Source of the DNA: Bdellovibrionales bacterium
Lineage (GTDB): Bacteria > Bdellovibrionota > Bdellovibrionia > Bdellovibrionales > JAMPXM01
Direction: 5' to 3'
DNA length: 59,615 nt
Assembly (NCBI GenBank): GCA_043739185.1
Contig: JAYUEN010000053.1
Location: forward strand, 1-59,615
In this document: positions 1-59,615 of the stretch, in pieces
How the letters are laid out: each line of letters begins with the position of its first letter
Position numbering within the stretch: the first letter of the stretch is position 1
The notes under the pieces: generated by a model
What the model was told of the DNA's origin: nothing
What the model saw: only the letters and a program-made list of their open reading frames with translations
Databases searched by the model: none
Position numbers and translations under genes: made by a program

Positions 1-2331
1 ATCAATACGACATCAACCAGTACACAGTTGAATTATTTAAATGCAGCAACTGGTACTACAGGTACTGCAAGTTCAAACTTAGTATTTTCGGCTTCTCCAA
101 CATTTACCGGCACAGTTGTGATTCCGACGCCATTTACACTTGGCGCAACTTCAATGACATCAACTGGTACGCAACTTAATTATGTAAGTGCAGCAACAGG
201 TACAACAGGAACGACTAGTTCAAATTTAGTGTTTTCAGCATCACCAACATTTACGGGAACGGTCACAAGTGCAGCTGAAACGATAAGCGGATTATTGTCT
301 GCAAACGGCGGCATGGGTACTACAGAGATTGCTTCGGGTTCTGCGCCTGCGGCTGCGGCTGGTAAAGATTTTATATACGGCGATAGCACATCTCATTCTT
401 TTAAAGTTTCATATAATGGTGGTGGCTATACTCCGCTGTTAATAGGCTCAAATAACTTATCTGACTTGGTGAGTGCCTCAACGGCAAGAACAAATTTAGG
501 TTTGGGAACTGCATCGGTTTTAGCAACTACTTCAACAGGAGCTCAGTTAGATTATTTAAATATCGCATCAGGAACAACAGGAACAGCGAATGTTGTCTAT
601 TCAAATAGCCCGACACTTGTAACACCTAATTTAGGTACGCCTTCAACTTTAGTGGGAACTAATATTACTGGTACGGCTGCAAGTTTAACAGCGGGAAATG
701 CAACTGCCGCAGTGACAGCAACCAATATCGCAGGCGGACTTGTCGGTCAAATTCCTTATCAAACTGGTGCTGGTGCAACTACATTGTTGGCAAACATAGC
801 CGGAAACTCTGGACAAGTTTTAATGTCAAATGGTGCCGCGGCCCCATCTTGGTCAGCATCACTTAACCCAACTGGTACCTTGGCACTTGGTGGTGCCGCA
901 ACAACTGCTGTAAATTTACAACCAACGGGTACTAATGCCGCAGTAAATATAGCTCAAAATACAGGGTCAGGTAGCGTTAGTATAAATCAGAATCAAGGTT
1001 GGGCTGTTACGACAAATATTGGCGAAACAAATTCTGCGAACAATACAGCACTCAATATCGGAAACCAAACAACGACTGGTGCCGGTGTTGCAACCATTAA
1101 TATGGGTAATATTTCTGCGGCGGCCACAAGTACAACTCAAGCAATTACTATTGGTGCAAATAGTGCAGGCGGAAATTTGAGTAATATTACAACCAGCATT
1201 GGACCAGTAAGTACAGGTACTACGGGATTGACTACGGTAAGTATCGGTAACGTTAGTTCAGGCACAGCAGCGGCCGGCCAAAACAAAGTAAATATTGGTC
1301 AGCTTTCAGGAAGTACCTTAGCATTTACTCAAGTTAATATTGGTGGATCGTCAAATACAAATGCCAGCGCTTCAAACGCCACAGTAAATATAGGAAATAA
1401 TAGTCCGGCTTCAGGTACAACTTCAACATCTACGGTAAATATCGGAGTGAGCAATGTTAACTTCGGAGGCGCGACAGCAGTTAATATTGGTACCGGTACT
1501 AACAATACCGCAGCTGGAGCCGCAACCGTCATCATCGGATCAACGAGCCAAGCAGCGAATGCCACGACAATTACTGCGGGTTCGACTGGTGGGGTTTCAA
1601 TCGGAACTGCCAGTGCAATTCCTGTTACTATAGGCGGCACATCTTCAACAGGAGCAATCACGATTGGTCAAAGTACAAGTGCTGTAACTCAAAATATAAT
1701 TATAGGTGGATCTACTTCTGGTACTGCTCTCGGCACAATTCAAATCGGAGGCGGCGCCGGTACATCTTCAGGTGCGGTTAGCATTGGTAATAGTGCGACT
1801 TCAACTGCCGCTGTAAACGTTGGTAATACTGCTGCAACGGCAGCAACAGCAATTAAGTCAGGTACAGGCGGTCTCACAGCTGCAGTCACTGGTACCACAG
1901 GAAATATTGCGCTGACAGCCGGCTCTACGAGTGGAACAATTTCGGGTAACAAATCCTATGGTGGAGGCGTTCAAGCACTTACCGGAGCGGGCGGAGCCTA
2001 TAATCCAGCGGCGGACGGCTCGGCTTTGATGAATTTTACAGTTGGTACTTCAGCTACTACAGTTGCAACCATTTCAGGATGTAACTCAGGTCTTTATCCT
2101 CAGGGCGCGCCACTTACAATAGTTGTCGTGGGCGGAGGAGCTTGGTCACTTACGTATACAGATACAAACGTGGGTGCTGGAACGGCCGATCAGTTAGTTC
2201 TTAGTGGAGCTTATGCAACAGGAAATACTACAAGTACAACAGCTAGAGGTTCTAGTTTAACGTTAATGTGTACAACTATCAACGCAGTAAAAATGTGGGT
2301 AGAAGTTGGCCGAAGCATTAACGCGAACTAA
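1..2331 (+). CDS. Phage-tail-fibre-like / trimeric adhesin, Gly-Thr-Ser-Ala-rich (5' end lies outside window)
   Basis: Frame is open from base 1 (INTTSTSTQLNYL...). 49-aa repeats (TSTxTQLNYxxAATGTTGTxSSNLVFSASPTFTGTV), fibre-type motifs NNLSDL..ARTNLGLG and SPTLVTPNLGTPS, many VNIG/ITIG/VSIG beta repeats, C-terminal LMC...WVEVGRS tip. Confidence 0.7.
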   Translation: MNTTSTSTQLNYLNAATGTTGTASSNLVFSASPTFTGTVVIPTPFTLGATSMTSTGTQLNYVSAATGTTGTTSSNLVFSASPTFTGTVTSAAETISGLLSANGGMGTTEIASGSAPAAAAGKDFIYGDSTSHSFKVSYNGGGYTPLLIGSNNLSDLVSASTARTNLGLGTASVLATTSTGAQLDYLNIASGTTGTANVVYSNSPTLVTPNLGTPSTLVGTNITGTAASLTAGNATAAVTATNIAGGLVGQIPYQTGAGATTLLANIAGNSGQVLMSNGAAAPSWSASLNPTGTLALGGAATTAVNLQPTGTNAAVNIAQNTGSGSVSINQNQGWAVTTNIGETNSANNTALNIGNQTTTGAGVATINMGNISAAATSTTQAITIGANSAGGNLSNITTSIGPVSTGTTGLTTVSIGNVSSGTAAAGQNKVNIGQLSGSTLAFTQVNIGGSSNTNASASNATVNIGNNSPASGTTSTSTVNIGVSNVNFGGATAVNIGTGTNNTAAGAATVIIGSTSQAANATTITAGSTGGVSIGTASAIPVTIGGTSSTGAITIGQSTSAVTQNIIIGGSTSGTALGTIQIGGGAGTSSGAVSIGNSATSTAAVNVGNTAATAATAIKSGTGGLTAAVTGTTGNIALTAGSTSGTISGNKSYGGGVQALTGAGGAYNPAADGSALMNFTVGTSATTVATISGCNSGLYPQGAPLTIVVVGGGAWSLTYTDTNVGAGTADQLVLSGAYATGNTTSTTARGSSLTLMCTTINAVKMWVEVGRSINAN
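10..264 (+). repeat. Intragenic 147-bp-period direct repeat in the adhesin gene
   Basis: acatcaac..caatt/tat..gcagcaac..ggtac..agttcaaa..tagt..ttttc..ccaacatttac.gg units begin at 10 and 157; a more diverged third unit begins near 529. Confidence 0.8.
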
Positions 2332-2338
2332 TCTGGTT

Positions 2339-3121
2339 TCACATTGAAATAGCTTTACCGCCTGACTTCAAAACATCAGCATAATCATTTTCCAGCTGGG
2401 CTTTTCGTTCTGGCGAAAGCTTCATCATTAAAAAACGTGCCTCATTTATTTGTTTTACGCCTCCTGAAGGCTCGTGGCCCGCAATGAGAGCTCGAGCAAC
2501 AATCAATCTGACTTCGGGATTTTCTGTTGGAATTTCACGCAAAGGAATTGCAAGTTTGAGAGCTTCGGCCACTCGTTTTTGTCGCAACAATGGTGGAATA
2601 GTATCAAGCCTCACTTGCGGATCTTCAGTACGATTGGCGGCTTGTAGCATGGCTTCTGCGGCCTTGGGCTCATCTTTGTTACGAATAAAAATATTAGCCA
2701 TTCTAAGAAGTGCAGTTGGCTCTTTGTCAAATTTGGCTGAGACTTCATTTAAAATTCGAACAGCATCTTGATCATGGCCCTGCAATTCATGGGCAATGGC
2801 AATGGATAAATAGACTCCAAAAGTTTCAATTTTTGACTCGAGACAGGCTTGCGCAGCCCACTCGAGCCTTTCGCCCTTTTTGGCATTGGCAAAAGTATTG
2901 AGAAGCAGATTGCAGTCTTTTTCATTTGAGGTGAGTTGTTTGCGATAAGGTTCTAGCCTGTCATAGGCGAGGGCCCAAAATCCCTTTTTGGATTCCTCGT
3001 CAGCTTTGCTTACTTCTCGTTGCAGGCAATATGCTCTGCCAAAGTGGGTCGCGGCCCAGCCGCCGCCGGCTAATATGCAAATTACAAATAATGAAATAAT
3101 GATTCGCTTTCGAGATGCCAT
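2339..3121 (-). CDS. Membrane-anchored TPR-like helical repeat protein
   Basis: N-terminal basic plus hydrophobic anchor (MASRKRIIISLFVICILAGG), followed by Ala-rich helical pairs. Start chosen at ATG 3121 after GGGGA. Confidence 0.65.
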   Translation of the reverse strand: MASRKRIIISLFVICILAGGGWAATHFGRAYCLQREVSKADEESKKGFWALAYDRLEPYRKQLTSNEKDCNLLLNTFANAKKGERLEWAAQACLESKIETFGVYLSIAIAHELQGHDQDAVRILNEVSAKFDKEPTALLRMANIFIRNKDEPKAAEAMLQAANRTEDPQVRLDTIPPLLRQKRVAEALKLAIPLREIPTENPEVRLIVARALIAGHEPSGGVKQINEARFLMMKLSPERKAQLENDYADVLKSGGKAISM

Positions 3122-3227
3122 ACAGTTTCCCCATGGTGATATTAATATCAAATTATTATAGTTCAGTTTTTGTAGTTTGTTTCAAATAGAAGTTGCGATC
3201 CTAGACGAAAGAACTGCGGCAGGTGCA

Positions 3228-4385
3228 TCATAGTCCAATATGTTTTATCAATTGAGATAGTTCACAAATCGTAACCTTGCCTATTTTTTTTACTGGGGTC
3301 TTCAGGCATACCAAAAACAGCCCTGAGATATTTTTTTTATATTCAGTAAAGCGTTCAAGCTTTTGTGCATCGGTTGCGCCGACCACTCCAGATTTAATTT
3401 CTATGGCGTAAGTGCTATTGTCGATTTCAAGGATCAAATCGACCTCGTAACCAGAGCGAGTTCTGAAGTAACTCATTTTTACTTTTTTGTCGCGAGCTTT
3501 AGCTGAGGCTGTGACTTGATTGATAACTAGATGTTCAAAGAGAATTCCTTTTCGATCATTTGAAATATTGAAGTTTTCGAGAAGGCCATTTAAAACGCCA
3601 GTATCAAAAAAATAAAATTTGGGCCGCTTTTTAATGTCTGCATTTGTTTTTTCGTAAACTTCGAGACGAGATGAAATTAAGGTGTCTTCGAGAATTTCAT
3701 AAAAACGCGTACAAATTTTTCTTTCAATCTTTGCCTGCTTTGCAATTTTTGAAAAATCAAGTATCTGCCCAGAATTTTCAGCGGCAATATTAATAAAACG
3801 TGAGAAGCCCTCAAGATTCCGGGTCAGCGCTTCCGCCTTGATTTCCTCTTTTAAATAAACTGCCGAGTAAGTTGAAAGCAATTTTTCAGCTTCAGCGCTA
3901 TTTTTAAGTAAATATGGCTCGGGCAGGGTGCCCAAGCTCAGGGCTCTTTCAATATCAAGGTCATATTTCAGCTCTGCCGTGCAGAGAGGTCCTAGCTGAT
4001 ATGAGAAAATCCGACCAGGCAAAAGATTGGCGTGACCTCGTTTGAGTTTACGTGCGCTTGAGCCTGTTAAAAAGAATTTTGTCCTATTTTTTTTGTCATC
4101 GAGTACTGCCTGGATAGTATTGAGTAAGCTTGGTAATCTCTGAATTTCATCTATAAAAACAGTTTTATATTCTTGTTCCTTAAGGCGCTGCCTGAGTTCA
4201 TCGGGATTACTTGCAAACTCAAGATAGGTTCTTTCATCACTGAGATTGATCGAAAGCTCTGGATTGAGTTCTTGAATCAAGGTGGATTTCCCAACTTGGC
4301 GTGGCCCAAGCAATAAGATGCTTTTTGTACTCGACCTGATTTGCATTGAAAGGAGACGGGAAATTTCTGTACTCATTGTTTCCAT
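3228..4385 (-). CDS. AAA_14 ATPase with C-terminal DUF4143 (PD-(D/E)XK-like) domain
   Basis: Walker A GPRQVGKST, Walker B VFIDEIQ, LTGSSAR, KFYFFDTG and YFRTRSGYEVDLILE..AIEIK motifs. Start is 4385 or 4376. Confidence 0.9.
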   Translation of the reverse strand: METMSTEISRLLSMQIRSSTKSILLLGPRQVGKSTLIQELNPELSINLSDERTYLEFASNPDELRQRLKEQEYKTVFIDEIQRLPSLLNTIQAVLDDKKNRTKFFLTGSSARKLKRGHANLLPGRIFSYQLGPLCTAELKYDLDIERALSLGTLPEPYLLKNSAEAEKLLSTYSAVYLKEEIKAEALTRNLEGFSRFINIAAENSGQILDFSKIAKQAKIERKICTRFYEILEDTLISSRLEVYEKTNADIKKRPKFYFFDTGVLNGLLENFNISNDRKGILFEHLVINQVTASAKARDKKVKMSYFRTRSGYEVDLILEIDNSTYAIEIKSGVVGATDAQKLERFTEYKKNISGLFLVCLKTPVKKIGKVTICELSQLIKHIGL

Positions 4386-4641
4386 ATTAGCATGCAAAAT
4401 GGACATTGCAATACCAAATTGTTATATGTTAGCTGCGAGGCATAGCCAATTCGAAACGGGTAAGATGTCGCTCTCGAAGGCGAGAATTCTATTGAAATCA
4501 GGCCCGTGGTTACCCCTCTGAGAAAATACAACCTGGGAAGTTGTATTTTCTCAGAGGGGGCTAGCCGAGAACTCAGGTCTCTGGTCCTGTAAAGACAATC
4601 GACGAAATTCGTGAGATGCGCAAATCGCCAGAAGCTTTTCT

Positions 4642-4668
4642 TTACCCTAGCAATTGCATAGCCGATAA
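4642..4668 (+). promoter_or_regulatory. FliA (sigma28)-type promoter upstream of the TonB-family gene
   Basis: TTAC-N15-GCCGATAA, with a perfect -10 octamer. Confidence 0.6.
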
Positions 4669-4681
4669 ACCAATAAGGCTT

Positions 4682-5554
4682 ATGCTGAAGAAAAATAGGG
4701 TTGAAAAAACATTTGCGGTCTCGCTCTCGCTTCATCTATTGATGTTTCTGGCGGTTTCTATTCACTTTCCAAAAGCCAAAAAAGAAGCGCCAATTGAGAT
4801 TGCCTTTATTGAAACCAAACCGAAAAAACCAAAGTTCAAAGCACTCAAGCCGCCGCCGCCACCTCAGGAGCCCGCACTGGTGCAGCCCCCTCCAATGAAA
4901 ATGATCACGCAAGAAAGCAAACCTGAAAATGAAAAAGAGCCGCAAAATGCAAAATATTTTGCCGAACACAATCAAACGGTAGAGAAGCAAACGCGCGCGA
5001 AAAAGTTGAGCCAAATTAAAGAAGTAAAGAAAGTCGCAAGTAGGCAGCCGGCACAAGCTCCAACAATTAAGACAGTGGCTGAGTCGGACATTGCCTTAAA
5101 GAAAGAACCCGACAATAAGCCGCTTGAGGCACCAGATGATGAGGGGCCAGCAGTAAGCAATGAAGACAAAGTGATTGAGGATAAAGGCTTGGTGACTCTC
5201 GTTAATACCAAGGCCTTTAAATATTATGCTTACTGCAAGCGTATCAAAGATAAGATTCAGGGCCTGTGGGAGCCGCAGATAAAAGCTAAGATTTTGAAAA
5301 ATATGGGTAAGGACCGCTTTATGGCCTCACTTGCGGATGAAGAAAAGACCACTAAGGCTATTATTATATTAGATGCCCAAGGCGCCTTGTTGGGTGTGCA
5401 AGTGATCGGTACTTCAGGAATCGAAGATATGGACTCTACTGCGGTTGATGCCTTCAGAGCGGCAGCGCCTTTTCCGAATCCACCTTTAGGTATTATTGAT
5501 CCGGACGGAAAAATTCGTATACGTTGGGACTTTGTCCTCAGTGACGCCAATTAA
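4682..5554 (+). CDS. TonB-family energy transducer (TonB C-terminal domain)
   Basis: TM helix with SLSLH (SxxxH), Pro/Lys-rich linker, and C-terminal YCKRIKDKIQGLW...SGIEDMDSTAVDAFRAAAPFPNPP. Confidence 0.85.
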   Translation: MLKKNRVEKTFAVSLSLHLLMFLAVSIHFPKAKKEAPIEIAFIETKPKKPKFKALKPPPPPQEPALVQPPPMKMITQESKPENEKEPQNAKYFAEHNQTVEKQTRAKKLSQIKEVKKVASRQPAQAPTIKTVAESDIALKKEPDNKPLEAPDDEGPAVSNEDKVIEDKGLVTLVNTKAFKYYAYCKRIKDKIQGLWEPQIKAKILKNMGKDRFMASLADEEKTTKAIIILDAQGALLGVQVIGTSGIEDMDSTAVDAFRAAAPFPNPPLGIIDPDGKIRIRWDFVLSDAN

Positions 5555-5564
5555 AGAAATGCCT

Positions 5565-5605
5565 AAAAGAAATGGCAGAGCGGGGGAGTTTCCTCCCCGT
5601 TCCGT
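5565..5605 (-). terminator. Intrinsic terminator (possibly bidirectional)
   Basis: Minus strand reads ACGGAACGGGGAG-GAAA-CTCCCCCGCTCTGCCATTTCTTTT: GC-rich stem, GNRA loop and U-rich tail. Confidence 0.65.
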
Positions 5606-5676
5606 TACAGGCGGGCTTGTTGGTAGGTGTTTTAGCTCACAAGGATCCCACGACTGTGGCGGAGCTGAAGAGACAC
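5565..5676 (-). ncRNA. Candidate sigma54-dependent small RNA (~110 nt)
   Basis: A sigma54 motif at 5702-5687 and an intrinsic terminator at 5605-5565 bracket a structured segment with no convincing ORF (stems GUGU/ACAC, AGCUC/GAGCU, CCAC/GUGG). Confidence 0.55.
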
Positions 5677-5686
5677 TTGTACATAT

Positions 5687-5702
5687 AGCAAGCCCAGGAC
5701 CA
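5687..5702 (-). promoter_or_regulatory. sigma54 (-24/-12) promoter
   Basis: Minus strand TGGTCCTGGGCTTGCT = GG-N10-GC with TTGC. Confidence 0.65.
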
Positions 5703-6091
5703 CTATTTTCGGTGACATTTCCGCACTACGCGCAGAATTGTCAGGGCTTTTTAGGTCTAGGATTCAATCTGCGGGCATCCCGCGAAAAACTGTAAAATTT
5801 AGAATTTTGAAAAAAGACTTGAAGGTGCGAAAAGACACTTCGATCCAAATGCTTTTGATGATCTCTATAAAATAAATTGTGACGATACCAGGCTCTACCC
5901 TGTTAGAAATTTGTTCAGCTTTTAAAAAGCCCCTACTTTCAAGGCTTAAGCTCATACTTTGGGGCAAAGTGGATCCTTTTGAGACAATCAGGTTCTTTGC
6001 CACCAATCACTAAGCTTTGATTTGTCACTTTTTATGACTTTAAAAAATCTATAAAAATTAAATACTTAGCTTTGGCTTTTTGAAATTTACT

Positions 6092-6107
6092 AGGCGCGGC
6101 TTTTGAA
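6092..6107 (+). promoter_or_regulatory. sigma54-like promoter (GA variant) upstream of the matrixin gene
   Basis: AGGCGCGGCTTTTGAA = GG-N10-GA. Confidence 0.4.
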
Positions 6108-6115
6108 ATGGGTTT

Positions 6116-6769
6116 ATGGTACGGAGGCTGCAATTGATTCTTGTGAAGCGACTGTTTAATTGGAAGAGACTTTTCTTAGTTTTGTTTTTAGCTGCGAATG
6201 CAGTTTGGATTCAGGCCTGCGGAAAGCAAAATCTCGCGCAAGACTCGTGCAACTTCGTGCAAAATAGCGAAGGGCAGCGGGTTTCGTGGGGTGGCGGATC
6301 AAGCGTGAGCTTTTACGTCGATCAATCTGTTCCAACTCAATATTTCGCTGCGATTCAGGCAGCCGCTGATTCTTGGAATCAGAAGCTCGGCCACCAGCAG
6401 GTTGTGATTGCTGGTTGGGCGCAAAAACCCGGATCGCCCGCGCAAGATGGATTGAATGTAATTTACTTTATGAATACTTGGGATGCGAATTTAGTGAATG
6501 AACAGGCCCGAACGACAATATATTGGAGCGCGAACAGAATTACTGAGGCGGATATATTGATTGATGCGAAGAATTTCACGTTTTCGACTGCGGCAGCGCA
6601 GCCCGGTCAAGTGGATCTTCAGAGTTTGGTCCTTCATGAGTTTGGGCATGCTTTGGGTTTGAAGCATGTGCAAGAGACGACAAGCGTAATGGTGCCGACT
6701 CTAGCTTATGATTATTTGAGAAGAACGCCGCAGACATTTGATCTGACTTCTCTGAAGTGTGAATATTAA
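6116..6769 (+). CDS. Matrixin (M10-like) metalloprotease lipoprotein
   Basis: HEFGHALGLKH zinc motif, SVM Met-turn, IQAC lipobox. The start may be slightly downstream. Confidence 0.9.
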   Translation: MVRRLQLILVKRLFNWKRLFLVLFLAANAVWIQACGKQNLAQDSCNFVQNSEGQRVSWGGGSSVSFYVDQSVPTQYFAAIQAAADSWNQKLGHQQVVIAGWAQKPGSPAQDGLNVIYFMNTWDANLVNEQARTTIYWSANRITEADILIDAKNFTFSTAAAQPGQVDLQSLVLHEFGHALGLKHVQETTSVMVPTLAYDYLRRTPQTFDLTSLKCEY

Positions 6770-6921
6770 GTGTGAATATTATACGAAGAGTAATTGTTCT
6801 AAATGTTTTTTTTGCTTTTTTAGTTGTGAACACAGACCAAAGACCAATAAGATATTGGAGTGCTCACATTTTTCAGATGCACGTTGTTGGACCCTAGAGG
6901 TCAGAAGAGGTAGGCCGTATT

Positions 6922-7146
6922 ATGAATCATCTATTTACACCAGCTGTAGAGAGCACATCGGCAGGCCAAAATTTTTCTCCCGATATTTCTCAGGGACTCG
7001 AGTATCATGAACTCGGAGTTCGTCATCCCCATGAGGCAAATGTTCTTGAGGAGCTTAAAAGTAATTTAGCTCAATTAGAAGATTTGCATTTTCGCCTTAA
7101 GTATATGATGGCTGAAATCGGCCAGCATACCCGCAGACGCGCTTAA
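6922..7146 (+). CDS. Small hypothetical protein
   Basis: 74-aa ORF after a GAGG RBS, with a C-terminal amphipathic helix (LKSNLAQLEDLHFRLKYMM). Confidence 0.6.
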   Translation: MNHLFTPAVESTSAGQNFSPDISQGLEYHELGVRHPHEANVLEELKSNLAQLEDLHFRLKYMMAEIGQHTRRRA

Positions 7147-8183
7147 ATCGTAGTCGCCGGCCGCAAATCTTTCTTCGGAATCGTAACCGTAAGATTCCCA
7201 TCTTCATCAAATTGTTTCACCATCATATGAGATACAACGGGATAACTTAACTTAAATTCCTGGCGATGGGTTTGATAAGAATTGGTCGTCGACTTTTGGT
7301 TTGCGCCCTCGATCTTCGCTTCATTTGAGCGATAAGATTCGAGTACGACTTTGTCGTCTTTTACATGAATATCAAAATTATTTTTTTCGGGTTGAGGAAT
7401 TTTGGCGGTGAGAACATAAGCCCCTTCAGTTTCTTTGAGCTGGGCATCTAAAGTTCTGGCTTGGTAAAAGGGGTCGTCAATTCTGCTTTCGAAAGCATTC
7501 GCCTTGCTAAGAAGTTGCTGTTGTTGACGGTAAATTTCTTTTAAGAAATTTTGCTTTTGGAGATTGATGCTCTCTTTGTTTTGGCCCTCGTTTTTAACAA
7601 AAAGTTCATTGTATTTTTTGGTGAGCTCTTGAATATTTCGGCGCTGAAGATCAGAAGTCTCGCGGCGCTTGGTATCGTATTGAGTATCTAGTTTTTGTTG
7701 ATCCTCGGTGAATTGCTTTTTTTCGTTTTCAAGTTGTCCGTGATAAAAATTCTCGTCGTTGTGATGTTGAATATCATATTTATCTTTGGTGGCTTTTAGT
7801 TCCGATTCACCTTTTCTTTGCGTGGCAAAGATATCTTTTGAATATTGCTTTTGAATTCCTTCAGCAGAGCGAATGCCCTGCTCTTGCGTGGCTTTTACTT
7901 TTTGTTTGGCTTCGCTATCGACGCGCGCGAGGACTTGATCGGCATTTTCTTGAATAATACCCGCTTCACTTTCAACCCGCTTTTGTGAGTCTTTTCGAAT
8001 ATGGCTGATCGCTGCATCTCCGCTATCGCGAACTTCTTGTTCATGCTTGAGATAAGCTTTTTGAATTTGCCGCATTTTAACTTCGTGATCAGATTTAAGA
8101 TCTTGCTTGCGAGATTCGAATTCATCATTCACTTCTCGCAGCGACTGTGCTTGCATTTGTGGGGAAATTACCAGATCTGCCAT
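7143..8183 (-). CDS. Coiled-coil protein with C-terminal Hsp20/alpha-crystallin-like domain
   Basis: About 230 aa of Q/E/K-rich helix, then ETEGAYVLTAKIP...FDIHVKDDKVVL...RQEFKL...DGNLTVTIPK. Confidence 0.75.
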   Translation of the reverse strand: MADLVISPQMQAQSLREVNDEFESRKQDLKSDHEVKMRQIQKAYLKHEQEVRDSGDAAISHIRKDSQKRVESEAGIIQENADQVLARVDSEAKQKVKATQEQGIRSAEGIQKQYSKDIFATQRKGESELKATKDKYDIQHHNDENFYHGQLENEKKQFTEDQQKLDTQYDTKRRETSDLQRRNIQELTKKYNELFVKNEGQNKESINLQKQNFLKEIYRQQQQLLSKANAFESRIDDPFYQARTLDAQLKETEGAYVLTAKIPQPEKNNFDIHVKDDKVVLESYRSNEAKIEGANQKSTTNSYQTHRQEFKLSYPVVSHMMVKQFDEDGNLTVTIPKKDLRPATTI

Positions 8184-8239
8184 CGTCTCATTTTAGCACG
8201 ATCTGAGATTTAAAAGGGAGGTGCTATGAAATTTTAGGC

Positions 8240-8578
8240 TTAGGGCTTGGGCTGAGCGAGGGCCTGCAGGGCGGCCGGGATTTGCGAGGCTGAGGCCTGC
8301 GTGCTGATTAAGGCTGCTGTGGCTGTGCTTGGGGCAGGAACTGGCGGCGTTGGCCTATCGCAAATGGGTTGAAATTGATCCGTGCGATTTCGGCACATCC
8401 AAGTCGAGGTGATTTGAATGCGTTCATCTTTTTGAAGTGGATAATACATTGGATACTGCAAATGATCGAGAGTCGAGAGCACGACTCGACTTTGGTTGGT
8501 CGAGGCATTGGTAATATTGAGCTCAAAGGCGCGGTATTCAGCATGAGCAGAAAATATGAAAAATAGTAAAGTGATCAC
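8240..8578 (-). CDS. Small secreted hypothetical protein
   Basis: Signal-like AHA|E, two Cys (TWMC...PIC), Pro/Ala tail. FliA-like motif TAAC-N15-GCCGATTT at 8611-8585. Confidence 0.6.
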   Translation of the reverse strand: MITLLFFIFSAHAEYRAFELNITNASTNQSRVVLSTLDHLQYPMYYPLQKDERIQITSTWMCRNRTDQFQPICDRPTPPVPAPSTATAALISTQASASQIPAALQALAQPKP

Positions 8579-8661
8579 CCTTTAAAATCGGCAGAAATTC
8601 AAAAGAAGTTAACCCAGATGAAAAATCTCTGGGTCATCATTAAAAGTAATTTGAAAAACGA

Positions 8662-9006
8662 CTAGTGGCGGACGTCGGAACTTGCGAGAATCGTATTTTC
8701 AACCAATTGAAAATAAGCTCGCACTAGCAATTCATAAGTGTCTGAATCGAGAGTTTCAAGAAAGAGCTTTTTTTCTTGAATGCTGGGTCTCTCTATAAAG
8801 CGGGTGAGGAGGTCCTGTACTTTCTGTACATTGGCCTGATCCTTCAACTTCTTCTCAAGGCTCTTTTGGCTCAAAACTTTGATGAGTTCTTTATTGTCGA
8901 ACATAAAGTGAATGCCTTGAGTGCTCTGCTGTAGAAGGTATTCAATCTGTTCTAAATTTTTCTCATCTTGTTTGATCTGTTTGTCCCTTGGGGGGTTCTC
9001 GAGCAC
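8662..9006 (-). CDS. Hypothetical helical protein
   Basis: GTG at 9006 preceded by AAGGAGG; natural protein composition. Confidence 0.7.
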   Translation of the reverse strand: MLENPPRDKQIKQDEKNLEQIEYLLQQSTQGIHFMFDNKELIKVLSQKSLEKKLKDQANVQKVQDLLTRFIERPSIQEKKLFLETLDSDTYELLVRAYFQLVENTILASSDVRH

Positions 9007-9196
9007 ACACGCCTCCTTGCGTGAAATGTTTGATACACCATAAGGCCAAACTTGGTTAAAGATTTGTCCTTGTTTCAAGTCTGAGGAAAGTATTTGAAAT
9101 GCGCAAGTCATTTTGAGGCAAAATTGACAAGATAAGTCAGCTGCCGTACCATATTAAGAGAGTCGTAAAATGCTCCCTTCAGAAGAGGTGTGAATC

Positions 9197-10048
9197 ATGT
9201 CTAAAACAGCTCTTAAGCGACGAATTTCAAAAAAGGAATTTATGAGCAACCCAATCACGATTGATGAATCTGAAGGTCTTGTATTTGCTAGTGAAGAAGA
9301 ACTTTATGATTATTTTCTTCCGCAAACACAGAAGCTTGAGAAGGATTTTTTTATGTCTCGAAAAGAGACAGATATCCCTGAAAGCGAATTTAAAAATTAC
9401 GAAGATCTTCTCAATCATGTATTGAATGATCCCGACGAGGTCTGGGAAGACAGCACGCGATTTAAAAATTGCAAACTCTTTTGTTATGTCGGTCACTATG
9501 TCGTAGATCAAGAAAATGTGTACTATGTTGCTGTAGCTTATCGCACTGGTGATGTCCCGAGTTTTATTTTTCTTCATTATCCATCAAAGGATCTCGAACT
9601 CATAGATGGATTTCGAAAAGGTAAATTGATTTACGACCGAGTTTTAAAAGAAGTTGAAAATGGCGCGGTTGAAGGTGATGCCCTAAGTGAAGGTGACGAT
9701 TTGGCAGTGGGACTATATCGCGCGATGCTCAAGGTTCGCTCAAATACAGACATTGAAGAAGACAAATTTAAATCTTACGAAAATCTAAGAGAGAGCACGA
9801 TTGAAGAAGCCGATGAAATTTGGCGCAGTACTGATCTCAACGGAAATGTTTTGGTGAGCTTCATCAAAGAATTTGGCGAAGACGCTGAAAAAGATTTGCA
9901 CTATGTTGTAGTGACAATCGAAGACCCCGCTTCAAGCAGTCATGCGCTGCTGTTTTCATTTCCGTCACTTGATATCAATCTTCTTGATCGTTATCGTCAT
10001 GGCGAAAATTTACACGCAGAGGAAATTGTACAAGAAGCCAGCCACTAA
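9197..10048 (+). CDS. Acidic protein with two tandem PBECR/Barnase-RelE-like fold repeats
   Basis: Two homologous halves: TDIPESEFKNYE..DPDEVW..YYVAV..FLHYPSKDLELIDGFRKG and TDIEEDKFKSYE..EADEIW..HYVVV..LFSFPSLDINLLDRYRHG. The fold name is an inference. Confidence 0.6.
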   Translation: MSKTALKRRISKKEFMSNPITIDESEGLVFASEEELYDYFLPQTQKLEKDFFMSRKETDIPESEFKNYEDLLNHVLNDPDEVWEDSTRFKNCKLFCYVGHYVVDQENVYYVAVAYRTGDVPSFIFLHYPSKDLELIDGFRKGKLIYDRVLKEVENGAVEGDALSEGDDLAVGLYRAMLKVRSNTDIEEDKFKSYENLRESTIEEADEIWRSTDLNGNVLVSFIKEFGEDAEKDLHYVVVTIEDPASSSHALLFSFPSLDINLLDRYRHGENLHAEEIVQEASH

Positions 10049-10050
10049 AG

Positions 10051-10149
10051 TCAGTTTCTGGCATTCTAGATTCGGTCAACAGCAGCTGACTGAATGCTGT
10101 ACACCGAAACTGGCAAGCGGTTGACGGCCGCTGCTGCCGTTAAAACTGA
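10051..10149 (+). repeat. Dispersed structured non-coding element, copy A (putative ncRNA motif)
   Basis: Shares blocks GGCATTC, GTCAACAGCAGCTGA, CACCGAAACTGGCAAGC, GTTGAC, CGCTGCTGCCGT and AAAACTG with the reverse complement of 39939-40042. Confidence 0.85.
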
Positions 10150-10231
10150 TTCAAATGGTCCTGTTCACAATCTTGACACCTGCAAATCGCAATAGGTGCC
10201 CATTTTTGCAAATTGAAGCATCCAAATGACC

Positions 10232-10300
10232 TGTCTCAATATGAAACACTCATAATGAATCTATCCGAACTGAGAGCGAAGCTCTGGTCAGTCTTTTGCT
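10232..10300 (+). promoter_or_regulatory. Palindromic operator plus sigma54 promoter of the downstream lipoprotein gene
   Basis: TGTCTCA-ATA-TGAAACA at 10232-10248; TGGTCAGTCTTTTGCT (GG-N10-GC) at 10285-10300. Confidence 0.65.
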
Positions 10301-10336
10301 CTAATAGAAAGTAGGGAATAAAAATGGGGAGGATTT

Positions 10337-11086
10337 ATGGGAAGAAATTCAGACAATACTCAAATCAAATTATCAAAGCTTAGTATCTTTGCAGTAATGC
10401 TTGTAGGATGGCTCGCATCAGGTTGTGGCGCCACTCAGTCGGGTGGTCAGCCTGCAACAAGCCTCGGCTCGATAACGCCTCTAACGCCAATAGCAGCTAA
10501 TTCGCAGAACACTATATGTAATCAAATGTCGACTACGAGCACTCGTTTCAATGCAAGTTTAAGAACGGTGGATGGCAATCCAAATATGATTAGAGTTCGA
10601 ATCACTGGCATGACCAGTCTTTATGATGGGAATCCAAATGCCAATATTCAATTTTTTAGATGGAAGGTCGTAAATGGCGTCAGCAATTTGGATTCATCTC
10701 CTCTGAGCTTTCATATCGAAGGTGCAAGTCACAATGGTGTAAGTGGGCACCAGTACTCTAATACTATGACCGGAATTGCTATGACGGACGTTAAGCAAAT
10801 CGCAAGTGCAAACTTTTTAAATGTGCAAACGGCTGAGCAATTTTTTAACGCAGTCGACATCATAGTTCATGACGTCAGCTTTGATTATTCAGCTCTCAAA
10901 TTTGTTTTGTACAATGGTGGGACGGTGACGGCTTCAAATGACGCCTTAATGCCTCCATTTGCGGTGAATCCTAAAAGCTATGCTTCAACTCATGCGCCAG
11001 TACTCAATGGGCTTCATCCATTTGCGAATCAGTTGAACTTGACCGATGCGCAGTATTTAGCAAACGCTCAAAGCTTTTGCTTTTAA
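10337..11086 (+). CDS. Hypothetical lipoprotein
   Basis: Strong GGGGAGG RBS, LASGC lipobox, C-terminal FCF. Confidence 0.8.
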   Translation: MGRNSDNTQIKLSKLSIFAVMLVGWLASGCGATQSGGQPATSLGSITPLTPIAANSQNTICNQMSTTSTRFNASLRTVDGNPNMIRVRITGMTSLYDGNPNANIQFFRWKVVNGVSNLDSSPLSFHIEGASHNGVSGHQYSNTMTGIAMTDVKQIASANFLNVQTAEQFFNAVDIIVHDVSFDYSALKFVLYNGGTVTASNDALMPPFAVNPKSYASTHAPVLNGLHPFANQLNLTDAQYLANAQSFCF

Positions 11087-11151
11087 AGAACTAGTTGAGA
11101 AACGGCGCATTCGACTTGAAGCTTTGAGTTTAAAGATAAATAATCTTTTGC

Positions 11152-12036
11152 ATGTTTAAAAATCTGGGCTTAGTCATTTTAGTTTTAATTTCATTTTCAT
11201 GTGCTCATAAGACACTGAATATACCTGTCGGCGAAGAAGACCGGTTAACTTTCAATCAATTTACAAAAGTAGAGTTAAAAGAACCCGTATTGTTGCGACT
11301 AAAAGGCATTCAGGGGAGCAGCGAAACGACCAAATTCAATAGTGCGTCTAAGACTGAAGTTTTTGAAGGAAGCTCGCTCACCAATACGATTGAAGAATCA
11401 ATTGAGTTTATGTCAAAGGCAGAAATCACCAAGATTCTTGCAAGTGATGAATTTACTGAAAAAGTAACAACTTTTAAAAAAGACGGGCAAATTGATTTGC
11501 ATGATTTTGCTATGCCTGAAGTAGGCGAAGAACTTGCGATAACTTTTAACTCAATGGGGAAGATTTTAAAGGTAAATAATCTTCCGAGAGAGAGTTTGTA
11601 TTATGTGCCGCCAGTTTCTTTACCCAAAGAGAAAGTGAGTATTGGCGACACCTGGAATATGAGTGCGCATTGGGTTACCGAGCAGGGCGTGCCACTTAGT
11701 TTGAGTTTGCTCAGCATTTTGAAAGGCTTTATAGAATGCGGAAAGAAAGAAATCTGTGCGGATATTGAACTCTCGGGCGATGTGACAATCGATTCAAATA
11801 TGGCGGGAGTCATTTTTCAAAGCATCTGGAAGGGCCGAATTTTTTTCTCGCTTGAGCGCGGAAGTTTGATCTGGTCTCTCGTTGAAAGTCATGAGGCTTG
11901 GAACACCGAAAAAGCTCATCGCGATGTACGCTCTTGTTTAGAGTCCAATTTAGTTGAACCCAACGACTATCATTTCTGGAAAAATGAAAATCATAAATGC
12001 GCAATCCCTAGTTTAGAAAAAGCCGCCCAGGACTAG
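11152..12036 (+). CDS. Hypothetical beta-rich lipoprotein
   Basis: FSC lipobox; LPKEKVSIGDTW motif typical of beta-sheet periplasmic proteins. Confidence 0.75.
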   Translation: MFKNLGLVILVLISFSCAHKTLNIPVGEEDRLTFNQFTKVELKEPVLLRLKGIQGSSETTKFNSASKTEVFEGSSLTNTIEESIEFMSKAEITKILASDEFTEKVTTFKKDGQIDLHDFAMPEVGEELAITFNSMGKILKVNNLPRESLYYVPPVSLPKEKVSIGDTWNMSAHWVTEQGVPLSLSLLSILKGFIECGKKEICADIELSGDVTIDSNMAGVIFQSIWKGRIFFSLERGSLIWSLVESHEAWNTEKAHRDVRSCLESNLVEPNDYHFWKNENHKCAIPSLEKAAQD

Positions 12037-12084
12037 ATGAGTCTAAAATTAATGCGAAGGTCCCATTAATTTTAGGCTCATCTA

Positions 12085-14415
12085 CTAATCTTTGAGTTCG
12101 GCCCAGGTAACCCCGTCGCCGCCAATTTCCTGCGGAGAGGCCTTCCATTTTTTAACATAAACACTGCGCGAGAGATGAGCGCGAATGGCTTTTTTAAGGG
12201 CTTCGGTGCCGTGTCCATGTACTATCTTGATGCGATCTTCGCCGGCAAGTGCGGCGGCATCTAATTGCATTTCGAGTTGCCCGATGGCTTCATCAACTCG
12301 CAAGCCGCGCACATCAACCACGCGTTCGGAGTCTTGAAGAGCGACACTAATATTTGAATGTCTGCGAATAATTTGCGAGGTGGGATTGCTTAAATTTTGC
12401 GGGGCCTTGAGCTGACTCCAGTGAATCATCAGCCGCATTGAGTTTGATAATACCGGAATCTCACCCTTGGTATTGGCTTTTCCCTGTATGATGCCTTCTT
12501 GGCCAACACTCGTTATATGCACCATTGAGCCTGGCGGATAAGCCTTCTCAAAATCTTCTGCACTTTCGATTTTGCGCTTCGACGTCGCTTGCGTAGAGGC
12601 CTTCACAATCTCGGGCATTTCAGATTTAATTTGAGAGAGCTTTTCAAAGCGCTTGAAGACTTGATCGGCATGGGATTGATCAATTAAAGTATCAATTTTC
12701 TTTTCGGTTTTTTTAATTATTCTCTCGAGCCACTGATCGCGTTCAAGGCGAAAGTTTTGAATAAGCACCATATATTTTCGTTTGGACTCGCGCGCAGATC
12801 TTGATTCATTTTCAAGATCTCTTTGTCTGCGCTGCAAATCATCTTTCAAGCTTTCGATATCTCGTAAATAACTGTGCTCGAGTTTGGCTTCAGATGAAAG
12901 AAGTTCGAGGGCGCGGTCTAAGATTTTTTCATCGACGCCCACTCGTCTTGCGGTGAGAAGTGCGAGCGAGCGCCCGGGGACTCCCATGAAAAATTTGTAG
13001 GTCGGAAGGCCAGATTGCTGATCATATTCAAGGCTTCCGTTGGTAACACCTGAGCCTTGCTCCCAGCCAACCTTGAGGGGCCCAAGATGCGACGTGATAA
13101 CTGCGAAAACTTGGTTCGAGGCATATTTTTCGATGAAGCTGCGAGCGAGTGATGAGCCTTCTTCGGGATCGGTTGAACCACAAATTTCATCGATCAGTAA
13201 TAAATTTTCATGACCTTTAAGGCTAGCAGCTTTGCCGAGAATTTTTAAGTGTGCGGCAAAAGTTGAGAGGGCCTCGTCGACACTTTGTGAGTCGCCAATA
13301 CCTATGGTTAGAGTTTTAAAAAAAGGTAGTGTTGATTCTTCGGCAGCACAAATCGGAAGTCCGCAACATGCCATATGGCTCGCCAAACCCACGGCTTTGA
13401 GTAAAACAGTTTTACCGCCGGCATTGGGGCCAGAAAGAAGTAAGATGCGCTCTTTGTCTTGTAGGAGTACGGTATTGGCTACGACTTTTTCATTTTTTAA
13501 TACGAGTAAGGGGTGTCTCACATCGATTAAGTGTAACTTCATTTCTGAAAACTCACAGAAACTAGCTTCAAGTGCATCTGCTAATTTTGCCTGCGCCAAA
13601 CGAGAATCAACTTCAGCTAGGGCGTCGTGACTGCGTTCAAAATAATTGAGCTGCGTCGAGAGATATTCGGAGAGCGAAACCAAGAGGCGCTCAATTTCTT
13701 GCTCGATTTCAACATCTAGTTGTCGCAAGCGATTATTGAGAGGAATGACCTCTTCGGGCTCCATAAAAACAGTTTGTTTGGACTGACTTGAAGCATGAAT
13801 GATGCCATCAAAGGCGTGTTGCATGCCGCCCTTGACTGGTAAGACCCAGCGCCCTTCGCGAGTGGTGACAAATCTTTCTTGAAGGATAGACTCCATATCA
13901 TTTTTTTTGACAATGCGGTCGAGGGTCGATTGTAAATTTTTAACTTGCGATGATTGTTCACGGTAAAGATTATAGAGCGCTTCGCTTGCATCGGTGCGAA
14001 TTTCGCCACCGGGACTCATGATGTGGTCGATCGCAGACAGTGGGCCGGTCGCGTCCATGAGTTGAGTTTTAATCTTTGCGATCCAGGGGCTTTTCATTTC
14101 ACTTATGATTTCTGAAAGTGCAATTGTTTCAAGACAGAAACGTCTGACATCTTTGAGTTCAAGAGTTTGTAGGACAGCATTTCTTTTGAGTCGTTGATGC
14201 CAGTTGGGATAGAGATCGAGACTCTCCATAAAAGGACGTTCGCCGAAACTTAAAATATTTTGAGCCTCGGCAATTTCACGAAAGCTTTGGGTCGCCTGTT
14301 CGGGACTAGCTAGTGGTTTAATGTCTCGCAAGCGTGAACGAACCAATTCGCTGGTGGCAAATTTTTCAAGCTGCTCTAAAATTTCAATCCAATCGAGATT
14401 TTTATAAACGTGCAC
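12085..14415 (-). CDS. mutS2: MutS2 (MutS-type ATPase with C-terminal Smr domain)
   Basis: SGPNAGGKT, STFAAH, LIDEICGSTDPEEG; Smr motif VDVRG..IVHGHGT..GGDGVT. Confidence 0.95.
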   Translation of the reverse strand: MHVYKNLDWIEILEQLEKFATSELVRSRLRDIKPLASPEQATQSFREIAEAQNILSFGERPFMESLDLYPNWHQRLKRNAVLQTLELKDVRRFCLETIALSEIISEMKSPWIAKIKTQLMDATGPLSAIDHIMSPGGEIRTDASEALYNLYREQSSQVKNLQSTLDRIVKKNDMESILQERFVTTREGRWVLPVKGGMQHAFDGIIHASSQSKQTVFMEPEEVIPLNNRLRQLDVEIEQEIERLLVSLSEYLSTQLNYFERSHDALAEVDSRLAQAKLADALEASFCEFSEMKLHLIDVRHPLLVLKNEKVVANTVLLQDKERILLLSGPNAGGKTVLLKAVGLASHMACCGLPICAAEESTLPFFKTLTIGIGDSQSVDEALSTFAAHLKILGKAASLKGHENLLLIDEICGSTDPEEGSSLARSFIEKYASNQVFAVITSHLGPLKVGWEQGSGVTNGSLEYDQQSGLPTYKFFMGVPGRSLALLTARRVGVDEKILDRALELLSSEAKLEHSYLRDIESLKDDLQRRQRDLENESRSARESKRKYMVLIQNFRLERDQWLERIIKKTEKKIDTLIDQSHADQVFKRFEKLSQIKSEMPEIVKASTQATSKRKIESAEDFEKAYPPGSMVHITSVGQEGIIQGKANTKGEIPVLSNSMRLMIHWSQLKAPQNLSNPTSQIIRRHSNISVALQDSERVVDVRGLRVDEAIGQLEMQLDAAALAGEDRIKIVHGHGTEALKKAIRAHLSRSVYVKKWKASPQEIGGDGVTWAELKD

Positions 14416-15955
14416 GTTTTGGTCCTATCTTTGCCAATATTAGAACACAAAGAATGATAGCTCCAAGTAAGATATCCCAGATATAAAATATTTTTTCATA
14501 AAGAGTATGTTCGGCATTTTTAAGATATGGTACGTCATACAAATGGCTCCATTCTTTGGAAGTCGGAGATTTCTCGAGAAAATCTCCGTTTGGTAAAATC
14601 ACGCTGGTGATTCCGGTATTGGTGGCGCGAATGACGGGTCTGCGAAACTCAATCGCTCGCGCGGCGGTCATATAAAGATGCTGATAGGGTTCAAACCAAG
14701 TGCCGTACCAAGAATCATTGGTCACATTGATAATAATTTCGGCGCCAAGAAGAGAGAGGTCGCGTGCGATACTCGAGTAAAGACCCTCATAACAAATTTC
14801 TGGGCCAAATTTGATATCATTTATTTTAAATAAATTGGCGCCATGACCTCTGCCAAATTCAGTCAGGTCGAGCCATTTCAAAACCTTTGGATAATACTTT
14901 GAGAACGGAACATATTCTCCGAAGGCGAGCAAAATATTCTTATCATAGGGCGGCTGGCGAACAACACCATCTTTTTCAATGAGAAAGATCGAATTGTATA
15001 TTTGCCTGGTAAAAGGATTTTCATGATAAGCACCAGTAAATAAATTTATCTTATTTTTGGCCGCAAAATTTCGCATTGAGACATTTCGCGGTTCACTTTG
15101 ATAAAGATTATCAAGGTGATCGGCAAAACCAGTTTCTGGCCAAATGACAAATTCAGCTCCGGGGTTTTGAGCAAGCGCCGCTTCGCTTTGATTAATAAAT
15201 TTATTCATTATGAAATCTTGAAAACCTCGACCTTTTTCGGCGTAAATTTTCTCACTATTGCCAATATTGGCTTGAATGGCGAGAACCTTAGTTGATCGGT
15301 CTGGAATTGGTAAGGATTTAGCATGTAGATCGCCCAATAAGTTCATTAGCAAAATCAGAGCAAATGGACTGAGTGCAAAATACCAGAATTTTTTATTGGA
15401 CTCAGCTCTGGCAAAATAGGCTAAGCAGAATAATGTACTAGAGAGAATCGCTATGATATTGAGGCCTTCAAAACCAATCCAATCTGCAAGTTGGTAGCCC
15501 TTAAGTCCCCCATAAAGCCATTCGTAGCCAAAGTGCCAAGGAAACAATACCAAAAAATACTTTTGCAATAGTGCAAACAGAGCAAACATCAACAAAAGAC
15601 TTTGATTCGTACTCAGCTTAAACTTTTTTTGCAGCCAAAACCAAAGCAGACCAGCAACGGGATAATACAAATGCGCAGTCGCAGCGAAGCCAAGCAAGGT
15701 AAGTGCTGCGAGCCAACTCGGAAAATGGCCAAATTCTGCAGCTAAATAGTAAATCCAGTGAAAGCCGATGAGATTCAGAACAAATTGCGCCAACCAGCCG
15801 GCAAAAAAACTCTCAAATGGAGTTTTTGATCTCATCCAAAAAATAAAAAGCGGAACCAAACAAAAAAACAAAGCCCAAGGTTGAAACGGAATATAACTTG
15901 TGCCAAGAAAAATTCCTGCTATTATGGGTAGGAAGTAATATTTTAGTTTTCGCAT
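14402..15955 (-). CDS. lnt: Apolipoprotein N-acyltransferase
   Basis: Multiple TM helices, IQANI, WPET, YDK..LLAFGEYVP, ICYE, TNDSW, RATNTGIT (E-K-C triad). Confidence 0.95.
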   Translation of the reverse strand: MRKLKYYFLPIIAGIFLGTSYIPFQPWALFFCLVPLFIFWMRSKTPFESFFAGWLAQFVLNLIGFHWIYYLAAEFGHFPSWLAALTLLGFAATAHLYYPVAGLLWFWLQKKFKLSTNQSLLLMFALFALLQKYFLVLFPWHFGYEWLYGGLKGYQLADWIGFEGLNIIAILSSTLFCLAYFARAESNKKFWYFALSPFALILLMNLLGDLHAKSLPIPDRSTKVLAIQANIGNSEKIYAEKGRGFQDFIMNKFINQSEAALAQNPGAEFVIWPETGFADHLDNLYQSEPRNVSMRNFAAKNKINLFTGAYHENPFTRQIYNSIFLIEKDGVVRQPPYDKNILLAFGEYVPFSKYYPKVLKWLDLTEFGRGHGANLFKINDIKFGPEICYEGLYSSIARDLSLLGAEIIINVTNDSWYGTWFEPYQHLYMTAARAIEFRRPVIRATNTGITSVILPNGDFLEKSPTSKEWSHLYDVPYLKNAEHTLYEKIFYIWDILLGAIILCVLILAKIGPKRARL

Positions 15956-16012
15956 AAAGAAATTTCCTAAATTGGCTAAACCTCACGAGAGGCGAACTAG
16001 GAGTTTACAAAA

Positions 16013-16537
16013 ATGGATTTCAACATTGAAAAATCATCGCAATTTTCGAATCCTTCGTCTTCTCAAAATTTTGATTCGAATCATTTGACAAAGCAAACAC
16101 AAAGTGGCGAAGCGCTTTCTTATAGAAAGTCTTCAGTAAAAGGTAATTTGAGCATCAATGATCTTTGGGAGGCCGTACAAGAAGCTTACGAAATCGAATG
16201 GCGACACCAAGAATTTATTTTGGCTTGCTATCGCTCGGGCTGCCTGTATTTTGCTTCCCAAAAATATGCTCGCATTTTAAACATTTCTCCGACAGAAGGA
16301 ATTGCATTGAAGATGCAAGCACAAATCGAAGCACTAGCTAGTCGGGATCGTTTGGCGAAAAGTCCCGATGAGAGTAAGCCAGAGCCCTCTCGGATGAGCA
16401 GTTTTATAGCGGTATTGGGGCTTTTAATTGCTGCCCTCGGATTTGTCGGACCAAATTTTAGAAATCTCGTTGGCGTGGGGATTTCAATCTTTGTTATGGC
16501 ACTTGGCTTGAGATATTTTGTTACCAAGCCCAATTGA
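16013..16537 (+). CDS. Hypothetical membrane protein
   Basis: Two C-terminal TM helices; GGAG RBS. Confidence 0.7.
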   Translation: MDFNIEKSSQFSNPSSSQNFDSNHLTKQTQSGEALSYRKSSVKGNLSINDLWEAVQEAYEIEWRHQEFILACYRSGCLYFASQKYARILNISPTEGIALKMQAQIEALASRDRLAKSPDESKPEPSRMSSFIAVLGLLIAALGFVGPNFRNLVGVGISIFVMALGLRYFVTKPN

Positions 16538-16555
16538 TTTCAAACTGGCAATTTT

Positions 16556-18442
16556 TTAGCTGGCAATTTTTGAGCGCGAGTTTTTCGGTGTTGAGGCCAC
16601 AACAATTATTTCTCGCATTTGATGAAGATCACCAAGGTATTTTACGCCACCGAGTTTATAGGCCTCTCCAGGCATTCCCCAAACCAAAGAAGAATTTTGA
16701 TCTTGAGCCATCGTATAAGCACCCGCTCTCATAAGTTCAAGCATTCCTGCGGCGCCGTCTTTTCCCATGCCAGTAAGTAAAATCGCTATGATTTTTTTAT
16801 GAGTAATAAAGCTTGCACTCTGAAAGAGAAAATCAACACTCGGGCGTTGACTCCAAATTTTTTCAGCATTTGAGAGATAGCAACTCAAACGATCACCGGC
16901 TTCTCGAATCCCAACGTGAGCATCGATGAGCGGCATATAAATGTGACCGGGCACAAGCTCTTGACCATGTCTCACCACCCCGGCTTTGAGCCCAGAAGTA
17001 TCACAGAGACGTTTAAAAAATGCCGTCGCAAATTCAACCGGAATATGTTGAACGCAAACAATTGGTGGAGCTGTCTTGGGCATTTTTGAAAGTAGGGCGG
17101 TCATGGCCTCGGTTCCACCAGTACTTGCGCCGATTAAAATAAGATCGGCGTTTTCAAATTCAGCTCGTTGCCGCTCAAGCGGATCACCACTCTTGTCTAA
17201 ATTTGCAAATTTTGTTCGTCCCGCAATGACAATGCTCCGTAGACGGGCGACGAATTCATCAGGCGAAGAACCAATCCAGCTTTTATTCATATAATCTTGC
17301 GCGAGCCCGTTTAAAGCCTCTAAAATATGGGGTGCATCTTCGGCCTGTACATCGGTCAAAAGAACGACCGGTGATTGAAAGTTGTTCTTTCTGCTTTCAC
17401 TGAGCCATTCAAGCCCACTTTTGCCAGGAAGATTAAAATCTAAAATCACCAAATCGACAATATGGTCTGAAAGATAAGAGGTGGCTTCATCGGGACTAAG
17501 AGCCATCGCACAATCAATGCCGTGTTTTCGAAGATGCGTTCGCACCCACTCACAAATGCTTTTTGAATCATCAACCACCAAAAATTTCATGGTGGCTTCT
17601 TGATCATTTTTAGGAAGTGAGTTTTCAATTCGAGTATAGGTCGAATTGCCAACACAAGTGACATCAAAATCGCTGGCATGAATAGATTCACAATGCCCAA
17701 TGCTTAAAAAACCATTTGGTTTTAAAAATCTCAAGAGTTTTGAAATACTGGCATTGACCTCTTCAGGTTTAAAATAGATCAAAACATTTCTGCAGAAAAT
17801 GAGATCGAAATATCCAAGTTCTAAGTTTTGAATTTCATGTAGATTGGCTCTGAAAAAGAACGAACGCTTGCGAATTTGTGCGTCGACAGTAAAGCATCTT
17901 TCTGAGAGATTTTTTTTGTATTGAAAATAGGCTTGATATGCACGGGGAATCCCTTCGAACTTTTCAATGTCATAGGTGCCGGTTTTTGCCTTTTCAAGAC
18001 TGATGGGGTCTAAGTCGCCGCCATAGAGTTCATATTCAAAGCCTACAAAGAGTTTGCGAAAATTTTCGAGAATGCATCCGACCGAATAAAGTTCTTCACC
18101 AGTTGAGCAGGCAGCACTTAAGAATCTAAATTTTTGGCCGATCAATTGCGGACCCAGTTCTCTTAAGCGGCGTTCGAGCATGCGATAATGCGGAAGCTCT
18201 CGAAACCAACTTGTGGTATGAATGGTCATGGCCGAAATGAGGTGATCCATCTCTTCAGGGTTTTGCGCGACGAAATCAAGATAGTCGGCCAAACCATTGC
18301 ACTGATTTGCATTCAGTCTTCGAATAACGTTGGTGATGATGATTTCGTGACGTGAGCTTTCTGAAAAAGCGGTGCCGGTGATTTCTCTTGCTAGCTTAAA
18401 GACCAACTCACGTTCAGGAATCTGTAAGGATTCAACTGCCAT
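16556..18442 (-). CDS. CheR-REC-CheB fusion (methyltransferase + receiver + methylesterase)
   Basis: CheR: TIHTTSWFRE, SAACSTGEE, DLIFCRNVLIYF. REC: VVDD, ILDFNLP, YMNK. CheB: GASTGG, VQHI, PSVDFLF, LLTGMGKDG. Confidence 0.92.
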   Translation of the reverse strand: MAVESLQIPERELVFKLAREITGTAFSESSRHEIIITNVIRRLNANQCNGLADYLDFVAQNPEEMDHLISAMTIHTTSWFRELPHYRMLERRLRELGPQLIGQKFRFLSAACSTGEELYSVGCILENFRKLFVGFEYELYGGDLDPISLEKAKTGTYDIEKFEGIPRAYQAYFQYKKNLSERCFTVDAQIRKRSFFFRANLHEIQNLELGYFDLIFCRNVLIYFKPEEVNASISKLLRFLKPNGFLSIGHCESIHASDFDVTCVGNSTYTRIENSLPKNDQEATMKFLVVDDSKSICEWVRTHLRKHGIDCAMALSPDEATSYLSDHIVDLVILDFNLPGKSGLEWLSESRKNNFQSPVVLLTDVQAEDAPHILEALNGLAQDYMNKSWIGSSPDEFVARLRSIVIAGRTKFANLDKSGDPLERQRAEFENADLILIGASTGGTEAMTALLSKMPKTAPPIVCVQHIPVEFATAFFKRLCDTSGLKAGVVRHGQELVPGHIYMPLIDAHVGIREAGDRLSCYLSNAEKIWSQRPSVDFLFQSASFITHKKIIAILLTGMGKDGAAGMLELMRAGAYTMAQDQNSSLVWGMPGEAYKLGGVKYLGDLHQMREIIVVASTPKNSRSKIAS

Positions 18443-18443
18443 A

Positions 18444-18950
18444 TCAACCTGACATCAACTTTGTACTTTGAATATGCACATAATCCTCTGAAGAAAAGGA
18501 TTTGTTCAGATCAATAACTGTGATCATTTCATCGTTGAATTGGGCGACTCCAATCATATAGTGAGTTGGAACATCGGTTTTAATATTTGGATTTTTTTCG
18601 ATCTTATCGTCATCAAGAGAGATAACAGCCTCGACATGGTCGACCTGCGCCGCGATCGGTCCGCTGTCTGAATCAAAAATCAAAAATGTTTTTTTGGCTA
18701 CTTCGGTTTCAGGCATTTGAAAACGTTTTTTCAAATCAACTAGCCCCATAATTTGGCCGCGATAATTGATCAATCCCAAAAAATATGGAGCGGTATTTGG
18801 GATCATTTTGACTGTTTGATTTTCAACCACTTGTTTGACGGCCAAAAGTGGAGTTGCATATAGCTCTGCATTGAGCTTGAAGAGCAAGAATTTATGGCTA
18901 TCGAGCTCTTGAAATTCAATGGTATCCAAAATAGATTTTGCGGTACTCAA
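18444..18950 (-). CDS. cheW: Chemotaxis coupling protein CheW
   Basis: IPNTAPYFLGLINYRGQIMGLVDL motif. TTG start at 18950 after GGAG overlaps the cheA stop. Confidence 0.92.
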   Translation of the reverse strand: MSTAKSILDTIEFQELDSHKFLLFKLNAELYATPLLAVKQVVENQTVKMIPNTAPYFLGLINYRGQIMGLVDLKKRFQMPETEVAKKTFLIFDSDSGPIAAQVDHVEAVISLDDDKIEKNPNIKTDVPTHYMIGVAQFNDEMITVIDLNKSFSSEDYVHIQSTKLMSG

Positions 18951-20854
18951 AGGCTCCTCCTCATGTCTCGCGAATTTTGCGCCCAATTAAAATAACATTC
19001 GCCAACAAATCCCATCGATAAGATGAGTGCTGGCTCTCCGTTTCCGAGAACGCCAACTGCAGTAAATCCTGGAAGTCTCGATAAGTGATCACTTAAGGGA
19101 CGAACCACAATTTGCTGCTGCGACACGATTTCATCAATGCAAAAGGCAACATGTGATCGATCTTTTAATCGAATCAAAATTGCAATTAAATCCTTCGCTT
19201 CTGAATCGACAGCTGGAGACGGCGTTCCTAAATAGTCGGCAAGTCTTTCAATGGGTACCATTTTGTCATGTAAACGAATGGCGGGTCGTCCTGATGCAAG
19301 TCGAACCAAGCTTGATGCTTTGATTTCAAGAATCTCTCTTACGTCCTGAGTTGGTACGATATACGTTGCCTGATTGATTTTGAAAATCAATGAATCAACA
19401 ATTTCAAGGGAGGTCGGAAGTGTAATATGAAAACCAGTGCCGGCGCCGACGCGAGTGGTGATTTCAATGGTGCCGCCGATTTCTTGAATGGACTGCTGTA
19501 CGACGTCCATGCCAACCCCGCGGCCTGAAATTTCAGTTATCGAATTCTTAGTTGAAAATCCGGGCTCAAAAATGAATTTGATCAACTCACTCTCACTAAT
19601 TTTTTGACCTTCAAATAAGAGTCCCTTTTCTTTTGCCTTAGATAAAATCTCTTCTGGATCAATGCCTCTGCCGTCATCTTCAATGTCAATAATGACTTGT
19701 CCTGAATCTTGCGAAGCGGTGACTGAAACCACTGCAGGCACGCTCTTGTTTTTTGCAATTCTTTCTTCTTCGGACTCAACCCCGTGATCAATTGCATTTC
19801 GAATGAGGTGAATGAGTGGATCTGTCATTCTTTCAATGACGGTTTTATCCATTAAAATATTGGCGCCATCCATTTTGAGTGTGACTTTTTTTTCAAGCTC
19901 TCTTGCAAGATCACGCGAAGATCTTTCAACTCTCTGAAAGAGTCCGTCAATTGGCTGCATTCGAAGACCTAAGATCATTTCTTGTAAATCTTTAATGGTT
20001 TTTTGATTCAGGCTGATTGCATTTTGACAAACGCTATTGTCGAGACTGCCCATTTGATGATTGTGCCAAAGAATAGATTGTTGAATCGATAATTCGCCAA
20101 TGAGCTGCATAATTTCATCAATTTTATTCGAAGCGATTTTAAGATTGCCCGTCGGACGCTTCTTCTTAGTCTGTTGAATTCTCTTTTTAATATTGTCATC
20201 AAAAGCATAGATTTCAGGCTTTATCGGATCATATTTTGTTGTATAGTTTGGTACTGGTAACGGGGGCGCAATGGATTCCGTGGGCGCTAAACTCACTTCT
20301 TGGGTTTGAATGGGAACAAGTTTCGGAGGCGGAGCTGCGGAGGCTGAAAGCGCTTGAACGCCTGCGCGATTTTGTTTCATTTTCATGAGATCGGCGATAC
20401 TAGGAAGAGCCGCGGCCATTTGGTTTGGTGCCTCGGCAGTTACTTGCGTTTCTGCTGGCGCGTCTCCTAAACCGTAAATAAGGGCTTGAATCTCAGCAAC
20501 GATGAACTCATTGGTTGGTACAAACTGAGGATTGCTACGCAGAGCTTCGACCCATTCGCTTAAATGTTTGTGGATTCGCAAAAGTAAATCCGTTACTGAA
20601 GAGTCCATACTGCTGGGTTGCATTCGTAAGCGTCCCAATAAATCTTCAAGTGAATGAATAAAGGTGCCAAATTCATTTAGGCCATATACGCGGCTCGCTC
20701 CCTTAATATTATGGGCGTAGCGAAACATATCATTGAGTTCGGCGCGCGGATTGGAAATGTCAAGGCGAAGACAGCGACTCTCAAAATCAGACAAGGTATC
20801 GTCGATTTCGTCTAATAGCATTCTAAACATTTGAGAAGGATCAGAAGTAGACAT
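18947..20854 (-). CDS. cheA: Chemotaxis histidine kinase CheA
   Basis: Hpt RYAHNIKG, HLIRNAIDHG, DDGRGID, FEPGFST, GRGVGMDVV, C-terminal CheW-like domain. Confidence 0.95.
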   Translation of the reverse strand: MSTSDPSQMFRMLLDEIDDTLSDFESRCLRLDISNPRAELNDMFRYAHNIKGASRVYGLNEFGTFIHSLEDLLGRLRMQPSSMDSSVTDLLLRIHKHLSEWVEALRSNPQFVPTNEFIVAEIQALIYGLGDAPAETQVTAEAPNQMAAALPSIADLMKMKQNRAGVQALSASAAPPPKLVPIQTQEVSLAPTESIAPPLPVPNYTTKYDPIKPEIYAFDDNIKKRIQQTKKKRPTGNLKIASNKIDEIMQLIGELSIQQSILWHNHQMGSLDNSVCQNAISLNQKTIKDLQEMILGLRMQPIDGLFQRVERSSRDLARELEKKVTLKMDGANILMDKTVIERMTDPLIHLIRNAIDHGVESEEERIAKNKSVPAVVSVTASQDSGQVIIDIEDDGRGIDPEEILSKAKEKGLLFEGQKISESELIKFIFEPGFSTKNSITEISGRGVGMDVVQQSIQEIGGTIEITTRVGAGTGFHITLPTSLEIVDSLIFKINQATYIVPTQDVREILEIKASSLVRLASGRPAIRLHDKMVPIERLADYLGTPSPAVDSEAKDLIAILIRLKDRSHVAFCIDEIVSQQQIVVRPLSDHLSRLPGFTAVGVLGNGEPALILSMGFVGECYFNWAQNSRDMRRSL

Positions 20855-20880
20855 TTTTTATCCTATCCATTTCACAATTC

Positions 20881-22464
20881 TTATGAAGCTTCGTCTTTTT
20901 GATGGCGTCTTTGAACTCTGCCATCATCTTTGTCTTCTTGATCCGTATGAGATTTTGCCATGCCGACAATTTTCCTGACGAGATCATCGTCACCCGCCGT
21001 ATCTAAATTGGCGCGCGGACTTTTCTTTTTATTTGGAGCGTGATTTTCCTCTTTTAGAGTATGCATATTTTGAAATTCAAAATTTTCATTGTCTGACTTT
21101 TGACCAAGAATACTTTCAGAGATCGAACGCGCGATTGCGTGCAGACTTCGGGTTTCATCCTTCAAGATATAAGCAGCACTGCTTGATTTCTGCGCCACTT
21201 GATTATTGATTTCGGTGGTTTTACTGAGCTCTCTCATGGCGTGCGTGGTTTGTGCCACACCTAATTCTTGTTCTCGAGAGGCCGTTGTAATATTGTCAAC
21301 TCTTGAAGCAATCGAATCAATTTCACGAGAAATATCTTTGAAATTTCGTAGCGCTTGCTCGGTGACTTGTCGCCCTACCTGAACACGCTCGGAAGTATTT
21401 TTGACAATTTCATTTACTTGTCTTTCGCTATCCAACAAGATGCTGCCAATTTCCTGAGAAGCTTTACCGCTCATTTTAGCTAAGTTTCCCACTTCTTCTG
21501 CAACAACCGCAAAGCCGCGACCATGTTGGCCCGCACGCGCGGCCTCAATCGACGCATTGAATGAAAGAAGCTGTGTTTTGAAAACGATGTCGTTGATGAC
21601 ATTTGTTTTTGAAGTGATTTCTTGAATCATATTGACCATGCTCTTAAGCTGTTCATTGGCGTGGTGAACACTGGTCATAGCGTCAACCATTTGATTCATG
21701 ATATTCATACCGTTGTTCGCAGTTTGAGTCATGCTCTGCATAACTTCTTGTGATTGTTTTGAATACTCTGAGGTTTGATTCAAGGTACTCGACATTTCAG
21801 CCATTGCCGAAGTGGTTTCTTGAACGACCTCTGCTTGTTGATTCACGCCGATTGAAAGCGACTCACTGAATTTAGAAATATCTTTTGAGGTATCAGATAA
21901 TACTTGGGTCGTTTTAGATAGATTAAGAAAAGATCTATTTAGAGGACCAATGACATTTCGACAAACAGATAAAATTGCTGTTGAAAGAATGAGCTGAACA
22001 AAAAATCCGTAAACGCAAGCTATGGTCAAAGCCTGCCAAAAGGCACGATTGATTGATTCCATACTATAGCTTACGGTCACATGGCCTTCATAAAGGCCGG
22101 CAGAGTCGTGAATGGCATTGTCAATTGTAATATTGTCTCGAGACTGGGCCATCATCATTCGCTCATTTAAGAGACGATTATTTTTATCATAAAATAGTGC
22201 TGTTTGAATTTCTGAATCCAAGTGCTTTGCGTAGTTAAATAAAAAGCCTTCGTCTTTGGTTCCAATAAAGTGCTCACCAATTTGTACAAGCAATTTTGAA
22301 ATCACTTCGGCCTTTGAGCGCGTGGCCGCTTCGGCCGCATTTTTATGTTGAGCCGCCATGGTCAAAGCAAATCCTAACATAAGCACGGTTGAAATGACGT
22401 TGACCGGCCAGAGCAAACGGACGATCAAAGACCGATGTTTGAGTAAAATTAAATTTTTGATCAT
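20881..22464 (-). CDS. Methyl-accepting chemotaxis protein
   Basis: Two TM helices; signalling tip [30 protein letters not shown]. Confidence 0.95.
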
Positions 22465-22505
22465 AGGTATTTAACCTCATTAGAAATGTTAAAATCTCAT
22501 TTTAG

Positions 22506-22532
22506 TATTCGGAACTCCCGCGACTAAACTCA
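22506..22532 (-). promoter_or_regulatory. FliA-type promoter for the MCP-che operon
   Basis: Minus strand TGAG-N15-TCCGAATA. Confidence 0.45.
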
Positions 22533-22673
22533 AAGTTCACATGGTCTTGAATTGAAAACTAGACCTAGTTGAGTGCCTAGACTCTGAAGACCAAAGTATA
22601 ATCTTGAAAAAGCCCTCAAGTTGAACGCCTATTATTACGAAAAAGAAAGAGTATGTCACACGGAGGACTTCAA

Positions 22674-23075
22674 ATGTCAGTTACTCGAATTCTCATAGTT
22701 GATGATTTTGTGATGATAAGAAGTTTACTAAAGACCTCTTTAGCCAATCTAGGTTTTAAAAACGTGGATGAAGCGCGCGACGGCGTTGAGGCCTACAACA
22801 AAATAGCAAATGCCTTCGTAAACCAAAACCCTTATCAGGTTGTTTTCTTAGACTGGAATATGCCAAATATGACGGGGCTTGAAGTGATTCAAAAGTGTCG
22901 GGCGCAAGCTGAACTCAATGAATTGCACTTCATCATGATTTCTGCTGAACAAGAAGAAAAGAAAATGAAACAAGCTCTCGATGCCGGCGCCAATGACTTC
23001 ATAGTGAAGCCGTTTTCGCCACAAGTATTAGTTAAAAAAATTGAGGCCATAATTCAGGCCAAAAAAACCGCTTAG
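22674..23075 (+). CDS. cheY: CheY-like response regulator
   Basis: ILIVDD, FLDWNMPNMTG, FIVKPF; ATG 22674 after GGAGG. Confidence 0.9.
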   Translation: MSVTRILIVDDFVMIRSLLKTSLANLGFKNVDEARDGVEAYNKIANAFVNQNPYQVVFLDWNMPNMTGLEVIQKCRAQAELNELHFIMISAEQEEKKMKQALDAGANDFIVKPFSPQVLVKKIEAIIQAKKTA

Positions 23076-23100
23076 TTGAAATCAATTTGGAGCCATTCAA

Positions 23101-23649
23101 ATGAGCGGTCCAGTCATAAAACTAAATGATGATACATATGCTAAGATGGAACAAGCCATACAAGAGACCTTTTCTCTTGTATTGGGACTCAACCTACAGC
23201 GCACCGATTTTTATCTTGGCTCAGTTAAGAATCCTCCGAAACATATTTCTGGCTATAGCGTATTAAAAAACCCCATGACCCGAGGTATATTTAGCATTGG
23301 TTTCCCGCCTGAAACTGCATTTCGAATTTTTTCGAGCTTTTATGGTGCGGCGATTGATCAGATCGACGATCGAGTCATAGAGGGCATTGGCGAATTAACC
23401 AATATGATTTATGGTTGTTTGAAAAAGCAATTCAATGACGAAGGCTTTGATTTAGAAATGTATGTCCCTTATGTTTTGGTGCAAGATAAATTTTGCGACT
23501 TTTCTGATTTCGGACCAGGAAAGGCAGTCACGCTCCATTTCGGTACGAGTGTCGGCGCTTTCTGGGTAGAGCTCAAGCTTAACAAAAAAATAAAGAGCAA
23601 AAAACCAAAACCAGCAAAGCTTTCTTCCCAACGAAAAAAAGCCGCCTAA
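23101..23649 (+). CDS. cheX: CheX-family phosphatase
   Basis: EGIGELTNMIYG (ExxN) motif; adjacent to cheY. Confidence 0.8.
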   Translation: MSGPVIKLNDDTYAKMEQAIQETFSLVLGLNLQRTDFYLGSVKNPPKHISGYSVLKNPMTRGIFSIGFPPETAFRIFSSFYGAAIDQIDDRVIEGIGELTNMIYGCLKKQFNDEGFDLEMYVPYVLVQDKFCDFSDFGPGKAVTLHFGTSVGAFWVELKLNKKIKSKKPKPAKLSSQRKKAA

Positions 23650-23664
23650 TTGCAAGCGCTAGCT

Positions 23665-23988
23665 TTACTCCAAATATTCAATTCCGATTTCATTTACCTT
23701 ACTTGAATGTTTTTTTATCCATCGCACTTGGGCTCGCATTGTAGCCAAATTCCCAGGTTTGATTTTGAACTCTAAGTCTTTTTTGAAATGGGCATCTGCT
23801 CTCATCACGATATAGGCTCCGCGATAAGACTCTTCAATAATTAGCGCCGTGTATTCTGGATTGAATGTTTTCTCTGAAGTTTTCAAATCAATATAGGCAA
23901 AGGCAGCCAAGTCCGGAGGGAATCTCACACTTTTGCGCCTACTCGGTTTTTTGACTTGAGACTCTTTCGTAGCTTTAGACTTCGACAT
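23665..23988 (-). CDS. PilZ-domain protein
   Basis: RRKSVRF (RxxxR), EESYRG, AQVRW, IGIEY; ATG 23988 after GGAGG. Confidence 0.75.
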   Translation of the reverse strand: MSKSKATKESQVKKPSRRKSVRFPPDLAAFAYIDLKTSEKTFNPEYTALIIEESYRGAYIVMRADAHFKKDLEFKIKPGNLATMRAQVRWIKKHSSKVNEIGIEYLE

Positions 23989-24067
23989 TTGTGCCTCCGG
24001 TGATTCGCGGTGAGCATTTATTATTCTACAGCCCTCGAATTTTGGCAACAGGGCTAAAATATGGGGC

Positions 24068-24083
24068 TGGCTCATTTCTTGAA
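24068..24083 (+). promoter_or_regulatory. sigma54-like promoter (GA variant) upstream of the large operon
   Basis: TGGCTCATTTCTTGAA = GG-N10-GA, about 35 nt before AGAGG-ATG 24119. Confidence 0.4.
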
Positions 24084-24118
24084 ATTTCAATTCATTGAAG
24101 ACGAACAAAGAGGTTTTT

Positions 24119-27100
24119 ATGACATCTGGCGATCTGAGGTTGAAGTTAAATCAATTATTCGAGGGCTCTCAGGCCTCAAATCATTCCTGTCGCTTATGGA
24201 AGCGGTCTAAGGTGCCTAGTTCTGTAGTCGCTTGTCAAAAATATCGACAGCAATTTCGAGCATTAAAAGGACCTAAGTTTGATCTTGGCTTTTCTAGTGA
24301 GAAAAAATCAGCGGTTTTTGTTAACACGATATTTGCCTTTGTGGTTTTGGCTCTCATCACCTCTTGTACATATAAATCACCGGCTGTCGAAACACCTGTT
24401 CCGACTGAAAGTGCTATAGCTAAATCTTTTTTTGTTAATATAAAGCGCGATGCAAACGCTCAAGCAACAAGTAAGACTACAACCAGTGCAAAGAGTTTTC
24501 TCTGTGGTTGGGCTAGCGAAGTTGAAGCCGGAGTAGCGCAGTATTATTTTGAAAATAATGTGGTCAACACCAGCCATTGCAATATCGTTTTTGAAATTAC
24601 CGAAAACCAACTGGTAGGAAAAATGATCAATCCATCTTTTCCTTCTGATCAAAGTCGTTGGGAAGTGGCGGTTACGATTCCGATTAAGTCCCACTATTAC
24701 TTAGAAAATGAAAAGGATTCAAACGGACAAGACACTAAAAAAATTATTAAGAACTCGAGTCGCAGCCATTGGTCTGCACGTCCCAATATGGATCTTGATT
24801 TGAACGGAATTAATTTGAGTCGTTATTGGTCAAGCCCGGTTAGTGACGATGGTAGTGGCGGTGGTACTTTAGGCGTCGATCAAGTAGAGTGGGATACAAA
24901 AAATAATTTTCTCGGATTCACAATTAATAAATCCGTAACCGGATCAAGTTATTCAAAAATTCGCGTGAACTTTTTGGCTTTTGATCACAATGAATCTTTT
25001 AAATCAACACCCTTTAAAGAGCAAAATTATCGCAAACTAAATGTACTTCATATAATTGGTGAGAAGGTCAATGGAGTCTACCAAATCCTTCGCGCCGCAC
25101 ATTGGGACCTTTCAAAGCAACATTTGATCAGGCTTTGGGGTTTCCCTGAAGAGTATAAGGCGATCGCGAAAGAAGTCATATCAGATTGGAATCAAAGTTT
25201 AGTTGAAATGGGAGCAACAAAAGGCAACTCCGAACCCTTTAAAATTGATGAAACCACAACTGAACATGCTTTTGATTTGCGCTATCCGACCATTGCCTGG
25301 ATCGCAGATGAAAAAATTTCTTTGGTCGCGCCACTCGGGGTTGGTGAAGCTCTTGCCGATGTCAGAAATGGTGAAATGAAGTGGGGAATGATCACCTTAT
25401 ACGGTGGCTTTATTGAGAAATATATTAAAATGTTCAGCCCAGGTTCAAATATTTCTTCATTTAAAGCAATGCTCGGACAAAATTTACTAGGAGCTGGAAG
25501 TAAGGCTCCCGCGCAATTGGGCATTCCTCAGGGCCTACAAAATATTGCTTCGCTGTCATTAATGGCAACCAATTCAGATCGCGTGAATGAGGGACTTAAT
25601 AATATGTCCCAGACTATGCTTACCGCGATAGTCAATAAATCTAAAAAAGAAGGTCGCACTTTAAATCTTGAAAATGAAAAATTATCCCTTAAAGCAGATC
25701 AATTTCAAAAATTATTTACTGAGGTTATCAAAAAAGCGCAAAGCCTTTCAAGCCAGTCTCAGCAAGAGATGGCGACCATGGGCTATTTGGAGCATTTGAG
25801 AAATTCTCTATTCATGGGTGTTGATTTTTTAAAGAAAGTGAATTCAAAAGACGCCAAGGTCAATGCCAAAGAAGACAAGGTGAGTTTAATTGAACAAATG
25901 AGCGCCAAATATTCGGGATCACGCTTTTGTGCAGACCGCACATTCGCAGATGTCGCCGCCGGATGGGCACAGGCAGCCAGTGAGGCTTCGAAAAAAGGAA
26001 TTGCTGAAGATCAACGAGTTCTTCACCATGTTATTAAAGAATTGATCACTCATGAGTACGGGCACTTCTTAGGCCTTGGTCATCAATTCAAATCAAATAT
26101 TTTACCAAATCCAGATGAAGTTCCACCCTCCGTTTACAAAGCTCTGAAAGAACGGGCCACTGAAGAAAATAGTTATACCAATTATACTTCAGTTATGGGT
26201 TATCGTGCTCCTGAAACAGAGGTTGCCGATACCGTCGATGTGAAGCCTGGTCCGCATGACAAATTGGCCTTGGCTTATCTTTATAATCAACAATATCCTA
26301 TTTACAAAAAGGGAGACGATAAATTCTCTTTTAATTCCTTGCCTGCAAACGGCATCATCCCAGATTTTGCGCCCGATAAGCCGGGTTATAAGACCGCATA
26401 TTTTCCACAGTGTAATGATCTAGACGCCAGCTTATCAATGGACCCCTATTGCAATCGCTTCGCGCGCGGAGTAGAGGCGACCAGCATTGTTAAAAATTAT
26501 TTTAAGGATTTGAAAGCCAATCTTGTTCAAAATTTAATTGCATTTACCGATGCTCATGGTGGCTGCGCTGAATGTGTCGAAAGTCATCTGTGGTACAAAT
26601 CATTTAAAACTCTTGGTCGGACCAGATTGTTTTATGATTATATGAGACTCACTTATAAAGCGGACTTTGAAGAGCTCGCTGGTGACGAAGATGCCTTAAT
26701 GAATTTTTCAAAAGTTTGCAACGCAGGAACACCCGAGGGTGTGAGTCTGGTCTCACTTGATCTTACCGATAAATCGGTTATTCGATTACAAGAACTCTTT
26801 GCCAATAAGCCAGAGCTTAAAGAACTTTGTCGAGCCAATGCCATGGTGTTAGCTGAAATCAAGGATCTGGTATCTTTGAATGCCGTCGATTATACAAAGA
26901 AGGATGTTTCAGGTCGCTTCTCACCGGGCGGGATGAGCGGTGGAGACACCGATCGTGACTACAGTCGAATTTTTGGCTCTTGGACTGAAATGTCAGCCTT
27001 ACCTCTTAAGACAGCAAGTCTATATGCACTAGTCACTGGATATCCTTGGATGACTGAATATGGAATGGCAGGGGTCCCGATTTTTGATGATCCAAATTTG

Positions 27101-27946
27101 AAATTTTCATATAGCTCAGTTTATCCAAGTGAATATATTGAAATACTAGCCGCCAATACCACTAGTAATTTAAAGTTTGCTAACTTTGGACAGAACGAAC
27201 GCACCAATATGGGCGCCTCGGTTTTGGCAATGAGCTGGCTGAACAATTTGTCGGTCGTGGGAAATAACGATGCCAATATTTTTTCTCAAAGATATGTCAA
27301 TCGCATCCGTGCTCAACAAAAGTTTGACTTTGGAATTGTTGCCGTTATTTTGAAGGGGCATAAGTCAGATACGAATATTGGTTTTGTTGATACCTTTCAG
27401 GGTTCGGTTTTTGATTTTTCGACCAATAAGAGTTTGCCGACAACCGATTCCTATCTCTTGCCAGGCGGACAGATTTTTGTAGATGCTCCTGAAATGTTTT
27501 TATACCCAGTGACTCCCTTCGTGCCGATTTCAGATACCGAAGGCTATGTTATTGCCTATAAGCTTACCAATTCGCCAGACCCCACTGATCCTTTCTCAAG
27601 TATGGGAGTGAAATCGCGACTCAGTGGCCTCAATGATCGTCTGATCAATGCTTGCCTTAACGGAACATCTAAGAATGGCTTGGGCCAAATTTTTGATGCC
27701 AGCAATCCTGGCTTCAAGGGTTTTAAGATGGGATTACGGGTTGCGGTAGATCAAACTGATCGCAAAGAATTTTTCGATTCAGTAGATCAGGCCTTTCATG
27801 CCACTTATAAAATCGGCGATCGAGAAATCAAACCAAATGAAAATATTTGTTATGAATCGATCAAAGGCATGGGACTGATCATGTCTTCGGCTGCGATCAT
27901 GAGTGGGTTTTGGTTGCCTGAAACTATGGATTATATACAGAAATGA
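24119..27946 (+). CDS. Giant zinc-dependent metalloprotease lipoprotein (metzincin, EcxA/DUF4953-like)
   Basis: HEYGHFLGLGH, YTSVMGY Met-turn, PGPHDKLALAYLY, CND...DPYCNRF; ITSC lipobox. Start position uncertain. Confidence 0.85.
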   Translation: MTSGDLRLKLNQLFEGSQASNHSCRLWKRSKVPSSVVACQKYRQQFRALKGPKFDLGFSSEKKSAVFVNTIFAFVVLALITSCTYKSPAVETPVPTESAIAKSFFVNIKRDANAQATSKTTTSAKSFLCGWASEVEAGVAQYYFENNVVNTSHCNIVFEITENQLVGKMINPSFPSDQSRWEVAVTIPIKSHYYLENEKDSNGQDTKKIIKNSSRSHWSARPNMDLDLNGINLSRYWSSPVSDDGSGGGTLGVDQVEWDTKNNFLGFTINKSVTGSSYSKIRVNFLAFDHNESFKSTPFKEQNYRKLNVLHIIGEKVNGVYQILRAAHWDLSKQHLIRLWGFPEEYKAIAKEVISDWNQSLVEMGATKGNSEPFKIDETTTEHAFDLRYPTIAWIADEKISLVAPLGVGEALADVRNGEMKWGMITLYGGFIEKYIKMFSPGSNISSFKAMLGQNLLGAGSKAPAQLGIPQGLQNIASLSLMATNSDRVNEGLNNMSQTMLTAIVNKSKKEGRTLNLENEKLSLKADQFQKLFTEVIKKAQSLSSQSQQEMATMGYLEHLRNSLFMGVDFLKKVNSKDAKVNAKEDKVSLIEQMSAKYSGSRFCADRTFADVAAGWAQAASEASKKGIAEDQRVLHHVIKELITHEYGHFLGLGHQFKSNILPNPDEVPPSVYKALKERATEENSYTNYTSVMGYRAPETEVADTVDVKPGPHDKLALAYLYNQQYPIYKKGDDKFSFNSLPANGIIPDFAPDKPGYKTAYFPQCNDLDASLSMDPYCNRFARGVEATSIVKNYFKDLKANLVQNLIAFTDAHGGCAECVESHLWYKSFKTLGRTRLFYDYMRLTYKADFEELAGDEDALMNFSKVCNAGTPEGVSLVSLDLTDKSVIRLQELFANKPELKELCRANAMVLAEIKDLVSLNAVDYTKKDVSGRFSPGGMSGGDTDRDYSRIFGSWTEMSALPLKTASLYALVTGYPWMTEYGMAGVPIFDDPNLKFSYSSVYPSEYIEILAANTTSNLKFANFGQNERTNMGASVLAMSWLNNLSVVGNNDANIFSQRYVNRIRAQQKFDFGIVAVILKGHKSDTNIGFVDTFQGSVFDFSTNKSLPTTDSYLLPGGQIFVDAPEMFLYPVTPFVPISDTEGYVIAYKLTNSPDPTDPFSSMGVKSRLSGLNDRLINACLNGTSKNGLGQIFDASNPGFKGFKMGLRVAVDQTDRKEFFDSVDQAFHATYKIGDREIKPNENICYESIKGMGLIMSSAAIMSGFWLPETMDYIQK

Positions 27947-30900
27947 GTATGAAGATGAAAACACCAATTCGTTGCATTTTCACATTTTTTCTGACGATCG
28001 CAGCATCTGCTTGTCAATACAAACAAGAAGCGAGACTCCCAAATGAGCCGGCGGTTTCGAACTCGAAAACTGGCGCTGAGTTGGTGTCGCAAAAACTGGC
28101 GGGAGATGCTTCAGCTTTACAAAGTTTAAATTTGAAAGAAATTTACACGGCACTTTCAGCAGCAAAAAATCCTGCAGAGATGAACCAACAGCTAGATAAA
28201 CTTGAAGTCTATGCATTGGGCAAGGACTATGTCGAAAATTCAAGTGTCAATCGCTTAGAACCTATGCGCTTGATTTTGCAATACTATAATTTTGGACTCA
28301 TTCGCCTTCAGGAATTGAAGGCCGATGCCGGCCAAATTTCAATTCGATTGAAAAAATATACTGAAATTTTGAAATCTGGTTGCGATGAAAACTTAAAGAA
28401 ATGTCAGAACATTGAATATTTTAGAATGGATCATCGTTCAAGAAGAGTGATTTTGATGATGGTCGAAGAGTTAGATCAAAAGATTGGTGCTTGCACGGAT
28501 AGTACTTGTGGTCAAAAAATAAAAGAGTATTACGATAATTTGGCATTGGCTTTTGATGTGAATAACCTCACTCGTGATGCCGAAATGGAGTTTTTGTATA
28601 TCAAGCGGGCTCGCGAATACGGACTGCTCTTTAAAAGCGGTAAGGACTTTGCGCAAAACGCTGATTTCTTTCATCGTCATGGATTGGTATTTGAAAATAT
28701 TATATCTCATTATCCTGCCGATCAAAAGAGTACTCGCTTTTCAGATTTCGTAAAGGCATTTAAGCCCTGGAATTATTCGCGCTTAGACGCAGATCCATTT
28801 CCTTTTGGAATCCAAAAAATGTTCTCATTTGCTGCCTCTGAGTTTCTTTATTCCTCTGCTGACAATTCTCTAAACCCAGATTTCAAGGCCGCAATTGTTT
28901 CTTCACAAGACCAAGATGATAAAGCGGGGAGAAGTTTTTTGCACTCTTTGCAGGATTTGCAGGCCGATCAAAGCTCCAAAGCCATTTTCAAAAATCTAAA
29001 TTTCAACGTCGATGCCTACCAAGACGCCAGTGGCATGAGCGAATATTTTTTCATGATTGATCGTCTTTATCGCGGACATCTAGGCCGGGAAGAAGTGAGC
29101 AGCATCTGGCAGGGATCTAAAAAGGATCAAAAGGCCCTTTCAGATACTCTGAATTTTTATATACGGGTCGAATTTATAAAAATGATTGTGCTCACCAATA
29201 AATATATGTTGGGATATTTGAGCCAAACAGATATTCCGAACGATATTTTATTTGAACAAGTGATTCAAAAAAGTGAATCCCTAACAAAACAATGGGGACT
29301 CATGATCTCCCAAATGGACTCAGTCGCGTCCTTTGTTTCAGAACAGTTGAAAATCAATGGCGGAAAAGCCACAAAAGATTCGCTAAATGAATCTTTATTA
29401 CTTATTGCCAATGTGAAGAGAAATGCAAAATTTCTCTCGGTATATCCTAATATGTTACTCCTTGGTTATTTTATGATTGATCTAAAGGCTGATCTCAAAT
29501 TTAGCACTTGGTGGGGCGGCGAGATATCAATCAATCCTAAAGAGGTGATGAATGCGCTTTTAGATGGCGCCATCGGCTCACCTTGGTTTGTATATAGTGT
29601 CGACTCAAGTGCCCTGAGTAAGACTGAAATCATTTATGCATACTATTATGCGCTCAATACCGGGGCCTTTGAAACATTCTCAGTCAAGAAAGATGCAAAG
29701 AATAAGAATTCGCTCGATCGCATTTCATTCTTCAAGACCGCTTTAGAAAAAACTATGACCGAAGATGTCGACGTATTTACAAAAACACTCGAAGGCCTCG
29801 CTGACAAAGTTTCAAGTAACTCTAATTTTGCTTCTTTTATGGAGGCTTGCCAAAACGAGTCTGAGAATAAACAAGAATACAAGGTCAATATGCCTTTGAC
29901 CTCGCTTGAGAAATTTGCACTCTTCGGATCACGATCAACAGGATATTTGCAGTCCTCGGGTGACTTTTATATGTCAGGACCAATGAGTAGCATTTCAGAA
30001 AAAGATATCAGTCTTGAAAAACGCTTGGTTCAAGTGAAGTCCATGATGAAGATACTAAAATTAAATCTCAAGCAAAATCGCGACGGCGGAACCCTTGTAG
30101 ACGAACAACTTAAGGCAGTTCAGGCCACTATTGATGACATTGAAAATTTGAAAAAAGCGTTCCTCAAAGAAGTCGTCATTCAACATAAGAAGCTCTCTCA
30201 ATGTACCAATCGACTCAATTGGCTCGAACGCAAACGCGAATCTGCGTTGATGACACTTGAAATGCAGCATCTCGGAGGTATTTGGGATCAGTACGATACT
30301 AAGAAATTAACTGGAAGTGAATATGTCTATAGCAAATTCGATTTCTTAAAAAGATTTCAAGGATTTTCAGATACTTTGAAGCCAAAAGTTATATTTGAGG
30401 AGCCAGAAGTAGATGCGGCAAATAATTTGAAATTGAAACTCATACATATTCCGTTGGTCAATTCTGTTACCGGAAAACCAGCTTCGAGAGAAGAGTTCAT
30501 TGCTGATGGGATGAAGAAGTTGAGTTCGAAGTCCGCGCCAATGATTACCTGGTTTGACGAAACCGCTAGTATCACTCCTTGGCAAGAGAAAATTAATACC
30601 ATGGCGGCCATATATCGTATGCAGTTTGAATCCGGGATACAGGCGGATGTTGAAAATACCATTTCAGCAAAAGAGATTATTGCCGATACCTTTGAGCTGG
30701 CAAAATTTATTCAAATTCAAGACGACGAGATTCCTTGGCTAAAGGCAATGGGACTCAAGGATCGAATTCCCCGTGCGAATCTACAGGGATTCTTTTCGAC
30801 TGGATTGAAAAGCGACTACAAAGGCATTTTAGACAATGTTTACTCTAAGATGTTCGAATTGACTGCCGATCTTCCTCAAGATCTAGATGAGGCTAAGAAA

Positions 30901-31248
30901 TTTTATGAAGCAACCGTTAGCTTGGGGAACTTTTTGTTTCCGCCTTCTGTGAAGGTAACGAATAGCATTGATAATAACTATTTGTTTTTAGTGCGTAGAA
31001 CTGAAAACATGATTAATGATTTCAATCAGGCAATTGCAGATTTTCAAACCGGAATTAAGGCCAGCGATCTAAACATCACATTTCGCTTGGATGAAGCACC
31101 ATATTCTCCGAATTTAATTGATGGTGGGACCTCTTTACTTTTGGATTTAAAAATTCAAAACAATTTGAAAAATAAAGTTCTTCGCTTTCACAACGTCAAT
31201 ACCAATCATCACTTTAAATCGGATTCGACACCAAAGGATGAGGACTAG
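27943..31248 (+). CDS. Giant alpha-helical lipoprotein of unknown function (paralogue 1)
   Basis: ASAC lipobox, ATGA overlap with the upstream gene, colinear similarity to 32182-35448. Confidence 0.85.
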   Translation: MSMKMKTPIRCIFTFFLTIAASACQYKQEARLPNEPAVSNSKTGAELVSQKLAGDASALQSLNLKEIYTALSAAKNPAEMNQQLDKLEVYALGKDYVENSSVNRLEPMRLILQYYNFGLIRLQELKADAGQISIRLKKYTEILKSGCDENLKKCQNIEYFRMDHRSRRVILMMVEELDQKIGACTDSTCGQKIKEYYDNLALAFDVNNLTRDAEMEFLYIKRAREYGLLFKSGKDFAQNADFFHRHGLVFENIISHYPADQKSTRFSDFVKAFKPWNYSRLDADPFPFGIQKMFSFAASEFLYSSADNSLNPDFKAAIVSSQDQDDKAGRSFLHSLQDLQADQSSKAIFKNLNFNVDAYQDASGMSEYFFMIDRLYRGHLGREEVSSIWQGSKKDQKALSDTLNFYIRVEFIKMIVLTNKYMLGYLSQTDIPNDILFEQVIQKSESLTKQWGLMISQMDSVASFVSEQLKINGGKATKDSLNESLLLIANVKRNAKFLSVYPNMLLLGYFMIDLKADLKFSTWWGGEISINPKEVMNALLDGAIGSPWFVYSVDSSALSKTEIIYAYYYALNTGAFETFSVKKDAKNKNSLDRISFFKTALEKTMTEDVDVFTKTLEGLADKVSSNSNFASFMEACQNESENKQEYKVNMPLTSLEKFALFGSRSTGYLQSSGDFYMSGPMSSISEKDISLEKRLVQVKSMMKILKLNLKQNRDGGTLVDEQLKAVQATIDDIENLKKAFLKEVVIQHKKLSQCTNRLNWLERKRESALMTLEMQHLGGIWDQYDTKKLTGSEYVYSKFDFLKRFQGFSDTLKPKVIFEEPEVDAANNLKLKLIHIPLVNSVTGKPASREEFIADGMKKLSSKSAPMITWFDETASITPWQEKINTMAAIYRMQFESGIQADVENTISAKEIIADTFELAKFIQIQDDEIPWLKAMGLKDRIPRANLQGFFSTGLKSDYKGILDNVYSKMFELTADLPQDLDEAKKFYEATVSLGNFLFPPSVKVTNSIDNNYLFLVRRTENMINDFNQAIADFQTGIKASDLNITFRLDEAPYSPNLIDGGTSLLLDLKIQNNLKNKVLRFHNVNTNHHFKSDSTPKDED

Positions 31249-32192
31249 TGATAAAGCTTCAGCGAATCGTTTTTCATTCGATGTTCGTCTTCGTATTGAG
31301 CTTGTCGTTTAGACAGGCACAGGCGGAGAGCTTCGATTCAACGTCGGTTTCGGGTGATTCGGTGAACGCCAAGACATCGGACAATTCTCCAGCGACAGCT
31401 GAAAAGAAAAAGTCAGGTGGGCAAAGCATTGCGAACGCAAAATTAATTGGCGCTTCAACAGATAAGTCCTATTTTGAAATTGCAGATTCAATCAAAACCG
31501 ACCTGACAAATGAATCGAGCAATCGCACCACCAAAAATACTCTTGCTTTTAGTTATAACAAGGCACTGGGTTCGAGGCTGAATGGCGATTTGAGTTTTAA
31601 TGTTGAGACTGGCCTGTCGTCAATTGCTCAAGGTATGAATATCGAAAGGACAAAAGCGAATCCGATGTGGGAGGACCTTAGTTTAAATCTTTCGTACGAC
31701 CGAAAATTATTTAAGAGATCACATTTAAGTATTTCTGTAGGTGAAGCACTGCCGACAGGTTACGTCAGTCAAATGGAAGCCTATAAATCAATCTTAGATT
31801 TAAACTTAAGTTTCGCAACTCCAATTTTTATCAATTCGTTAGTTTTGAAGAATCACATTGGCGGGGCATGGATCGTCAATACTTACGAGAGTTCGCCCAA
31901 TAGCTTACAGTCAAATCCTCTGTTAACTGGCGATTATTCGATTGCTTTGCGATATATTTTCAATCGCAATTGGTCGTTTGGCGTTTCTGAAAATTTTAAG
32001 ACTGTTCGATTCATCAATGGTGCTGACGAAATGGTCAGTGCAAGCTCAGAGTCGATCAATTATAATTTCAAATCTTTTTCGATGGCTTTGATATCTTGGA
32101 ATGGTAGTTACGATTACAATGATTCACCGGCAACTCTTTATTTTGATGCTTACCGCGAAATAGTATCGCTTATGGTTTCATATGATTTTTGA
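31248..32192 (+). CDS. Putative outer-membrane beta-barrel protein
   Basis: AQA signal cleavage site, alternating amphipathic strands, C-terminal VSYDF. Confidence 0.7.
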   Translation: MIKLQRIVFHSMFVFVLSLSFRQAQAESFDSTSVSGDSVNAKTSDNSPATAEKKKSGGQSIANAKLIGASTDKSYFEIADSIKTDLTNESSNRTTKNTLAFSYNKALGSRLNGDLSFNVETGLSSIAQGMNIERTKANPMWEDLSLNLSYDRKLFKRSHLSISVGEALPTGYVSQMEAYKSILDLNLSFATPIFINSLVLKNHIGGAWIVNTYESSPNSLQSNPLLTGDYSIALRYIFNRNWSFGVSENFKTVRFINGADEMVSASSESINYNFKSFSMALISWNGSYDYNDSPATLYFDAYREIVSLMVSYDF

Positions 32193-35100
32193 GAAAACTA
32201 AGCTACTTTTAGTTTTGATGTCTTTGCTTTCGGTCGCATGTACGGGCGGAGAGAAAGCCGCTATTCAAAAACAAGAGGCGGCGATTTCTTCGGCACAAAA
32301 AACTCAAGGTATTGCCGCTTCGAATTTTTCTGCAGAAGAACAAAAGCAATTTGATCAGATTCAGTCCTTACTGAAAGTGTCCGACGATGCTCAACTTTTA
32401 AGGGCTGCGAGTTCCTTGTTTTTTGATTTTTCAAGCACTGGTGTTTGGCAAAATACAAAGCTCAATAGTCAAACCGATTATGTGCGACTTGTTGATCGTT
32501 TCAATTTAGCAATCGTGAACCTCTATGCGAGCAAATCACCATTGCTACAAGAGCTTCAAATTTGGTCGAAATACCAAGCTATGCTTGATGTTTCTTGTCG
32601 CGACTCGAAGAATGCTTGTTTGGTATTCGACGTCTTAAAGCTTTCCCCTCGCAGTTCTGAGGTTTTCAACCAGATGGCAATGCAAAAATCTCAAGTTGAA
32701 GAGTACTACCGAATTTTGGGCTATTCGCTTGATATACAGAATCGCACTTATTCGAATGCAAGTGCGGAGCTTTATGTTAAGCGCTTTGATGAGTATCGCC
32801 GATATTTGAATGACGGCAAAAGGTCTCTAGAGCTTGAGAAAGCAACAAAAGTTTTTCAAATGTTCTTGGCGGCGCCAGAGTTTTCTAAAAAGGCTGAGTT
32901 ATTCAAGAATCTTGGTTTGCTCAATTCGTATCGTGATGAGGAATTGGCCTTGGCAGCTGAATTTCTCTTCCGAACCGATGAAATGACCCAGGCGATTAAG
33001 ACTTCTCAAGCGGATCCCAATAGTTTCGTAGGCCGCAGAGATTGGGTACTAAAGCTTAATCCGAAAATTCTTGAAAAATTGAAAGTTTCAAACCTCCCTC
33101 TTGATGAATCCTTTTTTCTGGTTGATCAAATATTGAACGGAAGGCTTTCGCCGAATCAGGGCGTGATGATGGCGACAAAAGGAAAAATTGAAGCACATAC
33201 TTTAATAGATTCAATTTCAAATCGACTGCGTTTTGAAGTGGTCTATTTAATGGTGCTGAATCAAAAGTCCATTCAAGACTTCGCCTTAAGATCAAAGGGT
33301 CTGCAGATCAGTTCGTTCAAAAGTGAGATGCAGCGTGATCTTTCGAGACCCATGACCGAGGCGCGCGCACTTCGAGGTAGAGTTTCAGTTTTATCGCAGC
33401 TCACAGATCTGATAAGCACAGCAAATCATATCGAGACCAAAGATTTGACAATGCAAATTCTGAATTTAGATCGAAGCCTGAAGTCTGCTTTGAGTTATCC
33501 TGCTCTGCTGAGTCTTTACTATCTGAGTTTTAAGGCCGGTTTAACTGCAGAAACGATAGTTGCGCCAGCAATTGATCGGTATCATCCGCCGCAAACCTTT
33601 CGAGGGGTGATTAAAAAACTCTTTCAGGGGCAAAATATTTCGCCGTTTGAATATTCTCTCAATAATGATGCGCTCAATAGTTTTGAGACCCTTGAAGCCA
33701 TGCAACTCGCTTTTCAGACGGATTTGTTTCAGAGCATGGGATTTTCGGTTGATGAATTGCTTGCCAATTTATTTGAAATGGCAACGGCTGAGGAGATGAC
33801 CTCTGGTCAGGGGTCGATCATGGGAGAGCTTGGACCAAAGGCTGATTTAGAAAGTAAATTTGAAAATCTAAAGGACAAATATTCCTCTCCTGATTGGAAC
33901 GAGCTTTTAAGTACCTGCTCTGATTTCGAGAAAGGGCAGCCGCATGCGCGCGAGCTTGCGATTCGGCATCTCATTATATCACCGACACTTGGCTACAATA
34001 TTCAATTTTTAAACGATGAATACACCGGAAATGAAATAGTCAATATTGACAATCAATCTATGCAAAAGCCAGGCTATTTCTCAATGAGCCGAGCACATGT
34101 GACTGAGCTCGAGATCATTCGTTCGGATTTACTCCTCACCATTCGGTTTTTTCAAAATCTAAAATCGGGATTTGAGAAGGGTGATTCGACTAAGCTGGTT
34201 AAGCTTGAGGAGAAGCTCGAATACGTAAAAGAAAAGACGCGCAGCTTTTTAAGGCTAATTTTGCAGAGGCAAAAAGAGTTCGACTCATGTTATTTTCAAT
34301 TGATCAAGCGAGATCGCGTGATCATGGCGCAGCTCCTTAAGACCGAGGCTGTATATTGGCGAGCCGCTCACCAAGAAATGAAGAAGATGAGGGCCGATCA
34401 GAACTATCAAAGCCCCATGAATCAAAAGCCAATTAGCTATGAATTGCCTCAAGGGGTGGTTTATAGATCAAGAATATCAGGCCAATCCGTAGTGAATTAT
34501 GATTTTGATGTTTTGTTGAGAATGAAAGAATATCTTGAAAGTGGAGCAAAGTGGCCGGGTAGCCAAAGAGAAGCCATTGATCCGAGCCTTAAAATTGTTT
34601 TGACCGAAGAAATCGCAAAGACTCCTGAGTATAAAAATGCGCTCACTCAAGCTATTCCGTTTATTGAAGACGAAGATAAATTTGTAATGTCGGCAATGAG
34701 AAGTGGGCTCTATTCAGGAAAAAATGCCGTCTTGCCTTGGTATTTGGGAACTGTCTTTCCGATAGTTGCTTTTCAAAATTATTATGATGGTCATGCGCTT
34801 TTGTACCGAATGAGTCCGGTCGTAACTGAAATTTTAGGAATGCCAGAGCTTGAAAGCTCCGCCGAACTCTTTGAAATTCCTCAGCGCGTTTTGCAATTTT
34901 TCAATCTTGAAAAGGCTGAGCTAGAAGCTTTGAATCTGACGGGCGCCACCCATCTTTATGATTTTAAGCTGACATATAAGGCGGGACTTTATCTCAACTC
35001 GAAGTCTTCGCCTTCCGCAAGTGAAGATTATATGCTGCAAGTCCTGTCGCAGAAATGGATGGGTACTTACGGCGACAAAGATATGATGGAGAATCCCGAG

Positions 35101-35448
35101 GTACTCAAATATGGTGGGCGACCACCGGCGGTTGTACCAGTTGAAACAATAGCCCAAAATTATTTTAATTATCGCTCCGATACGCATCGAACTATATTTG
35201 CGCAAGATCTCAATGATATTTCACAGTTTGATACCCAATATAGAGATTATATAAATGCCGATTTTGTGAGGACCGCACAATTTAAAAATTTTGTTTTACA
35301 AAATGCACAATCGAGGGCCCCGCTAATGATTCATTTTGATTTGAGTGGCCCGCAGAAAATGAAACTATTTACCGATGGCGCAATCGACAATGTCGACTCA
35401 GTTTATATACAATTTAAAAAACGTACCGGAAACTTTTTTGATAGGTAA
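32182..35448 (+). CDS. Giant alpha-helical lipoprotein of unknown function (paralogue 2)
   Basis: SVAC lipobox, overlaps the upstream gene, shares motifs with 27943-31248. Confidence 0.85.
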   Translation: MIFEKTKLLLVLMSLLSVACTGGEKAAIQKQEAAISSAQKTQGIAASNFSAEEQKQFDQIQSLLKVSDDAQLLRAASSLFFDFSSTGVWQNTKLNSQTDYVRLVDRFNLAIVNLYASKSPLLQELQIWSKYQAMLDVSCRDSKNACLVFDVLKLSPRSSEVFNQMAMQKSQVEEYYRILGYSLDIQNRTYSNASAELYVKRFDEYRRYLNDGKRSLELEKATKVFQMFLAAPEFSKKAELFKNLGLLNSYRDEELALAAEFLFRTDEMTQAIKTSQADPNSFVGRRDWVLKLNPKILEKLKVSNLPLDESFFLVDQILNGRLSPNQGVMMATKGKIEAHTLIDSISNRLRFEVVYLMVLNQKSIQDFALRSKGLQISSFKSEMQRDLSRPMTEARALRGRVSVLSQLTDLISTANHIETKDLTMQILNLDRSLKSALSYPALLSLYYLSFKAGLTAETIVAPAIDRYHPPQTFRGVIKKLFQGQNISPFEYSLNNDALNSFETLEAMQLAFQTDLFQSMGFSVDELLANLFEMATAEEMTSGQGSIMGELGPKADLESKFENLKDKYSSPDWNELLSTCSDFEKGQPHARELAIRHLIISPTLGYNIQFLNDEYTGNEIVNIDNQSMQKPGYFSMSRAHVTELEIIRSDLLLTIRFFQNLKSGFEKGDSTKLVKLEEKLEYVKEKTRSFLRLILQRQKEFDSCYFQLIKRDRVIMAQLLKTEAVYWRAAHQEMKKMRADQNYQSPMNQKPISYELPQGVVYRSRISGQSVVNYDFDVLLRMKEYLESGAKWPGSQREAIDPSLKIVLTEEIAKTPEYKNALTQAIPFIEDEDKFVMSAMRSGLYSGKNAVLPWYLGTVFPIVAFQNYYDGHALLYRMSPVVTEILGMPELESSAELFEIPQRVLQFFNLEKAELEALNLTGATHLYDFKLTYKAGLYLNSKSSPSASEDYMLQVLSQKWMGTYGDKDMMENPEVLKYGGRPPAVVPVETIAQNYFNYRSDTHRTIFAQDLNDISQFDTQYRDYINADFVRTAQFKNFVLQNAQSRAPLMIHFDLSGPQKMKLFTDGAIDNVDSVYIQFKKRTGNFFDR

Positions 35449-35451
35449 GGG

Positions 35452-36180
35452 ATGCTTTTTCTTGAGAGCTTTGATCAGGTAAAAATTGCTTTGCGAGAGT
35501 TTTCGCCGCGAGCACAATTCGGAGAGTCTTGCTATTTGGTCGTGCCTGGGTTTCTTGAGCATTCCGGTTCGAAAATATTTGAAGAATTGTGTAAGGAGCT
35601 AGCCGTAAAGGGCGAAACTGTGTTTTGCCTAGATTTGAGAGGAACTGGTAAGAGTGAAGGGCGATATAGCTTTGGCAAATTTGAATATTATGATGTTTTG
35701 GCCGCCATTCAATATTTAAAAAAGACTTTCTCAGAAATCATATTGATAGGCTTCTCTTTAGGTGCCTACAGCAGTCTGCGGGCTCATTGTGAATCTCCTG
35801 AAGCGATAAAAGCTCTTTTTCTGGTTTCGCTGCCCACGTCAATTCATGAAATTATTTTTGGCGGCCATGCTGCTCGGCATGCTCTAGGACTTCTCATGAA
35901 TAAATTTGCGCAAAGAAAGTCGCGAAGTTTCAAAATTCGTTTGACCCATCCTTTTGCAAAAATTCCGAGTGCATTTCAATTTGCACAAAATGCCAATGCG
36001 CCAATTCATCTCTTGGTTGGCTCGCAAGATTTGTTAGTTCCGGCCTCAATGAGTCAAAAAGTTTTTGATCAAATTAATTCGCCCACAAAGACTTGGCGAG
36101 TATTTACTGGCGGAGTTCATGCTGAATTGCTTTATTATCATAATCCCACTTCCTTTATGGAGTGGCTGGCAAATCCTTAA
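35452..36180 (+). CDS. Alpha/beta hydrolase
   Basis: DLRGTGKSEG, GFSLG nucleophile elbow, GSQDLLVP, GGVH. Confidence 0.9.
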   Translation: MLFLESFDQVKIALREFSPRAQFGESCYLVVPGFLEHSGSKIFEELCKELAVKGETVFCLDLRGTGKSEGRYSFGKFEYYDVLAAIQYLKKTFSEIILIGFSLGAYSSLRAHCESPEAIKALFLVSLPTSIHEIIFGGHAARHALGLLMNKFAQRKSRSFKIRLTHPFAKIPSAFQFAQNANAPIHLLVGSQDLLVPASMSQKVFDQINSPTKTWRVFTGGVHAELLYYHNPTSFMEWLANP

Positions 36181-37636
36181 GCTCAATCATATCTTCAACA
36201 ACCCAATCTAAATTTGGGTCATTGAGTGGAGCCTGACAATAGGAGCAAACAGAAGATAGGCTATCCTTTTGAGCCGCGCCACACTTCGGACAGGAGTTGG
36301 CATAAACAGATCCTTTGGATACCTCGTCTGAATAAGTTCGCATCAGTACTAATACCCTGGTATCCGAATTCAAATCTTCCTCGCCTTGGGCACCCGAATG
36401 TCCAGAATCCAATTGCACTAAGCTAAAGGCATATTTGATCGCAACATAAGCGCGAATTTGATTTTCTTTAATATTGGTTTTAATGAGCTCGACAGCCTGA
36501 GTATAAAGCCGGTTATAGGCGACATTCACATGGGGAGTGGTTTTTTGAAAAAACTCGTACGCAGCAGGCAAACAAAAACGTTTGAGGACATTTGTATTGT
36601 GCGTGAGTTGGGCAATCAAAATTTGCATAAAGGCATTGCTGGCGCGATCTTCAATCGAATGACGAGAAAACTCAGAATCTTTTTTGAGCTCTGGATCTTG
36701 AAAATTCGGGCTTCCAGATACTTGCTCAAATGCAAAACCAAAGTCAGCGGCCTGGGTAATTTCGCACAATACCCAATCGTATTCGCCATTATTTAAATAG
36801 GTGCCGCAATAAGGACAACGTGCGCTCTCAATTAATTTTGAAGTAAGAGGAGCCGAACATTTAGGGCACAAGTCAGAGTGAAAAATATCATGACCTTTTT
36901 TAAAATCATGGCGTCTTATAAAGGACCAATATTCGATAAAACTCTCTTCGCCGCCCGGAGAATTGAGCTGCGGAAAGCGTTCACTAATGAATTGATCAAA
37001 AGCCGAGGCTGTGATTTCGACATCCAAACAATCATAACTTGATTCTCTCGATGCCCGAACAATTTTAATTTGATGAATGAGCACATTGCTCATTGGGTTG
37101 CTCTCTTGCAAGAGATTCATCATCGCAAATTGAGCATTGAATCTTTGGTAAACTCCATCGCTAATAAATCGGCGCATCAGATCGAGTCGCTTTTCTGACC
37201 ATGACTGCTGGATCGTCAAAAACGCAATGCTCACTTTCTTTTTAAAGTCGTCAATCTGATCGCCTTGTAAAAATTCAGTCGAAACTGATACTTCAGGTAA
37301 CGAAGAAGTTTCGGGAGCATAGGTCTCAGGCTCGCCATTTCCCCGCATTCGTTTGAATAAAAAGGGTACGACAATGACAATGATTACTATGAGCAATATG
37401 AAAAAAAAGGAACCCGAGCCATCATCGTAGCCGCCGCCGCCGACATATCCACCGCCACCTGAGTAGGTACTTCCACCACTTGAGTGATAGCCGCCACCAC
37501 CGCCACTGCTATGGCCACCACCGCTGCTATGTCCGCCGCCGCCACCACCACCTCTCGCCCAAAGGTCAATGCAAAAAAATAGCACCGGAAAAAATGGCAA
37601 GAGGCTAAGCGAAAGAAGCCAAAAATTTCTTTTCAT
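36155..37636 (-). CDS. Membrane protein with Gly-rich N-terminus and duplicated Tim44-like + zinc-ribbon modules
   Basis: ARGGGGGG low-complexity stretch and TM helix; AFLTIQQSW..RRFISD..EYWSFIR followed by CPKC..CPYC; second module ends in CPKC..CSYC..DWVV. Confidence 0.8.
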   Translation of the reverse strand: MKRNFWLLSLSLLPFFPVLFFCIDLWARGGGGGGGHSSGGGHSSGGGGGYHSSGGSTYSGGGGYVGGGGYDDGSGSFFFILLIVIIVIVVPFLFKRMRGNGEPETYAPETSSLPEVSVSTEFLQGDQIDDFKKKVSIAFLTIQQSWSEKRLDLMRRFISDGVYQRFNAQFAMMNLLQESNPMSNVLIHQIKIVRASRESSYDCLDVEITASAFDQFISERFPQLNSPGGEESFIEYWSFIRRHDFKKGHDIFHSDLCPKCSAPLTSKLIESARCPYCGTYLNNGEYDWVLCEITQAADFGFAFEQVSGSPNFQDPELKKDSEFSRHSIEDRASNAFMQILIAQLTHNTNVLKRFCLPAAYEFFQKTTPHVNVAYNRLYTQAVELIKTNIKENQIRAYVAIKYAFSLVQLDSGHSGAQGEEDLNSDTRVLVLMRTYSDEVSKGSVYANSCPKCGAAQKDSLSSVCSYCQAPLNDPNLDWVVEDMIELKDLPATP

Positions 37637-37689
37637 TTAAATGAAGTTCCTTTTTGAATATCTAGCGATGAATATCTAAAGAAAATCAT

Positions 37690-38688
37690 TTAGAGTTTTT
37701 CGAGAATTTGTTTTTTCTTGGCTTCAAATTCGTCTTTTGAAATGAGCCCTTGGGTCAGAAGCTCACCAAGTTTTTTCAAACGAGTCGCCGGATCCTCTGG
37801 CGTAGAAAGGCCGCCAAAAGCGCCAGCCATACCCGCACCAAGTTGTTGACCCATTCCGACGCCAACTCCAACTCCCATAACCATGCCAGCACCTCCGGGA
37901 TTTTTGGCGGCATCTCTTAGGGCCTGCAGCTGTTGTAACTGTGCATAGCTAACGCCGGCAACGCCAGCAGCTTGAGATTCTGCACTCATATCTGCGATGC
38001 GATTGATTCGTTTCATGGTATCGTCGTCAAATGAAGTACCCTCAATTCTAAAATCAACTAAAGTAAATCCCAATTTTTCGAAATCTTGATTGAGGGATTT
38101 GGTGAGGCCTAAAGCGAGCTCATTGCGATGGGTATCAATTTCAGTATAAGTAAAGGCCGAACTCGCGAAAGTATTTGTCATGGGTTGGATTATTCGCGAA
38201 CTCATCAACTCCCTTAATTCGCTGCCAGTAAAGAGTTCGTGGGCGCCAATAACTCCGGTAAAAAACCACTCAGGCTTTTGTATTTGCAAAGAGAAGTTTC
38301 CGAAAGCTCTTAGACCTACCGGGAAGTGATACTTCGGATCTTCATATTTAATAACAGATGGTGTTCCCCACTTTAAATCTACGAGTTGGGTGGTTTTAAA
38401 AAAGTAAAATCCCACTTTGTGTTCACTGACAAAGCCTTGCATAAATTTGGTAATGGTGGTGATGAAGGGGATATTCGAGGTCGCAATTTCTACAATACCA
38501 GGTTGAGTATAAACGCCTTGAACTTTTCCCTCGTAGACAAAGAGACAGCCTTGCCCTGGGCCCACAATTAATTTCGAAGCATTTTTGATTTCATCTCCAC
38601 TGCCTGTCCACATTTCGAAAATCGCGTCTGAAGACGGATTTTTCCATTCGATAACCGAGCGTAATTGGTTTTTAATCATTCCCCACAT
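37690..38688 (-). CDS. SPFH-like (YdjI / virion-core-like) protein with C-terminal SHOCT domain
   Basis: SVIEW, SKLIVGPGQ, KWGTP, LRAFGNF; SHOCT-type RLKKLGELLTQGLISKDEFEAKKKQIL. Confidence 0.88.
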   Translation of the reverse strand: MWGMIKNQLRSVIEWKNPSSDAIFEMWTGSGDEIKNASKLIVGPGQGCLFVYEGKVQGVYTQPGIVEIATSNIPFITTITKFMQGFVSEHKVGFYFFKTTQLVDLKWGTPSVIKYEDPKYHFPVGLRAFGNFSLQIQKPEWFFTGVIGAHELFTGSELRELMSSRIIQPMTNTFASSAFTYTEIDTHRNELALGLTKSLNQDFEKLGFTLVDFRIEGTSFDDDTMKRINRIADMSAESQAAGVAGVSYAQLQQLQALRDAAKNPGGAGMVMGVGVGVGMGQQLGAGMAGAFGGLSTPEDPATRLKKLGELLTQGLISKDEFEAKKKQILEKL

Positions 38689-38845
38689 AAAACATCCTTT
38701 TGTTTTAAAATATAAAATCTTAAACAGCTTAAAACTGGGCCCTTAGACTGTAAAGACTTAAAAATGCCCTGGCCTTAGCTTTTTGCATAGCTGCAGGGCG
38801 CGAAATTGTATTAAATTTGAATCTTACAGTCTAGGGGGCCAGTTT

Positions 38846-39805
38846 TTAGGGCATCTCGATGTTTATGCAGTTTTCGCCCACATCTCCGCCGACACGGTTT
38901 TCATCGCCGTCATGTACCATGAATTGCAATCGATAAGTATGGCCAGTGATTAAATTGAAATTCTTTAAGTTCCAACTCACAACGGCGCCATAACCTGCTT
39001 CACTTGCCGGATTTGTGGGTGCAGGAAATACCGATCCCAAATTCCAAAAATTTGCGGTTGGATCTGAATCAACTTTAATTGAAGAAGAAACAATTGCAGA
39101 GGTTTTATCGACGGTGCGAGTGGCGGACTTCCACGTGCCGCTTACCGAAGTTGGTAGAGATGCACTGCCGCCATATTGCCAATCTCCACCAATGTTTTTG
39201 GGATTGGTTGTGGTATCCGTAATAAAAAGTGCAGGGAACATGGGTCGGCTACACAAATCGGGAGCACCACTGCAAGTTGATCCGTCGACGCCAGCCTGGT
39301 CGCCGGTGAGAGCCGTTGCGCCTACCATGGGACTGGCTTGAGTGCCAGGATTTGCTGGTAAAGCTGAAACAGAATAGGAAGTCGAAACTGTTCCGGATGC
39401 GGTGATAACATTGACTTGGCTAATTCCCAAAATCATTGCCTTTTCGTCTCCGTAATAAACATTCACCGTTGGGCCAGCGGCTGCATAAACATAACTAAAT
39501 GCTGCGAGTACTTTGGTCTCATTAAAGGGAACATTTGTCGCTGGAGTAGAGGTTGAATACGGATACGGGATCGTACAATTTGTCTGCGCGAAATCAGTTG
39601 GAATCGGTGGATTTCCATTGGCAGCGGGCGCAACTGGCGGAATGGGAGCGCCTCCGCCCACAGGGCCAGTAATATTATTTGCGCTGGGGCCGGCAGTGGA
39701 GGCCGCAAAATTCACCTTGTCGCAGTTTTGAAATAATGTGAATACGCCAACTAAAAAAGCTGCGTTCACCAATTTGCGACTAAAGAACCGTGATTCATTT
39801 TTCAA
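38846..39805 (-). CDS. FQNC-lipobox lipoprotein with Cys-containing beta domain
   Basis: LFQNC, Pro-rich linker, C-terminal YRLQFMVHDGD..GGDVGENC; TTG 39805 after GAGGGGGG. Confidence 0.8.
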   Translation of the reverse strand: MKNESRFFSRKLVNAAFLVGVFTLFQNCDKVNFAASTAGPSANNITGPVGGGAPIPPVAPAANGNPPIPTDFAQTNCTIPYPYSTSTPATNVPFNETKVLAAFSYVYAAAGPTVNVYYGDEKAMILGISQVNVITASGTVSTSYSVSALPANPGTQASPMVGATALTGDQAGVDGSTCSGAPDLCSRPMFPALFITDTTTNPKNIGGDWQYGGSASLPTSVSGTWKSATRTVDKTSAIVSSSIKVDSDPTANFWNLGSVFPAPTNPASEAGYGAVVSWNLKNFNLITGHTYRLQFMVHDGDENRVGGDVGENCINIEMP

Positions 39806-39836
39806 GAGGCCCCCCTCTGAGATCAAGTATTAAAGC

Positions 39837-39852
39837 TGCAATTTTTGTCCCA
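39837..39852 (-). promoter_or_regulatory. sigma54 (-24/-12) promoter
   Basis: Minus strand TGGGACAAAAATTGCA = GG-N10-GC with TTGC. Confidence 0.65.
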
Positions 39853-39938
39853 GTTTAGGGCGTTCTGGTTTGAGATAATGAACTATACTTCGGAGAAGTG
39901 TCTAAAAATTAGCTAGTTTTAGCACGAAGAATTCAAAG

Positions 39939-40042
39939 CAGTTTTTACGGCAGCAGCGACAGTCAACTGCTTGCCAGTTTCGGTGATCAGCCCTGATTCT
40001 GGATCAGCTGCTGTTGACTGATTTCGGAATGCCTGACGCTGA
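39939..40042 (-). repeat. Dispersed structured non-coding element, copy B (putative ncRNA motif)
   Basis: Reverse complement aligns to 10051-10149 with six identical blocks and a 6-nt longer central hairpin. Confidence 0.85.
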
Positions 40043-40046
40043 AGCC

Positions 40047-40172
40047 TTATGCGGTGATTGTAGTTTGTTGCGTGCCATCGCTGTCTGAATTCAAATCTGT
40101 GGGTTGGCCATCTGACATAAAGATCACAATGTATTTCCAGCCGGCGGGTGAAGGATCACTTTGAATGCTCGT
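40047..40172 (-). pseudogene. Fragment of a vWA-domain gene
   Basis: Minus strand reads TSIQSDPSPAGWKYIVIFMSDGQPTDLNSDSDGTQQTTITA*. IVIFMSDGQPTD is the vWA 'hhhhTDG' motif. There is an in-frame stop shortly upstream and no proper start. Confidence 0.55.
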
Positions 40173-40423
40173 CGATAGCTGCCACCAAAAACTGCTATAA
40201 AAATGAGAATTGCCTTATCCAGAAACTCAGTGAAGCTAAAAAGTCTCACCAGTTGGACCGCATCAAAAGCTTCTGAGCCCCTAATTGTGCAATCACGCAT
40301 TGCCTCTGCGCAATGATCTTTTGATTGTTAATTAAAAAACATCTAGTCTTTTTGGGTGCCTGATAAGAACCAGCGAGAGTAACCTGCTAACCAGCGGACC
40401 TGCAAACTGACAAAGGGAGAAAT

Positions 40424-43326
<2,903 letters not shown>

Positions 43327-43341
43327 TCGCTACACAAAACA

Positions 43342-43911
43342 TCACCACAGATAAGAAACAGCTAATGATGGGTAAATATATGTTTGTGAGTTTGAAACTG
43401 TCGAGTAGGCTGCACCGATTAATTTTTCGGTATAATTTGAAATCGAATAATTAAGCCGAGCGCCAAAGAGTACGGCTTCAGAAACTAAAAATTGATAGCC
43501 GAGATCTAAAGAATAAGCAGTGCCCTTCCAGGTTTCTGAAGCGCTTGCGCCATTTTGATAAGTGGCGCTAGTCGTGAGATTATAGGCTAAGCCGAGACGC
43601 CAGTTGTGGTCGTGATTAAGAAAGAAGATAAATTTTGGACCCATTTGGGTTGAGGAATAGGTAACGGTCGTTGCTCCTGCGGCTTCAGAGCTACTGAAGG
43701 CTGCGTAGTTCCAGCCAATATCAATCGCATTATTTTTATATACGCCAAAGCCCACAAAAAAGTCGTAAAAGGTTTTGGTTCCAGCTGCGGTTGCGGTGGC
43801 CGTGGTGCTGTCTGAATAGTATAGTAAATTGAGATCAACGAGCCCAGCTTTGGCAAAAAGCGGGAAGCAAAAAGCCAGTAATAAAATTAGAAAGCAGTTG
43901 GATTTTCTCAT
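43342..43911 (-). CDS. Small outer-membrane beta-barrel protein
   Basis: AKA signal site, about 8 amphipathic strands, terminal Trp. FliA-like TTAG-N15-TCCGAATT at 43948-43922. Confidence 0.75.
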   Translation of the reverse strand: MRKSNCFLILLLAFCFPLFAKAGLVDLNLLYYSDSTTATATAAGTKTFYDFFVGFGVYKNNAIDIGWNYAAFSSSEAAGATTVTYSSTQMGPKFIFFLNHDHNWRLGLAYNLTTSATYQNGASASETWKGTAYSLDLGYQFLVSEAVLFGARLNYSISNYTEKLIGAAYSTVSNSQTYIYPSLAVSYLW

Positions 43912-44022
43912 TTCCCTAAATAATTCGGAATCTTTGAGCTTTGACTAAAGCATCGACTGAGGCCTTGCATCGAGAATTTGAACCTGATAGCTTTGGACTC
44001 GACTTTAATCGAAAGGCAATAA

Positions 44023-46728
44023 ATGAAGTTTTTTTATTTAGTTTCGTTCTTCTTACTGGCCAATTTGCTGCTCTCTTGTCAGAGCACAGAACATCACCCT
44101 AAAACCCAAAGTGATTCTGCCCTAGATCTCAATGCCAAAGTAACGTCTAGTAGGGATGTCAATTTTATTACTCAAGATGAAGCCAGGCAAAGGGCGGCCC
44201 TCCTTTCACAGGTTCATTATCAATTGCAAACCGACCTTACTAAAGGCGATACGAATTTTTCTGGTCATATGATTATTGAGTTTTTGTTAAGTGATAATTC
44301 TTCAGATCTCAAAGTCGACTTAACGGACGCCAAAATTTCTAAATTGATGATTAACAAAAATATTGTAAGCGATTTCACGCAAGGAAAGCGCTTTGTTTTG
44401 TTGCCAAAACAATTTTTGGTCAAAGGCAGCAATCAGGTGGTCTTTCATTATGAGGCTCTTTACAGCCATTCGGGCGAAGGCCTTCATCGCTTCATAGACC
44501 CCGAAGACAAAGGAAGCTATTTATACACCCAGTTTGAAGCATTTGATGCCAATCGTTTTATGCCTTGTTTTGATCAGCCCGATTTAAAGGCTAAAATGCA
44601 ATTGAGTGTTTTAGTGCCGCGTAACTGGAAGGTGATTTCAAACACCATTGAAACTGAAAAGCATCGCATCTCAAAACATATTGAAAAATGGATTTTTCCT
44701 GACACCGCACTCATGAGCACATATCTCTTTGCCCTGCATGCTGGGGAATACACCATGTGGCAGTCGAATTTTGAAAAGGTCCCGCTGAGGCTGTTTGCAA
44801 GACGTAGTTTGGCAAAATTTGTGGTCCCTGCAGACTGGTTTCGGATCACTAAACAAGGCCTGAAATTTTACAAAGAATATTTTGGCCTAGAATATCCCTT
44901 TGGTAAATATGACCAAGTGATCGTTCCTGAGTTCAATGCTGGCGCCATGGAAAATGTGGCGGCAGTTACCTTTAGTGAGCGTATGGTAGCCAGGGGAATT
45001 GAAACCCGTAATCAAAAGGCGTCGACCGCTGAAACCATTTTGCATGAAATGGCCCATATGTGGTTTGGCGATTTGGTCACCATGAAATGGTGGAATGATT
45101 TATGGCTAAATGAAAGCTTTGCCGATTTCATGGAGAACTTGGCAGCAGTTGGTGCGACCGAATACACCGACGCCGGGATGGATGTATTTTCAGGAGAAAA
45201 GCAATGGGCTTATCATGATGACCAATTGGTCACCACTCATCCCATTGAAGCCAATGTTAAAAATACCGATGAATCTTTCACAAATTTTGACGGAATCACC
45301 TACGGCAAAGGTGCCGCCGTATTCAAGCAATTGAGCTATACAATTGGCGCTGAAACTTTTCAAAAAGGAGTGCAAAATTATTTTAAAAAATACGCCTATA
45401 AAAATACAGAGCTTGCAGATTTTATGGGAGAGCTGGGCTTAGCTGCTGGGCAAGATCTGCATTCTTGGTCTCGCACTTGGTTGCAAGACGCTGGCTTAGA
45501 TACTCTTGGGTATCAATTAAAATGCGATGCACATAAAGTCACCAGTCTAAAACTAGAAATTGAAAACTCTGACTTTTCTAAACAGAGTCGAACTCACGCC
45601 TTTGAAATTGCCTTCTTAAATTCAGTCGATTCAAAAATGAAAGTAACCAAGAGTTTTCGTATTTTGATTCCAAATAAAAAGTTAGAGGTTCAAGAGGCCA
45701 TTGGTGCAGATTGTCCGGCCCTGCTTTACCCCAATTATGGCGATCATGCTTATCTCAAATTCAAACTCGATGCAGAGACGCTTGCGAATTTAAAAACCTC
45801 ATTCAGTAGACTTGAAGACCCTATGATGCGTTTGATGTTTTCAAGTGCTATGTGGCAAATGGTTCGAGACCAAAAACTCAAAATTGGCGAATATTCTGAA
45901 ATGGTATTAGAAGCAATTACAAGTGAAACCAATGACAAGGTTTTAAGGCAATTGGTGGCTAGCATTTCGGGCGGCAGACATGCCGACGATAACTCAATTT
46001 ACTTTTTTATGCCGACCGAAACCGAAGCACAAATTGCGGCCCGAACCCAATTTGTTGCTCGAGTTGAAACGGCTTATTTTAAAAAACTCAAAGAGGCTCC
46101 GGCAAATTCAGATCTACAAAAGTTTTGGATGGATTCTCTGATTCACGCCACAGAAACGCCCGCGGGGCTTACCCAATTGAGTGAAATTTTCGAGACCAAG
46201 CAGAAATTTGCAGGTTTAGAAATCGATCAAGATCGCAGATGGTCTATTCTGCAACAAATGTGTAAATTCAATCATCCTGAAATCAAAGGCCTAGTTGCTA
46301 GTGAAGAAAAGCGCGATACTTCAAGTCGAGCTAAAGAAAGCAGTTTAGCCTGCACGGCTTCGATTCCTACTTTAGACAATAAGAAGTCTTGGTATGCTCA
46401 AGTAAAGGCTGAAAAGACAGATTATTCTCTTGGACAGATCGATCAAATAGCGCGCAATATTTTTCCTTACCAACAGCGTGATTTATTAAAAGCCTTTGCG
46501 GATGATTATTTTGAATTTATCAAAGGCAGTTTTGCAAGGGATCAAGAATATCTTTCGACTGTCAGTCGAGTTTTGGTGCCGGCGATGTGCAATGAAAAAT
46601 CAGCGAATCGTATTCGGCAATTTGTTGCCGCAAATGCCAAGATGCCGCCAGTATTGATCAAAGCCCTTAAAGTTGCGGGCCAAGAAGACGAACGCTGCGC
46701 AATGGTGCACGCGTATAATTCGCCATAA
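44023..46728 (+). CDS. pepN: Aminopeptidase N (M1), lipoprotein
   Basis: GAMEN, HEMAH-x18-E, PCFDQPDLKA, ITYGKG; LLSC lipobox. Confidence 0.95.
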   Translation: MKFFYLVSFFLLANLLLSCQSTEHHPKTQSDSALDLNAKVTSSRDVNFITQDEARQRAALLSQVHYQLQTDLTKGDTNFSGHMIIEFLLSDNSSDLKVDLTDAKISKLMINKNIVSDFTQGKRFVLLPKQFLVKGSNQVVFHYEALYSHSGEGLHRFIDPEDKGSYLYTQFEAFDANRFMPCFDQPDLKAKMQLSVLVPRNWKVISNTIETEKHRISKHIEKWIFPDTALMSTYLFALHAGEYTMWQSNFEKVPLRLFARRSLAKFVVPADWFRITKQGLKFYKEYFGLEYPFGKYDQVIVPEFNAGAMENVAAVTFSERMVARGIETRNQKASTAETILHEMAHMWFGDLVTMKWWNDLWLNESFADFMENLAAVGATEYTDAGMDVFSGEKQWAYHDDQLVTTHPIEANVKNTDESFTNFDGITYGKGAAVFKQLSYTIGAETFQKGVQNYFKKYAYKNTELADFMGELGLAAGQDLHSWSRTWLQDAGLDTLGYQLKCDAHKVTSLKLEIENSDFSKQSRTHAFEIAFLNSVDSKMKVTKSFRILIPNKKLEVQEAIGADCPALLYPNYGDHAYLKFKLDAETLANLKTSFSRLEDPMMRLMFSSAMWQMVRDQKLKIGEYSEMVLEAITSETNDKVLRQLVASISGGRHADDNSIYFFMPTETEAQIAARTQFVARVETAYFKKLKEAPANSDLQKFWMDSLIHATETPAGLTQLSEIFETKQKFAGLEIDQDRRWSILQQMCKFNHPEIKGLVASEEKRDTSSRAKESSLACTASIPTLDNKKSWYAQVKAEKTDYSLGQIDQIARNIFPYQQRDLLKAFADDYFEFIKGSFARDQEYLSTVSRVLVPAMCNEKSANRIRQFVAANAKMPPVLIKALKVAGQEDERCAMVHAYNSP

Positions 46729-46735
46729 TGTACCT

Positions 46736-46788
46736 GCTTAGTTTTGGTAGCGTGGCCGCGTCAATGCGCCGCCACTCCAAAACAAAGC
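46736..46788. terminator. Long hairpin between convergent genes (terminator or REP-like)
   Basis: GCTT.GTTTTGG...GTGGC.GCG TCAA TGCG.CGCCAC.CCAAAAC.AAGC imperfect inverted repeat. Confidence 0.5.
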
Positions 46789-47475
46789 TTATATTTTAAT
46801 TAGGAGCTGGGAGGAATTGTTTTTTGGAGAATTCACCAGCTTTGAAACTTCAAAGGCTTCGAGAAGATTGTCGTCGCAAGCTTTGAGCATTTTCTGCAGT
46901 TTTGCTAAATTTTTATTTTCGGGATCGAGCCATTCTTCAAGTGCCTCCTGCTGTAAAATGACTGGCATACGATTGTGAATGTTTTGCATAAATTTATTGG
47001 GTCCGCAGGTGATAATGCTGAATGAGTCGATGTGTTCTCCGGTCTCTTTATCAATCCAATTTTCATAGACTCCAGCCACAGACATTATAGATTCGTCCTT
47101 TAAATGAATTGCAAAGGGCGTTTTTTTTTCACCGATTCTCTTCCATTCGTAAAAACCCGAAAGCGGCACAACACAGCGCCGCTTTTCAAAGGGACCCTTG
47201 TAGGTCCGTTTTTCTGTAATCTCCTCTCCCTTGGCGTTGATGAGAGAGTATTTGGCGGCATCCTTTAGCGTTTTTGCCCAGGCCGGCACTAAGCCAAAAC
47301 GCATAAGCTCAATTGTTCGCGCGCCATCTTTTACTAAAACAATAGGTGAGGCTTGCGTTGGGCAAAGATTATAATTGGGTTTACGGTCCTCGAAGAATTT
47401 GCGTTTTGACTTCTTATTAAAATACGCCATTTCGAGCTCTTCATCCGTATATGTTTCATATGCGCGACCACACAT
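46789..47475 (-). CDS. SOS response-associated peptidase (SRAP/HMCES/YedK family)
   Basis: MCGR N-terminus, YNLCPTQ, FGLVPAW, LINA, GFYEW, IHNRMPVIL. Confidence 0.95.
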   Translation of the reverse strand: MCGRAYETYTDEELEMAYFNKKSKRKFFEDRKPNYNLCPTQASPIVLVKDGARTIELMRFGLVPAWAKTLKDAAKYSLINAKGEEITEKRTYKGPFEKRRCVVPLSGFYEWKRIGEKKTPFAIHLKDESIMSVAGVYENWIDKETGEHIDSFSIITCGPNKFMQNIHNRMPVILQQEALEEWLDPENKNLAKLQKMLKACDDNLLEAFEVSKLVNSPKNNSSQLLIKI

Positions 47476-47631
47476 TTTTGACCTCACTCGTCGATAGATA
47501 CGTTATAGGGCGTTGAAATGCCCAGATTTAGATTTACTCATTTCATTAATTTATTGTAGGCTTACTTTTGCTTCTGCGCAATTTGCGGGCCCTGTGCTAA
47601 GTTTAATTTTTGTCTAATTGAAAGGATCGCC

Positions 47632-48126
47632 ATGTCAATGAAAGTGATATTCACAAACTTTGTATTAATTGGTGGCTTGGTAATTTTTGGAGCGAGTCTG
47701 CGAGCAGATGTTCCCAATGTTTACGTCAATCAATTTCCTGAGAATATGATTCAAGTGGTTTTAAATTCTCAATTTCAGTGTAATTTCTTTTTTGAGAAAT
47801 TCAGTCGAGTGCAGGATCGATTGTATTTTAATGCAAGTGGTTGGTGTCCAGAGAATCCAGAGGCTCATGGCAGGACGTCGCAAATCGCAGTGCAATTTGA
47901 AAATGAAAATGCAGCAATCATGATTGCCGAACTCTTCAGTCATTCTGGTTCAGAATCAATGTTGATTATGGAGCTGGGTTCAAAGGGAGTCGTGTCAGGT
48001 GCAATGGACTTTCAACAAAATGAGCTGAGATTCTTTGATGTAGATGGCATGACAAATGATGGTGAAACAAGTGTTGAGATGAGTATACCTGAAATTGTTC
48101 AGTGGGCTCAGACACATTTGAAATAA
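47632..48126 (+). CDS. Secreted hypothetical protein
   Basis: Signal peptide ending LRA|D; AAGGA RBS. Confidence 0.65.
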   Translation: MSMKVIFTNFVLIGGLVIFGASLRADVPNVYVNQFPENMIQVVLNSQFQCNFFFEKFSRVQDRLYFNASGWCPENPEAHGRTSQIAVQFENENAAIMIAELFSHSGSESMLIMELGSKGVVSGAMDFQQNELRFFDVDGMTNDGETSVEMSIPEIVQWAQTHLK

Positions 48127-48141
48127 AATATAGGAGTATGT

Positions 48142-48663
48142 GTGATGTTAAAAAGTGTTTATTGTTTTTTGCTTGCAACAGTTTTTTTACTCAGCTCAAT
48201 TTCATTTGCGGCAGTACCGACGTCTGGCGCGCAGGTCTGCTCAAGACTCACTCCCGACAGCAATAAGGATCAATGTTTTCAAATTGTAGATTATAATTTT
48301 ATTGATGAACTTGCCGCAGGTGTTTGCGATCGATTTTTGAGTTCAAGCACAACACTAAACTGCATTGAGATTATCGCAAACCGAAGATTTGAAGACGTGG
48401 CACTTCAAGCCTGTGATAGGTATGTCGATGCAAGTTTAACAAATTCGTGTCTGCAAATAATTGCAGATCATTATTTTCAAGAAAATGCCGTGAGAGCTTG
48501 TGGTCGCATATTGAGCGCAAATCTGACCAATTCTTGTTTTTCAGCAATCGCGGGCCGCGCCTATTCAGATCGAGAAGTTTATGAGTGTGATAGTATGACT
48601 TCTGGCGAATATACGATTCAATGTTTTTCCGAACGCGGACGCAGAACACGAATGATTGATTGA
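48142..48663 (+). CDS. Secreted Cys-repeat protein (five C-x11-C units, 29-aa period)
   Basis: SFA signal site; strictly periodic cysteine pairs. Confidence 0.8.
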   Translation: MMLKSVYCFLLATVFLLSSISFAAVPTSGAQVCSRLTPDSNKDQCFQIVDYNFIDELAAGVCDRFLSSSTTLNCIEIIANRRFEDVALQACDRYVDASLTNSCLQIIADHYFQENAVRACGRILSANLTNSCFSAIAGRAYSDREVYECDSMTSGEYTIQCFSERGRRTRMID

Positions 48664-48949
48664 AGTCAGTTTTAAAAATTGAATTCAGAATTTCAACTCC
48701 ATATCTATTCAGATGTGCTGGATGTATGCGGTTTCGTCGATTCAGTTGACAGCCCAGTACAACTTTTTCAGGCGAATGATTTTCTAACTCATTGAAAAGA
48801 GCGAAAGTCCCAAAGCCTTTATCTGATAACAACCATTGAATTCGACGACTTGGCGAAATTTTGATTTTTCTATAATAAAAATCTATTCTGCTGGCAAGTT
48901 ATCAACACTTTTTTAGAATTTTAAAATTTGAAGAAAGTGAAAGTAGAGG

Positions 48950-49642
48950 TTGTTTATGTTAAATGAAATTAGAATTTTAAATTTAACTTTCAGGATCTGG
49001 ATTGCGCTTTTACTTGCAGTTTTTGTTAGTGCCTGCGGCCAAGGTTCAGGATCAGGCGCTGACGCTATTAATTTGAATGCAGCTAATAGTCCGCAAATTC
49101 AATCTGCGGTTTTGAGCAGTACAACTTCAAGTTTGCAATATTCAACATCTAGTGCTGGAGGAATAATTCTGACTTGTCCGGACGGGCAGCCTCCACTTTT
49201 AGACGCGGTTGATCCTTGTCCGACTTCGCCTCCTCCAACGCCATCACCAAGTCCAACGCCATCATCGAGCCCAACACCATTGCCGAGCCCAACGCCATCA
49301 CCGAGCCCAACGCCATCGCCGAGCCCAACGCCACCCGTAGATTTAGCTTCAATTGTTGAATGTGATTTGGGTGCTCCAAATGTGAAAGTAGATTTGGCTC
49401 AAAATATGAATGGAGCATCAAATGCAGCTAAGTCTCGAGTTTGTATGTCCGAAAATGCTTGTTTGAATTTGGTAAATAACTACGCTGCAGAACGAAATTG
49501 CAATTTGTCATTAGGCCCCGCAAGCACAGCTTCAGGAAAGATCTGTACAGATATATTTCCTGGTAGCAAGGGTACTTGTCATAAGGCGCAAATACTTAGT
49601 GATGCCGAAGTCGCAGACATTTTACTCAAAATGGCGAAGTAA
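48950..49642 (+). CDS. Lipoprotein with Pro/Thr/Ser linker and Cys-rich C-terminal domain
   Basis: VSAC lipobox, PTPSPS repeats, six C-terminal Cys. Confidence 0.8.
   Translation: MFMLNEIRILNLTFRIWIALLLAVFVSACGQGSGSGADAINLNAANSPQIQSAVLSSTTSSLQYSTSSAGGIILTCPDGQPPLLDAVDPCPTSPPPTPSPSPTPSSSPTPLPSPTPSPSPTPSPSPTPPVDLASIVECDLGAPNVKVDLAQNMNGASNAAKSRVCMSENACLNLVNNYAAERNCNLSLGPASTASGKICTDIFPGSKGTCHKAQILSDAEVADILLKMAK
49235..49333 (+). repeat. 18-bp tandem repeat (5.5 units) encoding PTPSPS
   Basis: Units close to ccaacgccatcaccgagc. Confidence 0.9.
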
Positions 49643-49672
49643 CCATTTTCACAAAGCCCAAATACTTGATTG

Positions 49673-49705
49673 AACTGCGAGCTTTTAGACTCGCAGTTTT
49701 TTTTT
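49673..49705 (+). terminator. Intrinsic terminator
   Basis: AACTGCGAG-loop-CTCGCAGTT followed by a T-run. Confidence 0.85.
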
Positions 49706-49784
49706 GCTAAGCTATTCTAAACAAGTGATGCAGTTCCGATCCTTCTCTTGACCAGCCCTGGTTATAGAGCTGTAATGAATTTTC

Positions 49785-51350
49785 ATGATGCAATTGAGGC
49801 GATGGCGGCGGCCACAGATTTTGATACTTCTAATTTTAAGCTATTGTTCAATTGGTTTTGCGCAAACAGATAAATTACTTTTCAAACAAAGTATCTCGGC
49901 ATTTATGGCTCATGACTATGCAAGTAGTGAGGGCCTATTATTGAGTTTAGTAAAAACCAATCCAAATAATACTCTGTATTGGTTCAATCTTGGCAATTCT
50001 TACTATATGCAGGCAAAATTCGATTTGGCCATTGATGCTTTTCAAAAGGTAGTGGAGTTAAAAGGAAATCTTGCGCCTGCTGCGCAATTTTATTGGGCCA
50101 AGACTTTGCTGGCCGCAAATAGGAAAAAAGAAGCTATTCAAAAACTTGAAAGCCTTTTGAAAGTGAAACTGCCGCCAAGTCTAAAAGAACAAGTGACAAA
50201 TGATCTAAATAAGTTAAATCGGGAAAGCGAAAACGACGCTGAGATCAAAATTCAGGCGCTTCATCTTTATCAAACCGGTAAGTTTCAAAGTTCAATTGAT
50301 ATGAATAAATCGCTAAAAGATCAAGGCGATCCGGAGAGCCTACTTCTTGAAGGAATGGCATTTGCAAAATTGGGTAGGTCGCGAGATGCGAAAAGTCTTT
50401 TTGAAAAATCAGCTCATTTGAACTCTGCGCCTGAGCTTTCAAAAAGCGCTCAAAATCTCTTAGAGCAAATGAGTGCCCGCGCACTTCAAGAAAATCCCTA
50501 TTGGTTATTTTTTGATTTGGCTGCAGGAGGAGATTCGAATATTTTTTTGGATGGAAAAAGTATCTCTCCAGTTTCAAGTATTATCTTAAAGGGCACGATG
50601 GGTGTGGGATCTCGTATTTATAAAGAAGGCTTTTACGATTGTAAATTGGCCTATATGTTTAATTGGGATGAGGTTACGCAAGCAAGTAGCTTGAGAATTC
50701 AAACTCATTCGGTATCGGCGCCAATTACTTATTTGGCTGGGGCGACAACTATTTACTTTGGTCCGTACTATCAATATCAAGTTTGGTCCCAGACTCCGGC
50801 GCTTTCAAAACTCGGCTTTCGCGTCAAATGGAACCAAAATTGGATTTGGGCCGATGCAGGAGTCGACTCAGATATTTCCGCTCAAAATAATTTAAATTCT
50901 GATTATAGTTATTTGGGTGGTAACTCTCAGCTCTTACGTTTTTACGCAGGCATTTTTGGAGAAAATATTTATGGTCAAATCGCTTATGAAATTGGTTCCG
51001 AAAATATTGGCGATTTAGTTTATAGCAATGGTCTCCTGCCCCTTTCAAATCGCTTTTCTGGACCAAGCATGAAGCTCATATGGAAAGGTTCTAATGACTT
51101 AGTTTACAATTTGGCAATCGGTAATTTGAGAAGATCCTACCGAACGCCTGCTCAGCCGGGCAGTAAATCACGGACAGACAATGCCTGGACCATTTCGGCA
51201 AAGGCTTCGCAAATGTTGAATCATCTCACTACTATTTATGCTTTGATTGAAGAGTCAGCAACGACGTCAACTCTTGGTTCTTCGGATATTTCTGATAAAA
51301 ACATCAATGACACTCGTGCTTTGATTGGCGTAACTTGGGATTTACTATGA
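49785..51350 (+). CDS. TPR + outer-membrane beta-barrel protein
   Basis: Signal peptide, TPRs (YWFNLGNSYY..AIDAFQKV), then GGDSNI and a long run of amphipathic strands. Confidence 0.8.
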   Translation: MMQLRRWRRPQILILLILSYCSIGFAQTDKLLFKQSISAFMAHDYASSEGLLLSLVKTNPNNTLYWFNLGNSYYMQAKFDLAIDAFQKVVELKGNLAPAAQFYWAKTLLAANRKKEAIQKLESLLKVKLPPSLKEQVTNDLNKLNRESENDAEIKIQALHLYQTGKFQSSIDMNKSLKDQGDPESLLLEGMAFAKLGRSRDAKSLFEKSAHLNSAPELSKSAQNLLEQMSARALQENPYWLFFDLAAGGDSNIFLDGKSISPVSSIILKGTMGVGSRIYKEGFYDCKLAYMFNWDEVTQASSLRIQTHSVSAPITYLAGATTIYFGPYYQYQVWSQTPALSKLGFRVKWNQNWIWADAGVDSDISAQNNLNSDYSYLGGNSQLLRFYAGIFGENIYGQIAYEIGSENIGDLVYSNGLLPLSNRFSGPSMKLIWKGSNDLVYNLAIGNLRRSYRTPAQPGSKSRTDNAWTISAKASQMLNHLTTIYALIEESATTSTLGSSDISDKNINDTRALIGVTWDLL

Positions 51351-51892
51351 AGTTGACCGAGCAAGAAAAAAAAGCCCTGGTGCCGATCATTAAACGTATC
51401 AAGAAGGGTGATGAAAAAGCCTTTGGCGAATTTATCGAGATAACTCAAAAATCGGTTTTTCGTTTCTGCTTCTTTTTAAGTAAAAATCGTGAGCAAGCCG
51501 ATGAGTTTTGCCAAGAGACCTATTTGAAGGCGATGGATCATTTCAAAAATCTAAAAAATGAAGAGGCCTCTCTCGACTGGCTATTGAAAATTGCAAAGAA
51601 TCTCTTTTTAGATTACTTTCGAAGTACCAAACGGCATTCTGAAATTTTAAATGAGAATGCAAATGTATTTGAAAACTCAAGCGCCATGCCTGAAGCGGCC
51701 TTAGATGTGCGGACAGCCTTGTCTCATTTTGACCCAGAGGATAGGTCACTTTTGATTTTAATCGATCTTGAGAACTACTCCTACTCAGAAGCTGCGCACA
51801 CAATGGGCCTGTCTGAGGATGCCGTAAGATCCCGAATTCACAGGATTAGGCAGAATTTCGCAAAAATTATCAACAACAATGAAACGAAATGA
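51347..51892 (+). CDS. ECF RNA polymerase sigma factor
   Basis: Region 2 ADEFCQETYLKA..WLLKIAKNLFLDYFR; region 4 SYSEAAHTMGLSEDAVRSRIHRIR. ATGA overlap with the upstream gene. Confidence 0.93.
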   Translation: MKLTEQEKKALVPIIKRIKKGDEKAFGEFIEITQKSVFRFCFFLSKNREQADEFCQETYLKAMDHFKNLKNEEASLDWLLKIAKNLFLDYFRSTKRHSEILNENANVFENSSAMPEAALDVRTALSHFDPEDRSLLILIDLENYSYSEAAHTMGLSEDAVRSRIHRIRQNFAKIINNNETK

Positions 51893-51908
51893 GCTTCTCG
51901 AACGTCTA
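51881..51908 (+). promoter_or_regulatory. ECF-type promoter upstream of the anti-sigma gene
   Basis: GAAAC-N17-CGTCTA; the same motif recurs at 53082. Confidence 0.65.
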
Positions 51909-51958
51909 GCCAATGAAGCTTTAAAATGATTTCTAAACACCAAACAAAGCGGACTTAA

Positions 51959-52519
51959 ATGAACAATCAGGATTCAAATAATAAAAATGAAGACTTGGTC
52001 CGCTCAGCTTTGTCTAAAATGGATAGCGTGGATTTAAATCCGTCAAGCTTTATGAAAACTCGTTTGGTCGCACAATTTAAAGAGCGCCAGAATAGCCAGA
52101 AATCAGTTTTAATATGGAAGTTTGCTTCTGCATTTTCGCTTGCTGCCTGTGGCGTTCTGGCCTTGGTTCTTGTGAGTAAAACTTCTCAGCCTCCAAAAGT
52201 TGTCGCTAATAATGCCTATGTTATTCATTTAGATTTCACTGCCGAAGACTTAAAAAGTGTGGCTTCGGCGGAAGTTATTTTACCAACTCCGGTTCATTTT
52301 GTTTCAACTCGCAATAAGGAAATGAAAGATATGAGGTCCTTGCGACTTCCGCTTCGAATTGCAGGAGAGGGCCGCGCGCGACTTCCCTTTGTGGTTGCAT
52401 CAAGTGAAGTTGGTACGCAGACGATTCATGTTCGTTTGTTTGATGAAAATAATAATTTATTGAAAGAGCGAGATTTAAGTGTTCGATTTGCAAAATCTCA
52501 AAGCGAAAATACTCTTTAG
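51959..52519 (+). CDS. Putative single-TM anti-sigma factor
   Basis: Short cytoplasmic helices, one TM helix and a periplasmic beta domain; directly downstream of the ECF sigma. Confidence 0.75.
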   Translation: MNNQDSNNKNEDLVRSALSKMDSVDLNPSSFMKTRLVAQFKERQNSQKSVLIWKFASAFSLAACGVLALVLVSKTSQPPKVVANNAYVIHLDFTAEDLKSVASAEVILPTPVHFVSTRNKEMKDMRSLRLPLRIAGEGRARLPFVVASSEVGTQTIHVRLFDENNNLLKERDLSVRFAKSQSENTL

Positions 52520-52532
52520 TGAGGACTGAAAA

Positions 52533-53003
52533 ATGAAAGATTTTATTTTAACAATTGGTGTGATTCTCCTGGCGTTTTCATTTGCGATGGCAGACGAGCT
52601 TGTGCCAGCAACGTCTGATGATTTGTCTAATTTTGATGAACAAGTTAAGAACTCAACGCATAACGAAGCTTCCCCGAAGGATTCAACTAAAGTCGACGGA
52701 AAGAGTTCTTCACATCGCAAAGATGATAAAGATAAGGACAAGGACAATTTTGGCAAAATTGTTTCTACAGAGGCAAAAAAATTAAAAGATTCAGATTCGG
52801 ATTCTAAAAAAGGAATGGGCACTTGGGTAAGTGATCAACGACGTCAAGATGATAAGAAGCATCCAGATGTAGATTCTCATGCAGGAGCTCATGGTTCAGA
52901 CAATGATGATGCCCATTCGGCTGCGCCCAATGGACATAGTGCAGGTTCGGGTTCGCCAAACTCAAATGGTCATGGCAATTCCGATGGTGGCCATGGCCAC
53001 TAA
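52533..53003 (+). CDS. Secreted low-complexity Asp/Lys/His/Gly-rich protein
   Basis: AMA signal site; NFGKIVSTEAK motif; His/Gly-rich tail. Confidence 0.75.
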   Translation: MKDFILTIGVILLAFSFAMADELVPATSDDLSNFDEQVKNSTHNEASPKDSTKVDGKSSSHRKDDKDKDKDNFGKIVSTEAKKLKDSDSDSKKGMGTWVSDQRRQDDKKHPDVDSHAGAHGSDNDDAHSAAPNGHSAGSGSPNSNGHGNSDGGHGH

Positions 53004-53081
53004 AATGAGACTGCAAAATAGGTAACCGAAAAGTCTCAAACTGGTACCCTTAAAAAGGCTAAAATTTATTTTAATTTAAAT

Positions 53082-53108
53082 GAAACGAAAGTGGCGGCTT
53101 GTGCGTCT
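53082..53108 (+). promoter_or_regulatory. ECF-type promoter upstream of the PilZ gene
   Basis: GAAAC-N17-CGTCT; shares AATGAAACGAAA with the 51881 site. Confidence 0.65.
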
Positions 53109-53141
53109 TGCCTATATAAGAAACTAGCAAAGGTGAGTGAT

Positions 53142-53540
53142 ATGCCAAAAGAAGAAACACAAATTACAAAAGAGAATCGTAATTTCGGCCGCAGCTCGCT
53201 AGATGAAAGAATTCAAATTCTCAGGGAGAAAAGAGTCGGTGTTGAAGAGTGTGTTTCGGTAAGTCCTGGCGGAATGCTTTTGCGGATTGGAACGCGTTTT
53301 TATCGTACCGGTGATGGTATTGAAATGAAATTTTACATTCCACATTTTGGCAATTGGTTTGTTGTGCAGGCAAGAGTGCTCTACATTCTAAAGGCCATTC
53401 CTGGAGAAAGATATTCACGCCAAATGGGAGTGGAGTTTTTGAAACCTTCTGAGGAATTGCAAATGGCTATTAAAAGTTTTGTCAAAGTTTGCGAAACTCG
53501 AAGGTCTAATCTTGAGATTACTATTAAATCTGTTGGCTAA
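53142..53540 (+). CDS. PilZ-domain protein
   Basis: RNFGR (RxxxR), SVSPGGM, ARVLY, MGVEF. Confidence 0.85.
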   Translation: MPKEETQITKENRNFGRSSLDERIQILREKRVGVEECVSVSPGGMLLRIGTRFYRTGDGIEMKFYIPHFGNWFVVQARVLYILKAIPGERYSRQMGVEFLKPSEELQMAIKSFVKVCETRRSNLEITIKSVG

Positions 53541-53721
53541 TGTGAATTTTGAGCTGCAAAAATCACACAGTTGCACTCTGCTCCGCAATCAAATGCTCTA
53601 AAATTGAATAGGCAAAGTCAAAATACTGCGCTCGCGGTCGAACCTTGTTTATTGACTTTGCGCGAATATATTCAAGCCCTGAAGAATCAAACGCAACAAT
53701 TTGAAATCCAAGGATATTAAA

Positions 53722-54351
53722 ATGAAAAGATCCGCATTTTGGCTAGCTGTCGCTTTGGTGTTTCTATTTAGCCTTAACAATGCCGTGGCCGAAAGCGAGA
53801 CCAAGAATAAGCCAGAGGTTCTTGATCCTGCACCTGCTCCAAACCCAAATTCGGCTCAGCCAATTGAGACTGAAGTGAAGCGGGAGTCGGCAATTGCAAA
53901 GGGTGAAAGTCTAACAGCCGAAGATCAGCGAATTTTAGATCGGGGAGAAATGTCAAATGGTCGATATGTAATTAGCGGAATTATCGGCTTTTATCCTGGC
54001 TTCGGTATTGGGCATGCAATTCAAGGGCGATATTCTGAGCGTGGTTATATTTTTACCATTGGTGAAGTTGGGTCCGTGTTTTTGATGTCTATTGGGCTCG
54101 CCGATTGTCTCACTTCAGCCTATCCCTACAACGGCAGCTATTCTTGCCACAGTGGGCTCGTCACTGCTGGCGCAGTTGGTTTCTTCGGTTTTAAAATTTG
54201 GGAGCTGATCGATGTTTGGGCGGTGCCTTTAGAGCAAAATGAACGCTACCGACAATTAAAAAAGAGGCTTGGTGACAATGCGATTCGGATTGAGCCTATC
54301 TTGTATCCATTAGCCGATGGTGCCGTGGCTGGAATGAGACTTAGTTTTTAG
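53722..54351 (+). CDS. Exported membrane protein resembling the Borrelia P13-like family
   Basis: Signal peptide; GFYPGFGIGHAIQG..GYIFTIGE; KIWELIDVWAVP; terminal Phe. Confidence 0.6.
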   Translation: MKRSAFWLAVALVFLFSLNNAVAESETKNKPEVLDPAPAPNPNSAQPIETEVKRESAIAKGESLTAEDQRILDRGEMSNGRYVISGIIGFYPGFGIGHAIQGRYSERGYIFTIGEVGSVFLMSIGLADCLTSAYPYNGSYSCHSGLVTAGAVGFFGFKIWELIDVWAVPLEQNERYRQLKKRLGDNAIRIEPILYPLADGAVAGMRLSF

Positions 54352-55541
54352 CGAGCGTTTGTATTGAGATAGTCATCACTCAATGTTTGCATGAAAGCGA
54401 CTAAATCAAGAATATCTTGTTCGCTCAATTTCAAATCGCCAAGTTCCTTGTGGTTAACAGTTTCAGTAATTTCTGCAGTTGGCCAGCATCCGTTGATCTC
54501 AGCTTCATCGGCGGATAGTATTTTATTGCACGCTGGTTTTACATCTCGATCATTGTAGAATTCGACTACTTGTTTGAGCGTCTTAAAGTACCCATTGTGC
54601 ATATAGGGCGCAGTGAGTGCAATATTTCTTAGGGTCGGAACTTTGAATTTTCCTCTATCTTCCTCTCTCTGGGTCGTTTGCGAAAGTCCCATATCAGGAG
54701 CTGAGTGGCCCAAACTCACAAGCTCCGGATTGGTGGGTACGCCGAGATTGTCATAACTAAAATCAGTAAATAATGCCTTGCCAGATTCATTATCGGTTTC
54801 GAGGACATGGCAACCAATGCAATTAGCTGTTTTTGGATTTTTAAATTGGTTATATCCTCTCAACTCAGATTCCGTAAAGCTATCTTGGCCAGCAATCACT
54901 TTATCAAACTTAGAAGTAAACGCCGAAAATTTATCTGTGCGTTCAAAACTAGCCAGTGCCGTTGCAATTCCATCAAAGGCTTTCTCAAGTTGTCTTATGA
55001 ATTGAAGGCTTGACGGCAAACCAAAACTCATCATCTGGTCGCATGCGGAATCACCAAAAATACTTTTAAAGAGAGTGCCGTAGGTATTTGAATTGCAAAC
55101 TCCAGATACAACATATTCTTGAGTGGACGCCATTTCGATCGGATTTAGAAATGGCCCTTTTGCCTGTTCCTCTAAACTATTGGCTCGACCATCCCAAAAA
55201 AAACCGCCCTCATAACTGGTCTCGCCCTCTTCAGTTTTGAGCTCAAGCGGCTTTGAATATTTCATATAGGTAATAGTCGGCGCATTGCGGTTGCCAAAGT
55301 TAAATTTGTTGGCTCCCAATGATGATGCGAGGCCATTAGGATCTGTAAATCCTCTTTCTGGACTATGGCAACTTACGCAGGCTTGGCCATTGGGTTGAGA
55401 AAGACTGTGATCATTGAAAATAAATTCACCAAGTTGCTCAATTGATTCTTTTTGTTTAGCTAGCGAGGCCTCTGAATTTGGCATTTGAATAAATAGCAAA
55501 AGTCCAAGCAAGGTCATTTTGAAAGTGGTATGAGTTTTCAC
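54348..55541 (-). CDS. Di-haem cytochrome c peroxidase (bCcP/MauG family)
   Basis: CVSCH and CIGCH, RNAPT, FWDGRA, FKVPTLRNI, PYMHNG. Confidence 0.92.
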   Translation of the reverse strand: MKTHTTFKMTLLGLLLFIQMPNSEASLAKQKESIEQLGEFIFNDHSLSQPNGQACVSCHSPERGFTDPNGLASSLGANKFNFGNRNAPTITYMKYSKPLELKTEEGETSYEGGFFWDGRANSLEEQAKGPFLNPIEMASTQEYVVSGVCNSNTYGTLFKSIFGDSACDQMMSFGLPSSLQFIRQLEKAFDGIATALASFERTDKFSAFTSKFDKVIAGQDSFTESELRGYNQFKNPKTANCIGCHVLETDNESGKALFTDFSYDNLGVPTNPELVSLGHSAPDMGLSQTTQREEDRGKFKVPTLRNIALTAPYMHNGYFKTLKQVVEFYNDRDVKPACNKILSADEAEINGCWPTAEITETVNHKELGDLKLSEQDILDLVAFMQTLSDDYLNTNAR

Positions 55542-55766
55542 TTATGAGTGCCCCTTCTATAATCTAAAGATTGTAAAGCATTCGTGGAATTCACTTCTGA
55601 CAGATATGATCAAAGCTTAAGAAAAACAAGATAATTGATAGTCATTTTCATTTAGTTTTCATTAGTTCTTCTTTGACTCTTTTGTGCCTCGGTGGTCAAT
55701 ATAGACCGCCATAAAGATGAATTCGTTTTTTTAATAGAGTATTCATTTTGAATAAAGGAATGATTT

Positions 55767-57695
55767 ATGTGTGGATTAATGGCCGTTTATTCAAAGGCTC
55801 AAGCATTCAATCCAGAAATTCTTGAGCGTGCATTGCCATCACTTCGGCATCGCGGACCTGATGAACAAAATATTTGGATTTCTGAAAATAGTCGTGTAGG
55901 GCTCGGGCACACGCGCTTAAGCATCATTGGTCTACAGAATGGCAAGCAGCCTTTGGCAAACGAAGATAAAAAAATCCATGCAATTGTAAATGGCGAGTTT
56001 TACGGATTCGAAAAAATACGTGACGAATTAAAAAACCAGGGACATCAATTTAGCAGCGAATCAGATAGCGAAATTCTCATTCACCTCTATGAGGAAATGG
56101 GTACGGCATGCCTTCATAAACTTCGCGGCGAATTCGCTTGCGTCTTATGGGACGAAAAGAATCAAAGTTTTTTTGCGGCACGCGATCGCTTTGGCATAAA
56201 GCCGCTGTTTTATTCACGCGTCGGCGACAAGATCTTTTTGGCCTCTGAAATTAAAGCTCTACTTGCAATGGGTATTGAGGCGAAATGGGATCTCGAAGCG
56301 CAATTTCAACTTCATTCGGGCTCAACGCTTCCCAATCGAACACTCTTTTCTGGAATTTATTCGCTCCCCCCTGGTCACTTTTTGATTGCAAGTCGAGGGG
56401 ATTTTAAAATCTTGCCCTATTGGGATTTCAATTATCCAAAGGTGAACGAAAAGAAAAACGTGCCTAGCTTTGAAGAGAGTGTCGAAATCGTAAGAGCTAA
56501 ATTGCAAGAATCCATTCGACTTCGGATGCGTTCAGATGTGCCGGTAGGAGTCTATCTAAGCGGAGGAATAGATTCTTGCGCAATTTTAGGATTTGCTTCA
56601 CAGATGACATCGCGACCCTTAAGGGCCTTTAGTTTGAGTTTTGATAGTGGAACTTATGATGAGCGCGCAATTGCCCAAGAAATGGCAAAGCATGCGGGAG
56701 CAGAGTTTTGTCCGCTTGAGATTAGAGATCAAGATTTAGCTGATAATTTCGAAAAAGCAATTTTCGCCGGAGAATCGCTGATAACGAACGGCCATGCCGT
56801 TGCTAAGTTTATACTTTCGCAAAATGTTCAAAAGGCTGGTTATAAAGTTGTATTGACGGGTGAGGGTTCAGACGAAATTTTCGCAGGCTATGCACCATTT
56901 AAAAAAGACATGATCCTTTACAATTCAAAGCATAGTCCCGCAGAGTCCGCGAGATTACTTGAGGAATTGCAAATGACCAATTCAGTTTCACGAGGAACTT
57001 TATTAGCAAAAGAGACTGGGCCGTCCTCTCAGTCTCTGTTGCAAGCCTTGGGCTTTGTGCCTTCTTATCTTGAAGCATTTCTGATTGCGGGATCTAAACT
57101 GCGACCACTTTTGAGTCAGCAGTTTCTCAAAGACTTTAAGGATCGCGATCCCGCGCGAACTTTGCTAAATGAAATAGATGTTTGCAATCAACTCTCGGGG
57201 CGTGAGCCCTTGCACCAATCGATGTATTTGTGGAGTAAAACCACATTGCCGCAATATTTGTTAACTGTACTCGGTGATCGAATGGAAATGGCGCATTCAA
57301 TTGAGGGAAGAGTTCCGTTTCTGGATCACGAACTTGTTGAGACACTTGTGCAAATGCCGGCCTCATATAAAATAAACGGATTAATTGAGAAATATATTCT
57401 AAAAGAAGCCGCCAAGCCGATTCTGACAAAAACGGTTTACAATAGACAAAAACATCCCTTCTTGGCGCCGCCCACATCGCTTCAAAAAGAGAACCCACTC
57501 AATGAGCTCGTGCAAGATACATTGCGCGGGCCCAATGGTTTGGCGCAACTTCATTTTTACAACCAGAAAGAATCGCTTAAATTTCTTGATGCAATTCCTG
57601 ACTTGAGTGCTGAGACTCAGTCTGCGGTTGATCCCTTACTTATGATGATGGTAAGTAGCGCCATATTGCAAAAATCCTACGGGCTAACAATTTAA
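55767..57695 (+). CDS. asnB: Asparagine synthase (glutamine-hydrolysing) family amidotransferase
   Basis: MCG N-terminus, HRGPD, NGE, RDRFGIKPL, LSGGIDS, GEGSDE, EGRVPFLD. Confidence 0.93.
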   Translation: MCGLMAVYSKAQAFNPEILERALPSLRHRGPDEQNIWISENSRVGLGHTRLSIIGLQNGKQPLANEDKKIHAIVNGEFYGFEKIRDELKNQGHQFSSESDSEILIHLYEEMGTACLHKLRGEFACVLWDEKNQSFFAARDRFGIKPLFYSRVGDKIFLASEIKALLAMGIEAKWDLEAQFQLHSGSTLPNRTLFSGIYSLPPGHFLIASRGDFKILPYWDFNYPKVNEKKNVPSFEESVEIVRAKLQESIRLRMRSDVPVGVYLSGGIDSCAILGFASQMTSRPLRAFSLSFDSGTYDERAIAQEMAKHAGAEFCPLEIRDQDLADNFEKAIFAGESLITNGHAVAKFILSQNVQKAGYKVVLTGEGSDEIFAGYAPFKKDMILYNSKHSPAESARLLEELQMTNSVSRGTLLAKETGPSSQSLLQALGFVPSYLEAFLIAGSKLRPLLSQQFLKDFKDRDPARTLLNEIDVCNQLSGREPLHQSMYLWSKTTLPQYLLTVLGDRMEMAHSIEGRVPFLDHELVETLVQMPASYKINGLIEKYILKEAAKPILTKTVYNRQKHPFLAPPTSLQKENPLNELVQDTLRGPNGLAQLHFYNQKESLKFLDAIPDLSAETQSAVDPLLMMMVSSAILQKSYGLTI

Positions 57696-57815
57696 AACCA
57701 ATCATGGGGAACATGAGGTTGCTGTTTGCAAATGGTAACTTCAGTCTCTGGGATTACCTCTGACTCTGATTCTGCTGCAGATTGCCGAATGCCTGCGCCT
57801 GTCTTTTGGCAGTTG

Positions 57816-58286
57816 CTAGTATTTGTAATCACCCTGATCTTTTGTAATCGGCACTGAATAAATATTATATGGAATGCGGCGAGCTACTTCAAAAGCTTCG
57901 TTTGATGTCAACTCATTGTATCCGCGAATTTGTTCCCATCCATAGCCCCATCGCCAAGGAGTCGGGTAAAATGGGCTTCCTCCAACGCGTACACCTAGAA
58001 ACATAACTTCAGCAATATCTAGTTTGCCAGTGGCGGCAACACAGGCCCGAAGTTCATAGTCAGCTTGTAGGCGAAGTGCTGAGGTGCCTCCAGCCCAATA
58101 TTTTATATCATGGGCGACACAGCAATGTTGCCATAGTTTCGGTTCTTCTCGTGTGCCATCCGGAAATTTAGTGCAAGCATCAGTGGTAAATGAATTCAGT
58201 TTTCCGAACGGAAAACGAGGCGGTGTTTGATAAGCGCTTGCAGAAATAGTGCATTCAAAAAGCAAAAAAATGAATAGATATCTCAT
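57816..58286 (-). CDS. Secreted phospholipase A2-like protein
   Basis: ASA signal site; TDACT, CCVAHD..Y, AD..L..C pattern of PLA2 His-Asp folds. Confidence 0.6.
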   Translation of the reverse strand: MRYLFIFLLFECTISASAYQTPPRFPFGKLNSFTTDACTKFPDGTREEPKLWQHCCVAHDIKYWAGGTSALRLQADYELRACVAATGKLDIAEVMFLGVRVGGSPFYPTPWRWGYGWEQIRGYNELTSNEAFEVARRIPYNIYSVPITKDQGDYKY

Positions 58287-58351
58287 GCTCTCCCCAATTT
58301 AAATTATGACTTGATGTCAGAATCTTTATTGCTTAGGGGGAAGAGTTCTTC

Positions 58352-58367
58352 ATTAAACTAGTTTAAT
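58352..58367. promoter_or_regulatory. Perfect 16-bp palindrome between divergent genes (candidate Crp-family operator)
   Basis: ATTAAACTAGTTTAAT. Confidence 0.5.
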
Positions 58368-58397
58368 AAGCAGGCGCAAATGTGCTAAGATTTCGTT

Positions 58398-58997
58398 ATG
58401 CACGACCCATTTAGTAATCTTAAAGAATTTATGTTCAAACTCTCGAGCTATCCAGAATCAGAATTGAGCTACTTCATCAGCTTGCTCAAGGTAAAAGTTT
58501 TTGGGGCCAAAGAAATGCTATTAAGACAAGGTGATCTTGCAACCGAAATTTTTTTCGTTTCCAAAGGATTGCTTAAAACCTTTTTTATTGATGAAAATGG
58601 CAGTGAAGTAACAAAGGGCTTCATTTGGGAGAATGCATTGGCTGCGCCCTATGTCTCTATTTTGACTTCTCAAGCTTCAAATCTAGGAATCACTTCGCTA
58701 GAGAAAAGCGAAGTCATTAGTTTGCCGGCGAAAATTTTTACCTCACTTTATGACCGGCATTCTTGCTGGCAAGAAATGGGCAGAAAAATCGCGGAGAATT
58801 TACTCATAGAAAGAGAGCGCCGAGAGAAACAAATGCTCCTGTTGGATGCGGAAAAAAGATTGGAGTCTTTTTTAGAGAATTTTGGCCCCATTATCAAACG
58901 AATTCCACAATATGAAATCGCGTCTTATATTGGTGTGACTCCAGTGGCACTAAGTCAAATTAGATCGCGTCGTGCTAAAACTGGCAATATACCCTAA
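58398..58997 (+). CDS. Crp/Fnr-family transcriptional regulator
   Basis: cNMP-binding-type LLRQGD..IFFVSKGLL; HTH IPQYEIASYIGVTPVALSQIR. Confidence 0.9.
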   Translation: MHDPFSNLKEFMFKLSSYPESELSYFISLLKVKVFGAKEMLLRQGDLATEIFFVSKGLLKTFFIDENGSEVTKGFIWENALAAPYVSILTSQASNLGITSLEKSEVISLPAKIFTSLYDRHSCWQEMGRKIAENLLIERERREKQMLLLDAEKRLESFLENFGPIIKRIPQYEIASYIGVTPVALSQIRSRRAKTGNIP

Positions 58998-59031
58998 GGC
59001 TTCCTTCAGTTTTCAAGCAAGAGACACTCAC

Positions 59032-59048
59032 TGTCTCAAATTGAGACA
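59032..59048. promoter_or_regulatory. Palindrome TGTCTCA-N3-TGAGACA
   Basis: Perfect inverted 7-mers; a near-identical site lies at 10232-10248. Confidence 0.55.
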
Positions 59049-59146
59049 TATAAGCGTCTAAACTTAAAATTATTGCCTCTGTAAAGTTTTTTTTAAAATC
59101 GCGAAACGAAACACTCATCTCGAGTGCTGCGACTGAAGCTTTCTGC

Positions 59147-59615
59147 TTAGAATTTTTGGCGCCGTTGTTTGTTTACGTAAATGATACTTCCAATATAAAT
59201 TAATAAAAGCGGGACTATTAAAAGGATAGACAGCAATGACAAATTAAATAAAATTCCGTAACTAGCGTCGTTGGCAGATCTGGCCTCGGGAGGAATGCCA
59301 CTCATGAAATTAAAGACGACCTTTTCTAAATTGAGTACTGTGAGCCCGGTAATGATTGCGGTCAGAGGTAAAAGCGAACAAATTGAGCGGATGAGCCAAT
59401 TCAATTTTGCAAATCGCCCCAAGAAAAAAAACAAAAGCGCCACTCGCCAAGCGGCTACGATGCTGAGAAACTCAAGATGAATTAGGTTGGCACGTTCAAC
59501 TCCCCAAAGCATTTGAATAGGAATGGCATAAAGTAGGCCGGGAGGTGATGTCATTGCAACGAAAGTCAAAACTCTTCTGTAGGTCCAGTCATCAGGTTTG
59601 AAAGGTCGCACTATC
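59147..59615 (-). CDS. Integral membrane protein (5' end lies outside window)
   Basis: About four TM helices; frame is open to the window edge. Confidence 0.75.
   Translation of the reverse strand, partial: IVRPFKPDDWTYRRVLTFVAMTSPPGLLYAIPIQMLWGVERANLIHLEFLSIVAAWRVALLFFFLGRFAKLNWLIRSICSLLPLTAIITGLTVLNLEKVVFNFMSGIPPEARSANDASYGILFNLSLLSILLIVPLLLIYIGSIIYVNKQRRQKF

Follow-up and report, generated by a model that had tools for sequence, protein, structure and literature searches.

A dispersed intergenic repeat of a Bdellovibrionales genome: probable ISL3-type MITE relics with a 57-nt core apparently selected in cis

Two short segments lying about 30 kb apart in a 59,615-nt contig (C53, referred to as the window in the rest of the text) of a Bdellovibrionales bacterium resemble each other closely and belong to no annotated feature, which raises the question of what they are. 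A sequence-only reading of the window had presented them as copies A and B of a possible new RNA motif, either ribozyme- or riboswitch-like or of a mobile, REP-like kind, with a decayed coding remnant as the alternative. Both copies are really present at the sites given by that reading, and both are intergenic. Over the compared spans (window positions 10051-10149 on the plus strand for A and 39939-40042 on the minus strand for B), they share about 80% identity across an alignment of roughly 100 nt, with a single 6-nt length difference in mid-alignment, and the likeness ends a few bases beyond these limits. A BLAST search of the whole genome, a 4.85-Mb assembly of 540 contigs (97.65% complete, 3.73% contaminated), returned the A-B match with E=2.6e-19, so that the likeness is far beyond chance.

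Copies A and B are not a pair but members of a dispersed family of about 150-167 diverged copies in this genome. With copy A as the BLAST query, we obtained 44 matches genome-wide, and 91 HSPs at a word size of 7. Iterated nhmmer rounds on the same genome went from 84 to 149 and then 157 hits. A strict search for both end motifs gave 2 copies and was replaced by a full-length profile of about 210 positions, with which successive nhmmer rounds, seeded with one full-length member, yielded 97, 158, 164 and finally 167 hits spread over many contigs. One of them is a third copy in the window, situated directly 3′ of the stop codon of a minus-strand ORF and between convergent genes (Table 1). The family is almost exclusively intergenic: 144 of 146 copies anchored on the conserved core lie outside ORFs of at least 100 aa, the other 2 lie inside, and 9 partial overlaps with ORFs were counted.

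Independent reads agreed with a high copy number. Across positions 10044-10217, the summed contig depth of four public DNA runs rose from about 5-10 to about 50-170 (10-15-fold), as expected for a multi-copy repeat. Over positions 9000-11600, the contigs of these four runs break off at the element without any of them bridging it; they thus provide no empty-site evidence either way. Since neither an empty site nor a presence/absence polymorphism was seen in the four runs or in sister species, transposition of the family has never been observed. At least 12 other groups of 3-5 contig ends with identical terminal sequence occur in the assembly, which is therefore broken by several further multi-copy elements. 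For annotation, the family amounts to some 150 unannotated repeats that fragment the assembly and that, taken singly, mimic a novel RNA motif.

Table 1. Coordinates of the repeat copies and of associated features. Plain coordinates are positions in the window; other locations are given by contig.
Feature	Location	Strand	Basis
Copy A, 5′-truncated decayed member	10048-10201	+	nhmmer with full-length profile, E=5.4e-26, profile positions 42-209 of ~210
Copy A 5′ arm, then short variable spacer	10060-10102	+	Alignments; spacer changes in 6-nt steps
Copy A conserved 57-nt core, codon-like three-base variation	10103-10159	+	Column statistics of ~146 copies; pN/pS by frame
Copy B, 5′-truncated member without left terminal inverted repeat	39912-40048	-	nhmmer, E=5.2e-34, profile positions 39-186
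Copy B conserved 57-nt core	39928-39984	-	Alignment and frame coordinates
Third copy, weak and partial (5′ arm, start of core)	57740-57801	-	nhmmer, E=1.5e-4, profile positions 46-120
Upstream neighbour of A with PBECR2 nuclease-like domain; outside the element	9197-10048	+	Pfam PF18810, E=4.8e-15
Contigs with IS left end	C188, C196, C342, C387, C417, C452		
Contigs with IS right end	C117, C181, C280, C358, C366, C440		
Y1_Tnp ORFs, among them	C31:9523-10077, C156:2718-3272, C167:2063-2602, C224:41846-42385		
Further Y1_Tnp ORFs	C298:5929-6468, C356:20488-21027, C332:63515-64054		

Full-length members measure about 200-240 nt and contain no transposase gene, the span of all copies taken together ranging from about 60 to 240 nt. 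They consist, in this order, of a T-rich left repeat, a 5′ arm, a variable spacer, the core, a tail and an A-rich right repeat. In the full-length profile, both ends of which are reached by 9 copies, the right terminal repeat is the inverse of the left one. Only 56 of the 167 hits begin before profile position 20, and most copies have no recognisable inverted repeat. Tandem 6-nt units, as many as about 8 in succession (as at C521:5895-5971 and C366:1750-1904), make up the spacer, so that the arm-to-core distances fall on two ladders, 11+6k and 16+6k. The 6-nt length difference between A and B is one step of this ladder.

Five loci in the genome encode an ISL3 transposase domain (PF01610), one of which occupies the first 109 bases of contig C117 and continues a contig-end repeat. 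The contig-end repeats in question are stretches of identical sequence behind several copies of the element, which look like the left repeat at their start and run to the end of the contig. On contig C405, the left end of an insertion sequence (IS) is about 85% like the left repeat of the element over some 40 nt and precedes a 456-aa ORF for a DDE transposase of the ISL3 family (NCBIfam NF033550, 195.1 bits for a cut-off of 180; PF01610, 144 bits), and the right end of the IS resembles the right repeat of the element across about 25 nt. We rebuilt the IS insertions from contig ends, matching ends that break off in the left end of the IS to ends that break off in its right end. In five rebuilt insertions the flanks are identical at 8 of 8 bases, which corresponds to an 8-bp target duplication; a sixth was paired by eye, and the right ends on C38 and C506 have no partner. 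Target duplications of 8 bp are generally described for the ISL3 family as a whole. An 8-bp duplication is reported for an ISL3-family transposon (PMC9782665). Because the inverted repeats of the family match the ends of the ISL3 IS, which itself makes 8-bp duplications, we classify the family as an ISL3-type miniature element (MITE). We consider it probable, at about 0.8, that A and B are worn relics of this MITE and that their 57-nt core is selected for a role in cis.

According to this reading, the ISL3 transposase would have spread the MITE copies in trans, by a cut-and-paste or copy-and-paste reaction generating 8-bp target duplications. Around the full-length MITE copies, a duplication can be made out at C438 (7 of 8 bases matching) and is not recognisable at the other 8 of 9, in a family whose copies are old. 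The interior of the element shows no similarity to the readable part of the IS interior; the element is not a simple internal-deletion derivative of the IS. A search of public genomes with the ISL3 transposase confirmed no relative.

The places where the IS has inserted bear directly on the relationship between the two elements. All 6 occurrences of the left end of the rebuilt IS in the assembly lie in a repeat copy or within 13 nt of one. Three adjoin the right terminal repeat of a copy, with nothing but the 8-bp duplication, or up to 1-2 more bases, in between. A fourth has the equivalent position next to a copy whose tail is decayed, a fifth is found 13 nt past a core and the sixth is inside a core. 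The C405 IS also adjoins a short copy and lies after it. The transposase system thus appears to recognise the repeat ends, and the ISL3 IS seems to target sequences that resemble its own ends. With all six of its insertions in or beside these repeats, the resident IS offers a clean natural case of such targeting.

The same insertions, together with one of another IS that is also in or beside a copy, lend themselves to the opposite view, in which the arm-core unit is an older and independent host repeat that became a target of ISL3 and the inverted repeats are secondary. The large share of copies, A and B included, that have no recognisable inverted repeat fits such a history, as does a core unrelated to the readable IS interior. 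However, where inverted repeats are present, they stand at fixed distances and face inward around the arm-core unit, as the two ends of a single element would, both in this genome and in a sister species, and the IS insertions lie outside the arm-core unit with the 8-bp duplication in between. An independent host repeat is for these reasons unlikely.

Copies A and B are decayed members of the family. Copy A has no left terminal inverted repeat, and its right one is weakly alignable and barely recognisable. Copy A begins right at the stop codon of the upstream gene. The orthologues of this gene in sister species G001-G003 stop at the same codon with no element behind it, which indicates that copy A is species-specific at its locus and that the left repeat it lacks does not lie concealed within the gene. 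Past the orthologous stop codon, the DNA of the sister species cannot be aligned with the copy A locus and differs for other reasons. The B locus gave partial matches only in the sister species. Because A and B have no left inverted repeat, their membership in the family rests on their homology to full-length copies. Loss of the left repeat from both, and decay of the right one in A, would have left them immobile, and they are presumably no longer able to move. Scans for promoters and terminators found no such site inside A or B.

The PBECR2 domain encoded upstream of A is a barnase/EndoU/colicin-like nuclease domain, and the orthologous genes of three sister species are 81-84% identical to this one at the nucleotide level. 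On their downstream side, A and B are each followed by a gene (10337-11086, plus strand, and 38846-39826, minus strand) that begins with a lipoprotein-like signal sequence and has no Pfam match.

In suggesting a mobile, REP-like motif, the sequence-only reading was right in kind, since the family is a repeat of mobile-element origin scattered over the genome. Like REP and REPIN sequences, it is an intergenic palindromic repeat in a genome that carries Y1 transposase genes. Unlike them, it does not flank the Y1 genes (3 of 11 have a copy, on one side), its unit is far longer and its ends are ISL3-like. We found 11 Y1_Tnp (PF01797) matches in the genome, most of them in paralogous ORFs of about 180 aa (Table 1). 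Mobilisation of the family as a REP/REPIN-type repeat, by a RAYT (Y1) tyrosine transposase and not by an ISL3 enzyme, would be in keeping with these genes, and with the element copy found 120-215 nt upstream of three of them. Yet no copy occurs within 2.5 kb of 8 of the 11 Y1 ORFs, no Y1 ORF has copies on its two sides, and the copy density alone leads us to estimate that about 2 of 11 would have a neighbouring copy by chance. Three of 11 is thus close to what copy density predicts, and the RAYT/REPIN mechanism is unsupported. With ends that match those of the ISL3 IS and not a short REP hairpin, the family is most improbably a product of RAYT activity.

Eleven Y1 (IS200/RAYT-type) matches would be unusually many, if they are RAYTs. 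An integron attC-like site was also considered and seems unlikely, as the copies are single and dispersed and do not form cassette arrays; compared by eye, the arm motifs do not fit the attC core-site consensus.

The proposal that A and B encode a hammerhead-like ribozyme or a riboswitch did not hold up. A structured RNA, whether ribozyme, riboswitch or other cis-regulatory fold, derives its appeal from the conserved complementarity of blocks in the 5′ arm to blocks in the core. The blocks exist as described, but what is conserved in them across the family is individual letters and not co-varying pairs. Over 80-146 copies, we tested the helices named by the sequence-only reading and others that could be built, namely the arm-core helix, two shifted versions of it, a local hairpin and a hairpin within the core. 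In none did covariation appear, the fraction of copies that form a given pair being, in every variable column, that expected from independence (e.g. 0.41 vs 0.45, 0.58 vs 0.55 and 0.22 vs 0.23); the largest excess was 0.63 for 0.55 expected. RNAalifold on 21 cores gave -1.54 kcal/mol with 4 pairs and 0 compensatory changes, and when mutual information was computed for all column pairs, the top scores came from neighbouring columns and no long-range Watson-Crick pair emerged. The G/A change between A and B, which had been read as compensatory, is one among many uncorrelated changes. Rfam produced no match at the gathering score over the whole window and none at E≤1 for six loci including A and B.

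Taken one by one, copies are indeed better folders than shuffled sequences (z=-3.92 for A and -2.1 to -3.2 for three others), but B in the sense orientation reaches only -1.06, the opposite strand of A folds as well as the sense strand (z=-3.89), and the minimum free energy folds differ from copy to copy. Folding on both strands, into structures that vary among copies, is what an imperfect DNA palindrome gives. Copies also occur upstream of genes, downstream of genes and between convergent genes, which is a poor fit for a cis-regulatory RNA. The sequence-only reading had itself listed a lack of covariation among the outcomes that would refute its RNA motif, and by that standard the idea of a ribozyme or a riboswitch fails; we regard a structured RNA as scarcely credible. 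The complementary blocks would instead be the imperfect palindrome that is typical of MITE-like elements.

The most distinctive part of the element is its core. Many of the core columns carry 1.7-2.0 bits (140-150 copies), every third one is free, in some cases near 0 bits, and the full-length profile shows the same pattern. The core is far better conserved than its surroundings, being nearly letter-perfect at two of three positions in copies whose identity is otherwise only about 82%. Counted by the Nei-Gojobori method, 65 distinct ungapped 57-nt cores gave a pN/pS of 0.40 in the sense frame pointed out by the sequence-only reading and 0.49 in its antisense partner, the frame with the same wobble positions, compared to 0.98-1.26 in the other four frames. 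By our own sums, changes at two-fold sites of the sense frame are nearly all transitions (transversions, 48 of 228) while four-fold sites vary freely (228 of 428), and this transition bias favours the sense frame over its antisense partner. Between the closest pairs of cores, which have 3-5 differences in 57 nt, the third phase accounts for 56% of the differences and the first for 6%; the pattern is thus more than a legacy of a few old source copies. From these observations, we conclude that the core is under site-specific constraint in individual copies.

This is in part what the coding alternative had anticipated: divergence of the codon type holds throughout the family. The intact ORFs that should accompany it are missing, with 2 of 146 copies inside one, and so are start codons. 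From the preceding stop codon to the core, an ATG, GTG or TTG is present in 31 of 146 copies and missing from 115 in the sense frame, and present in 67 of 146 and missing from 79 in the antisense frame; 12% of cores contain a stop in the sense frame and 17% in the antisense frame.

Tiny protein genes, or a peptide cassette that is still translated in the sense or in the wobble-sharing antisense frame, would account for the low pN/pS values of these two frames, for the contrast between two-fold and four-fold sites, for the closest pairs differing mainly at wobble positions and for spacer lengths that change in steps of 6 nt. The rarity of start codons and the stops within sense-frame cores argue against them. 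Only 26 of 80 copies have their arm and core in a common phase, and several copies have 1-nt length variants right after an invariant hexamer. Within the core, the variable letter of one in-frame codon is the middle one, with the first and third conserved, and two wobble positions never change. Profiles of the peptides from both frames, compared to all open frames of at least 90 codons in the genome, matched only the copies themselves, and in a collection of 5.8 billion protein clusters the open frame of B had no match among proteins longer than it (26 candidates) or of similar length (0 candidates). Conventional translation of the core is therefore unlikely, and a translated cassette, in either frame, is distinctly unlikely as an explanation of the family. 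A simpler rule, a conserved C, a free base and a conserved G, fits many columns of both arm and core, with some of these units out of frame.

Having set translation aside, we infer from sequence conservation that each core copy is selected for a cis-acting role, as the main reading of A and B has it. Gene contexts were assigned to the 119 copies with a called ORF on each side, the 27 that have no such pair of neighbours or lie in an ORF being dropped. The element has the same orientation as both neighbouring genes in 48 copies and the opposite orientation to both in 14; 31 copies lie between divergent genes and 26 between convergent ones. In tandem contexts the imbalance of 48 to 14 is significant by our own arithmetic (p~1e-5, with crude ORF calls), and a role on the strand of the neighbouring genes appears most likely. 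The orientation bias could equally reflect insertion linked to replication. Our best guess is that the core acts as an imperfect arm-core hairpin, or as a putative protein-binding platform in the transcript or in the DNA, and not as a peptide. It is possible, if doubtful, that the core is a selected module read in triplets in some 150 intergenic copies, either through non-canonical translation into a peptide or by a protein or RNA partner that contacts two bases out of three.

Compared to bacterial MITEs mobilised by an IS, the family is alike in being small, dispersed, intergenic and devoid of transposase, with repeats that match a resident IS. It departs from them in that its interior is no deletion remnant of the readable IS, and in that its ends are mostly lost while the 57-nt core is conserved. 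ERIC, Correia, BOX and RUP elements are intergenic imperfect palindromes of 100-250 nt with variable internal insertions and an orientation bias. The present family shares with them an intergenic location, hairpins on both strands, internal insertions and a biased orientation; its sequence and host are different, and an ISL3 partner was identified. A three-base periodicity of variation is not known to be a feature of ERIC, Correia, BOX or RUP.

Closer to the core pattern are the Rickettsia palindromic elements (RPEs), which a review describes as protein-coding palindromes with a peptide-like frame, about half of them inserted in frame inside host genes (PMC10969869). The same review names ERIC and BOX as MITEs that carry ORFs (PMC10969869). 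Like RPEs, our family is a palindromic mobile repeat that keeps a peptide-like reading frame; unlike them, it has only 2 of 146 copies inside an ORF of at least 100 aa. Peptide-framed MITEs are thus already known, and what is unusual here is a frame-like constraint in copies that are nearly all intergenic and have no start codons. If the rhythm of the core reflects selection in place, the family would be a rare mobile repeat that has carried a conserved, possibly triplet-read module to many loci. Should the triplet reading be true, a functional cis-module would have been carried by a MITE to sites all over the genome of a lineage of predatory bacteria, and if the core were translated, it would be an RPE-like coding palindrome living outside genes. 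In a limited search of the literature, including the review cited above, which has no mention of ISL3, we found no description of an ISL3-type MITE with such features; this is weak evidence that none has been described.

Among 122 copies, best pairwise identity has a median of 82%, and only two pairs, those with shared flanks, exceed 95%; the copies of the family are old. To determine its distribution, we scanned 35 genomes of the taxonomic family with a sequence-only covariance model built from 21 cores. The model matched 128 times in this genome, 14 and 12 times in two sister species and once, weakly, in another genus, and it had no match in a third sister species (90% complete) or in the other 30 genomes. 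BLAST with copy A detected the element in 2 of 41 related genomes. In the 35-genome scan, the family is thus almost restricted to one genus, where it occurs in 3 of 4 genomes. Two of the sister-species copies (L054 and L060) are full elements with the same terminal repeats as those described above. In the present genome, locus L028 (C332:4194-4348) holds two cores placed head to head on opposite strands, with tails that overlap by about 25 nt, and the pair forms a long, near-perfect palindrome.

Follow-up and report, generated by a model that had tools for sequence, protein, structure and literature searches.

A conserved four-gene envelope unit with a predicted giant metzincin lipoprotein in uncultured relatives of Bdellovibrio

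Results

Four genes that encode a Met-zincin lipoprotein, a helical lipoprotein (A), a predicted outer-membrane barrel and a second helical lipoprotein (B) form a conserved, undescribed envelope unit that is inherited together within the Bdellovibrionales. We studied this unit in a Bdellovibrionales bacterium (GCA_043739185.1, contig JAYUEN010000053.1), where the whole stretch of 59,615 nt that was analysed (the window) carries the locus on the forward strand at 24119..36180 (Table 1). The preliminary description had proposed five co-directional genes with overlapping or abutting junctions, and an ORF re-check recovered all five reading frames and every junction where they had been placed. The protease and lipoprotein A genes share a 4-nt ATGA overlap, lipoprotein A and the barrel a 1-nt TAG/GTG overlap, and the barrel and lipoprotein B an 11-nt overlap, while a 3-nt gap separates lipoprotein B from the hydrolase. 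In G063, a 2462-aa 'open frame' had raised the possibility that protease and lipoprotein are fused, but a TAG stop lies between the two genes and the fusion was rejected.

Table 1. Positions of the features of the locus within the window
Feature	Position	Strand	Remarks
Imperfect sigma54-type -24/-12 motif, TGGCTCATTTCTTGAA	24068..24083	+	GA replaces GC at -12; weak candidate promoter
Giant Met-zincin lipoprotein, 1275 aa	24119..27946	+	PF16313, zinc motif, Met-turn, lipobox
Zinc-binding motif HEYGHFLGLGH, residues 645-655	26051..26083	+	H, E, H, G, H columns invariant in alignment A5
Met-turn SVMGY, residues 691-695	26189-26203	+	Sequence
Giant helical lipoprotein A, 1101 aa	27943..31248	+	Undescribed family
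Predicted outer-membrane beta-barrel, 314 aa	31248..32192	+	About 12 strands, C-terminal Phe
Giant helical lipoprotein B, 1088 aa	32182..35448	+	Paralogue of A, faster diverging
Alpha/beta hydrolase, 242 aa	35452..36180	+	Hydrolase_4 PF12146 E 1e-20, GFSLG nucleophile motif

The sigma54-like motif that had been noted ahead of the operon is present, but as a promoter it is weak, with GA at -12. The pattern GGC-N7-TTG[CA], which was picked after the data had been seen, occurs upstream of 11 of 36 proteases compared with 2.7 +/- 1.6 in shuffles and 7/36 in an inside-gene control. A scan for sigma70 promoters and terminators performed no better than chance. The ATG start of the protease is preceded by AGAGG, 5 nt upstream.

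The conserved unit comprises four genes and not five. The hydrolase is probably co-transcribed here, but its proposed membership of a five-gene assembly did not hold and we rejected it as a fifth component, since it is linked downstream in only 1 of the 35 loci scanned with its profile (in a same-genus genome, with one gene between). It was not evident by eye in three further loci, no signal peptide was seen in its sequence, and a second copy lies elsewhere in the window's genome. In L031, an unrelated weak match lies 3.5 kb upstream.

Conservation of the gene neighbourhood had been suggested as a check, and linkage was found across the order. In a survey of 251 genomes of the order, all 56 genomes that encode the helical family also encode the operon-type protease, and 56 of the 57 genomes with this protease have the helical family. 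The protease lies directly before lipoprotein A in 43/43 loci, and the full order protease-A-barrel-B is kept in 31 of 38 untruncated loci. The four-gene unit is absent from about 78% of the sampled genomes and has decayed in a same-genus copy (L019), so it is dispensable. Four genomes have units that are unmapped or without a barrel next to them, and all four contain a strong barrel match elsewhere (E 1e-44 to 1e-82). One genome has the protease-lipoprotein-lipoprotein arrangement three times but only one barrel gene that matches strongly, at a separate site, and one-to-one coupling at the gene level is therefore not required. The four-gene form was found only in metagenome-type records, belonging to uncultured relatives of Bdellovibrio. 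We found no description of the operon, the helical family or the barrel-protease pair in the open-access literature, in agreement with the initial view that the locus matches no recognised secretion or transport system.

By motif, modelled fold and Pfam score, the first gene product is a member of the metzincin clan and of PF16313 (DUF4953, Met-zincin; 27.8 bits, cut-off 24.2), and a predicted protease. It had been described as a lipoprotein of about 1280 aa; it measures 1275 aa from the ATG and contains both the zinc motif and the Met-turn. The zinc motif with its catalytic Glu, the Met-turn and the lipobox are found in the window protease and in 38/38 full-length homologues. The lipobox Cys82 (at 24362) lies 81 codons past the ATG and 50 past the nearest GTG, whereas in 37 of 38 homologues this distance is 15-33 codons, and the start or the signal peptide of the window protease is therefore unusual. 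The protein has a beta-rich N-terminal domain, a metzincin domain interrupted by a helical insert of low conservation, and a helical and beta C-terminal region. The best fold match of its model (pLDDT 78, pTM 0.77) is EcxA (4l6t_A; Z 11.2, rmsd 3.5, 188 aligned), while MMPs and serralysin reach Z 8-9. A PDB sequence search with the protease gave no significant match, and Foldseek on the protease and lipoprotein A models returned generic matches alone.

The two helical lipoproteins have the sizes first given for them and are paralogous (22% over 493 aa, E 1e-9); lipoprotein B matches the 49-row profile A4, which was used for the genome search of the family, at E 5e-192. The model of lipoprotein A (pLDDT 81, pTM 0.68) is almost entirely helical, with helices of up to 69 residues, a TPR-like solenoid at about 57-300 followed by long helical bundles, and a beta-hairpin with the aromatic tip TWWGG (29506-29520). 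Four Cys of lipoprotein A are invariant, and a lipobox is present in 30/32 B-type proteins. Lipoprotein A had no match in Pfam, NCBIfam or PDB sequences and no usable match in the Atlas, and a PDB sequence search with the helical family gave nothing significant. The fold search with lipoprotein A yielded generic solenoid matches alone (Z up to 8.9); the N-terminal solenoid filled whole-chain searches. The helical lipoproteins represent a new ~125-kDa family without a matching solved fold, which accounts for 420 clusters of the 50%-identity library.

The reading frame of the 314-aa protein was confirmed, and its sequence supports the earlier prediction of an outer-membrane beta-barrel: about 12 amphipathic strands were counted by eye, the C-terminal residue is Phe, the N-terminus is short and disordered, and the Atlas neighbours are OMP/OmpG-like (0.96-0.98), with recognition just below the tool threshold. 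LPT[S/G] is the consensus motif of the barrels. A 286-aa upstream gene in L061 was dropped as a barrel candidate because it aligns as a different protein. Elsewhere in the window's genome, weaker barrel homologues (E 2e-9, 2e-7) adjoin apparent sugar-PTS genes with no protease there, an arrangement that fits a porin.

The barrel-protease pair extends beyond the four-gene unit. A homologous barrel lies within two genes of distant giant Met-zincins in 16 of 17 hand-picked stand-alone loci across the phylum, and the operon and stand-alone barrel profiles (A3 and A7) align with HHalign probability 98.8 (E 1e-16, 230 columns). The operon protease and the stand-alone Met-zincins are homologous across roughly residues 73-783 of the mature chain. 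The barrel and protease form an older two-gene core, and about one in five genomes of the order carries the helical pair in addition.

In B. bacteriovorus HD100, the protease of the pair is Bd3137 (DUF4953, 1636 aa), so far characterised by proteomics, and, judging from synteny, the barrel is likely Bd3133 (presumably CAE80892.1). According to PMC12546842, Bd3137 peaks at prey entry; its level is up by about 1.5 log2 units within 1 h of predation, remains high into the growth phase and is down by exit. The time-course profiles of Bd3133 and Bd3137 correlate (r 0.92), as do those of Bd3137 with Bd1841 (0.93) and Bd3140 (0.80), such correlations coming easily. According to PMC11003981, Bd3137 was weakly detected in uninvaded 'empty' bdelloplasts, in one sample and by 2 peptides that cover 1.5% of it, and its gene is also up 2.4-fold in prey-free growth. 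Syntenic homologues of Bd3137 match the operon-type protease profile at E 1e-12 to 1e-19, which marks a distant class, and helical lipoproteins were found in 0/19 genomes of genus g44; function is therefore transferred from HD100 only indirectly. The prey-invasion role that had been suggested for the operon thus gains indirect prey-entry support from a distant homologue, but is tempered by the two-peptide detection and the prey-free rise.

Comparison with known systems

Other PF16313 proteins, including Bd3137 and Bd1841 of HD100, are likewise giant HExxHxxGxxH metzincin lipoproteins with a homologous small barrel gene nearby; the window protease belongs to a distinct subclass, always followed by giant helical lipoproteins. 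In AB5 toxins, a small pentamer-forming B-subunit gene lies beside that of a small soluble A subunit. EcxA of the EcxAB AB5 toxin (PDB 4l6t), the closest fold to the window's catalytic domain, is a 249-residue chain with a B-pentamer, whereas the window protease is lipid-anchored and multi-domain, and several times longer. No small partner gene is conserved here: among the neighbours of L011-L064, no conserved small ORF of at least 100 aa was found.

Slam is built from an N-terminal TPR domain and a 14-strand barrel. As in type XI secretion (Slam), a barrel gene here lies beside its putative lipoprotein cargo, but the mature window barrel has fewer than 300 aa and, by eye, about 12 strands, and no TPR, DUF560 or other Pfam match was found in 16 operon barrels. 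SusC/SusD loci of Bacteroidota combine a TonB-dependent transporter with a SusD-family lipoprotein; the five window genes gave no match to SusC/SusD Pfam families, and the barrel has only 314 aa. The Fap system and COG4313 channels (FapF, Pput2725; PMC6173800) also encode a 12-strand barrel together with a peptidase. However, Fap has a C39 peptidase and amyloid-repeat subunits, neither of which was found in the window unit by Pfam scan and neighbour clustering, the peptidase here being a metzincin. The lateral gate of these channels is marked by a PTG motif; the Pro-Thr motif of the barrel, LPT[S/G], aligns locally with the LPTG of PF13557 members (only 33 columns, probability 20), and 0/16 operon barrels match PF13557 at E 0.1.

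Discussion

Little is understood of the way in which predatory bacteria present large enzymes to their prey, or deliver them, on contact. The explanation that we favour, with somewhat less than an even chance of being right, is a barrel-held protease, at the surface or released, that is used on prey together with two accessory subunits. The lipoproteins would be routed to the outer membrane by Lol, where the zinc protease, anchored by its lipid, would be kept at the predator surface through contact with the small barrel. The protease, exposed or released, would presumably act on prey proteins, with lipoproteins A and B as putative scaffold or substrate-gripping subunits during prey attack. We consider export through the barrel less likely than anchoring, because proteins of ~130 kDa that contain many invariant Cys are likely to fold in the periplasm and then to be too large for a pore of about 12 strands. 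In the Glt platform of the predatory bacterium Myxococcus, as described in PMC9946355, the outer-membrane barrels GltA/B/H retain the surface lipoprotein CglB without exporting it, which is the arrangement proposed here. The cargo of Glt is an adhesin with a VWA domain, linked to a gliding motor, whereas the window unit has neither motor genes nor a VWA domain; the Pfam domain is absent from the five window proteins and from 16 A-type homologues. It is improbable that the barrel is instead a dedicated lipoprotein export channel, a new secretion type of predatory bacteria that delivers the protease and a helical pair activated by it to breach prey envelopes. If true, this would be a new bacteria-killing weapon, with its two-gene core represented by Bd3133/Bd3137 in B. 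bacteriovorus.

A peptide-foraging locus, in which the protease breaks down protein from prey or the environment, substrate is bound by the helical lipoproteins and the barrel serves as a substrate-specific peptide porin, would resemble a Bacteroidota utilisation locus minus the TonB-dependent transporter. The sole match of the barrel profile among PDB sequences is the porin KdgM (E 0.053, not significant), and the OmpG-like Atlas neighbours, the homologues beside apparent PTS genes and the high level of Bd3137 into growth phase point the same way. We nonetheless regard foraging as unlikely, since a general peptide porin need not stay beside one protease class phylum-wide and no peptide transporter gene is conserved among the neighbours of the unit. 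Lipoproteins face the periplasm by default, and no signal for surface export was found; the unit might therefore maintain the predator's own envelope from the inner leaflet of its outer membrane, with the helical pair, whose N-terminal solenoid is TPR-like, caging or regulating the protease during remodelling. This we hold to be less probable still, as the patchy distribution, the up to three copies per genome and the decayed copy better fit an accessory, ecology-driven function, and Bd3137 was found in prey remains.

By analogy with bi-component alpha-helical pore formers, the metzincin might instead free A and B from anchors or prodomains, whereupon they would assemble on prey membranes through the aromatic beta-hairpin. 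The tandem helical paralogues with their long helices would suit such an attack, as would an adjacent aromatic pair at the hairpin tip (30/37 A-type, 10/32 B-type proteins) beside the best-conserved helix. However, a second loop is about equally aromatic (29/37), none of 69 mature proteins has a transmembrane-grade segment (maximum 19-residue hydropathy 1.63), and no Pfam or NCBIfam family of ClyA-type or XaxAB-type pore-forming toxins matched at E 0.1, and we consider the chance of a two-component attack slim. The whole-chain fold searches, which the N-terminal solenoid filled, had no chain of ClyA, Hbl or XaxAB among the matches listed, and say little against such a fold. We similarly give little credence to the idea that these are co-regulated but physically independent envelope proteins, linked for joint expression or transfer alone. 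Such independence would explain why the barrel gene is sometimes distant from the three remaining genes, why the genes are not always in the same order (L021, L022) and why the divergence of the barrel follows that of the protease only weakly (rho 0.30). Against it, even at 20-40% sequence identity the genes co-occur almost without exception and their junctions stay coupled by overlaps, and protease and lipoprotein A divergences correlate at rho 0.82, a value inflated by shared ancestry.

As the two-gene core is present in the genetically tractable B. bacteriovorus, where Bd3137 is a prey-entry candidate in two proteomic studies, the role of the barrel as anchor, exporter or porin is directly testable.

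Conservation and genomic setting of the unit

Re-reading of the window reproduced the ORF lengths and the overlapping or abutting junctions given in the preliminary description. Its five-gene unit is, however, reduced to four genes, as the hydrolase was linked at 1 of 35 scanned loci. GC content across the gene region (39.5-42%) is similar to that of the remaining window.

Features of the window and their coordinates
Feature	Position	Strand	Remarks
767-aa ORF	28-2331		no Pfam match
Small matrixin (M10) gene	6116-6769		
Chemotaxis cluster	16556-23649		upstream of unit (Pfam scan); fused CheR-receiver-CheB protein (628 aa), CheA-CheW hybrid, MCP, CheY, CheX
PilZ-like gene			upstream of unit, divergent (Pfam scan)
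Protease	24119-27946	+	1275 aa
Segment before protease lipobox	24119-24361		no standard start codon 15-49 codons upstream of lipobox Cys
Lipoprotein A	27943-31248	+	
R-x-x-H-E-like motif	27943-28100		
Predicted barrel	31248-32192	+	
Lipoprotein B	32182-35448	+	
Hydrolase	35452-36180	+	
Tim44-like (zinc-ribbon) and SPFH (SPFH-SHOCT) genes	36155-38688		downstream, convergent on hydrolase
326-aa probable lipoprotein	38846-39826		Pro/Thr-rich; no Pfam match

Homologous loci lie in Bdellovibrionota-type metagenome assemblies (15/15). Among 41 close genomes, 13 had a strong protease match and the same 13 matched lipoprotein A. The helical profile was matched in 62 of 251 genomes of the order; six were excluded because their matches covered the signal-peptide end only, with E values of 1e-4 or worse. 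All 56 kept genomes fall within the 57 that have the operon-type protease, a giant Met-zincin lipoprotein, the 57th being a fragment at a contig start. Across 301 phylum genomes the helical family occurs in 19, including two from beyond the order whose gene order is the same.

Conserved gene neighbourhood, proposed earlier as a check, was borne out both by this co-occurrence and by linkage: a helical lipoprotein directly follows the protease in 43/43 distinct loci, which were picked by hand from match lists and include kin that are not independent. Contig ends cut five of these, and among the other 38 the order protease-A-barrel-B was found in 31 (27 intact, three split or edge-cut, one with a diverged B), barrel-protease-A-B in two, no adjacent barrel in four and decay in one. 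Both genomes holding the four barrel-less loci, and two congeners, carry a strongly matching barrel elsewhere. One genome (G025) has three divergent unit copies, two of them barrel-first and back to back, and another (G093) has three divergent copies lacking an adjacent barrel, with one strongly matching barrel elsewhere.

In a same-genus genome (L019:13068-16567) the flanking genes are the same and the unit is reduced to remnants: a protease cut to 830 aa, plus pieces of a barrel (92 aa) and of a lipoprotein (236 aa). The Tim44-like and SPFH-SHOCT genes are kept beside the unit in same-genus genomes, and small HExxH lipoprotein genes resembling the window's matrixin lie a few kb upstream of it at four loci (L016-L018, L020) of same-family genomes. 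In one genus, four loci (L045, L046, L057, L058) show the unit inserted within a set of cell-division and cell-wall genes (ftsW-, murG- and murC-like by eye).

The sigma54-like motif reported upstream is plausible, GGC-N7-TTG[CA] preceding 11/36 proteases when shuffles gave 2.7 and neighbouring spacings 2-4, but weak, as an inside-gene control gave 7/36 for this pattern, which was picked after viewing the data.

Predicted properties of the proteins

The window protease contains the zinc motif HEYGHFLGLGH and a Met-turn, SVMGY; its score in a Pfam scan exceeds the PF16313 cut-off, and it is a member of that family. The zinc motif with catalytic Glu, the Met-turn and a heuristic lipobox are present in 38/38 full-length operon-type homologues. 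In a model from a 34-sequence alignment (pLDDT 78, pTM 0.77) the N-terminal domain is rich in beta structure, the metzincin domain is interrupted by a helical insert of low confidence, and the C-terminal region combines helices with beta structure; the model's top fold match was EcxA (Z 11.2, rmsd 3.5, 188 residues), followed by MMPs and serralysin. The nearest standard start is 50 codons away from the lipobox Cys, versus 15-33 in 37/38 homologues, implying either a signal peptide of 50-81 residues or a non-standard start. The protease start at L011 is similar (96 codons).

Lipoproteins A and B are paralogues from a family that forms 420 clusters at 50% identity, without matches in Pfam, NCBIfam or PDB sequence searches. 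A heuristic lipobox was found in 129/141 full-length members. Position +2 is usually Thr or Ser, rarely Asp (4/67), so that by the standard Lol rule these proteins would be targeted to the outer membrane. Apart from the lipid Cys, four Cys are invariant in a 49-row alignment. The model of A (pLDDT 81, 16-sequence alignment) is almost entirely helical; fold searches returned generic solenoids only, over residues 55-310, and the best Z, 8.9, does not exceed the background that the tool gives for helical proteins. A beta-hairpin of A (518-530) has an aromatic tip in 30/37 A-type and 10/32 B-type proteins, and a second loop is about equally aromatic; no transmembrane-grade segment was found in any mature helical lipoprotein examined. 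An R-x-x-H-E-like motif soon after the lipid Cys belongs to the family consensus, is matched by a loose pattern in 33/67 proteins and is possibly a sorting or docking signal.

The predicted barrel has about 12 amphipathic strands, counted by eye, and a terminal Phe. It matched no Pfam family, and its Atlas likenesses are to unnamed outer-membrane proteins and OmpG-like porins. Its LPT[S/G] motif, compared with COG4313-type barrels on the PTG gate idea put forward in PMC6173800, gave a local alignment only (probability 20). Two weaker homologues in the window's genome (G000:C405:6396-7376, G000:C387:2703-3662) have apparent PTS genes for sugar uptake as neighbours, in loci that are duplicated and lack a protease.

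An older barrel-protease core

Of 301 phylum genomes, 157 have more distant giant Met-zincins, among them 19/19 of genus g44, where the helical family was not found. The window protease has its N-terminal and catalytic domains in common with them (profile comparison probability 99.96), and the barrels beside them are homologous to the operon barrel (98.8). A profile made from eight other barrels found a barrel at 16/17 newly fetched stand-alone loci (13 adjacent, three with one or two genes between); 4/6 earlier loci also had one. In the window's genome no such pair was present near its other, weak metzincin match. At four loci (L030, L051, L059, L063) a stand-alone pair directly adjoins the four-gene unit, which suggests that the unit arose through local duplication. 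At L069-L071 a conserved lipoprotein of 436-461 aa comes after the pair and may be another kind of accessory subunit; the one scanned had no Pfam match.

Possible functions

The four-gene unit is real, conserved and undescribed, whereas its function is what we infer. As the barrel accompanies the protease and the helical pair was never found without the protease, we tentatively interpret the unit as a protease platform of the outer membrane, a reading from genomics and sequence motifs that we hold at slightly short of even confidence. The lipoproteins would reach the outer membrane, the barrel would hold or present the protease, and A and B would form a scaffold for it or help it to grip substrate during attack. 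A peptide-foraging locus, with the barrel as porin, is unlikely but deserves consideration; a maintenance complex facing the periplasm is rather improbable. We give little credence to membrane-attack proteins activated by the protease, and equally little to co-regulation of the genes without any complex.

In line with the earlier statement that no secretion or transport system was recognised, the unit lacks defining features of Fap, Slam-type export and the Glt platform, as well as of AB5 toxins and SusC/SusD loci, yet it may work like the Glt platform. No description of the operon, the helical family or the barrel-protease pair was found in the open-access literature.

A probable counterpart in Bdellovibrio bacteriovorus HD100

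In HD100, CAE80892.1 (283 aa) is a homologue of the barrel from one stand-alone locus. At L073-L075 helicase and nuclease genes lie downstream of a barrel gene and a gene for a Met-zincin of 1623-1653 aa; in L073 and L075 the opposite flank has a dehydrogenase gene. The same arrangement is listed for HD100 in supplement file 3 of PMC12546842: Bd3130 (dehydrogenase), Bd3137 (DUF4953), Bd3139 and Bd3140. Counting upstream from the protease in L073 and L074, the barrel gene comes third; from this and from accession order, CAE80892.1 is probably Bd3133. Bd3132 is a MIDAS protein (PMC11003981). The function of the unit is testable via Bd3133/Bd3137.

In the predation time course of PMC12546842 (log2 units), Bd3137 belongs to the entry cluster: its level climbs from 7.9 to reach 9.4 by 1 h and is down to 5.8 by 7 h. 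The Discussion names it among uncharacterised entry candidates. Bd3133 tracks it with r = 0.92, the top value among its listed neighbours; the unlinked Bd1841 correlates as well (0.93). According to the supplement of PMC11003981, Bd3137 was detected in uninvaded bdelloplasts by two peptides (1.5% coverage); it rose 3.2-fold at entry and 2.4-fold during growth without prey.
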